A DNA stretch of 64,000 bases from Kordiimonas sp. (GCF_048264555.1 NZ_JBLXCX010000008.1:16414-80413), one strand, 5' to 3'; positions 1 through 64,000 are shown, counted from the first letter of the stretch. A program made the numbers and translations. The notes: generated by a model not told the origin, from the letters alone.

Positions 1-2
1 TG

Positions 3-2387
3 ACATATGACCAGTGGATTCCGGAAGGGGACCGTGTGGTACGGCTGCATAGCGCCTTCTATGCGCCCGGACGTCCGCCGTTTTTAACCGTACGGTCCGC
101 CGGACGCATGATGGAAGCGATGAAAAACTACGCTTCCGCCGAGGTGGAAGACGGTGTCAGACTCGTGGTTGAGGGCACATCTATCCTTCAGGACGACCGG
201 GCCTTTGATGAAACCGTTTATTTTGCCGACGGGTCTTTCTTCAATGTTTTCCCGCTGCCATTTGCTGATGGTGATGCGAGCCGCGCCTTCTCAAAACCGA
301 TGGATCTGGTTATCAGTGAAGATGTCGCAATTCGCTATTTTGGCCGCACGGACGTAGTCGGTGAAACGCTTACATCCTGCTGTCTGGATAGCACGCCGAT
401 CACCCTTCAGGTGACGGGTGTGATCAAGAACGTGCCGGAAAATAGCCACTTTGACATCGACTTTCTGGTCTATATGGACCCTGCGATGTTCGACCCATAC
501 CCGAATATCCTCAACACCTGGACAAGCGTGAACACCTACACCTATTTCAAACTTCGTGAGGGGGCGACCGCTGCAGACCTTAAAGAGCGTCTCTACTATT
601 GGCTCGATAACGAAAGCCCCTTTGTTGAGATGGGTCGCGCACAAGGAATGGAGGGCAAACCAAGTGGGTTTATCCGCCCGAACGTAATGCCACTGCATGA
701 TCTGCACCTGCATGCCAGAAAAGACGCTGGCAACATGGGTGATTTGAACGCCATGGGTGATGTGCAAAGTGTTTATGCCTTCGCAATCGTGGCCATTCTT
801 ATCCTTGTGATCGCATCCATCAATTTCATGAACCTTGCAACCGCACGCGGCATTCGCCGGGCTCGCGAAGTGGCGCTCAGGAAAGTGATGGGCGCCTCAC
901 GGTTGCAGGTTGCCGGTCAGTTTCTTGGTGAAGCTGTTGCAGTTGCCTGTATTGCCCTTCTGGTCGCGCTCGTAGGCGTTGAGACGGCACTTCCGGTTTA
1001 TAATGATGCGATCAACCGCACGCTTGAGTTTGATCTCACGGGCGACCTGCCCCTGTTTGCTGCTCTTGTAGGGGTGGCTGTGGTCGTTGGTCTGCTTTCG
1101 GGCAGCTATCCTGCGGCTTATCTGTCGCACTTCCGGCCTGCAAAAATCCTGAAGTCCAACAAGTCGTCTGACAGTGCGGGCGCCAGCAAGTTTCGAACAA
1201 TACTCGTTGTGTTTCAGTTTGCGATTTCAATCGGCTTGATTGTCTGCACGGCGGTGATCTATGGCCAGACCCAATACGCACGTAACATGGATGTGGGCTA
1301 CAGCTACGAAAGCAAGCTTGAACTTCTGGGTATGCGCCGCGCTGGTGTTGCTGAGCAGCGGGATGCGATTGCTGACGCTCTGCGTCAGATGCCGGGTGTT
1401 GAAAGTGTTGTTTATTCAAGCGAGGCGCCAAGCCAGGACAATGAAAACAATACCGGCTTTCAACTGCTCTCAAATGAAGATGAGGGCACGGGTGGTGACG
1501 AGGTTGTCATCAACTATCACTCAATGGGGTATGATTTCTTTGAAGCCTATGACGTAAAGCCGCTGGCTGGCCGTACGTTTGACCGCGCGTTTGGTACCGA
1601 CGAGACGGTTGCGATCCCCGAGGAAGAAAACCGTATGGGAGCTTCAAGTGTGGTGATTAATGAAACCGCGATGCGGGCGCTTGGCCTTCGCTCACCTGAA
1701 GAAGCTGTTGGCCGTGTACTTCGCGCTGACGTGTGGCAGGCGGGCCAGTATGACCTCACCATCATCGGGGTTACGCCGGATATCTATTTCCGGTCACTCA
1801 AGTTTGGTGTGCGCCCAACCGTGTACTTCAACCAACCTGACCGCTTCAATGTGGCAACGATCACCTTCAACACCAATGATATCCCAGCACTTCTGAACAA
1901 TGTGGAGAAGGTCTGGAGTGAGTTTGCGCCGCTTGTGCCGATGCGCCGCGAGTTTCTGGTGGACATGCTGGATGCCCAGTATCAAGCCGAGGACGCGCAG
2001 GCCACAATGTTTGCGGCCTTCTCAGTGCTGGCGGTGATTGTGGCCTGCCTTGGGCTCTATGGCCTGGCGTCTTTCACGGCCGAACAGCGTACGAAAGAGA
2101 TCGGCATCCGCAAGGTGTTGGGGGCTACGGTGCGAGATATTGTGCAGCTACTTGTCTGGCAGTTTTCTCGTCCCGTCCTGATTGCGAACATCATCGCATG
2201 GCCGCTTGCGTGGTATGTGATGTCCGGTTGGCTTGAAGGGTTCCAATACCGTCTGGACAGCAGCTTTATCTGGGTGCTGGCCCTTGCGGCGGGGGCGATC
2301 GCACTTCTTGTCTCGTGGCTGACGGTGGCGTCTCGCGCCATCAAGGTGGCGCAGTCAAACCCTATCCACGCTCTTCGCTACGAATAG
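3..2387 (+). CDS. MacB/FtsX-family ABC transporter permease, 5'-truncated by the window edge
   Basis: Frame is open from base 3 (TYDQWIPEGDRVVRLH). It has two periplasmic+FtsX halves, with INFMNLATARGIRRAREVALRKVMGA and EQRTKEIGIRKVLGA motifs. Confidence 0.9.
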   Translation, partial: TYDQWIPEGDRVVRLHSAFYAPGRPPFLTVRSAGRMMEAMKNYASAEVEDGVRLVVEGTSILQDDRAFDETVYFADGSFFNVFPLPFADGDASRAFSKPMDLVISEDVAIRYFGRTDVVGETLTSCCLDSTPITLQVTGVIKNVPENSHFDIDFLVYMDPAMFDPYPNILNTWTSVNTYTYFKLREGATAADLKERLYYWLDNESPFVEMGRAQGMEGKPSGFIRPNVMPLHDLHLHARKDAGNMGDLNAMGDVQSVYAFAIVAILILVIASINFMNLATARGIRRAREVALRKVMGASRLQVAGQFLGEAVAVACIALLVALVGVETALPVYNDAINRTLEFDLTGDLPLFAALVGVAVVVGLLSGSYPAAYLSHFRPAKILKSNKSSDSAGASKFRTILVVFQFAISIGLIVCTAVIYGQTQYARNMDVGYSYESKLELLGMRRAGVAEQRDAIADALRQMPGVESVVYSSEAPSQDNENNTGFQLLSNEDEGTGGDEVVINYHSMGYDFFEAYDVKPLAGRTFDRAFGTDETVAIPEEENRMGASSVVINETAMRALGLRSPEEAVGRVLRADVWQAGQYDLTIIGVTPDIYFRSLKFGVRPTVYFNQPDRFNVATITFNTNDIPALLNNVEKVWSEFAPLVPMRREFLVDMLDAQYQAEDAQATMFAAFSVLAVIVACLGLYGLASFTAEQRTKEIGIRKVLGATVRDIVQLLVWQFSRPVLIANIIAWPLAWYVMSGWLEGFQYRLDSSFIWVLALAAGAIALLVSWLTVASRAIKVAQSNPIHALRYE

Positions 2388-2396
2388 GAGGACACG

Positions 2397-4832
2397 GTGT
2401 TGCTCACCCATCTGAAACTAAGCATCCGGCATATCGTCAAACAGAGGTTGTTTTCGCTCATCAATATTGTGGGGCTCGCCGTTGGGCTCGCGAGCTGTGT
2501 TGCGATCCTTCTTTTTGTGCGTGACGAGATGTCCTATGACAGCTTCTGGCCAGAGGGTGAGCAAATCCATCACATTACGTGGCACAGCACGCCGGAAGGG
2601 CGGGGTGAGCTCTATCTTGGTGCAACACCCGGCCCAATCGGCCCTTTGCTTGCCAGTGATTTCGGGGCGGATATGGAGGCGGTAACCCGCGTCACCAATT
2701 CGTCAGAAGCCATTATTCGTGACGGACAGGGCTTGCCCGCCACAGCATATTTTGTGGACGCGAACTTCTTTGATGTGTTCCAGCCACGGTTCTTAGCGGG
2801 TGCCAGAGAGACGGCGCTTCAGGATGTCTCCGGCCTCGTGATCACGGAGAGTGCGGCCCAAAAGTTCTTTGGGGAACGCGATGTGCTTGGCAAGGAAATT
2901 CACTTCGGCTCTGGTCGTAGCTTTATCGTCTCCGGCGTGATTGAGGACCTGCCGCCAAATACCCAGTTCAGTTATGAAGTGATCGTGCCGCTCCTGGATA
3001 CAGACTTTGTTGAGGACGGCCATGTCCTGACAGAGAGCTGGGACAACATCGGCTTCATGACATTTGCGAAGCTCAGGAAGGGTGTGGCAGCCACGCGGTT
3101 CGATACCCTGTTTGGGCCGTTTCTTGACCGTTATGCCCCGGATTGGGGGCCGGATTTTGTGGCCTCAAAACGCTGGCAGATGGAGCTGGTGCCCGTTGCG
3201 GACATGCATATGTATGGCCCGGCGCGGGCGGTATACAAGCCCAAGGGGGATATCAATACGGTGTATGCCTTTGTGGCCATTGCTCTCCTGATTCTTGTGA
3301 TTGCCTGCCTGAATTTCATGAATTTGGCCACTGCGCGCTCTGCGGCGCGGGCACGTGAGGTGGCTGTGAGGAAAGTATTGGGAGCGGGCCGGGCAGACAT
3401 CATCAGACAGTTCCTTGTGGAAACGGCTGTGATGGTAGGCCTGTCGGTTATCCTCGCGCTCACAATCCTTGAGCTGGTCCTGCCGTATCTCAATGAGGTT
3501 TTGGCCAAAGTGCTGCGGCTTGATTATGCGGGGGACCCGCTATCGCTTGCGGCTCTTGCCGGGCTTGCACTGATCACTGTGATTGGGGCTGGTCTTCACC
3601 CGGCCTTGGCCACATCACGTTATCTGCCCGCGCGGGTTCTGCGGGCGGGGCGGTCTGAACCCGCAGGGTCCGTGCGTCTGCGCATGGCGCTTGTGGTTAT
3701 CCAGTTCGCGATTTCCATCTTCCTTATCACCGCAACAACCATCGTCTATCGCCAGCTTGGTCATATGCAGTCTATCGACCGGGGCTTTGATGCGGAGAAT
3801 GTTCTCTGGGTCAGCAAGATGAGCGATGCTGCTGTCGCACCCATGCAGGAAGCGTTTAAAAAACGGTTGCTGGACCATCCAGATGTGGTGAGCGCAGCCT
3901 ATAGCTGGACGCTGCCAGGATACAGCGGCCGCAGCTATAACGGTGTATCAGGTGTTGACGGCAAGGAAGTATCACCAACGGTGATCACCACCCGTTATGT
4001 GGATGAAGATTATTTCGCAACCTATGGCACTGGTGTAACCGACGGGCGTTCGTTCTCAAGGGCCTATGGCACAGACCCCATGCGTGAGCGGGGGGAGGCC
4101 GACTGGCACGATGGTGCAGGCCTCGTGAACCGGGCCGCGCTGGACTATCTGGGGCTAGGGACTGCCGCAGAAGCTGTGGGGAAAACCATCCAGCTCGATA
4201 CCATCACCGTTACGATTATTGGCGTGGTGGAAAACACACTGGTTGATCATGTGGCCTCCGGGTCGGAACCCATGCTGTATGTCAATGATCCGGGTTCCTA
4301 TGCTCGCCTTGGTGTGCGCTACCGCGGTGGTGATGTAGCCATCAAGGATGTAGTTGAGGGTATCTGGCGTGAGATGTTCCCGCTTGTGCCGCCCCGCATG
4401 GGCTTTCTGGACGAAACACTGGAAGCACAGTTTGCCGCAGACCGGGAGCGGGGTTTCATTTTTGCAGTTTTCTCCGGCCTCGCCATATTGATCAGCCTTC
4501 TGGGGCTCTATGGGCTCGCAAGTTTCTCAACGGCGCAACGTGCCAAGGAAATCAGCGTACGCAAAGTGCTGGGTGCCCGTGTCAGGGACATCGTGTCCCT
4601 GCTCGTGTGGCAGTTCTCGAAACCCGTGTTGTTCGCGAGCCTTATTGCGTGGCCGCTCGCTGTCTATTTCATGCAAAGCTGGTTGATGCGTTTCCCAAGC
4701 CAGGTGGGTTTTGACGCGCTCACGTTCCTCGCACCAAGCATTGGTGCCCTGGTTCTGGCGTGGCTTGCCGTTGGGGGGCACGCAGCCGTTGTAGCATCCA
4801 GTAACCCTATCGCGGCCTTGAAAGAAGAATAG
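2397..4832 (+). CDS. MacB/FtsX-family ABC transporter permease (tandem paralog)
   Basis: GGAGG RBS and GTG start; NFMNLATARSAARAREVAVRKVLGA and QRAKEISVRKVLGA motifs; 811 aa. Confidence 0.9.
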   Translation: MLLTHLKLSIRHIVKQRLFSLINIVGLAVGLASCVAILLFVRDEMSYDSFWPEGEQIHHITWHSTPEGRGELYLGATPGPIGPLLASDFGADMEAVTRVTNSSEAIIRDGQGLPATAYFVDANFFDVFQPRFLAGARETALQDVSGLVITESAAQKFFGERDVLGKEIHFGSGRSFIVSGVIEDLPPNTQFSYEVIVPLLDTDFVEDGHVLTESWDNIGFMTFAKLRKGVAATRFDTLFGPFLDRYAPDWGPDFVASKRWQMELVPVADMHMYGPARAVYKPKGDINTVYAFVAIALLILVIACLNFMNLATARSAARAREVAVRKVLGAGRADIIRQFLVETAVMVGLSVILALTILELVLPYLNEVLAKVLRLDYAGDPLSLAALAGLALITVIGAGLHPALATSRYLPARVLRAGRSEPAGSVRLRMALVVIQFAISIFLITATTIVYRQLGHMQSIDRGFDAENVLWVSKMSDAAVAPMQEAFKKRLLDHPDVVSAAYSWTLPGYSGRSYNGVSGVDGKEVSPTVITTRYVDEDYFATYGTGVTDGRSFSRAYGTDPMRERGEADWHDGAGLVNRAALDYLGLGTAAEAVGKTIQLDTITVTIIGVVENTLVDHVASGSEPMLYVNDPGSYARLGVRYRGGDVAIKDVVEGIWREMFPLVPPRMGFLDETLEAQFAADRERGFIFAVFSGLAILISLLGLYGLASFSTAQRAKEISVRKVLGARVRDIVSLLVWQFSKPVLFASLIAWPLAVYFMQSWLMRFPSQVGFDALTFLAPSIGALVLAWLAVGGHAAVVASSNPIAALKEE

Positions 4833-4878
4833 GCCAACAAATCTCTCGCGTCGGGAGGCAACTCCCGGGCAACAACTC

Positions 4879-4904
4879 AAAGGGGGCATTTGCCCCCTTT
4901 CTTT
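4879..4904 (+). terminator. Intrinsic terminator
   Basis: AAAGGGGGCA-TT-TGCCCCCTTT hairpin followed by CTTTT, downstream of the permease pair. Confidence 0.7.
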
Positions 4905-5079
4905 TATCTGATGCACGTCTGTGTTGTATCGGTGATCTCTCAATTTTAGTTAACATTTTAGCCATTCCTTGACGAAAAGCTTAGGAATGCGTGAGATACT
5001 GCCAATATCAGGCCAGTATAGTTGCAGTAGAACCTTCAGGCACCAGAAGGCTATTTCATTGAGTACAACGGACATCACC

Positions 5080-6069
5080 ATGCTGATTGATACTGTAAAA
5101 CTGGAAAAAATGGCGCTCGCGAAGCGGGTGGGCCAATTTCTTGTTGCGGAACAGGTGCAGGAAGAACGCGCAACGGTAGAGAATGTTGCGCGTGTTCTGG
5201 CGCAGGATGTCAGCGCGCAGGTGCGTGAGGTGTTGGCTTATGAACTGCGTAAATGCAAAGTGCTTGCGACTGATCTGGCCGAAAAGATCGCCCATGATGT
5301 AGAGAGCGTCTCAGGCGCTTTCCTTGGCGAGACCATGGTGTTTACCGATAAGGAATGGCTTAAGCTTATCCCCGGCCTCAAGGAGCCCAGCCTTGTGGTT
5401 GTGGCGCGCCGGAAGGACCTCAGTGATTCTGTGCAAGCCAAACTGGCGACCGTGGGTCAGGAGCCGACGGTAACGTCGCTTGTGCGGAACGACAACCTCA
5501 CCCTCGCTGAAGTGGCCTGTGATAAGGTGGTGGACCGGTTTGGTGATAATCGCCGCATGATGGACCACCTTGGCGCCCGCGCTGACCTGCCGCTCAAGGT
5601 TGTTGAACGCATTATCAACAATGTATCCGATCATTGCCGCGAAATGCTGATCGAGCATTATGCCGTTGATCAGGGCATCGCTTCAAAGATGGCGGAAGAC
5701 AGCAAGATTGAAGTTCTGTGGACGCAGCTCAAAAACGCGAGCCCGACCCAAATTCATGCTTTTGTTACCGACCTCAGGAACGACCGCCGCCTCAATTACC
5801 TTCTGGTGATCGAGATTACTGGGCGTGGTTGCCCAAGTTTTATGGAAAGCTCGCTGGCGCTGGAGGCAGGGCTGCCGCTTGGTCGTATTCGCGAAATACT
5901 CTCGCTTGAGGACCCGGCCGCGTTTGTGCGCTTGATGCAAATGGCGAATGTGAGCAAATCCATGGCGCCGCGTTTCCTGCAGCTCGCGAAAAAATTCTAC
6001 AGCAAAACCAGCAATGTGACACCAATCAAGAAGGACGAAGACAGCGCCCAAAAGGATGCCGTCGCCTGA
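5080..6069 (+). CDS. DUF2336-family protein
   Basis: Helical repeats typical of DUF2336 (VREVLAYELRKC, LAHDVESVS, VARRKDLS, LVRNDN). ATG 5080 preferred over the track TTG at 4969. Confidence 0.75.
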   Translation: MLIDTVKLEKMALAKRVGQFLVAEQVQEERATVENVARVLAQDVSAQVREVLAYELRKCKVLATDLAEKIAHDVESVSGAFLGETMVFTDKEWLKLIPGLKEPSLVVVARRKDLSDSVQAKLATVGQEPTVTSLVRNDNLTLAEVACDKVVDRFGDNRRMMDHLGARADLPLKVVERIINNVSDHCREMLIEHYAVDQGIASKMAEDSKIEVLWTQLKNASPTQIHAFVTDLRNDRRLNYLLVIEITGRGCPSFMESSLALEAGLPLGRIREILSLEDPAAFVRLMQMANVSKSMAPRFLQLAKKFYSKTSNVTPIKKDEDSAQKDAVA

Positions 6070-6092
6070 TACTGCTTGGTGTCATTCTCCTT

Positions 6093-6126
6093 TACCCTGC
6101 AAGCATGTTTTGCGGGGTATTTTTTT
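6093..6126 (+). terminator. Intrinsic terminator
   Basis: TACCCTGCAA / TTGCGGGGTA stem followed by a T run. Confidence 0.65.
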
Positions 6127-6294
6127 GTGAGCTGGCAACAGTGTGAAGCTCTGTTTGTACTGGTTGGAATGCACCCCAAAACCACGAGCAATTAATGAAA
6201 ATTTTACGGATTAATTGATTAAATAATAAGACTTGGGTGCCAGAATATCCGCTGCCATAGAAAATGGTGTGGGAATTATATTGGAGTCGAAAAA

Positions 6295-7269
6295 GTGATG
6301 AGTTTGGCCCTTGGCAACCTGGTCAACGCGGATCGCCTAGAAAAGGTGGTGTTGGCGCAGCGTGTTTCGCGTTTCCTGAGTTCAGAGGGAAGAAATACGG
6401 AAGAAGTAGAGGCCGCGACAAATATTGCGCGGGCGCTGGCGCAGGACCTTAGCGTTCAGGTGCGTGAGACCCTGGCGTTTGAACTTCGTCTTTGTCGGCA
6501 TTTGCCGCAAGATTTGGCCGCGCGCATCGCAAGCGATGTGGAAAGCGTCTCTGGTGCTTTTGTGGAAACTACATTTGCCCTGAGCGATAGCCAGTGGGCA
6601 GGCCTGATCCCTCATCTTGAAGAGCATGCGCATATTCGGCTCGCGCGCCGCAGCGATATTGGCGAGCAGACAGCGCTTGCGCTTGTCGCCAGCGGCTCCG
6701 GTAAAACCGTCACCTATGTGATGAAGAACATCAATATCAAGATCACGGGCGAGATTTGTGACAAGACGCTGCAGCGCTTCTCAATAGAGCAGGGCGTGAT
6801 GGATGCGATGGCGCACCGTGAAGACCTGCCCATCGCGGTGGCGGAGCGAATAATCGCCCTCGTGTCCGAGCAGTGTCGTCAGGTTCTTTTGAGCAATTAT
6901 GCCCTGCCAGACCAGGTGGTGGGAGAGCTGCTCTTTAAAACCCAGAATGAAACACTGTGGCGACAGATTGCGCAGGCTGGGCCAGCCCAGGTGCATGGGT
7001 ATGTGGTGGATTTGAAGAAGCAGGGCCGTTTGTCTGAAATGCTGACGCTGGAGATGGTTGAGCGGGGTAGTTTTCAGTTCCTTGGTAGCGCACTGGCGAT
7101 AGAAGCTGGTGTAACGCTGGGCGAGGTGCGGGCCGTGCTTGAACAAGGTGAGTTGCGTGCGCTTCTGGCACTCATCCAAAAAGCGGGGTATGGCAAAACA
7201 TCTGCCCAACGTATATTTCGCATACTCAAAGAAAATGACATTGCAATAAACCGTACCGGTAGCCACTGA
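6295..7269 (+). CDS. DUF2336-family protein (tandem paralog)
   Basis: Aligns by eye with the upstream gene (LEKVVLAQRV, ARALAQDLSVQVRETLAFELR, DVESVSGAF). Confidence 0.75.
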   Translation: MMSLALGNLVNADRLEKVVLAQRVSRFLSSEGRNTEEVEAATNIARALAQDLSVQVRETLAFELRLCRHLPQDLAARIASDVESVSGAFVETTFALSDSQWAGLIPHLEEHAHIRLARRSDIGEQTALALVASGSGKTVTYVMKNINIKITGEICDKTLQRFSIEQGVMDAMAHREDLPIAVAERIIALVSEQCRQVLLSNYALPDQVVGELLFKTQNETLWRQIAQAGPAQVHGYVVDLKKQGRLSEMLTLEMVERGSFQFLGSALAIEAGVTLGEVRAVLEQGELRALLALIQKAGYGKTSAQRIFRILKENDIAINRTGSH

Positions 7270-7301
7270 AAGGCACTGGTCTATCGCGCTCTCAGGTGGG
7301 T

Positions 7302-7937
7302 CTAACGATCCACCTGTTTTAGTATGGCGGCATGGTCACTTTTATTCGCGAGTATGCGTATTGGGATGAGTATGAGCCCCGCCGCTATAACACCCGCGAT
7401 GGTACTGACAAGCCATCCATCTGCCGCGAAAAACTCTCCGGTCCGGCTCACCACAATCATGATAACTGTGCACCACACTGCGCCGCCAAGGCCCGCGACG
7501 GTGATAAAACGCGTGGGCGACAGGTGCAGGTAGCCAAACACCAGATAGACTATGCTGCGCGTGCCCGGGATAACGCGTGACAGCAATAAAACACTCGTCT
7601 GTTTTGGCGTGATCCAGGCCTCAAGTTTGGCCATGCCCTTCGCGGGTAGCCACCGGGCAGCCCATGGCAGTTCCTTGGTCATATAGCCAAATAGATAAAC
7701 AGCGCAGTCACCCGCCAGGATGGCTGTGGTCAGCGCTGCGGTCGTGGCAATGCCGCCAAGAAGCCCAGCACCGACCATAATGCCAGCTGCGATCACGGCG
7801 GCGGTGTCAAAAAACAGCGATAGCGCCATCAGCGCCAGCGTAAGCTGTAGGGGCTCAGCCGCGAAAGACTGTAACCACATCATGAAGTCTTCAATGAGCA
7901 TTTGGCCTAACGCTTCCTCAGGTGTGATGTTACGCAT
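7302..7937 (-). CDS. DedA/VTT-family membrane protein
   Basis: Hydrophobic; GDCAVYLFG and SRVIPGTR motifs. The start may be ATG 7901. Confidence 0.8.
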   Translation of the reverse strand: MRNITPEEALGQMLIEDFMMWLQSFAAEPLQLTLALMALSLFFDTAAVIAAGIMVGAGLLGGIATTAALTTAILAGDCAVYLFGYMTKELPWAARWLPAKGMAKLEAWITPKQTSVLLLSRVIPGTRSIVYLVFGYLHLSPTRFITVAGLGGAVWCTVIMIVVSRTGEFFAADGWLVSTIAGVIAAGLILIPIRILANKSDHAAILKQVDR

Positions 7938-8029
7938 ACCCTAGTGGGCGTTGACGGTCTTGTCATCTTGCGGTCATCATCATTTATGTATAAAAGAATC
8001 CATAATTCTGGAAATAAGGAATTTTAAGC

Positions 8030-8527
8030 GTGACCCAATCCCCTTACAGAGTATTGATCTTGTGTACCGGAAATTCGGCGCGGTCAGTGCTTGCGGAAGC
8101 AATCCTGAACCGGCGCGGTGCGGGTCGCTTTGAGGCTTTTAGTGCCGGTAGTAAGCCCGCAGGTAAGGTGAACCCTTATGCCTTGAAGCTCCTCGCGAGC
8201 AAGGGATACGACACCGCCGGTTTTCGCTCAAAAAGCTGGGATGAGTTTGCAGGGGCCGGTGCACCCGAAATGGATCTGGTTATCACGGTATGCTCAAACG
8301 CCGCCGGGGAGACATGCCCTATCTGGTCAGGTGCGCCGGTGCAGATACACTCAGGCTACCGTGACCCTGCAGCAGCTACCGGAACAGATGAAGAGATACT
8401 CGCCGTTTTCAGTGAAGTTTATGATGAGATTGACCAGTTTATGCAGGTGCTCGTCGCCACAGACACCACTGCAATTTCGCCGCAGGAACTTAAGGCCCGT
8501 TTGATGGCGGCGGCAAACAATGACTGA
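8030..8527 (+). CDS. arsC: Arsenate reductase, LMW-PTPase fold
   Basis: ILCTGNSARS P-loop, DLVITVC and CP motifs; overlaps the aquaglyceroporin gene. Confidence 0.85.
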   Translation: MTQSPYRVLILCTGNSARSVLAEAILNRRGAGRFEAFSAGSKPAGKVNPYALKLLASKGYDTAGFRSKSWDEFAGAGAPEMDLVITVCSNAAGETCPIWSGAPVQIHSGYRDPAAATGTDEEILAVFSEVYDEIDQFMQVLVATDTTAISPQELKARLMAAANND

Positions 8528-9206
8528 TCGGGAGGGCACGGTGGCAATGCACCAAAAACTGTTGGCGGAACTTGTGGGCACCATCATGCTGCTCGCAACC
8601 GTGGTGGGTTCCGGCATCATGGGGGAAACACTCGCGGCGGGTAATGCAGCTGTTGCACTCTGGGGGAACACGGCGGCAACAGGGGCTATCCTGATTGTGC
8701 TGATCCTTGCTTTTGGCCCCATCTCCGGCGCGCATTTCAACCCGGCGGTTACCCTTGTATTCCTCGCGAAAGGTGAGGTCTCAAGGCAGCAGGCAGCGGC
8801 CTATATTGGGGTGCAGATCATTGGTGCGGTGCTGGGGGTTGTGCTCGCGCATGCCATGTTTGACCAAGCACTTATCCAAACCTCCCTTCATATCCGCACC
8901 GGTACAGGCCAGTGGATCAGCGAGGCGGTTGCCACCTTCGGGCTATTGCTCGCGATCCTTGGCACACTGCGCGCGCGCCCTGATGCAGTGCCCTATGCTG
9001 TGGGGCTTTATATCACAGCAGGTTACTGGTTTACGGCCAGCACGAGCTTCGCAAATCCCGCGGTGACAATCGCACGGTCCATGACCAATACCTTCTCTGG
9101 CATCGCCCCCTCGGATGTATGGCCCTTTATTGCGATGCAATTCATTGGTGCTTTTATCGCTCTTTTCTTGTTCAAGGCGCTCGGGAAGCGTAATCTGGCC
9201 TCCTAG
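8520..9206 (+). CDS. MIP-family aquaglyceroporin (AqpS-like arsenite channel)
   Basis: Two NPA motifs (GAHFNPAVT, SFANPAVT); coupled to arsC. Confidence 0.85.
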   Translation: MTDREGTVAMHQKLLAELVGTIMLLATVVGSGIMGETLAAGNAAVALWGNTAATGAILIVLILAFGPISGAHFNPAVTLVFLAKGEVSRQQAAAYIGVQIIGAVLGVVLAHAMFDQALIQTSLHIRTGTGQWISEAVATFGLLLAILGTLRARPDAVPYAVGLYITAGYWFTASTSFANPAVTIARSMTNTFSGIAPSDVWPFIAMQFIGAFIALFLFKALGKRNLAS

Positions 9207-9229
9207 TCCAATCTGGCAAGAGGTTATAT

Positions 9230-9760
9230 ATGAAGGACTTGAAGTCCTATATCCGCACGGTTCCTGATTTCCCGAAAGAGGGTATTCAGTTCCGGGATGT
9301 CACAACACTTCTGGGGAACCCGGCATCTTTTCGGCATGCGGTTGATGCCATTGTCGCGGCATTCAAGAATGACAAGGTCCAGAAAGTCGCAGCGATTGAA
9401 GCGCGTGGGTTTGTGCTTGGGGGTGCCATTGCACACCGGTTGGGCGCAGGCTTTATTCCCATCCGCAAGGAAGGCAAGTTGCCTGAGCAAACCATCGCGG
9501 AAAGCTATTCACTTGAATATGGCGAGGCCACACTTGAGATGCATCTTGACGCCCTTGCGCCAGGCGACCGTATCCTTGTGGTTGATGACCTGATCGCCAC
9601 GGGTGGCACGGTAGACGCAGCGCTTGCGCTTATCGACCGGCAGGGTGGCGACGTAGTTGGTTGCGCCTTTGTGGTGGACCTGCCAGACCTTGGCGGTAGC
9701 ACAAAGCTCAAGGCCCGCTGTGAACGGGTTGTGAGCCTGTGCAGCTTCGACGGTGACTGA
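9230..9760 (+). CDS. apt: Adenine phosphoribosyltransferase
   Basis: IRTVPDFPKEGIQFRD, EARGF and VVDDLIATGGT motifs. Confidence 0.95.
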   Translation: MKDLKSYIRTVPDFPKEGIQFRDVTTLLGNPASFRHAVDAIVAAFKNDKVQKVAAIEARGFVLGGAIAHRLGAGFIPIRKEGKLPEQTIAESYSLEYGEATLEMHLDALAPGDRILVVDDLIATGGTVDAALALIDRQGGDVVGCAFVVDLPDLGGSTKLKARCERVVSLCSFDGD

Positions 9761-9770
9761 GAGAAAAGAT

Positions 9771-9795
9771 GCCGCATGGACTATATCCATGCGGC
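9771..9795. terminator. Hairpin between convergent genes
   Basis: Perfect 10-bp stem GCCGCATGGA-CTATA-TCCATGCGGC. Confidence 0.65.
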
Positions 9796-9816
9796 TTATC
9801 GTTATGCCCCGGTTTT

Positions 9817-10191
9817 TTATGTTTCAGTGTTCTTAAACACAATCACCGCAAACAGGATCATCGCCACCAGAACAACGATCGATGATATGCCCGCCAGCGG
9901 TTCTATTCCGGGAAATCCTGCAAACATTGAATAAAGCGCCACCACCATACCGATGAGGCCAAGGTGTGCCAGCCATTTGTGTGCCACCATCAGTTTGCTC
10001 ACTTCAATGTCACCAAAACCCCGGTAGATGACACCATAAAGCGCCATAGATACCCAACCCAGCAACATAAGGTGAGCGTGGGTGGGCATCTGGCTATGGT
10101 CGTGTGATGAAGCCATATGGATGCCCATCACCATACCGAGCACAGCATATATCACCGCCGCCCGAAGGAAGTGTCCAGACAGTTTAGTCAT
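9817..10191 (-). CDS. Small 4-TM membrane protein with HAH motif (heme-copper oxidase subunit I-like segment)
   Basis: GMVMGIHM...PTHAHLMLLGWVSMALYG; four hydrophobic helices. Confidence 0.65.
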   Translation of the reverse strand: MTKLSGHFLRAAVIYAVLGMVMGIHMASSHDHSQMPTHAHLMLLGWVSMALYGVIYRGFGDIEVSKLMVAHKWLAHLGLIGMVVALYSMFAGFPGIEPLAGISSIVVLVAMILFAVIVFKNTET

Positions 10192-10292
10192 GATAGATTT
10201 TCTCCAAAAATACTGAACCGGCCCCTATGCTCCGCACATGGTTCAGCGTCAATCGGCAGAAAAACTATAACAGTTCCATCGTTTTTGTATAG

Positions 10293-11417
10293 CTAGAGCT
10301 CGTCGATCATCTGCGCGAGCGTATCAATGCACGCACGACCCAAATGGCGGCAGCGCTCAGGCGACCAGCCATATTCAAGGTCCGGCAGGTCGTCATTATC
10401 CTTGAACGGCATCTCCAGCGTCATGGCGAGGCAACCAAAGGTCTCCGCCATATAGTTCGTGCACATGGAGAGGTTGGCCGTGCCGGGCTCATCGGTATCA
10501 TAGCCATGTTCCTGCTGGAAATCGGGCGAGATAACGCACAGCAAATCCTGATACATGGCGAGAAGCTTGCTCTGCTTTTCCGTGAGGGACGGAATACCTT
10601 CAAAGCCAGCGATAAAGTTATAGGGCAGGTTTTCATCACCGTGTACATCAAGGTGGAAGTCCACACCGGTCTCGTGCATCTTCTCGCGCACGAGGTAAAC
10701 CTCTGGGCTGCGCTCCATCGTCGCACAATTCCACTCACGGTTCAGGTTGGCGCCAGCAGCGTTTGTGCGCAGGTTGCCGCGGCGTGAGCCGTCCGGGTTC
10801 ATGTTTGGCACAATGTAGAAATGCGCTTTATCGAGCAGCGCACGGGCAACCGGGTTGTCTTCATCCAGAAGATAATCCAGCGCACCTTCCATCCACCACT
10901 CGGCCATGGTCTCGCCGGGGTGCTGGCGGGCAGCCATCCATATCTTCTTGCGGCCTTCCGGGCCGAAGCCGACCTCAACGAGGTCCATGTCCTGTCCATC
11001 AAGGGTATGGCCAAGCACGCTCGTGCGCACAAGCGGTGAGCCGGAAACCTCAGCAATCAGGTCGGCGTGACGATCCATAGAGTAGGGCGCGAAATACGCG
11101 AAATAGAGGCTGTCCTGCTCAGGTTCCACGTTCCATGAGAGCTTCTGGCCGTCAAAGCTTGTATCAATCCGGAACCAGCTTTCCCGGTCGTAGGATGCGC
11201 AAACCTTGTAGTTTTCCCAGCCCGGCACATAAGCGGAGCCGCCTGCGTTCTCAATCGTTAGTTTGCACGGCGTGTCTGCAACACCAGAGAGGCGGAAATG
11301 AAACCACTGGTAAAAATCGGAATTGCTGTCTTTACGAATATTCAGGCGAATGTCTGATGGATCGTCGCCTTTGATCACTTCGATATTGCCGCTATCGAAC
11401 TGGCTGGTGATAAGCAT
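10293..11417 (-). CDS. M14-family zinc carboxypeptidase (cytosolic type)
   Basis: ARQHPGE, PNMNPDG, NLNREW and LDVHGDE motifs. ATG 11417 preferred over 11462. Confidence 0.9.
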   Translation of the reverse strand: MLITSQFDSGNIEVIKGDDPSDIRLNIRKDSNSDFYQWFHFRLSGVADTPCKLTIENAGGSAYVPGWENYKVCASYDRESWFRIDTSFDGQKLSWNVEPEQDSLYFAYFAPYSMDRHADLIAEVSGSPLVRTSVLGHTLDGQDMDLVEVGFGPEGRKKIWMAARQHPGETMAEWWMEGALDYLLDEDNPVARALLDKAHFYIVPNMNPDGSRRGNLRTNAAGANLNREWNCATMERSPEVYLVREKMHETGVDFHLDVHGDENLPYNFIAGFEGIPSLTEKQSKLLAMYQDLLCVISPDFQQEHGYDTDEPGTANLSMCTNYMAETFGCLAMTLEMPFKDNDDLPDLEYGWSPERCRHLGRACIDTLAQMIDEL

Positions 11418-11591
11418 GACCTTCTCGCTCCCTCGTGCGTGTGTGGTGCTTTTTCGTGACATGTTTGCCTACAGCGTGGCCACTCTATGGTCAATGCCAA
11501 TTGGCGGCCATGGCGGCTTTCTCTTAAAGGGTCAGCCTTTATGACGCTTTATTCCCATGACAAGACAGTCTCATTTTGGTAGTATAACTTC

Positions 11592-11682
11592 ACTGACGCA
11601 CAGGCGTGAGCGGACTACCCCCGCTATCTAACGGGGGAAATTTGGGGCGTCCCACCGGGCATGGGGGACGCCTCTATTTTTT
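11592..11682 (+). ncRNA. Candidate ~90-nt small RNA
   Basis: ATGACA-N17-TAGTAT at 11557-11585, no usable ORF, and a GGCGTCCC/GGGACGCC stem followed by a T run ending ~11682. Confidence 0.35.
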
Positions 11683-11731
11683 GTGCCAATCCCGCCCAAT
11701 GCAAAAAGGCAGCAAAAACCGCCTCTTGCTA

Positions 11732-11760
11732 TTGACAGCCCGGCACCTCGCCAGTATGTT
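11732..11760 (+). promoter_or_regulatory. Sigma70-type promoter upstream of rpmJ
   Basis: TTGACA-N17-TATGTT. Confidence 0.6.
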
Positions 11761-11877
11761 CCGCCGCCAATGGATTCGAGGAATGACGGATTCGTCGTTC
11801 CCACCCTTGTGTGCCATGGCGCCGGCTGGCGTGGCAGGGGAAAAGTATTTTAGAGCCGGTTTGTAGTGAGACGAGCC

Positions 11878-12003
11878 ATGAAAATTCGTAACAGCTTGAA
11901 GTCTTTGAAAAGCCGTCACCGCGATTGCCGTGTGATTCGCCGCAAAGGCCGGATCTACGTGATCAACAAGACGCAACGTCGCTTTAAAGCACGCCAAGGT
12001 TAA
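11878..12003 (+). CDS. rpmJ: 50S ribosomal protein L36, type B (zinc-free)
   Basis: [41 protein letters not shown]; too short for the ORF track. Confidence 0.97.
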
Positions 12004-12060
12004 GCCTCAAGCTAAGCTTAGAGCTCAGGCTCGTCAGCATAGCCTCAAGGTTATTGATTC

Positions 12061-12092
12061 AGCCGCGCACTCTCCGGTAGAGTTGCGCGGCT
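12061..12092 (+). terminator. Hairpin after rpmJ
   Basis: AGCCGCGCACTCT...AGAGTTGCGCGGCT stem. Confidence 0.6.
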
Positions 12093-12110
12093 TAGTCGTA
12101 TGGGGGATAC

Positions 12111-12725
12111 ATGACGCACGCAGGCAAATCGGTACTATTTGATATCGGCAACGTGTTTGTTGAGTGGGACCCACGGTTCCTCTACCGAGAGCTTATCCAT
12201 GATGCAGCAGAGCTTGAACGTTTCCTCTCCGAGGTGGTGACCCTTGAGTGGCACACGGAGCATGACCGTGGTCGTCCGTTTGCGGAAGGTGTGCGTATCC
12301 TCTCAGCCCGGTTCCCTGAGTATGAAGACCTTATTCAGGCGTTTGACGAACGCTGGGGTGATACCATCGGCCCATTGATAGGCGGCACGGTGAGTGTGCT
12401 GGAACGTTTGAGCGAGCAGGGTATGCCGTGTTTTGGGCTTACAAATTTCTCGGCCGAGAAATGGCCGCTGTTTTGCCGTGACTATGCGTTCACAGACCTC
12501 TTTGGCGGTGTAGTGGTCTCTGGCGCGGAAGGGCTTGTGAAACCCGACCCGCGTATCTTCCAGCTAGCGATCGACCGCTTCGGGCTGGAGCCTGAACACA
12601 CGGTCTATATTGATGACCGGCTTGAGAATGTGCAGGCGGCTGAACACATAGGTATGATCGGGCATCACTTCACGGGCGCAGACAAGCTGGAAGCCAATCT
12701 GCGCGCCAAAGGTTTTCTTTATTGA
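12111..12725 (+). CDS. HAD-family phosphatase/hydrolase
   Basis: VLFDIGNV, LTNFS, KPDPRIF and YIDD motifs. Confidence 0.9.
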   Translation: MTHAGKSVLFDIGNVFVEWDPRFLYRELIHDAAELERFLSEVVTLEWHTEHDRGRPFAEGVRILSARFPEYEDLIQAFDERWGDTIGPLIGGTVSVLERLSEQGMPCFGLTNFSAEKWPLFCRDYAFTDLFGGVVVSGAEGLVKPDPRIFQLAIDRFGLEPEHTVYIDDRLENVQAAEHIGMIGHHFTGADKLEANLRAKGFLY

Positions 12726-12730
12726 TAAGG

Positions 12731-12754
12731 GCGAGCTAAGCTAGTTTAGCTCGC
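12731..12754. terminator. Hairpin between the convergent HAD gene and pyk
   Basis: GCGAGCTAA-GCTAGT-TTAGCTCGC. Confidence 0.55.
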
Positions 12755-14192
12755 TGCCGCTGATCCACGCGATGTGAAGCACGTTGGTGGCGCCCGGTGT
12801 GCCAAAGGGCACGCCAGCGGTGACAACGATACGGTCACCCGCCTTCACCACACCCGTCCTCAGCGCCATGCGCTTCGCTTTGCCGACCATTTCTTCAAAG
12901 CTGCCAACATCTTTGGTTTTAACCGTGCGCATGCCCCACACAATGGCAAGGCGGCGTGCAACAGCAAGGCGCGGCGTAAGCGTGAGGATTTCCGCCTCAG
13001 GCCGTTCGCGGGCGGCCCTCAGCGCTGTGGCGCCCGAAGTTGTGAAGGTCACAATTGCTTTTGCCCCCACGGTGCGTGCCACCTGCCGCGCGGCAGCGGT
13101 GATGGCGTCTTCGGTGGTGGAGTTTGGATTTGTGCGGTCGTCGCTACCGCTCATGCGGTAGTTAGGCTCATGCTCAACGCGGATGGCCACACGGTCCATC
13201 ACCTGCACGGCCTCAATCGGGTAATCTCCCACGGCTGATTCGGCCGAGAGCATCACAGCGTCCGCGCCGTCCAGCACCGCTGTTGCCACGTCGGATACCT
13301 CCGCGCGGGTTGGCACGGGGGATTTGATCATCGATTCGAGCATCTGCGTTGCCACAACAACAGGCTTGCCCGCCTGCCGTGCAGCCCGCACGATCTGTTT
13401 CTGGATGCCGGGCACATTCTCAACCGGCTCCTCCACACCCAGGTCGCCACGGGCAACCATCACACCGTCCGCCAGCTCGATAATCTCATCAAGCGCGGTC
13501 ACGGCTGCGGGCTTCTCAATCTTGGCCATCACGGCGGCTTTTTTGCCGACCAGCTTTTTGGCTTCCGCCACATCTGCGCCGCGCTGCACAAACGAAAGGG
13601 CGATCCAGTCCACGCCGCACTGAAGCGCGAAGGAGAGATCCTTGCGGTCTTTTGGGGTGAGGGCCGCGAGCGGCAACACGGCGTTTGGTACGTTCACGCC
13701 CTTGCGGTCTGAAAGCACACCGCCCACAATCACGCGGCAGTTGGCCTTGTTGGCTTCAACCGTTTCCACTTCAAGGCGGATCTTGCCGTCATCCAGCAGG
13801 ATATGGGTGCCAACTTCAAGCGCGTCAAAAATCTCTTTGTGCGGCAGGTAAACCCGCTGGTTGTCGCCCGGCTGGTCAACAAGGTCGAGCTTGAAGGCCT
13901 GTCCCTGTTTCAGTTCGGTTTTGCCGTCTTCAAAAAGGCCGATACGCAGTTTTGGGCCCTGAAGGTCAGCAAGGATTGCGATAGGACGGCCACACTCACG
14001 CTCAACCGCGCGGATCGTGTGCACCAGCGCTTCTTTATCCTTGTGCTCGCCGTGGCTCATGTTGAGGCGGAAAACATCCACACCGGCGATGAACAGCTCT
14101 TTGATGCGTTCATAGCTGGAACTCGCCGGCCCGAGGGTCGCAACAATACGGGTTTTCCGGCGGCGCGCTGCGGAAAGAGTTTCGGACGTCAA
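12741..14192 (-). CDS. pyk: Pyruvate kinase
   Basis: KTRIVATLGPAS, RLNMSHG, DLQGPKLR, MVARGDLGVE and ATQMLESM motifs. Confidence 0.97.
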   Translation of the reverse strand: MTSETLSAARRRKTRIVATLGPASSSYERIKELFIAGVDVFRLNMSHGEHKDKEALVHTIRAVERECGRPIAILADLQGPKLRIGLFEDGKTELKQGQAFKLDLVDQPGDNQRVYLPHKEIFDALEVGTHILLDDGKIRLEVETVEANKANCRVIVGGVLSDRKGVNVPNAVLPLAALTPKDRKDLSFALQCGVDWIALSFVQRGADVAEAKKLVGKKAAVMAKIEKPAAVTALDEIIELADGVMVARGDLGVEEPVENVPGIQKQIVRAARQAGKPVVVATQMLESMIKSPVPTRAEVSDVATAVLDGADAVMLSAESAVGDYPIEAVQVMDRVAIRVEHEPNYRMSGSDDRTNPNSTTEDAITAAARQVARTVGAKAIVTFTTSGATALRAARERPEAEILTLTPRLAVARRLAIVWGMRTVKTKDVGSFEEMVGKAKRMALRTGVVKAGDRIVVTAGVPFGTPGATNVLHIAWISGSELN

Positions 14193-14349
14193 GATTGCCT
14201 CCCTGAGCAGTATGGAGCGAGCACGATGAAATGTTGACTTGGTTGGTCAGATCATTAGGTTTCAGGGCACATGCTGCGTGATCGCTCACGTCACGTCCAG
14301 CATTTTTCGCTTTGAAACCAAAGCTTCACGTGCGTGCCCGGTGTACCCT

Positions 14350-15132
14350 ATGAATGATTCCGCTGTCCAGAGCCAAATCTTGAAACCAAAAATCCTGAAC
14401 GCGGATGCGCTTGGCGGCGTGATTGTGCTGTGTGACCACGCAACCAATTTTATCCCCGCCGACTATGCCGACCTTGGGCTTGAAAGGGCTGACCTTGAGA
14501 AGCACATCGCATGGGATATTGGCGCGGCGGAGGTTACCCGCAAGATATGTGATATGATGGGGGTTGCTGGTGTGCTCGCGCCGGTTTCGCGCCTGCTCAT
14601 TGATTGCAACCGGGAGCCGGACCATAAAACGCTGGTGCCGCCAGCAAGCGACGGCATTACCATCCCCGCAAACCGTGACCTGAGCGCTCGCGCGGTCGCC
14701 GCCCGGAAGGACGCCTATTACACACCGTTTCATGAGGCGTGCGCCGCGCTAGTCAGCGCCCATCTGAAGGCCGGGAAAGTACCGCTTGTGGTCGGCATGC
14801 ACAGTTTTACACCGGAGATGAGCGGTAAGGCTCGCCCGTGGCATGCGGGTTTCCTTTGGAACAAGGACCCCCGCCTCGCGCAAGCCATGATCGGCATGCT
14901 GGAGCGAGAGACAGACCTGACGGTCGGCGATAACCTGCCGTATTCAGGCCGTGATCTTTATTATACCATGCAGCGCCACGGGGCGGACCATGGCTTGCCG
15001 CAAACAACGATTGAAGTGCGCCAGGACCTGCTTGCGACCGATGCGATGACCACCGAATGGGCGGCGCTTCTCGCTGACATTCTGGATGAATGCATGCACC
15101 GCGAGGACGTGGCCAGCATCCGTCACTATTAG
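14350..15132 (+). CDS. N-formylglutamate amidohydrolase family protein
   Basis: CDHATN, HIAWDIGA, SRLLIDCNR and HSFTP motifs; ATG 14350 preferred. Confidence 0.9.
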   Translation: MNDSAVQSQILKPKILNADALGGVIVLCDHATNFIPADYADLGLERADLEKHIAWDIGAAEVTRKICDMMGVAGVLAPVSRLLIDCNREPDHKTLVPPASDGITIPANRDLSARAVAARKDAYYTPFHEACAALVSAHLKAGKVPLVVGMHSFTPEMSGKARPWHAGFLWNKDPRLAQAMIGMLERETDLTVGDNLPYSGRDLYYTMQRHGADHGLPQTTIEVRQDLLATDAMTTEWAALLADILDECMHREDVASIRHY

Positions 15133-15144
15133 AAGGAGAATAAA

Positions 15145-15456
15145 ATGAGCGATACGACAGACGAGAAACTGGAAGCAGCTGTGTTCCGCAGGCTGGTGCA
15201 GCATTTCCGTGAACGCAGCGACGTACAGAATATCGACCTGATGGGCTATGGCGGGTTTTGCCGCAACTGCCTTTCTGATTGGTACAAGGAAGCCGCGGAA
15301 GAAATGGGCGTGGAGATCAGCAAAGACGAGGCGCGTGAGCGCATCTACGGCATGCCCTATGACGAATATAAAGAGAAACACCAAATGCCCGCGACGGATG
15401 AGCAGTTGCGGCGCATGGAAATCAGCGTCGCCAAAAACAAGCTGGCGCGCAGCTAA
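15145..15456 (+). CDS. DUF1244-family protein
   Basis: VQNIDLMGYGGFCRNCLSDWY and RIYGMPY motifs. Confidence 0.85.
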   Translation: MSDTTDEKLEAAVFRRLVQHFRERSDVQNIDLMGYGGFCRNCLSDWYKEAAEEMGVEISKDEARERIYGMPYDEYKEKHQMPATDEQLRRMEISVAKNKLARS

Positions 15457-15485
15457 TCAGGCCTGAGCATCAGACAGCCTGCGCG

Positions 15486-16214
15486 TCACACAATCAGGTC
15501 CTGGGTGTTGAACTGTTTATGTGAAAATACCGTGTTTAAAATGCGCTCTTCCGTTTGGCTGAGAAGGTCATACATAACCCGCTTGATCCGGGCCGGGTCT
15601 TCGCTTTGCAGCACGTTGATGCTCATCTCCGTCTGTTCTCTGGAATAGAAGAATGAGTTGGTGACCTTGATGTAGAGCCAGTATATGCGCATGGCGGTAA
15701 GCTCAAGCTGGCGCGCCCAATCCAGCATCTGCGGGTATCCCGCCTGCTCACACAACATCTCATTAAGCTGTTTGTTCAGCTTCAGGACTTCGAGCGCCGC
15801 AGCATCGTCCTTGGGTGGCAGCATGCCGTGGATACGCTCATTCAGCGCATGAAGGGCAGGGTAGTTCACCTTTGGTGCCGCAAGCGCGAATATCTCTGGC
15901 AGCAGTATCTTCCTGAGTGTGAAACTTTGTTTGATCTCGAGAAGTGTCAGCGGCGCGACGACGGTGATCCGCGGCGAAACGGACACCAGAAAATGCCGTG
16001 CGATAAGGCGCTCGATCAGGTTTCTTGAAATAGCCCGGCTGATGCCGAACTTCTCGGTAAAGATATTCTCTGACACTTTCTGGCTCGGCGCGAGCTTCTG
16101 GGTGACGATAGCATCCATCACCAGCTCATATGCTGCCTCGGTATCCGATTGCTGCGACGGATCCCTGTTTGCCTCCGGCCCCGCAATAGCCATCTGGCTC
16201 CCCCCTTTAGTCAT
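15486..16214 (-). CDS. GntR-family transcriptional regulator (FCD type)
   Basis: N-terminal wHTH (LAPSQKVSE...FGISRAISR); divergent from the TonB receptor. Confidence 0.8.
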   Translation of the reverse strand: MTKGGSQMAIAGPEANRDPSQQSDTEAAYELVMDAIVTQKLAPSQKVSENIFTEKFGISRAISRNLIERLIARHFLVSVSPRITVVAPLTLLEIKQSFTLRKILLPEIFALAAPKVNYPALHALNERIHGMLPPKDDAAALEVLKLNKQLNEMLCEQAGYPQMLDWARQLELTAMRIYWLYIKVTNSFFYSREQTEMSINVLQSEDPARIKRVMYDLLSQTEERILNTVFSHKQFNTQDLIV

Positions 16215-16307
16215 TGTAGTCCCCTCCTAGACCACTAGAGCAACGTACCGCTTCGCAAAACCCAAAAATATTTTCCATGGCATTTTTCAAATTTTAACTG
16301 AGTTAAT

Positions 16308-16350
16308 ATTGCTATAATGATTTACAAGGCAGCTTTATTGATATAACAAT
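16308..16350. promoter_or_regulatory. Two related 14-bp sites, possible GntR operators
   Basis: ATTGCTATAATGAT (16308-16321) and ATTGATATAACAAT (16337-16350) in the divergent promoter. Confidence 0.3.
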
Positions 16351-16424
16351 TCAGCCAAAAAATAAAATAAAGCTGAAAAAAGGGACAACGATACCGTATA
16401 AACAATCAGATATCGGAGGGAATA

Positions 16425-19190
16425 ATGGTGAAGCATTATTTGAAGGGAGGAGCCATTTTTGGGGCTGTTTCAAGCCTGGCTCTTATAAGTGCGTTGCCCG
16501 CGACGGCGCAAGAAAATGTATCGGAAGCGGCGGCACCAGAGTTTGAAGAAATTGTTGTTAGTTCGTCCCGCATTAAAAAATCGGGCTTTGAAGCACCGAC
16601 ACCTGTTACGGTGCTCGGGTCTGAGGATATGCAGGCGCGGGGAGCCACCAATGTGGCGGATATTGTCAATGAGTTGCCTGGCTTTACCGGCACCGTTACC
16701 CCCACGGCTACTGTGTTGAACTCACGCGGCAGTGCGACCAATGTGCTCGACCTTCGCGGTTTGGGCGGAAACCGTAACCTAGTTCTGGTCAACGGCCGCC
16801 GTCACGTGCCTACAGATGAATTTGGTGTGGTTGATATCAATATCGTGCCGACGCTTGCGGTTAGCCGCATTGAAGTGGTGACCGGTGGTGCGTCCGCCGC
16901 ATGGGGGTCTGACGCGATCTCCGGCGTTGTGGATATTGTCTATGACAACCAGCTTGAGGGCTTGAAGGTAGAAGCCCAGTACGGCGTCTCTGAAGAGGGT
17001 GATAACGAGAACTATCGCCTGTCGATGGCCTTTGGGGCCGATGTGGCGGATGGCCGAGGTCACGTGCTTATCGCTGCCGACTATAACGACAATAGCGGTA
17101 TCCCGGATTCTCGTGCCCGCGACTGGTCTGCTGAGCACTGGGGCATCATCGCCAACCCTGATGATACGGGCCCGAATGACGGTATTCCTGCCAGCATGTT
17201 CGCGTCTGACGTGAAACTGTTTTTGGCGTCACCAAACGGTGTAACGCTGCCGAACGGCACCGCACTCGGAAACCTTGAGTTCCTGCCAAATGGCACTGCT
17301 GTGCCGCGTGAGCTTGGCGATGTTATCGGCGGCGTGTTCATGACCGGCGGCAGCGGTACCTACCATGGGGATAATACGGCCCTCTATATTCCGCTTGAGC
17401 GCAAGAACATCCTCGCGGCTTTCAATTATGAGCTTACAGAAGACATCAACTTCTATTTTGAAGGCAGTGCGGGGCAGTCTGCGTCTGAGGGGGCGCTGAT
17501 CGACTCGTTCATCTTCGGGCAGACCATTCGCTCAGGCAACCCCTACCTGCCCGCAAGTGTGCAGGCAGAGATGGATGCATCTGGCGTTGATACGCTCAGC
17601 CTTTACCGCACCAATGCCGAGTTTGGCCCAATCACGTCTGTGAGCAAGACGCAGAATTTCCGTCTGGTGACCGGTTTTGATGGTGCTTTCTCAAACGACT
17701 GGACGTGGGATGTATACTATCAGTATGGCCGGGTTGATTTCTCGAACCAGCAAACCAACAACCTGATCCCCGGTAACTTGAGTTTGGCGGCGGATGTGGT
17801 GACCGACCCCACCACCGGCGCGCCCATTTGTGCATCCGCGCTCAGCGGCCAAAACCCGAACTGTGTGCCCATCAATCTTTTTGGTTCCGGCTCGCCTAGC
17901 CAGGCTGCGATTGATTATGTAACGGGTACTAGCATCTCGGACACTCGGCTTCGGCAGGATGTCGTGGCCGCCACAGTGAATGGTGATGTGTTTGAAGGAT
18001 GGGCTGGCCCCGTCTCGACCGCTTTCGGTGTTGAATACCGGAAAGAATCTCTCAAGCGTGAGGTTGATGACCTTTCGGAGCAGGCACAGTTCCTGATCAC
18101 CAACGCGCAGCCGCTTGAAGGTAGCTATGATGTGAAAGAGGCATTTGGTGAGGTGCTTGTGCCTCTTCTGAATACAGATGCAGGACAGTCGCTTACCTTC
18201 AACGGTGCGCTCCGCTATACGGACTATAGCACGAGCGGCACGGTCCTGACCTGGAAGGCAGGGCTTACCTTCGACCCGTTTGAAGAATTGCGCCTGCGCG
18301 GCACAATCTCGCGGGATATCCGGGCGCCCAGCATTGGCGAGGTGTTCCTGAAAACCCTGTTGCTGTTTGAAAACATTGAAAACCCCTTCACCGGGAATGT
18401 TGATTTCACCCAGATCCTGAACACGGGGAACACAGACCTGCAGGAAGAACGCGCCCTCACCAAAACCTTTGGGCTCGTGTACTCACCAAACTGGCTTGAG
18501 GGCCTGCGCCTTTCTGTTGACTGGTATGACATCGGCATCAGCGATGCGATCCAGTCGATCTCCAGCCGTGCGATTGTTGAGGGGTGTTACGCGGGCGACA
18601 ATGACTTCTGTAGCCTTGTCTCCTTTCAGCCGGATAATACAATCGCGTCCATCACCAACAAACTCCTCAACCTCGGTACCTATGAGGTGCGTGGTGTGGA
18701 TTTTGAAGCCCAATATGCCCTGCCGCTCAGCAACGGCGCGGACCTGAGCTTCAAGCTTCTCGGTAGTTATGTTTATGAGAAGAACATCGCACCTGATGGC
18801 GCGAATGCAGAAAACTACGCCGGTGATGTTGGCGCGGCCAATGTCTTTGGTCTGCCTAAATGGAAGATGCGCGGCAATGTTTCCTACCAAACCGAGAAAT
18901 ACGGTTTCTTCACCAACGTCCGGTACGTGGGGGCAGGCAAATATAATGTCCTCTGGGGGCCTGAGCAGCTCTCGGATGAAGACAACAATATCGGCGCGGA
19001 AGTATATGTCGATATCTCGGGCCGCTATAAACTGCGGGACGAGTTGGAGCTATATGCCGGGATCAACAATCTCTTTGATAATGACCCGCCTGTGGCGCCG
19101 CTCGATTTCATTTCTCCGCAGGTGACCAACCCTGCACATTACGACATTGTTGGGCGTTCCTTCTATGTAGGGGTTAGGGCCCAGTTCTAA
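16425..19190 (+). CDS. TonB-dependent outer-membrane receptor
   Basis: Signal peptide, TonB box (EEIVVSSSRI), plug domain (LRGLGGNRNLVLVNGRR, RIEVVTGGASAAWGSDA) and C-terminal Phe. Confidence 0.95.
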   Translation: MVKHYLKGGAIFGAVSSLALISALPATAQENVSEAAAPEFEEIVVSSSRIKKSGFEAPTPVTVLGSEDMQARGATNVADIVNELPGFTGTVTPTATVLNSRGSATNVLDLRGLGGNRNLVLVNGRRHVPTDEFGVVDINIVPTLAVSRIEVVTGGASAAWGSDAISGVVDIVYDNQLEGLKVEAQYGVSEEGDNENYRLSMAFGADVADGRGHVLIAADYNDNSGIPDSRARDWSAEHWGIIANPDDTGPNDGIPASMFASDVKLFLASPNGVTLPNGTALGNLEFLPNGTAVPRELGDVIGGVFMTGGSGTYHGDNTALYIPLERKNILAAFNYELTEDINFYFEGSAGQSASEGALIDSFIFGQTIRSGNPYLPASVQAEMDASGVDTLSLYRTNAEFGPITSVSKTQNFRLVTGFDGAFSNDWTWDVYYQYGRVDFSNQQTNNLIPGNLSLAADVVTDPTTGAPICASALSGQNPNCVPINLFGSGSPSQAAIDYVTGTSISDTRLRQDVVAATVNGDVFEGWAGPVSTAFGVEYRKESLKREVDDLSEQAQFLITNAQPLEGSYDVKEAFGEVLVPLLNTDAGQSLTFNGALRYTDYSTSGTVLTWKAGLTFDPFEELRLRGTISRDIRAPSIGEVFLKTLLLFENIENPFTGNVDFTQILNTGNTDLQEERALTKTFGLVYSPNWLEGLRLSVDWYDIGISDAIQSISSRAIVEGCYAGDNDFCSLVSFQPDNTIASITNKLLNLGTYEVRGVDFEAQYALPLSNGADLSFKLLGSYVYEKNIAPDGANAENYAGDVGAANVFGLPKWKMRGNVSYQTEKYGFFTNVRYVGAGKYNVLWGPEQLSDEDNNIGAEVYVDISGRYKLRDELELYAGINNLFDNDPPVAPLDFISPQVTNPAHYDIVGRSFYVGVRAQF

Positions 19191-19217
19191 CGAGACTATT
19201 CGTCAGTGTTCGGCGAA

Positions 19218-19256
19218 GGAGGGTGCTTTCCGAGAGGAGGGCGCCCTCCATTTTTT
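19218..19256 (+). terminator. Intrinsic terminator
   Basis: GGAGGGTGC/GCGCCCTCC stem followed by ATTTTTT. Confidence 0.7.
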
Positions 19257-19405
19257 CCGGGCGGGTGATTTTCAGCCCATTATGCAATTGAACTCGGATA
19301 ACACCGCCGCTAGAGTGCGGCGCAAGCGAGTGAACAGGATGTGAGCGGCCACAGGTCGCCGCCTCACAGCGTCACTAGGACGACAGGATGTCAGGGAGTT
19401 TATAG

Positions 19406-19549
19406 ATGGTACAGGTACAGGCTGGTGGTGTTGCTGGTGAACAGCTTCGTTCTTTCATTGAACGCATTGAGCGCTTGGAAGAAGAGAAAAAGGGCATCGC
19501 CGAGGACATCAAGGAAGTTTATGCGGGTGCGAAAGCGGTTGGCAAATAA
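19406..19549 (+). pseudogene. gapR: Truncated GapR (DUF2312/UPF0335): 46 conserved codons, then AAA TAA
   Basis: [47 protein letters not shown]-stop with a GGAG RBS. Homology to the downstream copy ends abruptly at 19543. Missed by the ORF track. Confidence 0.9.
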
Positions 19550-19551
19550 TA

Positions 19552-19665
19552 TACAGTTTAAACTGTACCATTTCTTGTTTTTCAAAGAGTTAGATTGACA
19601 CAATTGTGTCAGCCATTGTGTCAAAAAAAATGTGACCTGCGAAACTGCGCTCATTTTAATGAGCG
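19552..19665. repeat. Cluster of perfect palindromes and direct repeats (att/arm-like)
   Basis: TACAGTTTAAACTGTA (19552-19567); TGACACAATTGTGTCA (19596-19611); ATTGTGTCA direct repeat (19603-19611, 19615-19623); CGCTCATT-TT-AATGAGCG (19648-19665). Confidence 0.85.
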
Positions 19666-19681
19666 GAGTTGAGGAGGTAAA

Positions 19682-19729
19682 ATGCAGCTACAAGCTGGCA
19701 AAACAGATCGATATGAAGGTGTGGAATAA
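19682..19729 (+). CDS. Candidate 15-aa leader ORF ([15 protein letters not shown]) coupled to gapR
   Basis: GAGGAGG Shine-Dalgarno at 19671-19677; its TAA overlaps the gapR ATG (TAATG). Confidence 0.45.
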
Positions 19730-20019
19730 TGGTTCAAGTACAGGCAGGTGGTGTCGCAGGTGAGCAGCTTCGTTCTTTTGTAGAGCGTATTGAGCGTTTG
19801 GAAGAAGAGAAGAAGGGTATTGCTGAGGATATCAAAGAGGTCTACGCGGGCGCAAAGGCCGTAGGCTTCGATGTTAAGATTCTAAGACAGGTAATTAGGG
19901 TTCGCAAGATGGACCAAGCTGACCGCCAGGAGCAAGAAGCTCTTCTGGATGTGTATCTACACGCGATCGAAGGAGGTCAACGGATTAGGGCTACTGATGA
20001 GGTAATGGCTGAGGAATAG
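19729..20019 (+). CDS. gapR: Full-length GapR (DUF2312) nucleoid-associated protein, second copy
   Basis: [16 protein letters not shown]...[17 protein letters not shown]...EQEALLDVY, the DUF2312 signature; uses rare codons (CTA, AGA, AGG). Confidence 0.9.
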
Positions 20020-20209
20020 TCTCCGATTTGTTGGAAGCAGTGACATGCTTCGCCACTACTTCCATTTATAATCGGAGCGCTGGGGTGGCCCTTTTCGCGT
20101 TTTAATGGATTGCAACAGGGTCTGGGCATGTCCATACGCTGTTGTATATTGATCTTTACATAAGTTCGTTTGCGGACCCAGAAAATCTGGCCTGAGCATA
20201 TGGCTTATT

Positions 20210-20311
20210 CAAGTCCTCCAGAAACTCCGAATCAGGCTCGAATCCGCTCACGAGGAGCCCGGCGCGTGCACGGGTGCAGGCGACAAAAAGAACATGTCGC
20301 TCCGTCTCATA
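20210..20311 (-). pseudogene. Remnant of a UvrD/SF1 helicase C-terminus
   Basis: YETERHVLFVACTRARAGLLVSGFEPDSEFLEDL resembles helicase motif VI (ERxLLYVAxTRAR); upstream sequence shows no recognisable helicase homology. Confidence 0.7.
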
Positions 20312-20512
20312 GTCAGCCCTCGAATACCAGCACACAAATAATGTGAGGGACAATGCCACGTTCAGCGTCCTGATGCAGCGCAACGCTGACCAGAAGATAT
20401 GAGGGTGTTTGTTAGTCTGACGTGCTCCCCAATGTGATCTCACTCAGATTGAGAGGTCCTCCCCTTTTGAACTTGCCCCCATAAGACAGAACTGAGAGTA
20501 AAATCAACGAGT

Positions 20513-20953
20513 TCAAAAAGCGGCGTCCAGAAGCTCCTGCAATTGGCTCTTGTGCTTAGGAGGGATCATGTCGGCGAGGCTGTAGTGGTCCAGCGTTTCG
20601 AAAAAGCTCTCCAGCGCTTCGGCAAGCACCCTCTTTAGCTGGCAGGCCGGAGTGATGATACAAACATTATCTTGTCCGAAGCATTCAACAAGTGGTGAGC
20701 CTTGCTCTATATCCCGCACTAGCTCACCGATATTGATCTCCTTCGGTGCAGATGCCAGCCTGATACCACCGTTCTTGCCCCGTGTGGCCTCAATATACCC
20801 TTTTGCGCTCAGTTGCTGCACGATCTTCATCAGGTGATTTTTGGAGATGTCATAACTTTCCGCAATGTCCCGAATTGTGGCCAGTTTGTCATCGTTGGCT
20901 GCGAGATACATCAGGACACGAAGGGAATAGTCTGTATAGCGGGTGATATGCAT
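20513..20953 (-). CDS. nsrR: Rrf2-family NO-sensing repressor NsrR
   Basis: TDYSLRVLMYLA, RGKNGGIRL and three Fe-S Cys (VECF...VCIITPAC). Confidence 0.9.
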   Translation of the reverse strand: MHITRYTDYSLRVLMYLAANDDKLATIRDIAESYDISKNHLMKIVQQLSAKGYIEATRGKNGGIRLASAPKEINIGELVRDIEQGSPLVECFGQDNVCIITPACQLKRVLAEALESFFETLDHYSLADMIPPKHKSQLQELLDAAF

Positions 20954-20956
20954 AGT

Positions 20957-21370
20957 TCAGGCACTTTCGGGTTTTGACGAGCTGCTTGTTGGCAATCTGT
21001 ACAGATAAACCGAAACAGAAAAGAACAAGGCAGCCAACAGCGTGAGCAGGGGCCATGGCGTGGCCAGATACCAGAGAACAACCCAATTGACCGTCAGCAT
21101 AGCCCAAGCCAGTCGTTTGGCCGCGATGGGTAGGCTGTGCTCCCGTTGCCAGCGCCGGATCGCGGCTCCGTGCCGGGGGTGCGCGACAAGCCATTGCGCG
21201 AACCGCGAGTCCGCTTGTGTCGCTCCCCAGAAGCCTAGTAGCAGAAAAGGTGTTGTAGGTAAAAGCGGCAGGAAAGCGCCCGTGATGCCAAGAGCGAAAC
21301 TCCCAAATGCCAGCAGGCGGTAGAAGCCTCGGCGGTGGTGCGACCAAATGTATCGAATCGTACTTTTCAT
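20957..21370 (-). CDS. YbaN/DUF454 inner-membrane protein
   Basis: GAFLPLLPTTPFLLL and WLVAHPRHG motifs. Confidence 0.9.
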   Translation of the reverse strand: MKSTIRYIWSHHRRGFYRLLAFGSFALGITGAFLPLLPTTPFLLLGFWGATQADSRFAQWLVAHPRHGAAIRRWQREHSLPIAAKRLAWAMLTVNWVVLWYLATPWPLLTLLAALFFSVSVYLYRLPTSSSSKPESA

Positions 21371-21391
21371 CGTCTATCCTCTTGACTTTTT

Positions 21392-21440
21392 AATATGCAT
21401 ATATTTTACATCTTTTAAAGATGTATGTTAAATACATTTT
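21392..21440. promoter_or_regulatory. Two tandem NsrR boxes in the divergent promoter
   Basis: AATATGCATATATTTTACATCTT (21392-21414) and AAGATGTATGTTAAATACATTTT (21418-21440) match the 11-1-11 NsrR consensus AAGATGYAT-N5-ATRCATCTT. Confidence 0.8.
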
Positions 21441-21507
21441 ATAAAGCGAGACACATCACCAATTACTGCGCCCTTGGCTTCGGACATGAAGGGTAAAGGA
21501 GAAGAAA

Positions 21508-22182
21508 ATGACACTGCTGGATACATCGCTGGCACAGTTGGCTCAGGAGCTCCCTGGCGCTACAGCGATATTCAACCATTATAACCTTAGTTTCTGCTGT
21601 GGTGGCAAACACACACTCAGGGAAGCGGCATCAAAGGCATCACTTGACTGTCACGCGCTTGAGGCGGAGTTGTTGCGACTGAGGCCGGAGACAGAGCAGG
21701 ACCATGACTGGACGCAGGCGGAGGATGCCGAGATCATCGCATACCTGCTGAAGCGTTTCCATGAGGTCCATCGCGTGCAGCTTGTGGAGCTGAAGCGGCT
21801 CGCGCACCGGGTAGAAAGTGTGCATGGCGACCGGGAGGAGTGCCCGCATGGCTTGACCGAACACCTGCACCGCATGGCAATGGAACTTGAGCAGCATATG
21901 CAGAAGGAGGAAAGCATTCTCTTTCCTTTGCTGGCTGGTGGGCAGGGTATGATGGCCGGCGGGCCGATACAGGTCATGCTAATGGAGCACGAGGGGCATC
22001 GGGAGGAAGTCGCGCGTATGGATGCGCTGACCGACAACCTGACGTTACCACGCGGTGCCTGCAACACCTGGCGCGCGCTCTACAGTGGTCTTGAAGCCTT
22101 CAAGGCTGATCTTGACGCACATATTCACCTAGAAAACGACGTTTTGTTCGCACGCTATCAGGGAGGGCCCAACCATGGCTAG
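21508..22182 (+). CDS. ytfE: Iron-sulfur cluster repair di-iron protein YtfE/RIC
   Basis: LSFCCGGKHTL, HMQKEESILFP and HIHLENDVLF motifs. Confidence 0.95.
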   Translation: MTLLDTSLAQLAQELPGATAIFNHYNLSFCCGGKHTLREAASKASLDCHALEAELLRLRPETEQDHDWTQAEDAEIIAYLLKRFHEVHRVQLVELKRLAHRVESVHGDREECPHGLTEHLHRMAMELEQHMQKEESILFPLLAGGQGMMAGGPIQVMLMEHEGHREEVARMDALTDNLTLPRGACNTWRALYSGLEAFKADLDAHIHLENDVLFARYQGGPNHG

Positions 22183-24553
22183 ATATTACAGACTCTGGTG
22201 GATACTTATAGCCACTCTTGCCATTACGTTTGGCATCCTGGGGTACTTCGGCAGGGAAGTATACCGAGAGGCACCCCCCATTCCAGGTCTTGTGGTGACG
22301 GAAGATGGCACACCGCTTATGAGCAAGGATAGTATCCTTGATGGCCAAACGGCGTGGCAGTCTGTTGGCGGTATGCAACTTGGCTCCATCTGGGGGCACG
22401 GTGCGTACCAAGCGCCGGACTGGACGGCTGATTGGTTGCACCGTGAGTTGATGGCCTGGCTTGAGCTCGCTGCACAGGATATCTATGGCAAGCCTTATGA
22501 AACTCTGTCGGGTGCGCAGCAGAACAATCTTCAGTATGAGTTGAAACAGGCCTACCGCAGCAACACTTATGATGCCGCAGGCGACATGCTCGTCCTCACT
22601 CAGCGCCGCCAGCGGGCGATCGAACGGACCGCGAACTATTATGACCGGCTGTTTGGTGGTTCGCCCGAACTGCAGCCTACCCGCGAAAGTTATGCTATGA
22701 AGGAGCTCACGCTTCCTGACGCAGACCGCCGTGCAAGGTTGACAGAATTTTTCTTCTGGACCGCATGGGCTGCGTCAACCGAGCGTACGCCGGACGGCGC
22801 AACCTATACTAACAACTGGCCGCACGAACCCTTGGTCGGAAATGTGCCAACGGCGGAGAATGTCGTGTGGTCCATTGTGAGCGTGGTGCTGCTGATCGCT
22901 GGTGTGGGTGGGCTCATCTGGGCTTGGTCCTTCATGCGTGGACAGGATGAAGAGGAGCCTGCGGCCCCTGCCAAAGACCCGCTGACCAGCTTCCGGCTTA
23001 CACCATCGCAACGGGCGCTAGGCAAATATCTCTTTGTTGTCGTGGCGTTGTTTGTCTTTCAGGTTTTCCTGGGAGGGTTTACAGCTCACTATACTGTGGA
23101 AGGGCAAGGATTCTATGGCATTGAGACATCAAAATGGTTCCCCTATACCCTTGTGCGCACTTGGCACATCCAATCTGCTCTGTTCTGGATCGCAACCGGT
23201 TTTCTTGCCGCCGGCCTCTTCCTTGCGCCCATTATCAATGGCGGCAAGGACCCAAAATACCAGAAACTTGGCGTGGATATTCTCTTCTGGGCTCTCATCG
23301 CAGTGGTCGCAGGGTCCTTTATTGGCAACTATCTCGCTATCGCGCAGGTGATGCCGCCGGAATGGAACTTCTGGCTCGGCCATCAGGGCTATGAATACGT
23401 CGACCTTGGACGTCTATGGCAGATCGGCAAGTTCACCGGGGTGGTGCTGTGGCTTGTGCTGATGATGCGTGCCATCGTACCAGCATTAATGCAGCCGGGT
23501 GACAAACACCTGCTGGCGCTCTTTACCGCGTCAGTTGTTGCTATCGGTTTCTTTTACGGTGCTGGCTTTTTCTATGGTGAGCGTACCCATATTTCAGTGA
23601 TGGAATACTGGCGCTGGTGGATAGTGCACTTGTGGGTCGAAGGCTTTTTCGAGGTCTTTGCCACGGCAGCACTCGCTTTCATCTTCAGCAGCATGGGGCT
23701 TGTCTCCAAACGTCTGGCCACGATTGCGGCGTTGGCATCTGCATCGCTCTTTCTCTTGGGCGGTGTACCGGGCACTTTCCACCACCTCTATTTTTCCGGC
23801 ACCACAACACCGGTAATGGCAGTGGGGGCCACTTTCAGTGCACTTGAAGTGGTGCCGCTCATCGTGCTCGGGCACGAGGCCTGGGAACATTGGAAACTTC
23901 GGAACCGTGCGCCCTGGATGGACCAGCTCAAGTGGCCGCTTATGTTCTTTGTCGCTGTGGCTTTCTGGAATATGCTCGGGGCTGGCGTCCTCGGTTTTTC
24001 AATCAATCCGCCGATTGCGCTGTATTACATCCAAGGTCTCAATACCACGGCCACGCACGCACATGCCGCTCTCTTTGGTGTGTACGGCTTCCTTGCGCTT
24101 GGTTTCGCCATTCTGGTGCTGCGTTATATCCGGCCGGCAATGGTTTTTGACGAGAAACTGATGAAAACTGCCTTCTACGGCCTTAATGGTGGGCTTGTGC
24201 TCATGCTGTTCACCAGCCTTTTGCCCGTTGGTATCATCCAGTTTGTCGCCAGTGCATCGGAAGGCCTTTGGTACGCCCGTAGCGAGAGCTTCATGCAGAG
24301 CAATCTGCTCGAAACTTTGCGTTGGGTACGCACCATTGGAGATGTGGTGTTTATCATCGGGGCACTCGCCGTGGCGTGGCAGGTGATCAAGGGCCTCCTC
24401 GACCGTAGTGAACAGCGCCCGCTTGAGAACCAGCCAATACAGCCGGGCATTCATGATAAAATGCCAGCGAGAGCGGCAGTGGGTAGTCAACTGGCTATGA
24501 ATGAGGCCCAGCCGGACAGCATCTGCTGCGGTTCTTGTGGAGGTTCTCATTGA
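22175..24553 (+). CDS. norB: Quinol-dependent nitric oxide reductase (qNor/NorZ)
   Basis: GSIWGHGAYQAPDWTADWLHRE, WWIVHLWVEGFFEVF, GTFHHLYF and HAHAALFGVYG motifs. Confidence 0.95.
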   Translation: MARYYRLWWILIATLAITFGILGYFGREVYREAPPIPGLVVTEDGTPLMSKDSILDGQTAWQSVGGMQLGSIWGHGAYQAPDWTADWLHRELMAWLELAAQDIYGKPYETLSGAQQNNLQYELKQAYRSNTYDAAGDMLVLTQRRQRAIERTANYYDRLFGGSPELQPTRESYAMKELTLPDADRRARLTEFFFWTAWAASTERTPDGATYTNNWPHEPLVGNVPTAENVVWSIVSVVLLIAGVGGLIWAWSFMRGQDEEEPAAPAKDPLTSFRLTPSQRALGKYLFVVVALFVFQVFLGGFTAHYTVEGQGFYGIETSKWFPYTLVRTWHIQSALFWIATGFLAAGLFLAPIINGGKDPKYQKLGVDILFWALIAVVAGSFIGNYLAIAQVMPPEWNFWLGHQGYEYVDLGRLWQIGKFTGVVLWLVLMMRAIVPALMQPGDKHLLALFTASVVAIGFFYGAGFFYGERTHISVMEYWRWWIVHLWVEGFFEVFATAALAFIFSSMGLVSKRLATIAALASASLFLLGGVPGTFHHLYFSGTTTPVMAVGATFSALEVVPLIVLGHEAWEHWKLRNRAPWMDQLKWPLMFFVAVAFWNMLGAGVLGFSINPPIALYYIQGLNTTATHAHAALFGVYGFLALGFAILVLRYIRPAMVFDEKLMKTAFYGLNGGLVLMLFTSLLPVGIIQFVASASEGLWYARSESFMQSNLLETLRWVRTIGDVVFIIGALAVAWQVIKGLLDRSEQRPLENQPIQPGIHDKMPARAAVGSQLAMNEAQPDSICCGSCGGSH

Positions 24554-24563
24554 TGAACCCATC

Positions 24564-24599
24564 CTGCCCGGGGTGTCTGTATGCCCCGGGCAGATTGTT
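24564..24599 (+). terminator. Intrinsic terminator after norB
   Basis: CTGCCCGGGG/CCCCGGGCAG 10-bp stem followed by ATTGTTT. Confidence 0.65.
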
Positions 24600-24607
24600 T
24601 CCAAGAA

Positions 24608-24621
24608 TTGATCCTGCTCAA
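24608..24621 (+). promoter_or_regulatory. FNR-type box
   Basis: TTGAT-CCTG-CTCAA, one mismatch, ~60 bp before ATG 24677. Confidence 0.6.
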
Positions 24622-24676
24622 GCGCCTTTTTCGCTGGCTGTGGTTGTATAGCTGTGCATGGAAGGGAGAATATCCG

Positions 24677-25024
24677 ATGGTAGAGCAATCAGATAGTGGC
24701 AAACCTCTGAATGACCTCGAACGCTATATAGAGATATGTAACGAAGCCTTGGCGCGCAGCTGCGACCAGTTTCCATATAACCGTATATGGCAGGCTGCCA
24801 GCGAAGCGCAGGCTGGCAGGGGCGTTGAATTGGTGTTGGTTGATGAAATGCCGGTTTCAACATGTGAAGTGACTGTTTATAAGGACCATATAGAGCGAGG
24901 ACATGAGGTTGGCGATGCGCCTGTACTGCGCCTGAACAAGAGCTATCTTGAAGATGTGGTCAGCAACCCACAAAAATATATCGACAACCCTACCTTGATA
25001 GATTGGGGTTGGTTGTTCAGGTAG
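24677..25024 (+). CDS. Hypothetical 115-aa protein
   Basis: GGGAG RBS before ATG 24677; C-terminal YLEDVVSNPQKYIDNPTLIDWGWL. Confidence 0.75.
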   Translation: MVEQSDSGKPLNDLERYIEICNEALARSCDQFPYNRIWQAASEAQAGRGVELVLVDEMPVSTCEVTVYKDHIERGHEVGDAPVLRLNKSYLEDVVSNPQKYIDNPTLIDWGWLFR

Positions 25025-25060
25025 CTGGCCATCTGTCGTGAGGATGGATGGCACCATGTG

Positions 25061-26890
25061 TCATGATGCCAGTTTCGTGTTTTTTTCGGCACGTGCCAAC
25101 GGCGAAGACTGTTCTGCCTGCTGTAAATCGGCGTCGTTGGACCAGGCTTTGATATGATGTATGAACTCATTGCTCAGCCGTTCCCTAATTTCCTCTTCTG
25201 CCCAGAAGGGGTTCATGAAGACGCAACGCAACAACACCAGATGGTCATCATCAATTGATCCTCCGTACCCGACTACATGACGCTGGATAACCTTGTGATG
25301 TGAGCTCATGGAAAGAGTTGTCTTTGAGACTGAAAAGTCCGGGCAATCGACAAATTTTTGAAATACAGTGCTGGTCAGCCTGTTAGCTTCACGCAGTGAT
25401 TTTGCCTTGGTGGTTAGAGAGAAACACATGATATTTGTTTCGACTGGGGTGAGGATATGCGCTGTAGGGATGGCTTTCTCGATCTTCTGTTTCACTGCCC
25501 GGCAGGCGTGGATCGTCTGTTCGATCACGGCACCAAGCCCCTTCGGGTTGAAGCCGAGCGTTTTTCCAGTCAGCCATGTGGCAGCAGCACCGGCTGCTGA
25601 GCGCGAGCCCTCAAGCGTCGTAGACCATTTGTCTGGCATTTCCTGTTGGCGTTCGAGGTATGGGGCCTTGAATCCAGAGACGGAATAGGCTTCGTGGTCG
25701 CGGGTGACGATGGCGCCGCAGGCATAGGGCACATAGCCAAGTTTGTGCGGATCTATGGTGACCGAATGCACCTCGGAAATCGAGTTGAGTGCGGCGCTGT
25801 TAGAAACGCTCAGCACCTGTGAACTTGCACCGCCCCGAAGGAGGGTGCATAGGAAACCACCATAAGCCGCATCCACATGATGCCAAATATCCCAGCCTCG
25901 GCGATCTTTCTGGGCATTCAGGATGCCTTGCACCTGGTCTATCGGGTCAATTTCGCCGGTCTCAGTGGTGCCGGCTACGCTCACGACCATGATGATTGGC
26001 CGTTTGGAGCGCTCGGCAACTTCGATTAGCTTTTGCAGAGCGGCAACGTCCATCTTGCCCATGCCGTCGAGGGGAACAGGCCAGAAGGCCTCCTCACCAA
26101 GACCAAAAATATTTACCGCCTTGGTCCAGGAAAAATGCTTGTTCTCTGGCACCAGCAGTACTGGGCCACGATAAGGTATACCGAAAGCGCGGGTCATGCG
26201 TTCGCCAAAGAGGTAGGGGTTGCTTGCCACTGCGCTGCAGCGCTTTAGGGAGTCAATTGGGACACTGTGCTTACAGAGCAACTGGCCAAAGCGTTTCCAG
26301 CCCATATGGGCGGCATCAAACAGGTCAAGTGTTAAACCACGATTTTCCGCGAGGTAAAGCGCCAGGCTCAGCCAGTGATCTTGGCGGAAGCGCGCGCGCC
26401 ATACAGCCTCGAAATTAGCAACCGTGCCGCCCCCGGTTATATGGCCTGTGGCCCGGGCTGGGTTGAACCCCAGCATTTTTGCCAGCATAGCAATAACTTC
26501 TACCTCGACCTTTGAGCCGATGTTGGAGGCGTCACGACTTGTGTTATTGGGGTTGTGCAGCAGCATGGCAAAGTGGCCAAGTAAGGACGGGAGCGTCAGC
26601 TCCGAGACCATATGGCCGATATAACGCGGTGGAAATTTAGGGACTTCTGCCTTCAGCATCTCGTTGAGTTCCTCAAGGCCCTGACTAATGCGTTCCCTCG
26701 CTCTGAGGTAGCCCGGTGACCGTCGATCCTCGGGGCTGGATACACTTGGGTCATTGGTGAAAAGCTGTTTTCGCCAATGGAACCAGTGGTCAAGAGTAGC
26801 TTGGAACTCTGCTCTGACCCAAGCTTCGTTTTCTGCCTTGGGGCCGAGGAAGTAGGCCTGATATGCATTCGAGTGCGCACTGGTTTCCAT
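25061..26890 (-). CDS. Group II PLP-dependent decarboxylase (tyrosine-decarboxylase-like)
   Basis: FLGPKAEN, GHITGGGTVANFEAVW, KHFSWTKA, HVDAAYGG and IDPHKLGYVPY (PLP lysine). AGGAG RBS before ATG 26890. Confidence 0.88.
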   Translation of the reverse strand: METSAHSNAYQAYFLGPKAENEAWVRAEFQATLDHWFHWRKQLFTNDPSVSSPEDRRSPGYLRARERISQGLEELNEMLKAEVPKFPPRYIGHMVSELTLPSLLGHFAMLLHNPNNTSRDASNIGSKVEVEVIAMLAKMLGFNPARATGHITGGGTVANFEAVWRARFRQDHWLSLALYLAENRGLTLDLFDAAHMGWKRFGQLLCKHSVPIDSLKRCSAVASNPYLFGERMTRAFGIPYRGPVLLVPENKHFSWTKAVNIFGLGEEAFWPVPLDGMGKMDVAALQKLIEVAERSKRPIIMVVSVAGTTETGEIDPIDQVQGILNAQKDRRGWDIWHHVDAAYGGFLCTLLRGGASSQVLSVSNSAALNSISEVHSVTIDPHKLGYVPYACGAIVTRDHEAYSVSGFKAPYLERQQEMPDKWSTTLEGSRSAAGAAATWLTGKTLGFNPKGLGAVIEQTIHACRAVKQKIEKAIPTAHILTPVETNIMCFSLTTKAKSLREANRLTSTVFQKFVDCPDFSVSKTTLSMSSHHKVIQRHVVGYGGSIDDDHLVLLRCVFMNPFWAEEEIRERLSNEFIHHIKAWSNDADLQQAEQSSPLARAEKNTKLAS

Positions 26891-26894
26891 AAGC

Positions 26895-28172
26895 CTAACT
26901 CCTGTCACATATGGCTGAGGTGAAGGGAATGCAGTCCACCAACTCGCCTTTGGCTACCGCATCCACCCCCTCGGGGATAACAATCCAGGCATCGCTGCGT
27001 CCAAATGGCGCGGTTTGGAAAGACTGTTGCCTTGCGTCGGCGGTCACGTGTAGTTGTCCTGTCTCATTTGTGGTGAGCTTGCCCATGAGGAACGTAGTCT
27101 TAGCTGAAGCGCCGCGGACCTCATTGGTCAGCCGAGCTGCCAGCGACCGTTCATGTGCGACACCAGAAAGCAAGTGAGCGAAAGGCTTCACAAAGGCTCC
27201 GAGTGCCAGCGCAGTCGAGATCGGGTTGCCAGGCAGACCGAAGAAATATTTACCGCCGGGCAAAGTTGCAAAAAGGATCGGTTTTGCCGGTTTTATCCGC
27301 ACTCGGTGCACGTGGATGCGGGCACCAAAATCTTCCAGTACCGGTTTTACAAAATCATACTGCCCTGCCGACACACCACCGGTGGACAAGATGATGTTGG
27401 CATCCCCTTCAAGTGCGGTTTCAAGTGCTGCCGCGAAATCTTGCGGGGTGTCACGCACAGTAGTGGCGTTGGTAAACTCGACGCCCATGTCCTCACACAC
27501 TGATTGCCCATAAAGTGCGGTAGCATTGTAGATATGCCCGGGCGCAAGCGGTTTGGTGAAGTCATCACTGATTTCTTGCCCGGTGCTTATCCAGCATGCC
27601 TTCGGTCTTTCGAATACCATCACCGATGCAGCGCCACTTGCGCACAGCATGGGCAGGTGTGCGGCCTTGATTCGGGTCCCAGCCTCGAGAAGTAAATCGT
27701 TTGTCGCTATGTCCTGCCCCACAAGGCGGACATGCCTGCCTTTCGGGTATGGGCTTGTGAAGGTCAGGTTTTCGTGATCCCAGCTTGCGGCTTCGACCGG
27801 CATCACGGTGTCCGCGCCGTCAGGCATGGGTGCGCCCGTCATGATCTTTGCTGCCCGCCCGGACACAAGATGGGAGAGACCTGCCGTATCCCCCGCAATG
27901 CTGGCGCCCACGACTAGGAGAGACACAGGCGCATCCTCCGACGCCGCAGCTACGTCTGCGGAGGCAAAGGCGAAGCCGTCCATCGCGCTATTCTCAAAAC
28001 TGGGTACCGCGATCGATGCGTGGATATCAGTAGCCAACACTTTCCCTAGGGCTGCGGAGAGAGGCACCAGGTGCGGTGCTAAAACCTCGGCCGTATCACA
28101 GATAGCCGCAAGGCTGTCTGTGTAGGATTGCATAACCAGTGTATCGGAGCGGATGGGGGCTTGCGCATTCAT
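26895..28172 (-). CDS. moeA: Molybdopterin molybdenumtransferase
   Basis: SAMDGFA, IMTGAPMPDGADTV, STGGVSAG and FGLPGNP motifs; ATGA coupling with mobA. Confidence 0.95.
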   Translation of the reverse strand: MNAQAPIRSDTLVMQSYTDSLAAICDTAEVLAPHLVPLSAALGKVLATDIHASIAVPSFENSAMDGFAFASADVAAASEDAPVSLLVVGASIAGDTAGLSHLVSGRAAKIMTGAPMPDGADTVMPVEAASWDHENLTFTSPYPKGRHVRLVGQDIATNDLLLEAGTRIKAAHLPMLCASGAASVMVFERPKACWISTGQEISDDFTKPLAPGHIYNATALYGQSVCEDMGVEFTNATTVRDTPQDFAAALETALEGDANIILSTGGVSAGQYDFVKPVLEDFGARIHVHRVRIKPAKPILFATLPGGKYFFGLPGNPISTALALGAFVKPFAHLLSGVAHERSLAARLTNEVRGASAKTTFLMGKLTTNETGQLHVTADARQQSFQTAPFGRSDAWIVIPEGVDAVAKGELVDCIPFTSAICDRS

Positions 28173-28726
28173 TGGCAGCACCTTTCGTTTGCGTGAGCGG
28201 GATGGCTGTAAGGGAGATCACCCAGATGATTGAGGTTACGGAAAGCACGGTCCGCGAAGGCCGGTACAGTCAGGAGCGTTGCTTTGTTTGCGCTGAGCAG
28301 ATCACGTAAGCGCGGACCGCTACCTGAAACTATTTCACCCCCGATGGCGGTGAAGGGGAAAACGTAACCATCATACCTTGTCCAATGAGTAACTGATGCA
28401 AGCGGTGCGAGCAGGGCCGGGCTCAGATAGGGCATATCGATAGGTACGACAACATGCCGCTGTCCGGCGCCGGCAGCACGCAGATAGCTCAGAAGGGCGG
28501 GGACCGGCCCAGCAAAAGGCGTTTCATCGGCCACGCCATCTTCAACATCCGGTTTGCCGAGTATGACAACGCGGTCTACACCAGCCTTGAAGAGCAGAGC
28601 GCGCATATGATCGAGCAGCGTGCTGTTGCCCCAGGGTAATGTGGCTTTGTCGTGACCCATACGGCGTGATGCGCCGCCCGCCAGAATGACGCCTAAACAG
28701 CCGCTGTGTGGAAGAGAGCTCAGCAT
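28169..28726 (-). CDS. mobA: Molybdenum cofactor guanylyltransferase
   Basis: VILAGGASRRMGHDKA, GPVPA, DMPYL and NLN motifs. Confidence 0.85.
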   Translation of the reverse strand: MLSSLPHSGCLGVILAGGASRRMGHDKATLPWGNSTLLDHMRALLFKAGVDRVVILGKPDVEDGVADETPFAGPVPALLSYLRAAGAGQRHVVVPIDMPYLSPALLAPLASVTHWTRYDGYVFPFTAIGGEIVSGSGPRLRDLLSANKATLLTVPAFADRAFRNLNHLGDLPYSHPAHANERCCQ

Positions 28727-28728
28727 AA

Positions 28729-29706
28729 TTAGCCTCCGATGGCGGAAAGGTTGCGGGTCATTCCAGCATTACCGAAAGCAAGTTGATGGTTGGCATCCTT
28801 GCTACGCACGGCAGAGATGAGCCTTTCCCGTAGCTCCTCAAATTGTTCGTCAGACTGCAGATAGTCGCGTAGAGGAATGCCAAAGTTTCCAAATAAACAC
28901 AGGTGTAGATTGCCCTGACTCGAGAAGCGCAACCGATTACAACTTTTGCAGAAATCTTTGGAATAGGGCGCGATAAGGCCGATCCTCCCAGCGTGGTTGG
29001 TGTGCATGAATTCATTGGCCGGGCCGCTATCCGCCGCTTTGATGGTTGGGGCCCAGCCGAGTATTTTCAACCGATCAGCGATCACGTCGGTGGAAATATG
29101 GTGGTTACGGAAAAAAGCCGCATGATCGCCAGTTTCCATCAACTCGATGAAGCGGATGGAGACAGGAAGGGTTTTTGTGAGCGTTATAAAGTCCGCCACT
29201 TCGTGATCATTGATATCCTTCATATAAACCACGTTAATCTTCACATCGCTGAATCCCGCCTCTAGCGCCCGATGGATTCCGTGAAGCACTTCATGGCAAC
29301 GGTCGTGGCCAGTGATGCGTCTGAATGCTTCCCGGTTCAGGCTGTCGAGGCTCACGTTGATGGCGTTGAGCCCAAGTCCATGCCAGCGTTCCACGCGTTC
29401 GTGTAGCCTGTAGCCGTTGGTGGTAAGGGCGAGTTTCTTCAGCCCGCCCACCGTGCTGATGTCGGCGACGATATCGTCGAAATCCGGCCGGATGGTTGGT
29501 TCGCCGCCGGTTAGCCTGATTTTCCTAAGTCCAAGTGAAACAAAAGCCCTGGCGGCGCGACGCAATTCGTCCCTACTCAGGGGTGGCGGGGAACCACATT
29601 TCTTGAAACCTTCCGGCAGACAGTAGCTACAGCGAAAATTGCAGGCGTCTGTCACCGACAGGCGCAGATACTGGAATGTGCGATCGAAACCGTCCGTCAG
29701 GTGCAC
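28729..29706 (-). CDS. moaA: GTP 3',8-cyclase
   Basis: YLRLSVTDACNFRCSYC, RLTGGEP and FCKSCNRLR...LCL motifs; AGGAG RBS before GTG 29706. Confidence 0.95.
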   Translation of the reverse strand: MHLTDGFDRTFQYLRLSVTDACNFRCSYCLPEGFKKCGSPPPLSRDELRRAARAFVSLGLRKIRLTGGEPTIRPDFDDIVADISTVGGLKKLALTTNGYRLHERVERWHGLGLNAINVSLDSLNREAFRRITGHDRCHEVLHGIHRALEAGFSDVKINVVYMKDINDHEVADFITLTKTLPVSIRFIELMETGDHAAFFRNHHISTDVIADRLKILGWAPTIKAADSGPANEFMHTNHAGRIGLIAPYSKDFCKSCNRLRFSSQGNLHLCLFGNFGIPLRDYLQSDEQFEELRERLISAVRSKDANHQLAFGNAGMTRNLSAIGG

Positions 29707-29711
29707 AGCAG

Positions 29712-29845
29712 ATCTCCTTTCCAATCACGAGAGGCTTGGCAGTTTCCCTATCAAACCCGGCGGCGTTGTGCCGCGGCCCCGGTGCCATATTCTGAGTAAG
29801 GGGAGCCCGAACGTAGGCACCGAGGCTTCGGAGTTGAGCACTCGA
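29712..29845 (-). ncRNA. Moco (molybdenum cofactor) riboswitch
   Basis: Minus strand reads ACTCCGAAGC...CCTACG...TATGG...GGAAAC...GCCTCTCGTGATTGGAAAGGAG, the conserved elements of the Moco RNA motif, ending on the moaA RBS. Confidence 0.75.
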
Positions 29846-29880
29846 GATCTGTTTGTTAGCGCGATAGAGGACGGGGAGGT

Positions 29881-29894
29881 TTGATGCAGATCAA
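29881..29894 (-). promoter_or_regulatory. FNR-type box for the moaA operon
   Basis: Perfect TTGAT-GCAG-ATCAA. A -41.5 centring predicts a start near 29846, the riboswitch 5' end. Confidence 0.85.
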
Positions 29895-29896
29895 GT

Positions 29897-31507
29897 TTAG
29901 TTGCGAAATGAGATATCGCTTAGTTCGGGACGAGGGCATTCTTCGGTGCTGGCGCGTACGCACTGGATGGCAAGTTCCACATCACAAAATTCACATAGAG
30001 AGAAAGGATCCGGAGCTATCACATGGTCACTAGAGACTTCGAAGCCATCCTGCTTGAACTTTTGCAGAGTTCTTGAAAAGGTTTCAGGGCGCATGTCCAG
30101 ATAGGAGGCTATGATCGACTTTTCATAAGGAAGATATATTGTGCCGTCGGGCGTGCGCTGGTTGAGTGCAAGCCTAAGCAAAAACCAGCCAACCCGTTCC
30201 TGGGCGGTTTTGAGGCGAGAAAGCTCCAGCTGCTGCACCAAGCGCTGTGAACGCAATGAAACGGTATTAAGCATGCTGACAGCGAGTTGTGGACTGGATT
30301 GTATGCGCTGGCGGATAACGGGTGCGGGGATGGAGAGTAGCAATGCGTTTTCAACAACTTGAGCGCTTACGGGAGTAGGTACATCGAGGAAAACAGCGGC
30401 CTCTAGTAGTGTTTCTCCGCTCCCTAGCATCTGGAGGATTGCTTCCTCGCCGGTCTCCAGTCCGTTGTAGACCTTCACCCAGCCTTGTAAAACGACATAG
30501 AGCCGTGTGGCAGGCTCGTCTCGTAAGAACAATAGCTTGTCTTTTTCATATTCGCGGATCTGAGCGAAGGATAAAAGTTCGTCCAACTCGTGGTCATCGA
30601 TTGCAGCGAGCATGGGTAGCGACTTAAGAAACGGCCGATACTGTGTAATCTGGGCTACTGCTCCTTTTTGCCGCGTCGCAGGCGCGGGCGAATTTGCTGG
30701 TTTGGCGGCAGTTTGCACTAGGCCCTCTACCAGCTTTTGCTCTGCCTCTCTCAGTCCATCGATCATGCGGGACAGGAGCTCAAACCATGCTTCGCCTGTA
30801 TATTTTTCGATTTCACCGAGTGGTGCGCCATCTTCCAGAAGGGTGTTCACTTCGGCTAGGGCATCAAAATCGCCTGCTTCGACATGTTCCTCTACAATCT
30901 GGATCTGGTCAGCAGAGGCAAGCGCTTTAAATGTCTCGAAATAGGCTTTCTGCTCGGCGATGAGAGCGACGAAACGGTCGCAAAATTCCTGATTCCGGAA
31001 TGAATAGGTGTGGAAGCCGCGCGCTCCTAGTGCCCGTTCCATGCCGAGGCGCTCTTTCCATTGCAGGAAGTTGGAATAGGCTGAAACAAGTTTCGAGTCG
31101 TAGCCTTCCTGTCGCTGTGCCAGTTCGATCATTATGTCGATTGTGGGCACGGTGAAGGAGAATGTATAGGTGTTCAGCGCCTGAGTGTAGCGGTAAGCCA
31201 GCAGGCGTATTTTATCTCGCGTTTGGTCGATTTGCTCAAATTTGTTGATTAGGGGCATCAGACGGTCGGACCAAAAACCGTTGGGCAACCCCTTTTTTGC
31301 TTCGTCGCGTGCAAGGAAGGTGCGCAGCTCAGCCACAGCGTCGTTCACCCGGCCATTTTGGGTGTCGTATTGACGCGCAAAGATTTTACCAAGGCTGTCG
31401 AGGAAAAGGCCAGCACAGCCGCGCTCGCGCTGAAGCTGATGAACAGTCTCGCCCAGCTTGTTCAGCAGGCTTCCTGCCAGGTCAGTTTTCTCTGTCACTA
31501 TGCTCAA
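29897..31507 (-). CDS. NIT-domain (nitrate/nitrite sensing) + Crp/Fnr transcriptional regulator fusion
   Basis: N-terminal VHQLQRERG and WKERLGMERA (NIT), cNMP-binding domain (VVLQGWVKVY...GETLLEAAVF), HTH IASYLDMRPETFSRTL, and Cys-rich tail. Confidence 0.85.
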   Translation of the reverse strand: MSIVTEKTDLAGSLLNKLGETVHQLQRERGCAGLFLDSLGKIFARQYDTQNGRVNDAVAELRTFLARDEAKKGLPNGFWSDRLMPLINKFEQIDQTRDKIRLLAYRYTQALNTYTFSFTVPTIDIMIELAQRQEGYDSKLVSAYSNFLQWKERLGMERALGARGFHTYSFRNQEFCDRFVALIAEQKAYFETFKALASADQIQIVEEHVEAGDFDALAEVNTLLEDGAPLGEIEKYTGEAWFELLSRMIDGLREAEQKLVEGLVQTAAKPANSPAPATRQKGAVAQITQYRPFLKSLPMLAAIDDHELDELLSFAQIREYEKDKLLFLRDEPATRLYVVLQGWVKVYNGLETGEEAILQMLGSGETLLEAAVFLDVPTPVSAQVVENALLLSIPAPVIRQRIQSSPQLAVSMLNTVSLRSQRLVQQLELSRLKTAQERVGWFLLRLALNQRTPDGTIYLPYEKSIIASYLDMRPETFSRTLQKFKQDGFEVSSDHVIAPDPFSLCEFCDVELAIQCVRASTEECPRPELSDISFRN

Positions 31508-31662
31508 GCTTCAAGCGTCCCGGGCGCATTTCCACAAATGCCAAGCGTGCCATTCGTAAGTGTTCCAACCATAAAAGTAGTGCGCAATTTTGTCTACACA
31601 ATGCCATCGGCGACGTCCTTCCCATATGAGAAACACCACCATGCCGAAGAAAACGGTGGTGC

Positions 31663-31676
31663 TTGATATGGATCAA
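31663..31676 (+). promoter_or_regulatory. FNR-type box for the narK-nar operon
   Basis: Perfect TTGAT-ATGG-ATCAA. Confidence 0.85.
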
Positions 31677-31742
31677 TCACGAATTTCCGTAAGCCGTCAC
31701 AATGTCCTCCATAACCGGATAACCCCATGTCAGGAGGACAAG

Positions 31743-33053
31743 GTGAACGGCACTATGACAACACCACTGGAAAAGCGTCGCGCACTAACCGCGAGCACGC
31801 TGGCTTTTACCGTTTGTTTCGCTGTTTGGACAATTTTTTCCATTATTGGTGTCAAGATTAAGGCTGACTTGGGCCTGAGCGACACCCAGTTCGGTGTGCT
31901 TGTGGCGACGCCGGTGCTAACAGGATCGCTTAGTCGGCTTTTCCTCGGCATCTGGACCGACCAATATGGTGGCCGCATGGTCTATGTTCTGCAAATGCTG
32001 GCTACAGCGCTTGCTGCCTATCTTCTGACCCTGGTGACGACATACGAAATGTTCCTCGTTGCGGCCCTCGGGGTTGGTCTGGCGGGTGGCAGCTTCGCGG
32101 TCGGGGTGGCTTACGTCTCGCGCTGGTATCCGAAAGAGCAACAGGGTACTGCGCTCGGCATCTTCGGTATGGGCAACGTCGGCGCTGCCGTCACCAACTT
32201 CGCAGCGCCGCTCCTTTTAGTCGTGCTCGGGGGTGCGTGGCAAAGTGTGGCACAGGTTTATGCAGTCACACTCGCGGTAACTGCTGTGCTGTTCTTCATT
32301 TTTACCAAAGATGATCCTGTTCATGCTTCGAACAAGCTGACAGGTGCTAAACACCCCTCTTTCGTCGAGCAGCTCGAGCCACTCAAGAACCTGCAGGTTT
32401 GGCGCTTCTCGCTATATTACTTCTTTGTGTTCGGGGCCTATGTCGCGCTCGCACTTTGGCTCCCTCGCTACTATGTCGGTGCTTACGGACTCGAGTTGGC
32501 AACCGCTGGCATGCTTGCTGCCGCGTACGCGTTGCCTGGCTCAATCTTCCGGGCGTTTGGTGGTTGGCTGTCCGATAAGTACGGCGCCCGCGCGGTCATG
32601 TACTGGACGTTCATTGCCAGTGTTGCTTGCACCTTCATAATGTCATATCCGGCCACAGATTATACCGTCGCGGGCATCACAGGACCCATTAACTTCAACA
32701 TTACTATTCCGCTTGAAGTGTTTGTGGGACTGACAATCATTCTTGGCTTCTTCATGTCGCTCGGTAAAGCCGCTGTCTACAAGCACATCCCCGTCTATTA
32801 TCCGGATCATGTGGGTTCAGTCGGTGGCATGGTGGGACTGATAGGTGGCCTTGGCGGCTTCTTCCTGCCGATCACCTTTGGCATGATGAATGATTTTATT
32901 GGTGTATGGACCAGTTGCTTCATGCTGCTGACTATCCTTGTTGCCATTGCCCTGACATGGATGCACTTCGCCATCCGTCGGCTTGATAAGAAACGCATTC
33001 CCGAGCTTCGCGGCCCCCGCAATCTGCCGGAACTTGAAGGGCTCAAGGGCTGA
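31743..33053 (+). CDS. narK: NarK1-type nitrate transporter (MFS)
   Basis: AFTVCFAVWTIFSIIG and GIFGMGNVGAA motifs; AGGAGG RBS before GTG 31743. Confidence 0.9.
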   Translation: MNGTMTTPLEKRRALTASTLAFTVCFAVWTIFSIIGVKIKADLGLSDTQFGVLVATPVLTGSLSRLFLGIWTDQYGGRMVYVLQMLATALAAYLLTLVTTYEMFLVAALGVGLAGGSFAVGVAYVSRWYPKEQQGTALGIFGMGNVGAAVTNFAAPLLLVVLGGAWQSVAQVYAVTLAVTAVLFFIFTKDDPVHASNKLTGAKHPSFVEQLEPLKNLQVWRFSLYYFFVFGAYVALALWLPRYYVGAYGLELATAGMLAAAYALPGSIFRAFGGWLSDKYGARAVMYWTFIASVACTFIMSYPATDYTVAGITGPINFNITIPLEVFVGLTIILGFFMSLGKAAVYKHIPVYYPDHVGSVGGMVGLIGGLGGFFLPITFGMMNDFIGVWTSCFMLLTILVAIALTWMHFAIRRLDKKRIPELRGPRNLPELEGLKG

Positions 33054-33092
33054 GGCCCTTGTCTCCCTCTCGGTCCGACAAGGAGAAGAACT

Positions 33093-34736
33093 ATGTTTGA
33101 AAAGAAACAGAATATGGAATTGCAGGTCAAAGGCCGCGATCTCTATGGCTGGAACCCTGATGACGACGCTCAGTGGGCGTCAGTGGGCCAGAAGATAGCC
33201 AGCCGAAACCTGTGGATCTCGATCCCGTCGCTCTTGTGCGGCTTCGCGGTCTGGCTTTATTGGGGCATCATTACGGTGCAGATGCTGAACCTTGGGTTTC
33301 ATTTCTCGCGTGATGAACTGTTCTCTCTTACAGCTATCGCCGGGCTTTCCGGTGCCACCCTGCGCATTCCGAGTTCGTTTTTTATCCGTCTGGCGGGAGG
33401 GCGGTACACCATCTTTTTAACCACCACCTTGCTTATCGTTCCGGCCGCAGCTGCAGGGTTTCTTCTTCAAGATGTGAATACACCATTGTGGCAGTTTCAA
33501 CTGGTGGCCTTGCTGTCTGGCTTAGGTGGCGGCAACTTCGCGTCTTCGATGTCAAATATTAGTTTCTTCTATCCGCGTAAGATACAGGGGTATGCGCTAG
33601 GTATGAATGCGGGCCTCGGCAATTTCGGTGTCACGACGATGCAGATATTGGTGCCGCTGGTGATGACCTTTGCACTATTCGGCGGCGATAGCATGACGTT
33701 GCAGGCCATGTCCGGCACGTTGATTGGCAAAATACCTGCCGGTACAGAGACCTATATCTTCAACGCCGGTTGGGTTTGGTTGCTGCTTTTGATCCCTCTG
33801 GCTTTTGCCACCTGGTTTGGCATGAACACTATCCGGGACGAGCATGTTTCGCCAGATACTGACAGTGCGGTTTCAGCTTTTAGCAAAATTTGCGGATTGT
33901 TGTTAATCGGCTTTGCCACGGCGGCTTTTGGGTTGTGGTTAATGCTGCCGGCTAGCTTTGGCGGCTCCGGTTGGGAAGTGTCGAAATTCATCGTGTTACC
34001 GCTGGTGATTGCGTTGACAGTCTTTGCCATGAAACTAATTCCCGGCAGAATCCAGACAAATCTGGCACGTCAGTTTAAGATTTTTGGTAACAAGCATACT
34101 TGGTCGATGTCGCTCATCTATACGATGACCTTTGGTTCTTTTATTGGCTTTTCAGCCGCGCTGCCATTGGCGATTAAGGTGGTGTTTGGATATCAGCATC
34201 TCCTGGTAGAAGGGGTAATGACCCACACGACGCCGAACCCCAGTGGGCCCAGTGCACTGATGTATGCGTGGATGGGGCCCTTTATCGGCGCATTAGTTCG
34301 GCCTGTCGGCGGCATGTTGGCTGATCGTTGGGGCGGGGCACGTGTAACGCAAATCATTAGCGTGATCATGGCTGGGGCCGCACTGGGTGTCGCTTACTAT
34401 ATGAAAGCAGCCTACGGTTCGGCCACACCGGAAGATTATTTCTGGCCATTCCTGGTCCTGTTCATCGTGCTGTTTGCCGCCACAGGTGTTGGCAATGGCT
34501 CCACCTTCCGAACTATCGCCATGGTTTTTGATAAGGAACAGACCGGCCCTGTTTTGGGTTGGACGTCGGCGGTTGCTGCCTATGGAGCGTTCTTCATTCC
34601 GCAGGTGTTTGGTGAACAAATCAAAGCCACGACCCCAGAATTCGCACTGTACGGTTTCACCATTTTCTATGGCGTTTGCATCTTGACCAACTGGTGGTTC
34701 TACCTGCGCAAAAACGCCTACGTGCAGAATCCATAA
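33093..34736 (+). CDS. narK: NarK2-type nitrate/nitrite antiporter (MFS)
   Basis: WNPDDDAQW...IASRNLWISI, GGGNFASSM and GVGNGSTF motifs. Confidence 0.9.
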   Translation: MFEKKQNMELQVKGRDLYGWNPDDDAQWASVGQKIASRNLWISIPSLLCGFAVWLYWGIITVQMLNLGFHFSRDELFSLTAIAGLSGATLRIPSSFFIRLAGGRYTIFLTTTLLIVPAAAAGFLLQDVNTPLWQFQLVALLSGLGGGNFASSMSNISFFYPRKIQGYALGMNAGLGNFGVTTMQILVPLVMTFALFGGDSMTLQAMSGTLIGKIPAGTETYIFNAGWVWLLLLIPLAFATWFGMNTIRDEHVSPDTDSAVSAFSKICGLLLIGFATAAFGLWLMLPASFGGSGWEVSKFIVLPLVIALTVFAMKLIPGRIQTNLARQFKIFGNKHTWSMSLIYTMTFGSFIGFSAALPLAIKVVFGYQHLLVEGVMTHTTPNPSGPSALMYAWMGPFIGALVRPVGGMLADRWGGARVTQIISVIMAGAALGVAYYMKAAYGSATPEDYFWPFLVLFIVLFAATGVGNGSTFRTIAMVFDKEQTGPVLGWTSAVAAYGAFFIPQVFGEQIKATTPEFALYGFTIFYGVCILTNWWFYLRKNAYVQNP

Positions 34737-34762
34737 TCGAAAAGAGGATCTGGAGAAACATC

Positions 34763-37700
34763 ATGAGCAACTTTATCGACAGGCTCTCTTATTTTAGCAA
34801 GTCTCCCGAAACATTTTCGGACGGCCATGGCATCACCACCGATGAGGATCGCTCATGGGAGAAAGCCTATCGAGGCCGCTGGTCCCACGACAAAGTGGTG
34901 CGGTCCACTCACGGCGTCAACTGCACGGGCTCTTGCAGCTGGAAAATCTATGTCAAGAACGGCCTTGTGACTTGGGAAACCCAGCAAACGGATTACCCAA
35001 AAACACGGCCCGACCTGCCTAACCACGAACCACGTGGATGCGCCCGGGGAGCGAGCTATAGCTGGTATCTTTATAGCGCGGCACGGCTGAAATACCCGAT
35101 GGTGCGCGGCCGTCTCATCGAGCTATGGCGTAAGGCAAAGGCCGAACTTGGCGACCCGGTTGATGCCTGGGGTAGCATTGTATCCGATCCGAAGAAGGCA
35201 CGTGAGTACAAGAAGGTGCGCGGCCTTGGTGGTTTTGTGCGCGCAAGCTGGGACGAAGTGAACGAGCTGATCGCCGCCTCCAATGTCTACACAGCGAAGG
35301 AACACGGGCCGGACCGGATTGTGGGTTTCTCACCCATACCAGCCATGTCCATGGTTTCCTATGCTGCGGGCAGCCGTTACCTGTCGCTCATTGGCGGAGT
35401 GTGCATGTCCTTTTATGACTGGTACTGCGATCTGCCGCCGTCATCGCCACAAACATGGGGCGAGCAAACGGATGTGCCTGAAAGCGCGGACTGGTACAAT
35501 TCGGGTTATATCATTGCCTGGGGTTCGAACGTGCCACAAACACGTACGCCGGATGCGCACTTCTTCACTGAGGTACGTTACAAGGGCACCAAGACCGTTT
35601 CCGTCACGCCTGACTATTCCGAAGTAGCGAAGCTGACAGACATTTGGCTCAACCCACGTCAAGGCACGGATAGCGCCATGGCTATGGCCATGGGCCATGT
35701 GGTGTTGAAGGAGTTCCACACGGCTGGCAAGTCGGAGTATTTTGACGACTATTGCCGCATGTATACCGATATGCCGTTCCTCATACGTCTTGACGAGAAA
35801 GATGGCAAATTGGTGCCGGGCCGCCTACTGCGTGCGTCCGATATGAAAAACGCTCTTGGCGAAGCCAAAAACGCCGAATGGAAGGCTGTCATCCTTGATG
35901 GCAATACGGGCGACGTGTGTGTGCCAAATGGCACTATCGGTTCACGCTGGGACGAAAGCCGCAAGTGGAACCTTGAGTTAAAGAATGTGGCGGACGGCAG
36001 TGATGTCTGGCCGAAAGTTACCCTCGTTGAGAGCAGCGACACAGTCGAGGCTGTGGCGTTCCCGTATTTCGGTAATATCGTCAACGACCAGCCTATCTTC
36101 AAACATACCGACCACGGTAGCGTGCTTGAGCGCAATGTACCTATCAAGACGATTGAGACTAAGGACGGCCCAGTGAAGGTGGCGACGGTTTTTGACCTGA
36201 TGGTTGCGAACTATGGTGTGGACCGTGGTCTGGGTGGTGACAATGTAGCCGCAAGCTATGACGACGATGTACCCTATACTCCGGCATGGCAGGAAAAAAT
36301 CACTGGCGTAGACCGTCGCAAGGTCATTCAAGTTGCTCGCGAGTTTGCCACCAATGCGGACCAGACGCGGGGTCGCTCAATGGTGATCCTCGGCGCCGCC
36401 GTCAATCACTGGTACCACATGGACATGATCTATCGGGGTATCATGAACCTCTTGATCATGTGCGGCTGTGTGGGCAAGTCGGGAGGTGGTTGGGCCCACT
36501 ATGTGGGGCAGGAAAAGCTGCGTCCGCAGACGGGCTGGCAACCATTAGCCTTCGGGCTGGATTGGTCGCGTCCGCCTCGGCACATGAACTCCACGAGCTT
36601 CTTCTACAACCACTCAAACCAGTGGCGGTATGAAAAGCTTGACGTGGATGAAATCCTCTCCCCGCTTGCGGATAAGGAGAAGTGGAAGAATACCACACTC
36701 CTGGACTGCAATGTTCAATCCGAACGCATGGGCTGGTTGCCTTCTGCACCCCAACTCAATGACAACCCGTTAAGGGTCGCCAGAGCTGCGGAAAAGGCAG
36801 GAGTAAAAGCTGCCGACTATGTAGTAGACAAATTGAAGTCAGGCGAGCTGGCCTTTGCCTGTGAAGATCCGGATGATCCGAAAAACTTCCCACGCAATAT
36901 GTTTATCTGGCGTTCGAATATCCTGGGTTCGTCAGGTAAGGGGCATGAATATATGCTCAAGCATCTGCTTGGCACCCAGCATGGCCTTCTTGGTAAGGAT
37001 ATGGGGGAAACCGGCGGCTTAAGGCCGAGCGAGGTCGTGTGGCATGACGAAGCACCCGAAGGCAAACTCGATCTGGTGGTCACGCTCGACTTCCGTATGT
37101 CTACCACATGCGTGTATTCGGATATCGTTCTGCCCTCTGCCACTTGGTATGAGAAGAACGACCTCAACACGTCTGACATGCATCCCTTCATCCACCCGCT
37201 GACTCGCGCAGTAGACCCAGCATGGGAAAGCCGCAGTGACTGGGACATATACCGAGGTCTGGCTGAGAAATTCTCGGAGGTTTGTGTCGGTCACCTTGGT
37301 GTTGAGAAGGATGTGGTCACCTTGCCAATCTTGCACGATACGCCGGGCGAAATGGCCCAGCCACTTGGTGTCACTGACTGGAAGAAGGGTGAATGTGAGC
37401 CCATCCCAGGTAAGACCATGCCTTCCATCATTGAAGTAGAGCGGGACTACCCCAACACCTACAAGCGTTTCATCGCGCTCGGCCCGCTCATGAGCAAGGT
37501 CGGCAACGGCGGCAAGGGCATTGCCTGGAACACGGAAGAGGAAGTGGAGCTTCTCGGCCGATTGAACGGTGTGCATGACGAGACCGGTGCCAATGAAGGC
37601 ATGCCTATGATCGTGACGGACGTGAATGCGACCGAGGTTGTGCTTTCGCTCGCGCCAGAAACCAATGGCCAAGTGGCGGTCAAGTCTTGGGCAGCGCTCG

Positions 37701-38509
37701 GCAAGATCACCGGCAGAGAGCATACCCATCTCGCTAAGTCGAAGGCAGAGGAGAAAATCCGCTTCCACGACATTAAGGCTCAGCCGCGCAAGATTATTTC
37801 TTCGCCTACTTGGTCGGGCCTCGAGGATGAACATGTTAGCTATAACGCTGGCTATACCAACGTGCATGAGCTTATTCCATGGCGCACACTCACTGGCCGC
37901 CAGCAGTTCTATCAGGATCACGAATGGATGCGTGACTTTGGGGAGGGCTTCTGTGTTTACAAGGCACCTGTGAACACCAAAACTATCGCTCCGGTCATCG
38001 ATAAATTTGGTGATGGTCAGAAACAGGTGGCGCTTAATTGGATTACTCCACACCAGAAATGGGGCATCCACTCAACCTATTCCGATAACCTGCTGATGCT
38101 GACCCTTAATCGGGGTGGTCCCGTCGTGTGGATGTCGGAGATCGACGCTCGCAAGATTGATGTAAAGGATAATGACTGGATCGAGCTCTATAACTCGAAC
38201 GGCGCAATCATGGCCCGGGCGGTGGTAAGCCAGCGTGTGCCGGAAGGCATGACAATGATGTATCACGCGCAAGAAAAGATCATCAACACCCCGATATCAA
38301 AAACAACTGGAGGTCGCGGCGGTATCCACAACTCCGTTACACGGGCTGTGGTGAAGCCAACGCATATGATCGGTGGATATGCTCAGCTTTCCTATGGCTT
38401 TAATTACTACGGAACCGTGGGATCAAACCGGGATGAATTTGTGGTGGTCCGCAAGGCCGAAAATGTTGAGTGGGGCGAGGAACTCGCGACCACGACGGCA
38501 GCCGAATAG
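34763..38509 (+). CDS. narG: Respiratory nitrate reductase alpha subunit
   Basis: RSTHGVNCTGSCSWKIYVK, SFYDWYCDLPPSSPQTWGEQTD and TPHQKWGIHSTY motifs; GGAG RBS before ATG 34763. Confidence 0.98.
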   Translation: MSNFIDRLSYFSKSPETFSDGHGITTDEDRSWEKAYRGRWSHDKVVRSTHGVNCTGSCSWKIYVKNGLVTWETQQTDYPKTRPDLPNHEPRGCARGASYSWYLYSAARLKYPMVRGRLIELWRKAKAELGDPVDAWGSIVSDPKKAREYKKVRGLGGFVRASWDEVNELIAASNVYTAKEHGPDRIVGFSPIPAMSMVSYAAGSRYLSLIGGVCMSFYDWYCDLPPSSPQTWGEQTDVPESADWYNSGYIIAWGSNVPQTRTPDAHFFTEVRYKGTKTVSVTPDYSEVAKLTDIWLNPRQGTDSAMAMAMGHVVLKEFHTAGKSEYFDDYCRMYTDMPFLIRLDEKDGKLVPGRLLRASDMKNALGEAKNAEWKAVILDGNTGDVCVPNGTIGSRWDESRKWNLELKNVADGSDVWPKVTLVESSDTVEAVAFPYFGNIVNDQPIFKHTDHGSVLERNVPIKTIETKDGPVKVATVFDLMVANYGVDRGLGGDNVAASYDDDVPYTPAWQEKITGVDRRKVIQVAREFATNADQTRGRSMVILGAAVNHWYHMDMIYRGIMNLLIMCGCVGKSGGGWAHYVGQEKLRPQTGWQPLAFGLDWSRPPRHMNSTSFFYNHSNQWRYEKLDVDEILSPLADKEKWKNTTLLDCNVQSERMGWLPSAPQLNDNPLRVARAAEKAGVKAADYVVDKLKSGELAFACEDPDDPKNFPRNMFIWRSNILGSSGKGHEYMLKHLLGTQHGLLGKDMGETGGLRPSEVVWHDEAPEGKLDLVVTLDFRMSTTCVYSDIVLPSATWYEKNDLNTSDMHPFIHPLTRAVDPAWESRSDWDIYRGLAEKFSEVCVGHLGVEKDVVTLPILHDTPGEMAQPLGVTDWKKGECEPIPGKTMPSIIEVERDYPNTYKRFIALGPLMSKVGNGGKGIAWNTEEEVELLGRLNGVHDETGANEGMPMIVTDVNATEVVLSLAPETNGQVAVKSWAALGKITGREHTHLAKSKAEEKIRFHDIKAQPRKIISSPTWSGLEDEHVSYNAGYTNVHELIPWRTLTGRQQFYQDHEWMRDFGEGFCVYKAPVNTKTIAPVIDKFGDGQKQVALNWITPHQKWGIHSTYSDNLLMLTLNRGGPVVWMSEIDARKIDVKDNDWIELYNSNGAIMARAVVSQRVPEGMTMMYHAQEKIINTPISKTTGGRGGIHNSVTRAVVKPTHMIGGYAQLSYGFNYYGTVGSNRDEFVVVRKAENVEWGEELATTTAAE

Positions 38510-38520
38510 GAGTAGATGAG

Positions 38521-40077
38521 ATGAAAATTCGTGCACAAATCGGCATGGTGCTCAATCTCGATAAATGCATCGGTTGTCACACATGCTCTGTTACTTGCAA
38601 GAACGTTTGGACCAGCCGTGAGGGTGTTGAATACGCATGGTTCAACAATGTGGAGACCAAACCAGGTGTTGGTTACCCGCGCGACTGGGAAAACCAAGAC
38701 CAGTGGAACGGTGGCTGGGAACGCAAGTCAGGTGGTAAAATCCAGCCAAAAATGGGCGGTAAGATCCGCCTGCTGGCAAAAATTTTCGCCAACCCGGATT
38801 TGCCGGAGATAGATGACTATTACGAGCCCTTCACCTTCGATTATGACCACCTGCAAAACAGCCCCGAGGTGAAGACGCCACCAACGGCGCGGGCACACTC
38901 GGTCATTACCGGCCAAAAAATGGAAAAGCCGGAATGGGGGCCGAACTGGGAAGAAATCCTTGGTGGCGAGTTCGAGAAACGCAGCAAGGACTATAACTTC
39001 AAGGAGGTCGAGAAGGACATATACGGCCAGTTCGAAAACACCTTCATGATGTATCTGCCGAGGCTCTGTGAACACTGCCTTAACCCAACCTGTGTGGCGG
39101 CTTGCCCATCAGGTGCCATTTACAAGCGGGAGGAGGACGGCATTGTGCTCATCGACCAGGACAAATGTCGTGGCTGGCGCATGTGCGTCTCGGGCTGTCC
39201 GTACAAGAAAATCTATTTCAACTGGCAGTCCGGCAAGTCGGAGAAATGCACCTTCTGTTTCCCGCGCATTGAGAATGGCGAGCCGACCGTATGCTCGGAA
39301 ACCTGCGTGGGCCGCATCCGTTATCTCGGTGTGTTACTTTATGATGCTGAGCGCATCCAGGAAGCTGCCGCAACCGAGGACCCGGAAGATCTATACAAGG
39401 CCCAGTGCGACATCTTCCTCGACCCGCACGATCCAAAAGTGATTGAGCAGGCCCGCAAAGATGGTGTGCCGGATAGTTGGCTCGACGCTGCTAAACGTTC
39501 GCCTGTTTACAAGATGGCGATCGACTGGAAGGTAGCCTTCCCGTTGCATCCGGAATATCGCACTTTGCCTATGGTCTGGTATATCCCGCCATTATCGCCG
39601 ATTCAGAGCGCCTATGCAGAAGGCAAGGTTGCCGGTGACGACATCATGCCAGATGTGAAAAGCCTGCGCATACCTGTCAAGTATCTCGCTAATATGCTGA
39701 CTGGAGGTCGGGAAGAGCCAGTGGTGCATGCGCTTGAGCGCATGCTGGCCATGCGGAGCTTCATGCGGGGCAAAACCATCGCAGGGTCTGGAGATAAAGC
39801 GGTCCTGGACCGTGTTGGTCTTGATGAACGCATGGTGGCGGACATGTACAAGATCATGGCTCTTGCCGACTATGACGACCGCTTCGTCATTCCTACTAAT
39901 CACCGTGAATATGCGGGCAAAACCCCGTTCGACAACGATATTGCGTTCGAGAGCCGGTCTGCCTGTGGCTTCAGCTTTGGCAACGGTTGTTCTAGCGGTT
40001 CGGCGCGTTCAGGCGGCCTGTTTGGCGGCCCGACCCACAAAAACACTATGAGCGGCAATGTTGGGAGGCAAAAATGA
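38521..40077 (+). CDS. narH: Respiratory nitrate reductase beta subunit
   Basis: LNLDKCIGCHTCSVTCKNVW, CEHCLNPTCVAACP and CRGWRMCVSGCPYKK motifs. Confidence 0.98.
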   Translation: MKIRAQIGMVLNLDKCIGCHTCSVTCKNVWTSREGVEYAWFNNVETKPGVGYPRDWENQDQWNGGWERKSGGKIQPKMGGKIRLLAKIFANPDLPEIDDYYEPFTFDYDHLQNSPEVKTPPTARAHSVITGQKMEKPEWGPNWEEILGGEFEKRSKDYNFKEVEKDIYGQFENTFMMYLPRLCEHCLNPTCVAACPSGAIYKREEDGIVLIDQDKCRGWRMCVSGCPYKKIYFNWQSGKSEKCTFCFPRIENGEPTVCSETCVGRIRYLGVLLYDAERIQEAAATEDPEDLYKAQCDIFLDPHDPKVIEQARKDGVPDSWLDAAKRSPVYKMAIDWKVAFPLHPEYRTLPMVWYIPPLSPIQSAYAEGKVAGDDIMPDVKSLRIPVKYLANMLTGGREEPVVHALERMLAMRSFMRGKTIAGSGDKAVLDRVGLDERMVADMYKIMALADYDDRFVIPTNHREYAGKTPFDNDIAFESRSACGFSFGNGCSSGSARSGGLFGGPTHKNTMSGNVGRQK

Positions 40078-40751
40078 ATACGATCAAACTTCTAGGGATG
40101 CTTCTTTCCTACCCGAGTGTGGAGTTGCAACAGCACGCGGGTGAGATCAGGGAAGCCATTGCAGGTGACGGACTTTTGCCCGCCAAGCTGCACAAGCCGC
40201 TATTCGCCTTAATCGACGATCTGGGTCGACGCAATCTGCTGCGCCTGCAGGAGGAATATGTCGCAACTTTTGACCGCTCACGTGTGCATTCACTTTACCT
40301 GTTTGAGCATGTGCACGGTGAAAGCCGGGACCGTGGTCAGGCCATGGTTGATCTCATGGGGCTGTATAAAACTGCCGGAATCAAGCTCGCGCAACGTGAA
40401 CTGCCAGATTATCTACCAGTGTTTCTTGAATTCCTGTCTCTCCGTCCATTTGATGAGGCGCAGGATTATCTTGGCGAGGTTGCCCACATACTTGAGGCGA
40501 TTGGGGCAAAACTGAAACTGCGTAAGAACCCGTACCAGCATGTGTTCAGGGCACTTGTGGCCCTGACGAATGTCAAAATCGACCCAAAATTTGTTGAACA
40601 GGCAGTTGAGGATGCCCGCCGTGAGGATACGAGCCTCGCTGCGCTTGACAAAGAGTGGGAAGAAACACCGGCCTTCGACGGCATTGGTGCGGATTGCTCG
40701 GTATGCCCGCAAGGCACACCGGCCAAACCCCGCCAAACCGCAACGCATTAG
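40074..40751 (+). CDS. narJ: Nitrate reductase maturation chaperone
   Basis: SLYLFEHVHGESRDRGQAMVDL and ELPDYLPVFLEFL motifs. Confidence 0.95.
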   Translation: MNTIKLLGMLLSYPSVELQQHAGEIREAIAGDGLLPAKLHKPLFALIDDLGRRNLLRLQEEYVATFDRSRVHSLYLFEHVHGESRDRGQAMVDLMGLYKTAGIKLAQRELPDYLPVFLEFLSLRPFDEAQDYLGEVAHILEAIGAKLKLRKNPYQHVFRALVALTNVKIDPKFVEQAVEDARREDTSLAALDKEWEETPAFDGIGADCSVCPQGTPAKPRQTATH

Positions 40752-40765
40752 AATAGGAGCGGGAT

Positions 40766-41449
40766 ATGAGCAATTATCTCAACGATTTTTTCTTCGGAAT
40801 CTATCCCTACCTCGCCATCGTTATTATGGTAATGGGGTCGATCCTCAGGTACGATCAAGACCCCTATAGCTGGAAAGCGGGCTCAAGCCAATTGTTGCGC
40901 TCGCGAGGCATGCGCGCTGGTAGCAACCTTTTCCATGTTGGCATCATTTTACTCTTCTTCGGTCATTTTGTTGGCCTTCTGACGCCGGAGCCGGTGTACC
41001 ACGCCGTCATGACAGCGGCCACCAAACAGACGCTTGCCATGGTGGCGGGTGGTATTTTTGGTACGCTCTGCTTCGTTGGCATGACCATACTGATCATCCG
41101 CCGACTGACGGACCCGCGCATCCGCGCCACCAGCCGTCCGGCGGATATCATGATTCTTCTCGTGCTGTATGTTCAGCTGATACTCGGCCTCGCGACCATT
41201 CCTTTCTCTGCCCAGCATGCCGACGGCAGTTCGATGATCGCACTTGCTAACTGGGCGCAGCATATTGCCACCTTCCGCACGGGCGCTGCCGACTTTGTGC
41301 TGCATGAACCATTGGTGTTCAAACTGCATATCGTGTTGGGGCTTACCATCTTTGTATTGTTTCCATTCACGCGGCTGGTGCACGTCTTGTCGGCTCCGAT
41401 CAAGTATCTGTTTCGGTCCGGCTACCAGATCGTACGCAGGAGGAGTTGA
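40766..41449 (+). CDS. narI: Respiratory nitrate reductase gamma subunit (cytochrome b)
   Basis: YPYLA...RYD.DPYSWKAGSSQ, FHVGI...GH and FPFTRLVHVLS motifs. Confidence 0.97.
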   Translation: MSNYLNDFFFGIYPYLAIVIMVMGSILRYDQDPYSWKAGSSQLLRSRGMRAGSNLFHVGIILLFFGHFVGLLTPEPVYHAVMTAATKQTLAMVAGGIFGTLCFVGMTILIIRRLTDPRIRATSRPADIMILLVLYVQLILGLATIPFSAQHADGSSMIALANWAQHIATFRTGAADFVLHEPLVFKLHIVLGLTIFVLFPFTRLVHVLSAPIKYLFRSGYQIVRRRS

Positions 41450-41451
41450 TC

Positions 41452-41904
41452 ATGCCAATCTATGTGAACAAAACGGAAATCAGCGACGATGCTGTATTTA
41501 AAGAAATGCAGTATCACCCGTCAGCCACCCGGGAAGCCGCTCGCGATGAAGCAGCCAAGGCACTATTGGTGAGGGAGCTGTTGCGTCAGGAAGCGGTCGA
41601 AAAAGGCTTGCTGAAGGATAATGCTGAGGCGGATCTGGTCGATGAGGCAGCGCTGGAGCTTATCGAGCAAGAGGTCTCAAGCCCAGAGGCGGACGAGGCT
41701 GCCTGCCGCCGCTATTATGACCACAATATAGAACGCTTCCGCGCGGCTGAAGGGGCAATGTTACCGCTGCCGTTCGAGCAGGTTGAGGGGCGTATCCGCG
41801 AATATCTGCATACAAGGAGTATCCGTCATGGAATTCAGTCTTACATTCTGGACCTCGCTCGAAAAGCAAAGATTGCGGGATTTGATCTTGCAGCTTCGCT
41901 ATAG
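41452..41904 (+). CDS. nar-associated PpiC/NifM-like protein lacking the rotamase domain
   Basis: N-terminal (EMQYHP...RELLRQEA...EAACRRYY..N.ERF) and C-terminal (LPFEQV...YILDL) flanks of nar-linked PPIases joined directly. Confidence 0.65.
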   Translation: MPIYVNKTEISDDAVFKEMQYHPSATREAARDEAAKALLVRELLRQEAVEKGLLKDNAEADLVDEAALELIEQEVSSPEADEAACRRYYDHNIERFRAAEGAMLPLPFEQVEGRIREYLHTRSIRHGIQSYILDLARKAKIAGFDLAASL

Positions 41905-41934
41905 GCTGGTGCGATACGGCTTAGGGTCAGCAAG

Positions 41935-42588
41935 ATGGACGCATATGAAAAACTGATCGACGGCTACCGCTCTTTTCGCGGCCAGTATCTCGACAAGCAG
42001 TATGAAGCTTATCGGGAATGGGCGGCTCAGGGCCAAAGCCCAAAAAGCTTGATCATTGGTTGCAGTGATAGCCGGGTGAACCCTGTTATCCTGACTCATG
42101 CTGGGCTAGGCGAGATTTTCGTCGTCAACAATGTTGCCAACATCGTACCACCCTATGAAAAAGGACGCTCGCACCATAAATCCTTGGGCGCCGCCATCCA
42201 GTTCGCCGTCAATCACCTTCGGGTAGAGCATATTATCGTTATGGGCCATAGCGGCTGTGGAGGTATCGCAGCGCTGATGGCTGACGATCCGATGGCACGT
42301 CATGATGCTGGCGAGGATGATTATATTGCCGACTGGGTTTCGATTCTCACGCCGGCGAAGGAGGCCGTGGTGGAGAACTGCGGCGGCTGCAAGGGCGAGG
42401 AGTGCTTTCGGCTTGCCGAAATGGAAGGCGTTCTTGTCTCGATCCGGCACTTAGCTGGGTATCCATGGGTGCGCAGTGCGGTGAGGGCCGGGCGTCTGAC
42501 CTTGCATGCTTGGTATTTCCATATCGATAGCGGAGAATTGCTTTCTTATAGACCTGAGGAGGGGCGTTTTAGTCGGCTTGTTTCCTGA
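41935..42588 (+). CDS. Beta-class carbonic anhydrase
   Basis: IGCSDSRV and VMGHSGCGG zinc ligands. Confidence 0.93.
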   Translation: MDAYEKLIDGYRSFRGQYLDKQYEAYREWAAQGQSPKSLIIGCSDSRVNPVILTHAGLGEIFVVNNVANIVPPYEKGRSHHKSLGAAIQFAVNHLRVEHIIVMGHSGCGGIAALMADDPMARHDAGEDDYIADWVSILTPAKEAVVENCGGCKGEECFRLAEMEGVLVSIRHLAGYPWVRSAVRAGRLTLHAWYFHIDSGELLSYRPEEGRFSRLVS

Positions 42589-42631
42589 GAAAGGTGGAAA
42601 AATACATGTATTCTTCATATTTTTCATCGAC

Positions 42632-42645
42632 TTGACTTGGATCAG
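42632..42645 (+). promoter_or_regulatory. Degenerate FNR-type box
   Basis: TTGAC-TTGG-ATCAG, ~60 bp before the porin start. Confidence 0.45.
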
Positions 42646-42705
42646 TCCAGGGCTTGGGAGAAGGCCCTAAAACGAGGAAGTTCGGTGGTTTAAAGGAGAC
42701 AAGCC

Positions 42706-43929
42706 ATGAAAAAGACCTCCCTGTTAATGGCTGCGTTGGCCAGTTCCGCGCTGAATAGCAGCCTCCCCCTCCACGCTGAAGAACTTGAGGACCTTTTCAC
42801 CAAAGGCGACGCGGGACTGGAGTTCCGTTACCGCCTTGAGCTGGTGGATCAGGATGGCCTCGCGAAAAACGCGACGGCATCCACGCTCCTGACCAAAATC
42901 TGGTACTCGACTGCCAATGTGCATGGCTTCAGCGGTTACCTTGAAGCCACCAATGTCACCTCGGTCGGCAAGCAGCACTATAACAGCGCGGTCAATGGCA
43001 ACACCGCCTATCCCGTGGTGGCCGACCCTGAAGTGACCGAGCTCAACCAGGCATACGCGCAGTATAAAAACGACTTCGCGACGGTGAAAGTGGGCCGACA
43101 GGGTATGAACCTTGATGACCAGCGTTTCATTGGCACCGTTGGCTGGCGGCAGAATGACCAGACTTATGACGCAGCAACTGCGATCTTGACACCGGCCAAG
43201 GACCTCACGGCCATATACGGCTATGTTTGGAACGTGAACCGCATTTTCGGCAAGGGTCACCCCCTTGGTGACCTTGGTACCAATACGCATCTTTTTAATG
43301 TTACCTATTCCGGTTTTAGTTTCGGCAAACTGACGGCCTATTCCTACCTACTGAAGTTCAATGACATACCGGCGCTCGGGCTTTCAAGCGCTACCCATGG
43401 CGTGCGGTTTACCGGTCAGACGGACGTAGGTGGGGGCGTGAAGGTGGGGTACCAGGCCGAATATGCGCGTCAGACCGACCACAAGGACAACCCGGACGAT
43501 TTCGCCGCCGACCTTTGGCATCTGGGTGCTGATGTTTCTATCTCCGGCGTGAAGTTTGGCCTTGATTATGAGGTTCTGGGATCGGATAGCGGCGTTGCAT
43601 TCCAAACCCCACTTGCCACACTCCACAAGTTCAACGGCTGGGCAGATAAATTCCTCAGCACACCGCGGCAGGGCTTGCAGGATATCTATGCCTCGCTTGC
43701 CTATACCGTGCCGGGCGACGGTGCGCTCTCGGACCTCAAGCTACTGGCCGTCTACCATGACTTTCGGTCAGATGTTGGGCACGTGTCCTACGGCAACGAA
43801 TGGAATTTTCAGGCCAGCAAGAAGTTGAACAAATACCTGAATCTGGTGGTTAAGGCCGCGCATTATAACGCCGACGCCTTTGCCACCGATACGACCAAGT
43901 TCTGGATCATGCTGGGCGCAAAATTCTAG
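42706..43929 (+). CDS. Alginate-export-family outer-membrane beta-barrel (porin)
   Basis: Signal peptide, RYRLELVDQ, GRQ..NLDDQRFIG.VGWRQNDQTYD, TPLATLHKFNGWADKF and terminal Phe. Confidence 0.85.
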   Translation: MKKTSLLMAALASSALNSSLPLHAEELEDLFTKGDAGLEFRYRLELVDQDGLAKNATASTLLTKIWYSTANVHGFSGYLEATNVTSVGKQHYNSAVNGNTAYPVVADPEVTELNQAYAQYKNDFATVKVGRQGMNLDDQRFIGTVGWRQNDQTYDAATAILTPAKDLTAIYGYVWNVNRIFGKGHPLGDLGTNTHLFNVTYSGFSFGKLTAYSYLLKFNDIPALGLSSATHGVRFTGQTDVGGGVKVGYQAEYARQTDHKDNPDDFAADLWHLGADVSISGVKFGLDYEVLGSDSGVAFQTPLATLHKFNGWADKFLSTPRQGLQDIYASLAYTVPGDGALSDLKLLAVYHDFRSDVGHVSYGNEWNFQASKKLNKYLNLVVKAAHYNADAFATDTTKFWIMLGAKF

Positions 43930-44044
43930 CACAAGAGTTCCCTCAGGGGTCCGGGTGCGACCATGTTGCATCTGGGCTCCACCCTAGGGATTGTGATAGA
44001 ACTTTATGAGTGTTTTTGAATGGCAGGGGATACGGTAGAAAGGC

Positions 44045-45232
44045 TTGAAAGTGGCAAGACAACAGTATCATGGTCCAGCGTTCCTGAGCCACGGCTTCAG
44101 GCTATTTTTCCTGATGGCAGGTCTAACCGGTTTCCTCTTGGTACCCGGCTGGCTCTATCTGTTTTTCCACGGCGGGACGTTGCCGTCCGGCATGGTTTCG
44201 CTCGATTGGCATATCCATGAGATGATTTTCGGTTATCTGGCCGCAGTCATCGCAGGTTTTCTGCTGACAGCCATTCCCAACTGGACCGGGCGGCTGCCGA
44301 TCTCGGGTGCTCCGCTTGCATGCCTTGTGTTGCTCTGGTTTTTCGGTCGCGTACTCATGCTCGCCCCGGTGCCTGATCTCGTGCGTGCCGGTGGTGATAG
44401 CCTGTTTCTCATTATCATGACTTTTGTCGCTGCGCGGGAAGTGAAGGCGGGCAAGAACTGGCGTAATGCGCCTGTTTGCCTGCTTGTAGGCTTGTTTGCA
44501 CTTGGGAACATTACCTTCCATGTTGAGCGTCTTGGCATGCTTGACAGTGACGTGGCGGTGCGGGCTGCGCTCTCGGTTATCTCCGTCCTGATCGCGCTTA
44601 TAGGTGGGCGTATCGTGCCCAGTTTCACCACAAACTGGCTGATAAAGTCAGGAGCGGCAGCACGACCGGTCCCATTCAACAGTTTCGACAAGGCGGTGCT
44701 GGCGCTGACCGTGCTCGCGCTCGCCTTTTGGAGCATGGCGCCTGAAGGCACGCCCACAGGTGTGATGCTTATCCTCGCAGGTGCCTTGCAGTTTGTGCGC
44801 CTGGCACGCTGGCAAGGTTGGGTGCCTTGGCGCAACGCGCTCGTGCTTGTATTGCATGTGGCGTATCTGTGGCTACCTGTCGGGCTGGTGCTCCTGGGGT
44901 TTGCCGCAGCCTTACCAGAGGTCGTGCCGATGCCCTCTGCCGGTATCCATGCGTTGACAGCGGGGCTGATGGGCATGATGACCGTAGCGGTCATGAGTCG
45001 AGCCACTCTTGGGCATACCGGACGCGAGCTTGCCGCTGGTGCGGTCGGCTGCTGGCTGTATGTGATCTTGTTTACAGCCGCGTTGCTGCGTGTCGTGGCG
45101 TCCCTGATACCAGAATTTTATGCCAGTGGTGTCATGATGTCGGGTGTGCTGTGGTCGCTCGCCTTCCTCATTTTCGTGGTACATTATGGTGCTATGATGC
45201 TGACCCCGCGGTTGGTGATAAAAGGGACATGA
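44045..45232 (+). CDS. nnrS: NnrS family membrane protein
   Basis: GFRLFFL, WHIHEMIFGY..AVIAGFLLTAIPNWTG, GGRIVPSFT and RATLGHTGR motifs. Confidence 0.93.
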   Translation: MKVARQQYHGPAFLSHGFRLFFLMAGLTGFLLVPGWLYLFFHGGTLPSGMVSLDWHIHEMIFGYLAAVIAGFLLTAIPNWTGRLPISGAPLACLVLLWFFGRVLMLAPVPDLVRAGGDSLFLIIMTFVAAREVKAGKNWRNAPVCLLVGLFALGNITFHVERLGMLDSDVAVRAALSVISVLIALIGGRIVPSFTTNWLIKSGAAARPVPFNSFDKAVLALTVLALAFWSMAPEGTPTGVMLILAGALQFVRLARWQGWVPWRNALVLVLHVAYLWLPVGLVLLGFAAALPEVVPMPSAGIHALTAGLMGMMTVAVMSRATLGHTGRELAAGAVGCWLYVILFTAALLRVVASLIPEFYASGVMMSGVLWSLAFLIFVVHYGAMMLTPRLVIKGT

Positions 45233-45245
45233 AAATCACCATCAG

Positions 45246-45259
45246 TTGATCCAGATCAA
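45246..45259 (+). promoter_or_regulatory. FNR-type box
   Basis: Perfect TTGAT-CCAG-ATCAA, ~65 bp before ATG 45325. Confidence 0.85.
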
Positions 45260-45324
45260 TCCTGCTTTTCCTTTGCCTCCTATGGTTTGCGACAATCATT
45301 CAGATACGCAGACGAGGGAGAAGG

Positions 45325-46344
45325 ATGGAGGCTGTACCACAAGGAAGCAGCGTTGCAGTTACTGGCGCCGGGGGCTTTATCGGCAAACACGTGCTGCAGG
45401 CGCTTCTAGAGCGAGGCTACCGGCCGGTTGCCATCCTGCGTCCATCTGCAAGGCTGACACCAGAGCTTGACCGGGTCGTCGTGCGTCATGCCGACGTGAC
45501 CAACCTGCGCGCGCTTGCTGAAGCGACTGAGGGCGCAGATGCTATTATTCATCTTGCGGGCCTTGTGTCCACGAGTGCCCGGGATAGGGGCGACCTTATT
45601 CGCGTGAATGTGGCGGGAGCGAAGAACGCGCTCCAAGTTACCCGGCGGGGCGGTGTGAAACGACTTGTTTTCATGTCTACTACCTCGGCGGTTGGGGCAC
45701 TTCAGGAGAACACGCCCGAACTTGCGCTTAATGAAAATTCGCCCTTCAATATCCATGAGACGGGGGTGGATTATATCACCGCAAAACGGGTGGCGCACAA
45801 GTTAGCACTCAGCGACCGGGCTGCTGGGTTGCCGGTCACGGTCTTGAGCCCGTCCTTTGTGGTTGGCCCTGGCGATAGTTTGCGCAACAGCACACAGCTA
45901 ATCGACCTTGTGGCGCGAGGACAACTGCCTGTTGTGCCCCATGGTGGCATCAACCCGATTGATGTGCGAGATGTGGCGAATGCGGTGGTTGCTACGCTCG
46001 GGCATCATGATCCGGCAGAGCATTATATCCTCGCAGGAAGGCAAAATATCAACCTTTCCAAGTTTGTGGAGCAAGTGGCCAGCGTGACAGGTGCCAGCGC
46101 CCCGCGCTGGCGTTTACCCTTTGCACTGACACTTGCTGCCGCTCGTGCTGCAGAAACCATCTTTCCTCACACTGGCGTGACGGCGTCGGCCGTTCGTCTC
46201 TCACGCTATTACTGGTATTTCGACAACTGCCGGGCTTGTCGTGATCTGGGACTAGCGCCCCGACCGTTTGGTCAAAGCATAGTCGACACGCTGAATTGGC
46301 TGGTTTCTGGCCGTCATGCCGGTTCATCTAGCCGCGCCGCGTAG
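45325..46344 (+). CDS. Extended SDR / NAD-dependent epimerase-dehydratase (HpnA/DFR-like)
   Basis: VTGAGGFIG, IHLAG, STTSAVG, YxxxK (YITAK), VVGPGD and DVRDVA motifs. Confidence 0.88.
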   Translation: MEAVPQGSSVAVTGAGGFIGKHVLQALLERGYRPVAILRPSARLTPELDRVVVRHADVTNLRALAEATEGADAIIHLAGLVSTSARDRGDLIRVNVAGAKNALQVTRRGGVKRLVFMSTTSAVGALQENTPELALNENSPFNIHETGVDYITAKRVAHKLALSDRAAGLPVTVLSPSFVVGPGDSLRNSTQLIDLVARGQLPVVPHGGINPIDVRDVANAVVATLGHHDPAEHYILAGRQNINLSKFVEQVASVTGASAPRWRLPFALTLAAARAAETIFPHTGVTASAVRLSRYYWYFDNCRACRDLGLAPRPFGQSIVDTLNWLVSGRHAGSSSRAA

Positions 46345-46351
46345 GAGAGAG

Positions 46352-47773
46352 ATGATGAAGATATTGCTCGTAAATCCGCCATGCGGCACTCGCACCATAG
46401 GGCTTAAGAATATTGCCAAAATCGAACCGCTGAACCTTGAGTTGCTCGGCGCTGTGGTCGGCACGCGGTACGAGGTGCGTCTTGTGGACATGGAGGTCGC
46501 GCCGAGTGATCTTATGCCCACCTTGCGGGAGTTTATCCCTGACGTTGTCGGCGTCACCTCGGAGGTGGTGCACGTAGACAGCGCTAAGCGGGTGTTGGCG
46601 CTTTGCCGTCTCGCGGCGCCACACTGTGTCACGGTAGTGGGTGGGCATCACCCCACCGTCTGGCCGCAGGATTTCCTTGATCCTGTTATTGACCTCGTGG
46701 TGCGTGGCGAGGGCACGGAAAGCTTTGCTGAGATATGTGATACGGTTGCAGAAGGTGGGCGCGATTTCAGGCATATTGCCGGTCTGATGATCCGTCAGGG
46801 TGAACAACTTGTGCCCACGCGCCCGCGTGGGCTGCCCCGCACGCTTGACCATCAGCCGATGCCGGACCGTAAGCTTACGAGCCGCTACAGGAATAAATAT
46901 TATTACCTGTGGGAGCGCCGGGTGGCTGCCGTACGCAGTTCGGTGGGCTGCAGTTTCCCCTGTGTCTTCTGTTCGTGCCGGGTCTATTCCCACGGTGGTT
47001 TTATCCCGCGTTCGCCCGAACTACTGCTTGAAGAGATATTCGGGCTTGAAGAAGAATTTATCTATCTCTGCGACGATCATGCCTTCCATGACCCGGCGCG
47101 GATGTGGGAGCTTGGCGAAAAGCTGTTGAAGAGCGGCGTGAACAAACGCTATTTCACCTATGCGCGGGTCGACTCTATCGTCGAGAATCGTGATTTGTTT
47201 GAACTGTGGGCGAAGGTGGGCCTGCAACTTGTAATGTCAGGCCTTGAATCCCTTGACTATGAGGCGTTGAAGCGCACCGGTAAAAGGGTCGAAAAGGGAC
47301 GGGATGAGGAAGCGCTTGCCATCCTTGCCGATCTTGGTATCGGCATGAGCGCAGGGTTCCTTGTTGAACCGCATTTCGAAGCCGCCGATTTCCAGGCCAT
47401 TGATGACTATGTGCGCGACCACCCAGCCATAATACTGACCGAGTTCACGCCGCTGACGCCGCTCCCAGGCACTCCGCTATACCGCAAGGTGCAAAAGGAC
47501 ATCGTCTCGCCCGACAGGCAGCTCTATGACCTGCAACATTTCCTACTACCGACTGAAACGCCCCAAAAAAGACTCTATGCGCTTATGCGTAAAGCCTATT
47601 CAAGGGTAATTCGTCGCGCAGTTATGCGCATGGGACTGTGGAGGCCGAAAAACTGGTCGTGGCATTACATCCGCATGTTCCGGGGCCTGATACGCAACTA
47701 CAAGGCGCTTGGAGAGGCGCATACCCATTGCCCGGCACCTGAGATCACGTCTGAACACAGGGATGCCGCATGA
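46352..47773 (+). CDS. Cobalamin-binding radical SAM protein (class B, HpnR-like)
   Basis: N-terminal B12 domain (EPLNLELL, VVGGHHPT, VVRGEGT), CxxxCxxC (CSFPCVFC), TPLPGTPLY and YDLQHFLLPT. Confidence 0.88.
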   Translation: MMKILLVNPPCGTRTIGLKNIAKIEPLNLELLGAVVGTRYEVRLVDMEVAPSDLMPTLREFIPDVVGVTSEVVHVDSAKRVLALCRLAAPHCVTVVGGHHPTVWPQDFLDPVIDLVVRGEGTESFAEICDTVAEGGRDFRHIAGLMIRQGEQLVPTRPRGLPRTLDHQPMPDRKLTSRYRNKYYYLWERRVAAVRSSVGCSFPCVFCSCRVYSHGGFIPRSPELLLEEIFGLEEEFIYLCDDHAFHDPARMWELGEKLLKSGVNKRYFTYARVDSIVENRDLFELWAKVGLQLVMSGLESLDYEALKRTGKRVEKGRDEEALAILADLGIGMSAGFLVEPHFEAADFQAIDDYVRDHPAIILTEFTPLTPLPGTPLYRKVQKDIVSPDRQLYDLQHFLLPTETPQKRLYALMRKAYSRVIRRAVMRMGLWRPKNWSWHYIRMFRGLIRNYKALGEAHTHCPAPEITSEHRDAA

Positions 47774-48564
47774 CAAAGACGATTGGTAACCAAGAGCCTG
47801 ACATCACCTATCTCGGCTGGTCCGGTTTCCGAATAACTGGGCCAGAGGACAGCGATATCTATATCGATCCACCGAAGGGGACCGTCTTCAAGGATGTGCC
47901 TGCGGTGATTTTCATCACCCATGGCCATCCAGAGCATTTGGGTGGCGTGTTGGACCTGCTGCGGCGCGAACGCGCGAGTAGCACGACCATTGTTGCTTCC
48001 AGCGTGATGTGCCGCTATCTACGGCGTCAGAATGTCGACCCCGGTGTCCGATTCGAACAGGTCACGGCCGGCAGTACTTTTGCCGACGAGACAGGCGTGT
48101 GGGCTGAGGTGTTCGCTTGGCGTCATATGCCACTGCTGCCACCGGGTATCATACCTGCCTGCCGCCATATCTGGCGTCTCCTGCGCGGTTGGCGCAAGAC
48201 AACCAGTATCATTCGCATGATGCTAATGGGGCCGTGCCGTGCAGGCGAGATGTTGGGTTTTGTACTGACAGTCGGCGACGGTATGCCAGTGATTGCCTTT
48301 GGTGAGGGTCTGCACCGCCATACCAGGCCCGGCGAACTGGGCGGCGTTATTGGAGAGCGTATGGAAGCCGTTCTTCTAGTTGCAGTGGAGCCCGAAGATG
48401 TTGGCACACTACCGAGCCTTCTTGATGGAAGTGCGGTACGTTCTATCGCGCTCTATGAGCCGCACGGCCGCTGGCGTGACGACTTTGGCATGCCGCACGC
48501 CGACCTGCAGGCGCTTGCGAAGGAACTTAGGCAGGGGGGCAAGCAGGTTTGTTGCGTACCTTGA
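47770..48564 (+). CDS. Metallo-beta-lactamase-fold hydrolase (UlaG-like)
   Basis: ITYLGWSGFRI, IYIDP and ITHGHPEHLGG (variant HxHxDH); ATGA-coupled to the radical SAM gene. Confidence 0.8.
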   Translation: MTKTIGNQEPDITYLGWSGFRITGPEDSDIYIDPPKGTVFKDVPAVIFITHGHPEHLGGVLDLLRRERASSTTIVASSVMCRYLRRQNVDPGVRFEQVTAGSTFADETGVWAEVFAWRHMPLLPPGIIPACRHIWRLLRGWRKTTSIIRMMLMGPCRAGEMLGFVLTVGDGMPVIAFGEGLHRHTRPGELGGVIGERMEAVLLVAVEPEDVGTLPSLLDGSAVRSIALYEPHGRWRDDFGMPHADLQALAKELRQGGKQVCCVP

Positions 48565-48572
48565 TAGCTCGG

Positions 48573-49484
48573 TTATTCTATGGCACCACGCTGAGTGTGG
48601 CCGGGCTGACCGTGGAAAAAACCATTCGAGAACTGGACGTCGGGCAATAGTTCGTCGAGGAGAGCACAGGCTTTTTCCCCTGAAATCCATTCCGCTGCTC
48701 GGGCGCGAAAAATGTTGGCTACCTGAGCCATGTTGCCAGTGTGTGGGGACAAGCGGAAATCCCTGATACCCATTTGCATCAGCACCGGCAGTTCGTCCAG
48801 CAGGCTGATATATTTGTAGGACAGTGTCTGTAGCCCATTGATGGCGAGAAAGGCCTGACCGTCAAGTGTATCGAGTGTTAGCCCGTCCGGGTCGTTTTCG
48901 CAGACATATCGGCAGCCAGACTTCGTCAGGTGGTTCGCGCGTGCATGGAAGCAGCGCGCGGAGATGGCAAGTGGCGCGCGGCCAAAAACCTGCACTTCAA
49001 GATCGCCTTTGGCAGTGGTCGCCAGTGCCGCCAGCGTCGACTTTGGTAGCTCGGCATTGAGTGAGGTGCGGGTCGCTCCACCATGTTCGAAATGAGCCAG
49101 CGTTTCAGGGTTGTAGATGTTGATGGAGGGACCAAGTGCGTGAGGGCGGTCTTTGAGCAGGCTAATAGTCGACATGTCGTTGGCCTCGATCAGATATTCT
49201 TCGGCGAGCGTCAGGGTTTCCTCCACGCTCGCCATGTCTTTGCCGTCCATCACCAGTTGAAGGCCCGAGAGAATCACCTGTTTGCCCGCCGATCTCAGCC
49301 GGTGGATGATTTCTTCATAATGCACTAGGTGGAAAGGTCGGCGTTTTGCGCAGACAACTTCGCCGAGATAGACGATGTCGATATCAGCCTCATCGGCAAT
49401 ACGAAAATAAAAATCCCTGAATGTATCGACCGGCCAGTTGAAAAGCAGTGGCCCGAGGGACAGTCTGAAAGTTTCTACAGCCAT
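48573..49484 (-). CDS. ubiV: O2-independent ubiquinone biosynthesis protein UbiV (U32 family)
   Basis: LSLGPLLFNW, YLGEVVCAKR, LAISARCFHAR and C.YVC motifs. Confidence 0.92.
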   Translation of the reverse strand: MAVETFRLSLGPLLFNWPVDTFRDFYFRIADEADIDIVYLGEVVCAKRRPFHLVHYEEIIHRLRSAGKQVILSGLQLVMDGKDMASVEETLTLAEEYLIEANDMSTISLLKDRPHALGPSINIYNPETLAHFEHGGATRTSLNAELPKSTLAALATTAKGDLEVQVFGRAPLAISARCFHARANHLTKSGCRYVCENDPDGLTLDTLDGQAFLAINGLQTLSYKYISLLDELPVLMQMGIRDFRLSPHTGNMAQVANIFRARAAEWISGEKACALLDELLPDVQFSNGFFHGQPGHTQRGAIE

Positions 49485-50458
49485 TTTTTCCCGTAAGCTC
49501 CCGTAGTGGTGATGTTGCCCTCCGAGATGGTGGCAAGGTTGGCGCTCGGCGCACTTGTGCCGATGGTGTCGATGGCGCTGCGAAAGCCCGACACCACCTG
49601 CCGCACATAGGCCTTGCTACGTTGTCTTCCTTCGATCTTGAGGGCGCGGACACCCGCCTTCACAAGGCTTGGCAGGATAGAACGAATATCAAGGCTCGTG
49701 GGCTCTTCGAAGATGTAGCCGTGTGCACCCGATACCTGGAACCGTCCCTTGCAAAGAGTGGGGTAACCTGCCTGTTCGTTGTCATTGAAGCGGTTGATGG
49801 TAAAGCCGCCAAGTCGGCTGGTCAGACCGTCCTTTTCGCGTACATAGTCTACATGGCTCGCGGGCGAACAAACGCCATTCCGATTGGGAGACTGTCCGGT
49901 CGCGTAGGAAGAAAGTGTGCAACGTCCCTCAGCCATCGGGCACATGCCGCCAAAGGCGAAAACTTCCGTCTCGACATTGATCTGTTGATTGAGTTTGGCG
50001 ATCTCTGGTACCGTCAGGACGCGCGGCAGCACCACCCGGCGCACGTCGAATGTTTCTGAGTAATAATTAATTGCCGCAGCGTTCGAGGCTGATGCCTGCA
50101 CAGAAAGGTGTAGCCGTAGGTCCGGGTATTGCTCCCGTGCGTAGGCCAGAAGACCGATATCTGCGAGGATGATGGCGTCCACACCAAGTTCGCTGGCGTA
50201 TGCTATGGCGCGATGCCAAGGGGTTGGGTCGATCGCGTCCGCATAGGTGTTTACCGCCAGTAGCACCTTCCGTCCCGCCTTGTGTGCATATGCTATAGCC
50301 CCTTCAAGCTCCGCGACCGAAAAGTTCAACCCTGGGAAGTTGCGGGCATTGGTCTCATCCCGGAAACCGAGGTAGACAGCATCTGCCCCGGCTTCGACTG
50401 CGGCGCGAAGCGCAGCCGGGGTGCCAGCGGGACACACAAGTTCAAGTGCTGTGGTCAT
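49475..50458 (-). CDS. ubiU: O2-independent ubiquinone biosynthesis protein UbiU (U32 family)
   Basis: ELVCPAG, TNARNFPGLNF, CPMAEGRCTLSSY, GVCSP, PTLCKGRF and KIEGRQRS motifs. Confidence 0.95.
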   Translation of the reverse strand: MTTALELVCPAGTPAALRAAVEAGADAVYLGFRDETNARNFPGLNFSVAELEGAIAYAHKAGRKVLLAVNTYADAIDPTPWHRAIAYASELGVDAIILADIGLLAYAREQYPDLRLHLSVQASASNAAAINYYSETFDVRRVVLPRVLTVPEIAKLNQQINVETEVFAFGGMCPMAEGRCTLSSYATGQSPNRNGVCSPASHVDYVREKDGLTSRLGGFTINRFNDNEQAGYPTLCKGRFQVSGAHGYIFEEPTSLDIRSILPSLVKAGVRALKIEGRQRSKAYVRQVVSGFRSAIDTIGTSAPSANLATISEGNITTTGAYGKKWL

Positions 50459-51177
50459 AAAGGGGCTTTCTCTGTATGCGTAGCGTTGGTGACGGTCGAT
50501 TTCTTATGGCGGGTCTGAGCTATTCTGACCTGCCTGCGCAGAGAGGCAAGGTCGTCGCTCAACTGGCGAACCTTCGTGTTCAATGCCGCCACTTGCATCA
50601 TCGGGCGGGCCTGAAACCAGTTCTGTAGCTGTTGGCTATGACATAGCAAGGTACTATGTACCGAACTGCCGAGCTGTATCGTGCGCCGCACTATCGGTTC
50701 TGCGGGCCCTAGGAAAGAAAGTAGCTCGGCACGGAAGTCGATTTCCACGCTATCTATGGCGTTCCTGAGCATTAGCAGCGCTTCCGTATCCCCCGTAACC
50801 TGGATGTTGCGTGCAAAAAACAGCGCGTCGCCGTCGCTCTTTCCCTCAAGGAGCGCGATGAGCGCACTAATCGGTGCCTCAATCGATACGTGGGCACGTG
50901 CTAGGTGGGAGGCTGGCGCGGTTTTTACCCTGAAGCCTCCGGGATTGGCGATTACCATGAAGGCGATGCCGACATCCGTCGCGGCAATTCTGTATAGGGT
51001 ACCTGGGGTGAGATGGAGGCGGGAAAAGGCGTCTGGATGGCTAGAGATGATGCGGTCAACCACAGCCTGTAGCGCAAGGTCTAGCGGTGTGGCAGGTAGG
51101 GCGGCCAGCACCCGCCCTGCAAACAGGCCGATATTTCTTGGCATCTCGCCTAGTATCGGGCTCTGAGATTTCCTCAT
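50455..51177 (-). CDS. ubiT: SCP2-domain accessory factor UbiT, with coiled-coil extension
   Basis: LIALLEGKSDGDALFFARNIQVTGDTEALLMLRNAID; first gene of the ubiT-U-V operon. Confidence 0.85.
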   Translation of the reverse strand: MRKSQSPILGEMPRNIGLFAGRVLAALPATPLDLALQAVVDRIISSHPDAFSRLHLTPGTLYRIAATDVGIAFMVIANPGGFRVKTAPASHLARAHVSIEAPISALIALLEGKSDGDALFFARNIQVTGDTEALLMLRNAIDSVEIDFRAELLSFLGPAEPIVRRTIQLGSSVHSTLLCHSQQLQNWFQARPMMQVAALNTKVRQLSDDLASLRRQVRIAQTRHKKSTVTNATHTEKAPL

Positions 51178-51232
51178 AACATTTCCCCGTGTGGTTGCCT
51201 AACCGAGCTTACACAGGATCCATGACCGGCAT

Positions 51233-51246
51233 TTGATACAAGTCAA
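51233..51246 (-). promoter_or_regulatory. FNR-type box for ubiTUV
   Basis: TTGAC-TTGT-ATCAA on the minus strand, ~60 bp before ubiT. Confidence 0.75.
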
Positions 51247-51370
51247 ATGGCTTTGGGATTAGAGGGAGAGGAGAGGTTATGAGTAGTAGTTGTGAGGATG
51301 CTTACACGTATATAGCAGGCTACGGGCAACTTAGTAGCTGCCTATCCAGAGCATCTATGTGTAACTGGAA

Positions 51371-52066
51371 CTAGCTTCGTTTTCCACGTGCCTTAAGCCA
51401 GTCCTTCAAGGCTTCAGCGTCAGAAGTTTGGTGTGGTTCTTCACCATGCAAGCCGGGAGGGGCGACCCAGCCAGGGTGTACGCCTTCCATGTTCGGCAGT
51501 TCATGAGCGATGCCTTTGTGACAGTCGATGCAGGTCGCTTGCTTAGAGAGAAGGTAGCGGGTGTGAATTTCAGCAGCTCGCGCCGTTTGTCGCGATAGGT
51601 CCATTGCCACAGACGAGTGGCAGTTCCGGCACTCGAGGCTGTCATTCGCCTTTAAACGAGCCCACTCACGCTGGGCCAATTCAAGGCGCTTGTCTAAGAA
51701 TTTTCGGCGGGTGCTGATGGTGCCAAAAATTTTGCCCCAAACCTCCTTTGAAGCCTGCATCTTGCGGGCAATTTTGTCGGTCCAGTTGTGGGGGACGTGG
51801 CAGTCCGGGCAGGATGCTCGTACACCGGACCGGTTGGAGAAATGCACGGTCCGGGTCAATTCTTCGTAGACGTTCGTTTCCATCTCGTGGCACGATATGC
51901 AGAACTCTTCGGTGTTAGTCACTTCAAGCGCAGTGTTGAATGCGCCCCAGAAAATAACCCCTCCAAGAAAGCCGCCGAGCGTGAGAAAGCCGAGGCTCAA
52001 CGTTGCTGCCGGTGTGTTGACAAACCGCCAAGTCCGGCGAATGGCGGTTTTGATCGCGTCCAGCAC
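51371..52066 (-). CDS. napC: Tetraheme quinol dehydrogenase NapC
   Basis: Four CxxCH motifs (CISCH, CPDCH, CRNCH, CIDCH). Confidence 0.96.
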
Positions 52067-52564
52067 CTAGTTTTCTCCCGAATGTTCGACGCCCATTTCA
52101 CTCATGTCCTTGAATGTATTACCGATAAGTGGCGGGGTATCAGCCTGAGGGACATGGCAGGCGGTGCAAAAGTAGCGTCGCGGTGACACATCAGCCAGCA
52201 TTTGGCCCTCTCGATTCATATAGTGAGTGACACTGATCATTGGTGCATTAGAGCCCTGTGTAAACTCCCGTTTGTGGCAGGACATGCAGCGATTGGCATT
52301 CACCGAAAGCTGATAGCCTTCGATTGAATGCGGAATAATTGGTGGCTGTTCTGGATAGGCGCGCATCTTGCGCACATCGTCGATCACCCAACGCGGGATG
52401 GGCTCGGCTGGCACATTCTCCATCAGGGACTTGGCGCCCGTCAGGTCTGGTACCGCTGTTATCTGGGCCATTGCGGCGGTGCCGAGGGCTACAAGTACGG
52501 CAAACACCGTGATGCCGCGTTTGCGCCAACGCATTAGATGACGGCTTCTATTCTGACTGCGCAT
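52067..52564 (-). CDS. napB: Diheme cytochrome c NapB
   Basis: [14 protein letters not shown] and [14 protein letters not shown] motifs. Confidence 0.96.
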
Positions 52565-55038
52565 TTCTTGAAATCCGTTTGTTTTGAGATGGGGTCGGTG
52601 GCGTCGAGGGTTACCTTATTGATAAGTTGGCTCGCGTCGAACCATGGAACAAAAATTACGCCGCGTGGCATGCGGTTGCGGCCCTTGGTTTCGATCCGAC
52701 TCCGGATCTCGCCACGGCGGGAGATGACGCGGACCTCCATGCCTTGATTTAGGCCCCGTCGGCGGGCGTCGTCCGCATTCATGAAACACACTGCGCCGGG
52801 GAACGCCCGGTAGAGTTCGGGCACGCGCATGGTCATGGAGCCAGAGTGCCAATGTTCGAGCACGCGGCCTGTTACTAGCCACAAGTCGTATTCTTCATCC
52901 GGCGATTCGGCTGGGGGTTCGTATGGTACAGCCAGTATGACTGCCTTGCCGTCAGGGCGACCATAGAATTTCACACCTTCACCAGATTGTACGTAGGGAT
53001 CATATCCCTCGCGGTAACGCCAGCGAGTTTCCTGTCCGTCTACTACTGGCCAACGAAGACCGCGCTCCTTATGGTAACGATCATAAGGAGCAAGGTCGTG
53101 TCCATGGCCGCGACCGAACTCGGCATATTCCTCAAAGAGGCCCTTCTGGATATAGAAGCCAAAATCCTGTGCCTCGTTATTTGCATAGTCTGGGTCGGTC
53201 TCGCTCAAAGGGAAACGATTAACCTTGCCATTCTGAAAAAGAACTTCAAACAGCGTACGTCCGCGATAGTCCGGATTAGACGTAAGGATTTCCTCGGGCC
53301 ATACCTCGTCAGTCTTGAAGCGCTTTGAAAATTCGGCCAACTGCCACAAGTCGGAACGTGCTTCGCCTTTCGCCTGCACCAATTGGTGCCAGACATGGGT
53401 GCGACGTTCGGCATTGCCGTAAGCGCCTTCCTTCTCCACCCACATTGCAGCCGGTAAAATTACATCCGCCGCCATCGTTGTAACGGTGGGATAGGCGTCT
53501 GAAACGACGATGAAGTTATCGGGGTTGCGGTAGCCCGGGTAAGTCTCCTGGCTGTTATTGGGTGCAGCTTGTAGGTTATTGTTAACCTGAACCCAGTAGA
53601 AATTGAGCTTGCCATCCTTGAGCATGCGGTCCTGTTGCACGGCGTGATAGCCGGGCTTTTCAGGCAACAACCCTTCGGGCAGGCGCCATATTTCCTCAGC
53701 ATGGTGACGATGCTTGGGGTTGGTCACTACCATATCAGCAGGCAGCCGGTGAGCGAAGGTGCCTACTTCACGCGCGGTTCCGCAGGCTGAGGGCTGGCCG
53801 GTCAAGGAAAAGGGGCTGTTGCCGGGCTCCGATATCTTACCGGTCAGTAGGTGGATATTATAAACCATATGATTGGCCCACACGCCACGTACATGCTGGT
53901 TGAACCCCATGGTCCAAAGCGACATCACTTTGGTATCAGGATTGGCGTAAAGCTCCGCCAGCTCTACGAGGAAATCAGGATCAGCCCCGGAAATTTCAGC
54001 TGCTTTTTCGAGTGTATAGTCCGCGACAAAAGTCTTGAACTCCTCGAAATCTATTGGCTCCATCCGTCCAGCATCTGCCGCGCCGCTAGCCTTCATTTGC
54101 AGTTCATGCTCGTCTCTCAAGCCATAGCCGATGTCGGTTATGCCGCGCATGAAGGTAGTGTGCGCGCTCACGAATTTCTCGTTCACCTTACCAGTTTGTA
54201 TAATGTGGTTTGCGATATAGTTCAGGATGGCAAGGTCACTGCCGGGCTTGAAAATGATCGGGATATCAGCAAGGTCCATCGACCGATGGGTGTATGTAGA
54301 TAGAACCGCGCAACGCACGTGTGGATGGCCAAGCCGGCGATCCGCAACCCTGGTCCAGAGAATAGGATGCATCTCCGCCATGTTTGAGCCCCACAGCACG
54401 AAAGCATCCGCGTGCTCGAAGTCATCGTAGCAACCCATCGGTTCGTCCATGCCGAAAGTGCGCATAAATGCGGTAGCAGCGGATGCCATACAATGGCGCG
54501 CGTTGGGGTCCAAGTTGTTGGAACGGAAACCAGCACGCATAAGTTTGGAGGCAGCGTAGCCCTCAAAAATAGTCCACTGACCGGAGCCGAACATACCGAT
54601 GGCGGTCGGTCCCTTTTCACGCAGTGTCTGCTTGCATTTTTCGGCCATGACGTCGAAAGCCTCATCCCAAGTGACTGGCTCGAACTCGCCCTGTTTGTCG
54701 TAAACACCGCCGCGCTTCCGCATCAGCGGTGTGGTCAACCGGTCGCGGCCATACATGATCTTGGATAGGAAGTATCCCTTGATGCAATTCAGCCCCCGGT
54801 TCACCTCTGCTTGCATGTCACCGTGGGTGGCGACAACCTGCCCCTCTTTGACACCGACCATCACGCCACAGCCCGTACCGCAAAACCGACATGGCGCTTT
54901 TGACCATTTGATGCCGAGGGCACTAACACCACCTGGCACCGGTTGTGCGCTAACTGGTAGTGTTATGCCTGCGGCTGCGGCGGCCACGGCCGCCGCCTGT
55001 GCTTTGAGGACGTCACGCCGGGTCAGTTCGGCAGTCAT
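52534..55038 (-). CDS. napA: Periplasmic nitrate reductase catalytic subunit
   Basis: Tat signal [15 protein letters not shown] and NARHCMASA motifs. Confidence 0.98.
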
Positions 55039-55295
55039 AATTGGTTCTCCTCGAGTTGCTCGACGTGTTCAAAAACCATGTTTGCTGTGATGACGCCGGG
55101 AATTAGCGCGATCGAGGCAAGCCGATCCCCGAGATCGCGGGTGCTGCGGCCTTCCATCACAAGAACGATACGCCCTCCTTCGTGTGCATGAACCTCTGTC
55201 TCGGCAAAATCCGTGATCGCTTTGATTACGGGCTCCACGCGGTCTGGCCGCGCAAGTACGACAGCACTCGAGATGTGATGCAAGGCCTCAGGCAT
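55035..55295 (-). CDS. napD: NapD chaperone
   Basis: HISSAVV...[13 protein letters not shown]; ATG 55295 overlaps the napF end. Confidence 0.9.
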
Positions 55296-55596
55296 TGAAA
55301 GTCTCTTTCTGTGTCGGCGGAATGGTAATGGCGGCGACCGGACAAACTGGCACGCAGTCACCGCAGTGGGTGCAAAGGGTATTCGATAACTCGGGAATGC
55401 TCACGCCGCCGGGCCGCAAGCGGAACTTGATGGCATCCTCGGCACAGTGATCTCGACACGCCATACATGTAATACCTGTGCGAGCCAAGCAATTGTCCGC
55501 GATCTCGATTTGCCGCGAGTGTGTGTCAGCTTTCTGGCTTGATTCGCGCCAGCGGCCACGCAAAAAATGTCGGCGATCTAGAGCATCATCCTGCAT
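55288..55596 (-). CDS. napF: Short NapF ferredoxin
   Basis: RRHFLRG, C...CMACRDHC and CTHCGDCVPVCP (two clusters). Confidence 0.88.
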   Translation of the reverse strand: MQDDALDRRHFLRGRWRESSQKADTHSRQIEIADNCLARTGITCMACRDHCAEDAIKFRLRPGGVSIPELSNTLCTHCGDCVPVCPVAAITIPPTQKETFNA

Positions 55597-55599
55597 GAC

Positions 55600-55794
55600 C
55601 TAACCACCCGGTGGGCCCGGCGGGCCGAACACTATTTGCCACATCCACACAAGAAATCCGAAGCCTCCGACAACTGCGACCGATAGGACCGGCCAGATGC
55701 CGAATGCCAGCGCAAGGAATGCCAGCAATTCTATCCGTTTGCGGGTTCCAGCGGTTTGGGAGGTATCGATCTTTGTATCTGTATTTTTAGGCAT
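55600..55794 (-). CDS. napE: NapE membrane protein
   Basis: ELLAFLALAFGIWPVLSVAVVGGFGFLVWMWQIVFGPPGPP. Confidence 0.93.
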   Translation of the reverse strand: MPKNTDTKIDTSQTAGTRKRIELLAFLALAFGIWPVLSVAVVGGFGFLVWMWQIVFGPPGPPGG

Positions 55795-56018
55795 GTGTCT
55801 CTCTTGAAAAGGAAGTACACACTCAGAACTTACGCGATACAGTAATATGCAGAAGCTAGCACACCGTTCGGCATGTCTCAACTTCTGGTAATCACGCTCT
55901 TACAAGAACCCCGGCCTTTGTTGTTCTGAAGGGAATCTCTTCACTAATATTGGCGGACGCACTGAATTGCGGGTTCTCGCACCTTGTGGGACTATGACGT
56001 TGATGCGGGTGCCACAAC

Positions 56019-59000
56019 TTATTTCCCCATTCGGCGCTGGAACTCCGCCCTTGCTTTGGGTTCACAGTCTTTTCGCTGCTCGTCATTCGCAGCCCAACTG
56101 CAATAGCGGCGCACAAAATCATCCAGATTGTTGGCCTGATGCAGGTTGCTAGCAACAGCCACTCCCTGCTTGCCCATGGCCAGACATTCTGCGGCTTGCA
56201 CCTGAGCACCCTGCGCGCGAAGGTCGTTACACATCTGCGCGAAGATATCGATCTGCTTGTCATTGAGCGTCACTCGTGACGCTGCCTTGTCAAGCCGCTC
56301 CTGATCAATGTCGTAGGACCGGTCAAAACCGCTGCTGCCGGTCTGCTGCCTGGACTGACCATACTGGTTGTACTGCTGGCGTTTGGCGTTGCCTTCGTCA
56401 AGGCTGTCAACCCAGTTCACCACGTTGCCGCTCCCGCGTGAGCGTTGCTGTTCGGCTTGCTGGGCCAGTTGCTGGTTGCTGATACCATAGGCGCCGATGC
56501 CGGACTGGTTCATTAGTTGCGCAGCTGTCGGGCGGTTCTTATATCGCTGGTTCATGTCGCTCACGAGATTGTCGAACTTCTGGTTGTTGGCGGCGATTTG
56601 CGCGTCAACCCGTGCATCATAGGCCTGCATCGACTGCATGGTGCTGGCGATGCCGCCCGCCAGAGCCTGCATGCTGGCCTGGAACTGGGCGCGCTCCTGT
56701 TCCTTGCGGCGCTCTTCCTCGGCGCGCGCCTGTGCGGCTTCAGCGAACTGTTGCTGCATCATACCTTCATTCTGGGCCTTCTCGTATTCCGCCATCTGCT
56801 TGAGCCGCTGGCGGATAGCATATTCCTCTTCTGGGCTGCGGTCGTTCTGAACCACCCGGATAGGCGCATCGGTCCCACCAGCATCAGCGTCGTAGGCCCA
56901 TGGATCATCCGCAGGAACTGGTTTTTCCCTTTCATCCGGCTCATCCACTGCTTTCTCGGCTTCCGCCAGCAGCGCCCCGCCCGGGCGGAAAGCAATATCC
57001 TGAAACGGCGCGCGGCCTGCGTCCATATTGGACCGGACTTGCGCATAGACATCGCCGAATTTCGCCCCCTCCGGCAACTGAACCTTTCCTTGCTGCACAT
57101 TGTCGATCAACACGCGCCTTATAGCGGCATCCCGCTCTTGCGCACCAGATGCAGCGTCCTGTCCGGCAAAGAAGGTGGTACGCATTTGCGCCTCAACCAT
57201 GTCATTGATGGTGCGCCCATCCTTCGATACCGGCAATTTTCCCAGAAGCTCGCCAGTCATCCAGCCCATATCGAAAGCACCTGAAAGCTGGCCATATCCG
57301 GGTATCAGCTTCTCCATCACCTTGTCCTTGGCGTGATTATACAGCTCTTCCCCAACCATATCTTTGGTGTTTTCCCATGCCTTCGCATAGTTACCGTCAT
57401 AAAGTTCCTTGCCGATCTTGTCGGTAACCTCACGGGCTTTTTGCAGCTTGTCCCAATAGTCCATGCCCTTCATGCCCGTACCAAACACCTTGTCCGCGCC
57501 GCGGTTCAGGCGCGTGCGAGCGGTCGTCCCCCCGTCCGTGCCAGAGAAGTCATGATCGCTGCTCATGGAGGCAGGGCCAACTGCCACATTGTCGTTCGCC
57601 GCCGACGGCTTCATGAAGTCGGGATCGAGCCCTTCTTTGCCCGGCACCTGCTCGTTCGCCAGTACCGCGCTATCGCTGACGGCAACGCCAAGCGCCGCGT
57701 TGGCGTCAATCGTTGCCTGATGCCGCATGAAGCTGTCCTGCACCTGCCGGGTCTTCTCCGCCGCGTCAGCTTCAAGTGCTTCCCTTCTGGCAGACAGTTC
57801 CTGTATCCGCGCCTCCCGGTCGACCGAAAGTTCGTCACCATCACCGGCTGCGCGGATAGCATCTATCTCGCTGGCCAGAGCGCGGCTGTCCGCCTTCGCT
57901 TTTTCGGCCTCCACGATCATAGCTGCGCGCTCCTGCACTGCCTCCGTGTCCATTTGCCGGACAATGGTATCCGTCACCTCATTTTGCACATTAATAAGAG
58001 CCTTGAGCTTCTCATCGCTGTTGATGCCAAGGCTCGACGGATCATGTCGGCGCTTCATGCGCCGCATCATGGCTTCATACTCCGCCCCCGACATGTCTTT
58101 GGTTTCCTCGTGCCTGTCGAGCGCTTGCCGGACCGGGTGGGCCGGATCATCCATATCAGGCGGCAATTTACCTTTCCATTTGTCGAGCAGCTTGCGGTTG
58201 GACTTCACGTAGCGCTGCCAGGCATCCGCGTTGGCGCCTTCGACCCCCGCGAGTGTCGGGTTCTCCAGAGCCCGCATCTCAGCCGCCTTATTGAGCTGGT
58301 CCTGTCCAAACACGGCATTCTTGCCTGGCTGTCCATCTGCCATACTCTGGCTGGTGAAGGTTTCCTTGTTGGTCGCCATAGCCCGCAGCTTGTCCTTGTA
58401 AAGCTGTGACCCCGGCGGCGCTTTCTCAAGCTCCATATCGCGGTTGAGCGTCATGTTGAGCGCTTCGATATCGACAGTGCTGCCCCCGTTCTTGTCAGCG
58501 GTTTCAAAACCTAGGGTGCGAGCGATCTCAGCAACCCTGTCCGCTTCCTGACTGGTCGCCGAATAGTCATGGTCTGATGCCCAGCCCGAGTTTTCACGGC
58601 TGTTTGCATCTGTACCGTCTGACGATGAGATACCGTCTTTGTTCAAGGGATCGGCTGCTGCCTTGACAATTTCTTCCACCAAGGGCCTTCGCTGCTTTTC
58701 CACAAGTTTTCTGCTTTCAAAGATATAGCTGACTTCAGCCCGGTAAAGCTGCTCCGCCCTGACATGGTCTGGCAAGCTCTTGTCTGCGCGAAGGTCCGCT
58801 TTACGCTGGTCGCGCACTTGTTTCAGTTCCTCGTTTTTACTGGCAGCTTCCCTATATTCCTTGTACCTGTCCCAAAGCCTTTCCTGCACCTCTGGCGGCA
58901 GTGAGGCAAATACCTCGCTTGTTATTGTTGTTGACGGCTCCGCCTGTTGGGCGGCGACCGAAAGCGGTAGCGCCGCCGCCCACAGGGTTAAGGCGAACAG

Positions 59001-59027
59001 CGATAAAAGTCGGGTAAGTTTTTTCAT
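56019..59027 (-). CDS. Large secreted hypothetical protein (1002 aa, coiled-coil rich)
   Basis: Sec signal peptide ending VAA; long uninterrupted ORF with RBS; no family recognised. Confidence 0.8.
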   Translation of the reverse strand: MKKLTRLLSLFALTLWAAALPLSVAAQQAEPSTTITSEVFASLPPEVQERLWDRYKEYREAASKNEELKQVRDQRKADLRADKSLPDHVRAEQLYRAEVSYIFESRKLVEKQRRPLVEEIVKAAADPLNKDGISSSDGTDANSRENSGWASDHDYSATSQEADRVAEIARTLGFETADKNGGSTVDIEALNMTLNRDMELEKAPPGSQLYKDKLRAMATNKETFTSQSMADGQPGKNAVFGQDQLNKAAEMRALENPTLAGVEGANADAWQRYVKSNRKLLDKWKGKLPPDMDDPAHPVRQALDRHEETKDMSGAEYEAMMRRMKRRHDPSSLGINSDEKLKALINVQNEVTDTIVRQMDTEAVQERAAMIVEAEKAKADSRALASEIDAIRAAGDGDELSVDREARIQELSARREALEADAAEKTRQVQDSFMRHQATIDANAALGVAVSDSAVLANEQVPGKEGLDPDFMKPSAANDNVAVGPASMSSDHDFSGTDGGTTARTRLNRGADKVFGTGMKGMDYWDKLQKAREVTDKIGKELYDGNYAKAWENTKDMVGEELYNHAKDKVMEKLIPGYGQLSGAFDMGWMTGELLGKLPVSKDGRTINDMVEAQMRTTFFAGQDAASGAQERDAAIRRVLIDNVQQGKVQLPEGAKFGDVYAQVRSNMDAGRAPFQDIAFRPGGALLAEAEKAVDEPDEREKPVPADDPWAYDADAGGTDAPIRVVQNDRSPEEEYAIRQRLKQMAEYEKAQNEGMMQQQFAEAAQARAEEERRKEQERAQFQASMQALAGGIASTMQSMQAYDARVDAQIAANNQKFDNLVSDMNQRYKNRPTAAQLMNQSGIGAYGISNQQLAQQAEQQRSRGSGNVVNWVDSLDEGNAKRQQYNQYGQSRQQTGSSGFDRSYDIDQERLDKAASRVTLNDKQIDIFAQMCNDLRAQGAQVQAAECLAMGKQGVAVASNLHQANNLDDFVRRYCSWAANDEQRKDCEPKARAEFQRRMGK

Positions 59028-59105
59028 CTGTCTCTGCTCCTTCCCCTTATCGGGCCCATTGTCGGGTCAGCTATGCACACTCGACCTTCAACGCCGAGTG
59101 GGGCC

Positions 59106-59900
59106 TTAAGGGAGTGCATCTTCATCATCAACGGGACCAGCTTCTTGCCAGTGCGCCATCAGCTTGCGCACCGTGGTTTTCAGCTCATCATCCGCATCCG
59201 GGTGCAGCATCACACCCGCAAGACTGGCGATCGATGCATCATGGTCACCAATGCTGCGCTCCAACATCGCTTTCGCAACCGAAACTGCAGGAAGGTTTGG
59301 CGACAGGCTTTTTATCCGGGTAAAAAATTGAATGCCGCGATGGGGCAGCCCGGCACCGATATAGCTGTAGACCATACGGTCGAGCACCGTATCGACTGCA
59401 AAGGACATGTTGACGAGGAATAGAAGCTCTTCATTCTCGACCGCTTTTTCCCATTGCCCGTCATCAATAAAAAGATCAATCAGCGACAGGCGTGCGGCAA
59501 TGTCTGTCGGCTCAAGTGCTAACAGACGCGTATATGATGCGATAGCCTCATCCTGAAACTCAGGCGTGTCCCGCATATCATAGGCCATGGCAGCGGAAAG
59601 CCGCCACACCTCAGGACTATCCGGCGCTATCTCGCGCGCACTAGCGAGATACCCAAGTGACTGCCGCAGGGCATCTGCGTCGCCCGCGTCCCGATATTGG
59701 TTATAGAACTGGAGCGCATATTTATGCTTCACCATCGCAAGCGCGATCCGGTTGAGATCGGACCCGTCCGCCGCGAAAGCTGCCGCAGCTGCTCTTTCAT
59801 CCGGGAAACCATTACCCGACTGCGCATAAGATGGCTGCGCGCCAAGAAGCAGTATGCCCAGAAGCGCGCCACCAAGACTTCGTTTCAATTTTTCAATCAT
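59106..59900 (-). CDS. Secreted TPR-like protein
   Basis: GGAGG RBS before ATG 59900; signal peptide ending SYA; helical repeats (LASAREIAPDSPEVW, AIASYTRLLALEPTD). Confidence 0.75.
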   Translation of the reverse strand: MIEKLKRSLGGALLGILLLGAQPSYAQSGNGFPDERAAAAAFAADGSDLNRIALAMVKHKYALQFYNQYRDAGDADALRQSLGYLASAREIAPDSPEVWRLSAAMAYDMRDTPEFQDEAIASYTRLLALEPTDIAARLSLIDLFIDDGQWEKAVENEELLFLVNMSFAVDTVLDRMVYSYIGAGLPHRGIQFFTRIKSLSPNLPAVSVAKAMLERSIGDHDASIASLAGVMLHPDADDELKTTVRKLMAHWQEAGPVDDEDALP

Positions 59901-59940
59901 CCCCATGGCCTCCCCCATGTCGGCATCCGGGTTCAGTGGT

Positions 59941-60525
59941 CTATTTGCTCCTGAACGGAATGCGGTACTCCAGAAACGCGAAACGCTTGAGATTCTGTAG
60001 ACGCACAAAAAGCTCCGCCTTCTTGTCCAGCTTACCTTCCCGCACAAACACAACGCCCTGTACTGTCGCGCCGGGCTCAACAATGATGTTCTGGAGTGAC
60101 TTGGTGGCGAGCGCGGACCGCAGAATTGCCATACGCATATGGTCCTTGTTGCCACCCCCACCGGGGTCAATATCTCTTACCACCTCGTTGAGATCATCTT
60201 TTGCGAGCGGCTTTTTTTCGCCAGCATTAAAGACTTCAAAATCACTCAGATGCAGGCGGAATGGACTGTTGTTGGTGATTGCTACATCGAGTGTGGCATA
60301 GTCACCAATCTTGTCACCGAACAAACGGCGTTGTTCCTTTTTACCGAAAACCTCAACGCCCACCTCAATGCCTCGTTGATCTTCCTTGAAGGTGTATGAG
60401 AAAGCCTCCCGAAACCGGAGCTGTTGCGTCTCTGCGCTGAGGAAAGGATCATCGTCAGCGTGAAGTGTACCACAGAGCACAGCGGTTGAGAGGGCTGCGC
60501 CAATGATATGTCTTGCTGCAGTCAT
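59941..60525 (-). CDS. Secreted hypothetical protein, possibly Ig-like beta sandwich
   Basis: Signal peptide ending LHA; LDVAITNNS and VEPGATVQGVVF; ATGA-coupled to the upstream gene. Confidence 0.75.
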   Translation of the reverse strand: MTAARHIIGAALSTAVLCGTLHADDDPFLSAETQQLRFREAFSYTFKEDQRGIEVGVEVFGKKEQRRLFGDKIGDYATLDVAITNNSPFRLHLSDFEVFNAGEKKPLAKDDLNEVVRDIDPGGGGNKDHMRMAILRSALATKSLQNIIVEPGATVQGVVFVREGKLDKKAELFVRLQNLKRFAFLEYRIPFRSK

Positions 60526-61238
60526 CGTGCTATCTCCAGTCCTGTCGCCATGATGAGCTGTTTCATGTCGGTAAAGCCTGCCTTAAGTGCTTCAATAGCA
60601 TTGCCGGTATATTCATAGGGTGCTACCTCGCCAGAGCTATTGAGGCTACCGTGTTCGCGTCGGATTTGTTCCGCCCACAAAATGATGCCTGAACGAGGCT
60701 CGATTAGCTGACCGACGAAGCTGAAATGTACGTTCAGTTGGAAGTCTGGGCTCTTCTTGTCGTTCATCATTTTCTTGCGCAGCAGGTTAAAATGCACCAG
60801 ATCAGCCGTCATCAGGAGGTCAACTCCATTGTCTGCCGCGATCTTCGCTAGCGCTTCGGGTGAACTGATGTCACCTGACGGCACAGAAAGGCGCCGCACA
60901 TTGCGGAACAGGTTGCTGGCTTTCAGTTCATAGTAGAGTGTGTCGCCAATTGCGTCGGGCAGGGTTTCGATGAAAAAGGCGTCACTGCCACCATAGAATT
61001 TCATCACGCGTTTGTCGGTCATCGGCAACACGCCGAGGGTGACATTGTACTTGGGTTGATTGTAGGCTGCCTCGGGACGATAGGAAATGCTGAGGCGGTT
61101 TTTCTCCTTCGGAGGCTTGATCTTTTCTACATCATCGGCAAAAGCCGTATTTGAAAAGCGACCACCATCCATGGACCAGGCGCCAAGCGCGCACATAGTA
61201 ACACCAACGGCGATTGCCGTTCGTAACAAAAGTCTCAT
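60522..61238 (-). CDS. Secreted protein, CsgG/TolB-N/LpoB-like alpha/beta fold (tentative)
   Basis: Signal peptide; LGVLPMTD...ELKASNLF...GVDLLMTADL...GQLIEPRSGIILW pattern. Confidence 0.6.
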   Translation of the reverse strand: MRLLLRTAIAVGVTMCALGAWSMDGGRFSNTAFADDVEKIKPPKEKNRLSISYRPEAAYNQPKYNVTLGVLPMTDKRVMKFYGGSDAFFIETLPDAIGDTLYYELKASNLFRNVRRLSVPSGDISSPEALAKIAADNGVDLLMTADLVHFNLLRKKMMNDKKSPDFQLNVHFSFVGQLIEPRSGIILWAEQIRREHGSLNSSGEVAPYEYTGNAIEALKAGFTDMKQLIMATGLEIAR

Positions 61239-61651
61239 GCGTACATCCCCCATACTTGATGCGACTTATATCGGAAAGTATGAAGGCTACCGCAGTAAAC
61301 TGCAAGGTTTCTAGCTACGGAAGATGGTTTATTTCTCGGGGGATTTGATCCAGTTAATAGGTCTATCTCCCGTTATGTGGTGACCGGCATCAGCCCTAAC
61401 GCGCGGAAATGAACTCAGCCCTACGACCAAGTGCATATGGGCTAATTACGAAGCCCACTTTGGATAGAAAGCGACCCGATAAAAGGGACCCCGTACCGAA
61501 AGGCGGCACCGTTGGTATATGAATACTGCCTCTTGATCACATTTGTTTCGTTTCTTGCGCCGGTGCTGCTTATGCTCTGATAACCGGACTGAGTCATGAG
61601 CCGGGCTTTGAAATCGTGAAATAAGCGGTCACGTATAAGCGCTCATCGTAA

Positions 61652-63046
61652 TCAAGTTTTCAGAGGTTCAGGCTGCACGGATGTCAAGTTCACCTGAACC
61701 GAAAAGCCATGTGCCGTGTTGGCAAAGGCCAAATCGCCACCATGGGCCTTTACCACAACATCCACGAGACTAAGGCCAAGGCCCAGCCCGGGCACTTCCG
61801 GGTGCCCGACGCGGTAGAACCTCTCAAGAACCTTAGCGCGCTGATCAGCTGGAATACCGGCTCCTTCATTCTCGACTGTAAAACAGGCATGATCGCCTTC
61901 CAGCCGCAGTTGAACCATAATTACAGATTGGGGCGGCGCGAATTTAACCGCGTTATCCAGAAGGTTGGACATCATCTGGAACAGCAGATTGGGGTCGCCT
62001 CTTGTAAAAGCATCCCCTGCATTCTGACAATTGATGGTCAGCGCTTTTGCCTCTGCCTCTGGCGCGTAAAGTTCAACCACATCGGCCACAAGGCGGCCAA
62101 GATCAACATTTTCCCTGTTGATGTTATGGCGGCCGGTTTCAATGCGGGCGATGCGGAGAAGCGCTTCAAATACCGCTTTCAGCCTTTCCGACTCCGTTAT
62201 GGCGCGAGCGGCATGCTCTGGCGTCAGTTCACCACTGTCCGCCTTCGCTGCCAGATCCTCAAGTTCAGCATGAAGGCGAGTGAGCGGCAGGCGCAACTCA
62301 TGGGCAACACTATCGGAAACCCGGCTAATTGCCTCAACCGACCTTTCGATACGGTCAAGCATCTCATTAAGGGTTACAGAGAGTTTATCAAAATCATCGG
62401 CTGATCCTGTCGTGGGCACACGCCTCGACAGGTCACCCTTTATAACCTGCTGCGCAGCGGTATTAATGGCATCAATTCGCCTGCCAACGGCAAGGCTCAT
62501 GAAAATGCCACCTGCACTTCCCAGCAGGACAGAGATAACCGCGGCAGCCACCAACACCTCAATAAGCCGCTCTTCCCTGTCTCCTATATCCTCAATATCC
62601 CGCCCCACGATCAGGCGCGAACTATCTGCAAATACCTGTTCGAGCGAGAGGGCCTGATAGTCCACTTCATCACCCTCAACGTAGCGGTCGGCCTCTATTT
62701 CAAAGAAACTGAAATGAGGTTGGCTGGGCCAACTTGGCAGGTTGCTGCTGACCACTTCACCATCTGGCGCGATAAAGACATGAAATGCTTTCCGGGGGGC
62801 TGGGTCCTGCGCCCGCACCTCCAGCGCCCGCACAAGTGCCTCCTGGCCTTCCAGTTTATAGATATCTGAGAGCTGGTCACGTTCGGCCCTTACTGTTACC
62901 GCAGTTTCTTCCCGCGGCTCAGCCACCAGCGCCCAATAGGTTATGCCGGTCAAAACACTGACCGACACCATAAACATGACGACATAAAGCATAACCAGCC
63001 GGAATGCGAAACTATAACGCAGATAGGTCAGGAAAGCGGGTTGCAC
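61652..63046 (-). CDS. HAMP-domain sensor histidine kinase
   Basis: VAHELRLPL H-box, NLLDNAVKF, GAGIP and GLGLGLSLV motifs. Confidence 0.95.
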   Translation of the reverse strand: MQPAFLTYLRYSFAFRLVMLYVVMFMVSVSVLTGITYWALVAEPREETAVTVRAERDQLSDIYKLEGQEALVRALEVRAQDPAPRKAFHVFIAPDGEVVSSNLPSWPSQPHFSFFEIEADRYVEGDEVDYQALSLEQVFADSSRLIVGRDIEDIGDREERLIEVLVAAAVISVLLGSAGGIFMSLAVGRRIDAINTAAQQVIKGDLSRRVPTTGSADDFDKLSVTLNEMLDRIERSVEAISRVSDSVAHELRLPLTRLHAELEDLAAKADSGELTPEHAARAITESERLKAVFEALLRIARIETGRHNINRENVDLGRLVADVVELYAPEAEAKALTINCQNAGDAFTRGDPNLLFQMMSNLLDNAVKFAPPQSVIMVQLRLEGDHACFTVENEGAGIPADQRAKVLERFYRVGHPEVPGLGLGLSLVDVVVKAHGGDLAFANTAHGFSVQVNLTSVQPEPLKT

Positions 63047-63056
63047 GGGTCACTCC

Positions 63057-63734
63057 TCAAGCCGACGGCCTAATCATATAGCCGGTTCCCCGAACTGTGT
63101 GGATAAGTTGGGCGTTAAAACCCTTATCCACCTTCTGTCGCAATCGGCTGACATGCTGGTCAATAATATTGGTCTGAGGATCAAAATGATATTCCCATAC
63201 TTTTTCAAGAAGCATGGAGCGGGTTACCACCCTGCCGAGGTTGCGCATGAGATACTCAAGAATACGAAACTCTCGCGCTGTCAGCTCAATACGCTGGCCA
63301 GCACGGCTGACCTCATGGGCCAGCAGGTCAAGCTCCAGATCCATAACGGAGAGTATGGTTTTCTCCGGTTTGGTTGGCCCTCTGCGCGCAAGAACTTCGA
63401 CGCGCGCCAGCAATTCCGAAAAAGAAAAGGGTTTGGCAAGATAGTCATCTGCTCCCGCCCTCAAGCCTTTCACCTTTTCATCCACTTCGCCAAGGGCACT
63501 GAGAAGTAGAACCGGTGTATGATCTTCAGCTGCGCGCATGGTCTGTAAAATGGTCAGGCCATCTACTGTCGGCAGCATCCGGTCAAGGATGATCACATCA
63601 AAACTTTCTGCCGCCGATATATAGAGTGCCTGTTTTCCGTCGTTCACACACTCAACAGTATGGCCTGCCTGACGCAGGCCACCCGCTACATGCTCCGACA
63701 CACGTTTATCGTCTTCCACCAGCAATATCTGCAC
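63057..63734 (-). CDS. OmpR-family response regulator
   Basis: ILLVEDD, LDRMLP, GADDYLAKPF and IHTVRGTGY motifs; GTG 63734 preferred. Confidence 0.95.
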   Translation of the reverse strand: MQILLVEDDKRVSEHVAGGLRQAGHTVECVNDGKQALYISAAESFDVIILDRMLPTVDGLTILQTMRAAEDHTPVLLLSALGEVDEKVKGLRAGADDYLAKPFSFSELLARVEVLARRGPTKPEKTILSVMDLELDLLAHEVSRAGQRIELTAREFRILEYLMRNLGRVVTRSMLLEKVWEYHFDPQTNIIDQHVSRLRQKVDKGFNAQLIHTVRGTGYMIRPSA

Positions 63735-63761
63735 AGGAAATCCCGCTCTCACTATTGTGGG

Positions 63762-63998
63762 TTATCTGGCTGCGCGAGCCCCGGTGACTGCATCAACCAA
63801 AAGTTCCGTTGGTCCGGCCTGGGTCATGATCTCAACCTCATACTGAGGCTGATCATCGGCAATGTCAAAACGCATATACTGGACGTCGCCGCCGGTTTCC
63901 TGCTGAAGTCGGCGCATGTGCGGTAACACTGATGGCACGTTGCGAGCCACCTTCAACCGCTTGCCCGCCGCCACATCGATCCACAGGTTGGAAAGGAA
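63762..63998 (-). CDS. PepSY-domain protein, 5'-truncated by the window edge
   Basis: YEVEI...ELLVDAVTG motif; frame is open to the window end; usual PepSY-RR-HK arrangement. Confidence 0.7.
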   Translation of the reverse strand, partial: FLSNLWIDVAAGKRLKVARNVPSVLPHMRRLQQETGGDVQYMRFDIADDQPQYEVEIMTQAGPTELLVDAVTGARAAR

Positions 63999-64000
63999 GG

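Follow-up and report, generated by a model that had tools for sequence, protein, structure and literature searches.

What does a compact set of three genes at positions 45246-48564 contribute to Kordiimonas sp., from which a 64,000-nucleotide stretch of DNA (the window) was analysed? Read from the sequence, the trio lies in a nitrate-respiration island of Kordiimonas and is predicted to be regulated by oxygen. The first gene encodes an extended SDR (45325-46344, plus strand, 339 aa, as called), the second a radical SAM enzyme (plus strand, ending at 47773) and the third an MBL-fold protein (47770-48564, plus strand, 264 aa, as called). The gene nnrS (44045-45232, plus strand; Pfam NnrS 348 bits) lies immediately 5' of the trio, and on the other side are ubiV (48573-49484), ubiU (49475-50458) and ubiT (50455-51177; encoding an SCP2 lipid-binding accessory factor), all on the minus strand and each above its NCBIfam equivalog cut-off (quinone_UbiV, 335 bits against 275; quinone_UbiU, 507 against 440; SCP2_dom_UbiT, 79 against 47). 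The first-pass annotation had described three tightly coupled genes that lie behind a perfect FNR box and converge on ubiTUV, and this layout was confirmed; the stop codon of the radical SAM gene and the start codon of the MBL gene overlap as ATGA, and the stops of the MBL gene and ubiV are 8 nt apart. A ribosome-binding site, GGAGAG, coincides in part with the stop codon of the SDR gene and precedes ATG codons at 46352 and 46355. Because of the position of this site, and because homologues of the radical SAM enzyme are ~472 aa long and start with MKILL, the listed ORF start at 46316 is probably too early, and the true start is most likely ATG 46352 or 46355, giving a protein of ~472 aa.

The perfect FNR/Dnr-type box, TTGATCCAGATCAA (TTGAT-N4-ATCAA), occupies 45246-45259, and the ATG of the SDR gene is 72 bp downstream of its center. 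A possible -10 hexamer, TATGGT (45281-45286, plus strand), would put the center of the box near -41.5, which is a possible class II FNR promoter arrangement. A consensus scan found no full sigma-70 -35/-10 pair at the trio promoter, as would be expected of an activator-dependent promoter. Three perfect sites occur in the 64 kb window, against ~0.06 expected from base odds, and sites with at most one mismatch number five against 1.9 expected, a count that 5 of 100 shuffles reach. An FNR-like box with one mismatch, TTGATACAAGTCAA, lies at 51233-51246, 56 bp upstream of ubiT. Besides the window, six related loci (L001, L016, L019, L085, L101 and L104) carry a perfect box at the equivalent promoter position; these seven promoters compare with ~0.01 expected by chance in the same promoter windows. 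With a TTGAT-N4-ATCAA site at promoter distance, the trio has the features of an FNR/Dnr regulon member. The three translationally coupled genes behind the box show the arrangement of one operon, which is predicted to be activated by FNR/Dnr.

The radical SAM enzyme combines a B12-binding domain (PF02310, 62 bits, cut-off 32) with a Radical_SAM domain (PF04055, 32 bits, cut-off 29.5), and its CxxxCxxC motif (C199/C203/C206) is invariant in the family. Its AF2 model (pLDDT 87.6) has the class B radical SAM fold, with an N-terminal B12-binding Rossmann domain, a TIM barrel and CxxxCxxC. It had been proposed to resemble HpnR, the class B, B12-dependent hopanoid C-3 methylase, and HpnR (TIGR04367) is indeed its best NCBIfam match. 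The two share domain order and CxxxCxxC, and the four motifs quoted in support, EPLxLEL, DDxAF, TPxPGT and YDxQHxxLPT, are all found in the enzyme and are common to bona fide HpnR (shared as EPLGLE, DDxxF, TPxPGT and [YF]DxQHxxxPT). The type of reaction, on a hydrophobic substrate, is probably common to both enzymes. However, the enzyme scores 211 bits on the HpnR model against a cut-off of 650, other family members score 209-226, and true HpnRs from six phyla score 872-920. Its identity to true HpnRs is 27-30%, whereas true HpnRs share at least 63% with one another and members of its own family at least 48%; in a genome scan of homologues, identity drops abruptly from 52% to 33%. Family-specific residues also differ (CSFPC against CPWDC in HpnR, and GGHHPT against GGHS[VA]S), the C-terminus is shorter than that of HpnR, and the genomic context is anaerobic respiration, unlike hopanoid synthesis. 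Identity with HpnR was rejected by score and by position outside the HpnR cluster. The window had been said to lack squalene-hopene cyclase and other hpn genes, and none was found among its ORFs scanned against Pfam (64 kb).

BchE (anaerobic Mg-protoporphyrin IX monomethyl ester cyclase) comes from the same clade and stands in for an oxygenase without using O2. In phototrophs bchE is under the control of FnrL, and the FNR box of the trio resembles this control. The enzyme nevertheless scores 140 bits on the BchE model (TIGR02026) against a cut-off of 481, is closer to HpnR, and has no photosynthesis genes nearby; neither the window nor any of the related loci contains a bch gene. We conclude with high confidence that this is a distinct, anaerobically regulated family and not HpnR; as judged from sequence comparison, it is separate and rare. 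NCBI gives the proteins of the trio generic names only, and JGI labels some family members 'hopanoid C-3 methylase'.

The MBL-fold protein is recognized marginally by Pfam (27.8, cut-off 27). Its AF2 model (pLDDT 90.6) retrieved generic MBL hydrolases alone in Foldseek (TM ~0.6, probability 1.0). The metal motif HxHxEH (H51, H53, E55, H56) and the residues H119, H182 and H232 are all invariant; this HxHxDH-type motif, the distal His and the sandwich fold predict hydrolase activity. An insertion at about residues 125-155 is family-specific and forms a two-helix, cationic amphipathic element (muH 0.7-0.8). The C-terminus of the radical SAM enzyme also has amphipathic basic helices, and together with the conserved MBL helix these hint at work at a lipid interface. 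The MBL family has 35 representatives at E<=1e-30 among 1.84 billion searched and appears to be almost exclusive to its radical SAM partner. The third protein is an extended SDR of the aldehyde-reductase/flavonoid-reductase/3beta-HSD type (Pfam Epimerase 118 bits, 3Beta_HSD 75 bits), with a GAGGFIG dinucleotide-binding motif and a YxxxK catalytic motif, and matches an NCBI Kordiimonas sp. protein at 100% identity. Its suggested likeness to HpnA is borne out in that HpnA (TIGR03466) is its top NCBIfam match, at 180 bits against a cut-off of 368. Among PDB sequences it matches 3wj7 first, followed by cinnamoyl-CoA reductases, DFR and NSDHL.

Conservation of the trio was compared across loci. The MBL gene lies immediately 3' of the radical SAM gene in 22 of 22 loci examined first and in 40 of 41 non-redundant loci; in the sole exception, L005, the contig ends inside the MBL gene, so that every locus with downstream DNA has it. 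Some proteins unite the two in a single chain (e.g., P0069, 757 aa), and as evidence of expression a metatranscriptome contig crosses their junction. Neither an MBL nor an SDR partner was found at any of 60 HpnR-type loci. The SDR is of the extended type in 26 locus groups and of the classical adh_short type in six, and in some loci it is exchanged for another SDR type or missing. Thus, the conserved core is the radical SAM enzyme and the MBL protein, and the SDR is the usual third partner. This identifies, at the level of predicted proteins, a member of the HpnR/BchE clade of radical SAM enzymes that is invariably accompanied by its own small MBL-fold metalloenzyme. The core is also present in Planctomycetota, Bdellovibrionota and Polyangiaceae MAGs, from groups that we take to use menaquinone only. 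Cultured Kordiimonas strains carry the module (WP_068147815.1; WP_286830615.1/WP_286830616.1; WP_417462580.1/WP_417462581.1). The literature search found no description of a radical SAM/MBL/SDR module, in agreement with the earlier view that its pathway is undescribed.

Co-occurrence with nar and ubiTUV had been proposed as a check, and both lie beside the module at some loci. Canonical ubiTUV adjoins the module in six independent lineages and shares an operon with it in three. In L003 and L122 the order is ubiT-ubiU-ubiV-SDR-radical SAM-MBL(-hemN), divergent from ubiD-ubiX; in L124 it is ubiT-chorismate mutase-SDR-radical SAM-MBL, and in L008 SDR-radical SAM-MBL-ubiT-ubiU. UbiT, an SCP2 lipid carrier, is encoded in the operon of the module in L124 and L008, a further hint of a lipid interface. 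The window and L090 show adjacency alone, the trio and ubiVUT being transcribed toward each other. In three further lineages the adjoining genes are a divergent U32 pair. Neighbors at other loci are hemN, class II RNR, nsrR-ytfE-norB, nnrS, nar, nap and nos; nnrS is again beside the trio in L003, L018 and L090, true hemN adjoins it in four lineages, one of them represented by a Planctomycetota MAG, and B12-dependent class II RNR in three. At least one anaerobic neighbor is present in 17 of 30 loci with full flanks, and ~40% have none. hemN and class II RNR are classic O2-independent replacement genes, and with the trio beside them and inside ubiTUV operons elsewhere, the earlier analogy with UbiUV is strengthened. 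The trio resembles UbiT, UbiU and UbiV in FNR-type control, in operon or neighborhood in six lineages and in the putative replacement of O2-dependent steps, although the protein families are unrelated and the trio is far rarer. Taken as gene content and predicted regulation, the trio presents itself as a self-contained enzyme module within the oxygen-free replacement gene set of the cell.

Our best reading, held tentatively, is that the module uses radical chemistry without O2 to modify a C-H bond, probably by methylation, in a lipophilic compound connected with anaerobic ubiquinone metabolism. In this mechanism, the radical SAM enzyme would cleave SAM reductively and take hydrogen from an unactivated carbon in an endogenous, hydrophobic compound, and a methyl group would then pass from methylcobalamin to that carbon, by analogy with HpnR, the nearest characterized relative. 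The NAD(P)-dependent SDR would adjust an adjacent alcohol or carbonyl before or after the radical step, and the MBL protein would take off a handle (thioester or phosphodiester) or free the product. A radical SAM methylase beside a dehydrogenase or reductase has precedents in Fom3 with FomC/FomD (fosfomycin), where a hydrolase strips the handle after methylation, and in ChuW with ChuY (anaerobic heme breakdown). These systems belong to other families (FomD is not an MBL protein and ChuW is class C) and other contexts, and no homology with the trio beyond the superfamily is detectable. Methylation is the somewhat favored chemistry; counting against it, AprD4, which gives the top fold match, is a radical SAM dehydratase that does not methylate.

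The pathway served would be anaerobic ubiquinone metabolism because of the genomic link to ubiTUV, with a UbiT-carried intermediate or derivative, or a ring precursor, as the substrate, and not hopanoids. That the substrate belongs to ubiquinone metabolism is a guess at less than even chances, to which gene neighborhood alone points. Somewhat more doubtful is the proposal that the module supplies a missing part of this metabolism specific to certain lineages, acting beside the prephenate-dependent U32 hydroxylases. It might make a quinone not seen before, alkylated or changed in some other way, with which bacteria without menaquinone or rhodoquinone respire nitrate and NO, or it might provide an O2-independent path to the ubiquinone head group in bacteria without UbiC. 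The ubiquinone ring has no free position, so that a methylation target is not obvious. UbiTUV carries out O2-independent ubiquinone hydroxylation (PMC6747719), with prephenate as the oxygen donor (PMC10990095), and in E. coli and P. aeruginosa UbiTUV alone completes O2-independent ubiquinone synthesis (PMC6747719, PMC10990095). Since these species manage without the trio, it is not a universal ubiquinone step. A strictly ubiquinone-specific role is further weakened because the SDR is swapped or missing at some loci and the core occurs in presumed menaquinone phyla. The adjacency to ubiTUV may reflect shared FNR regulation within anaerobic islands alone.

The leading alternative, which we consider unlikely, is that a non-quinone membrane lipid is modified and ubiTUV is a neighbor only through a shared anaerobic regulon. 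An example would be O2-independent methyl-branching of acyl or isoprenoid chains, by which the membrane would be tuned while O2-dependent desaturases or hydroxylases are out of action. The nearest characterized relative methylates an unactivated lipid carbon, amphipathic helices are present in both core proteins, the core is found in presumed non-ubiquinone phyla, and some loci have genes for acyl-CoA synthetase and NMO/FabK-like proteins in their vicinity. However, no lipid-synthesis gene recurs beside the module across the loci compared, the roles of the SDR and the MBL protein are left unexplained, and an operon position between ubiV and hemN, or after ubiT, exceeds loose co-regulation.

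An improbable alternative is O2-independent benzylic oxidation of an aryl-acyl thioester, giving 4-hydroxybenzoate, from which the ubiquinone ring is made, in bacteria without UbiC. BchE-like hydroxylation would be followed by SDR oxidation to a ketone and by MBL thioesterase action, so that the module would do under anoxia what the O2-dependent 4-hydroxymandelate route does in air. The chorismate mutase gene within the L124 operon, an aryl-pyruvate-type 2-oxoacid:ferredoxin oxidoreductase immediately upstream in L009/L011, a benzoate-CoA-ligase-family gene abutting the SDR gene in L018, 4HBT thioesterases close by in L085 and L086, and the cinnamoyl-CoA reductases that rank after 3wj7 among the PDB relatives of the SDR are consistent with this route. 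In Table S1 of PMC11707229, two Kordiimonas genomes lack UbiC and XanB2, as do the other Alphaproteobacteria among the rows considered. Each supporting neighbor is, however, found in one or two lineages only, and chorismate mutase is equally explained by supply of prephenate, the oxygen donor of UbiUV (PMC10990095). In addition, the radical SAM enzyme is nearer to the methylase HpnR than to BchE, ordinary beta-oxidation-type chemistry requires no radical enzyme, and many ubiTUV-bearing alphaproteobacteria are missing from the homologues.

We give similarly little weight to a tetrapyrrole substrate, as for BchE, with the module replacing an O2-dependent heme or corrinoid step such as anaerobic protoporphyrinogen oxidation, a CobG- or BluB-type step, or ChuW/ChuY-like heme breakdown. 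BchE is the second-best family match, universal tetrapyrroles suit the wide taxonomic spread, ChuW with ChuY shows that a radical SAM enzyme can act together with a Rossmann-fold reductase, and the adjoining hemN and class II RNR genes fit. But hemN and nrdJ are simply FNR-regulon genes themselves, and the BchE score (140 bits) is below that of HpnR (211 bits). A search for cobalamin riboswitches in the window and seven loci found none, and no heme-uptake, cob or other hem genes recur beside the module across the loci compared.

AprD4 has the same B12-like domain yet works without cobalamin and with an SDR ketoreductase, AprD3. It is the top Foldseek match of the radical SAM model (TM 0.69), and the SDR partner of the module is conserved yet interchangeable, which would suit a radical dehydratase and ketoreductase that deoxygenate a diol-bearing polar metabolite, the B12-like domain holding no cobalamin. 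This is very unlikely: the AprD4 family model gives 18 bits against a cut-off of 500, which is not significant; the fold score equals those of the methylases TokK, CysS and TsrM (TsrM, TokK, CysS, OxsB and MgmA range over TM 0.63-0.70); the Pfam B12-binding score is well over its cut-off; AprD4 has no MBL partner; and no sugar or aminoglycoside gene context is present. The chance that the locus is a true HpnR/HpnA pair making 3-methylhopanoids in a hopanoid producer is negligible, since the top NCBIfam matches and common motifs that favor it are outweighed by scores of about one third (HpnR) and one half (HpnA) of the equivalog cut-offs, by low identity to true HpnRs, by HpnR-type loci without MBL or SDR, by a window without shc or hpn and by generic NCBI names.

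Facultative anaerobes swap O2-dependent enzymes for radical or Fe-S ones, such as HemN, class II/III RNR, BchE and UbiUV, and each such discovery revealed new chemistry. With FNR control, a position between ubiTUV and hemN in some operons, an enzyme of the HpnR/BchE clade and a near-exclusive MBL partner, the trio has the genomic signature of another, predicted, O2-independent replacement. Recognition of the family would stop its mislabeling as HpnR, which matters because hpnR and 3-methylhopanoids serve as biomarkers. The module is directly testable because cultured Kordiimonas strains carry it. Solving the substrate would give the first function for this radical SAM/MBL pairing, and would reveal either a novel quinone or lipid in marine and groundwater bacteria that live at low oxygen or a further reaction step that needs no O2.

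Our analysis showed that the SDR, radical SAM (rSAM) and MBL genes form a conserved, anaerobically wired and self-contained module with a dedicated MBL and an interchangeable SDR. The SDR gene (45325-46344), the rSAM gene (to 47773) and the MBL gene (47770-48564) are co-directional on the + strand. They lie downstream of a perfect FNR-type palindrome, TTGATCCAGATCAA, at 45246-45259, which confirms the FNR box of the first-pass annotation. The window has three perfect FNR-type sites: this one and two more (29881 and 31663) in the nar/moa regulatory region, on either side of the gene for the NIT-Crp regulator. An FNR-like site with one mismatch lies 56 bp upstream of ubiT. The first-pass annotation had also described the three genes as tightly coupled and convergent on ubiTUV, and their borders agree with this. 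The SDR stop codon overlaps the GGAGAG ribosome-binding site of the rSAM gene, and the stop codon of rSAM shares bases with the start codon of MBL in the sequence ATGA. For the rSAM gene, ATG 46352/46355 is the most likely start rather than 46316, because its homologues are about 472 aa long and begin with MKILL. A distance of 8 nt separates the stop codon of MBL from that of the convergent ubiV (window 48562-48575), and a terminator was not found there. Transcripts from this pair of operons, both predicted to be FNR-controlled, would be expected to overlap or collide. Searches upstream of the trio, in the window and in seven further loci of the family, detected neither a cobalamin nor a SAM riboswitch, which argues against B12-sensing control. 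One low-depth metatranscriptome contained fragments of nnrS, the rSAM gene, ubiV, ubiU and ubiT, and a contig crossing the rSAM/MBL junction, hinting that the trio is expressed and co-transcribed.

The surroundings of the trio are a nitrate-respiration island. It comprises ytfE and qnorB; moeA, mobA and moaA with a Moco riboswitch; the NIT-Crp regulator gene, two MFS transporter genes and narGHJI; and genes for a beta-carbonic anhydrase and a porin-like protein, nnrS and then the trio. After the trio come ubiV, ubiU and ubiT, each scoring above its NCBIfam equivalog cut-off, and napCBA. No hopanoid gene is present within the 64-kb window, in line with the earlier remark that it holds neither an hpn gene nor a squalene-hopene cyclase gene. 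The Moco riboswitch (RF01055, 72 bits; 29698-29845, - strand) lies upstream of the moaA-mobA-moeA operon, which includes a PLP-dependent decarboxylase-like gene (615 aa, 25061-26908). The NIT-Crp regulator (536 aa; 29897-31507, - strand) is a fusion of a NIT nitrate/nitrite-sensing domain, a cNMP-binding domain and a Crp/FNR-type HTH. ORFs of 1002, 194, 243, 242 and 152 aa had no Pfam match at 1e-5; such ORFs lie at 56019-59027, 59941-61253, 15486-16214 and 20889-21347, all on the - strand. The 152-aa ORF occupies the place of nsrR in related loci, divergent from ytfE-norB.

The rSAM protein consists of a B12-binding domain and a radical SAM domain with an invariant CxxxCxxC. As proposed from the sequence, it shares EPLxLEL, DDxAF, TPxPGT and YDxQHxxLPT with bona fide HpnRs (hopanoid C-3 methylases). 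It scored 211 bits on the HpnR equivalog model against a cut-off of 650, while HpnRs of Paraburkholderia, Acetobacter, Nitrospira, Microcoleus, Nitrospinaceae and Verrucomicrobia scored 872-920 bits. It is 27-30% identical to these HpnRs, which are at least 63% identical among themselves; by score and identity it is thus not HpnR. Its score on the model of BchE, the anaerobic Mg-protoporphyrin cyclase, was 140 bits against a cut-off of 481. A one-genome-per-species scan revealed 20 loci with 52-74% identity, and the next matches, at most 33% identical, were of the HpnR type. Unlike the loci of the window family, none of 60 HpnR-type loci has an adjoining MBL or trio-type SDR gene. Sequence comparison showed the window rSAM to belong to a sister family of HpnR. 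A third clade of the HpnR/BchE group is represented in a Lac Pavin sediment proteobacterium (locus L025, 5194-6585, + strand; coordinates beside an L handle are those of that related locus). On the HpnR model this protein reached 283 bits; its identity is about 34% to HpnR and to the window family alike, and its gene lacks MBL and SDR neighbours.

The SDR is an extended SDR (Pfam Epimerase, 118 bits; 3Beta_HSD, 75 bits). Its reported resemblance to HpnA, the hopanoid-associated SDR, stands insofar as HpnA is the top NCBIfam match, but the score of 180 bits is below the cut-off of 368. Its PDB sequence matches were 3wj7, an uncharacterised oxidoreductase, followed by cinnamoyl-CoA reductases, DFR and NSDHL. 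The MBL is marginal on Pfam, yet its AF2 model shows a confident MBL fold (pLDDT 90.6). It has the invariant residues HxHxEH, H119, H182 and H232 and a family-specific insertion of two helices, one of which is strongly amphipathic and cationic. Foldseek and profile searches against the PDB matched it to 3kl7, UlaG, ElaC-like proteins, YhfI, UPF0173 and PqqB (TM about 0.6), which are generic or uncharacterised MBL hydrolases and say nothing about its substrate. An NCBI Kordiimonas sp. assembly encodes proteins that are 100% identical to the window SDR and 97% identical to the window MBL.

Conservation of the trio was examined in related loci. MBL directly follows the rSAM gene in each of the 22 family loci that were inspected first and, over the whole set, in 40 of 41 non-redundant loci; in the exception, L005, the contig ends inside MBL. 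Several loci carry rSAM-MBL fusions. The type of SDR varies: 26 locus groups have an extended SDR ahead of the pair, and six have a classical adh_short SDR instead, upstream or downstream of it. The MBL family is tiny, with 35 proteins at E<=1e-30 and 67 at E<=1e-10 among 1.84 billion representatives, and no homologue was found in the plasmid collection. The carriers, mostly MAGs from marine, low-oxygen or groundwater sites, belong to Kordiimonadaceae, Emcibacter, other Alphaproteobacteria, Gammaproteobacteria and Burkholderiales; more distant rSAM/MBL pairs occur in Planctomycetota, Bdellovibrionota and Polyangiaceae. A Planctomycetota MAG (L020) has a second, longer B12-domain radical SAM gene (636 aa; 760-2670, + strand) upstream of the pair and a convergent true hemN downstream. 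Family members bear generic names at NCBI, and some are called 'hopanoid C-3 methylase' at JGI. We found no paper describing this rSAM/MBL family in the literature searched, and a review on B12 radical SAM enzymes published in 2026 does not include it. It appears to be a new class B radical SAM family whose obligate MBL partner and context are new as well.

Canonical ubiTUV adjoins the trio in six independent lineages and four arrangements, with scores above the cut-offs where tested. The trio is convergent on ubiTUV in the window and L090. In L003 and L122 (identical to L119), the order is ubiT-ubiU-ubiV-SDR-rSAM-MBL(-hemN), divergent from ubiD-ubiX; in L008, it is SDR-rSAM-MBL-ubiT-ubiU; and in L124, ubiT-chorismate mutase-SDR-rSAM-MBL is divergent from ubiU-ubiV-ubiD. 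The L124 mutase, between ubiT and SDR, is of the stand-alone type (CM_2; 7446-7901, + strand), and its place in a ubiT operon fits prephenate as the published oxygen donor for UbiUV (PMC10990095). In gammaproteobacterial MAGs, the ubiTUV operon has ubiD(-ubiX) either divergent from it or joined to it: ubiD with ubiX at 4345-6521 in L003 and 3242-5382 in L122, and ubiD at 3315-4910 in L124. Thus, the UbiX/UbiD decarboxylase travels with the anaerobic module, in agreement with a 2026 preprint in which the alternative decarboxylation, dependent on UbiB, is reported to require O2.

In three further lineages, genes for a divergent U32 protein and a conserved protein of about 320 aa adjoin the trio (L096, 10770-12729; L016, 6728-8747, - strand; L093, 8064-9963). 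The U32 protein scored 61-74 bits against UbiU and similarly against TrhP, in both cases far below the cut-offs. Its partner (306-342 aa) has the motifs LGNEFCERL and CRKEC, no match in Pfam or NCBIfam, and an hhalign probability of only 5.7% against UbiV. The two may form an uncharacterised U32 hydroxylase pair. Other neighbours of the module are nsrR-ytfE-(qnorB) in five lineages, true hemN and nnrS in four each, class II RNR in three, and also nar, nap, nos or nirK. Among the 30 loci flanked on each side by 4 kb or more, 17 had at least one such anaerobic neighbour, and a pooled Pfam scan of the 113 remaining neighbour ORFs revealed no other recurrent family. Seven loci have a perfect FNR box shortly before the operon, against a chance expectation of about 0.01 in those promoter windows. 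In loci of the Kordiimonas lipolytica type (L001/L002/L116), the array nsrR-ytfE-qnorB-SDR-rSAM-MBL-sensor kinase-nirC-narL is flanked by resolvase and ParE/Phd genes on one side and a Tn3-family transposase gene on the other, suggesting a mobile NO-respiration island.

All statements on function are based on homology, neighbourhood and motif statistics. We tentatively favor a reaction in which the rSAM methylates, by radical chemistry, a hydrophobic compound connected with anaerobic ubiquinone metabolism. In favor of it are the resemblance to HpnR, the amphipathic helices and the predicted co-transcription of the module with ubiT, which encodes a lipid carrier. We hold this loosely, because E. 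coli needs no such genes, ubiquinone has no obvious methylation site, and the rSAM/MBL core also occurs in Planctomycetota, Bdellovibrionota and Polyangiaceae, which are not known to make ubiquinone. The AF2 model of the rSAM (class B fold, pLDDT 87.6) is a further reason: its best fold matches, AprD4, TsrM, OxsB, TokK, CysS and MgmA, all have TM 0.63-0.70, so fold search does not separate methylases from AprD4-type enzymes. Modification of a lipid other than quinone is rather unlikely. An anoxic route to 4-hydroxybenzoate is improbable; scattered support comes from neighbouring genes for chorismate mutase, an aryl-pyruvate-type oxidoreductase, a benzoate-CoA-ligase-family protein and thioesterases, together with the absence of UbiC/XanB2 from two Kordiimonas genomes. 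A tetrapyrrole step is equally improbable, and a deoxygenation like that of the diol dehydratase AprD4 and its ketoreductase AprD3 is more doubtful still. Replacement of UbiD/UbiX was rejected, since ubiD/X lie beside the trio in L003, L122 and L124 and both genes are present in two Kordiimonas genomes. We infer that the module, much as its neighbours UbiUV, HemN and NrdJ do, would carry out a step that needs no O2.
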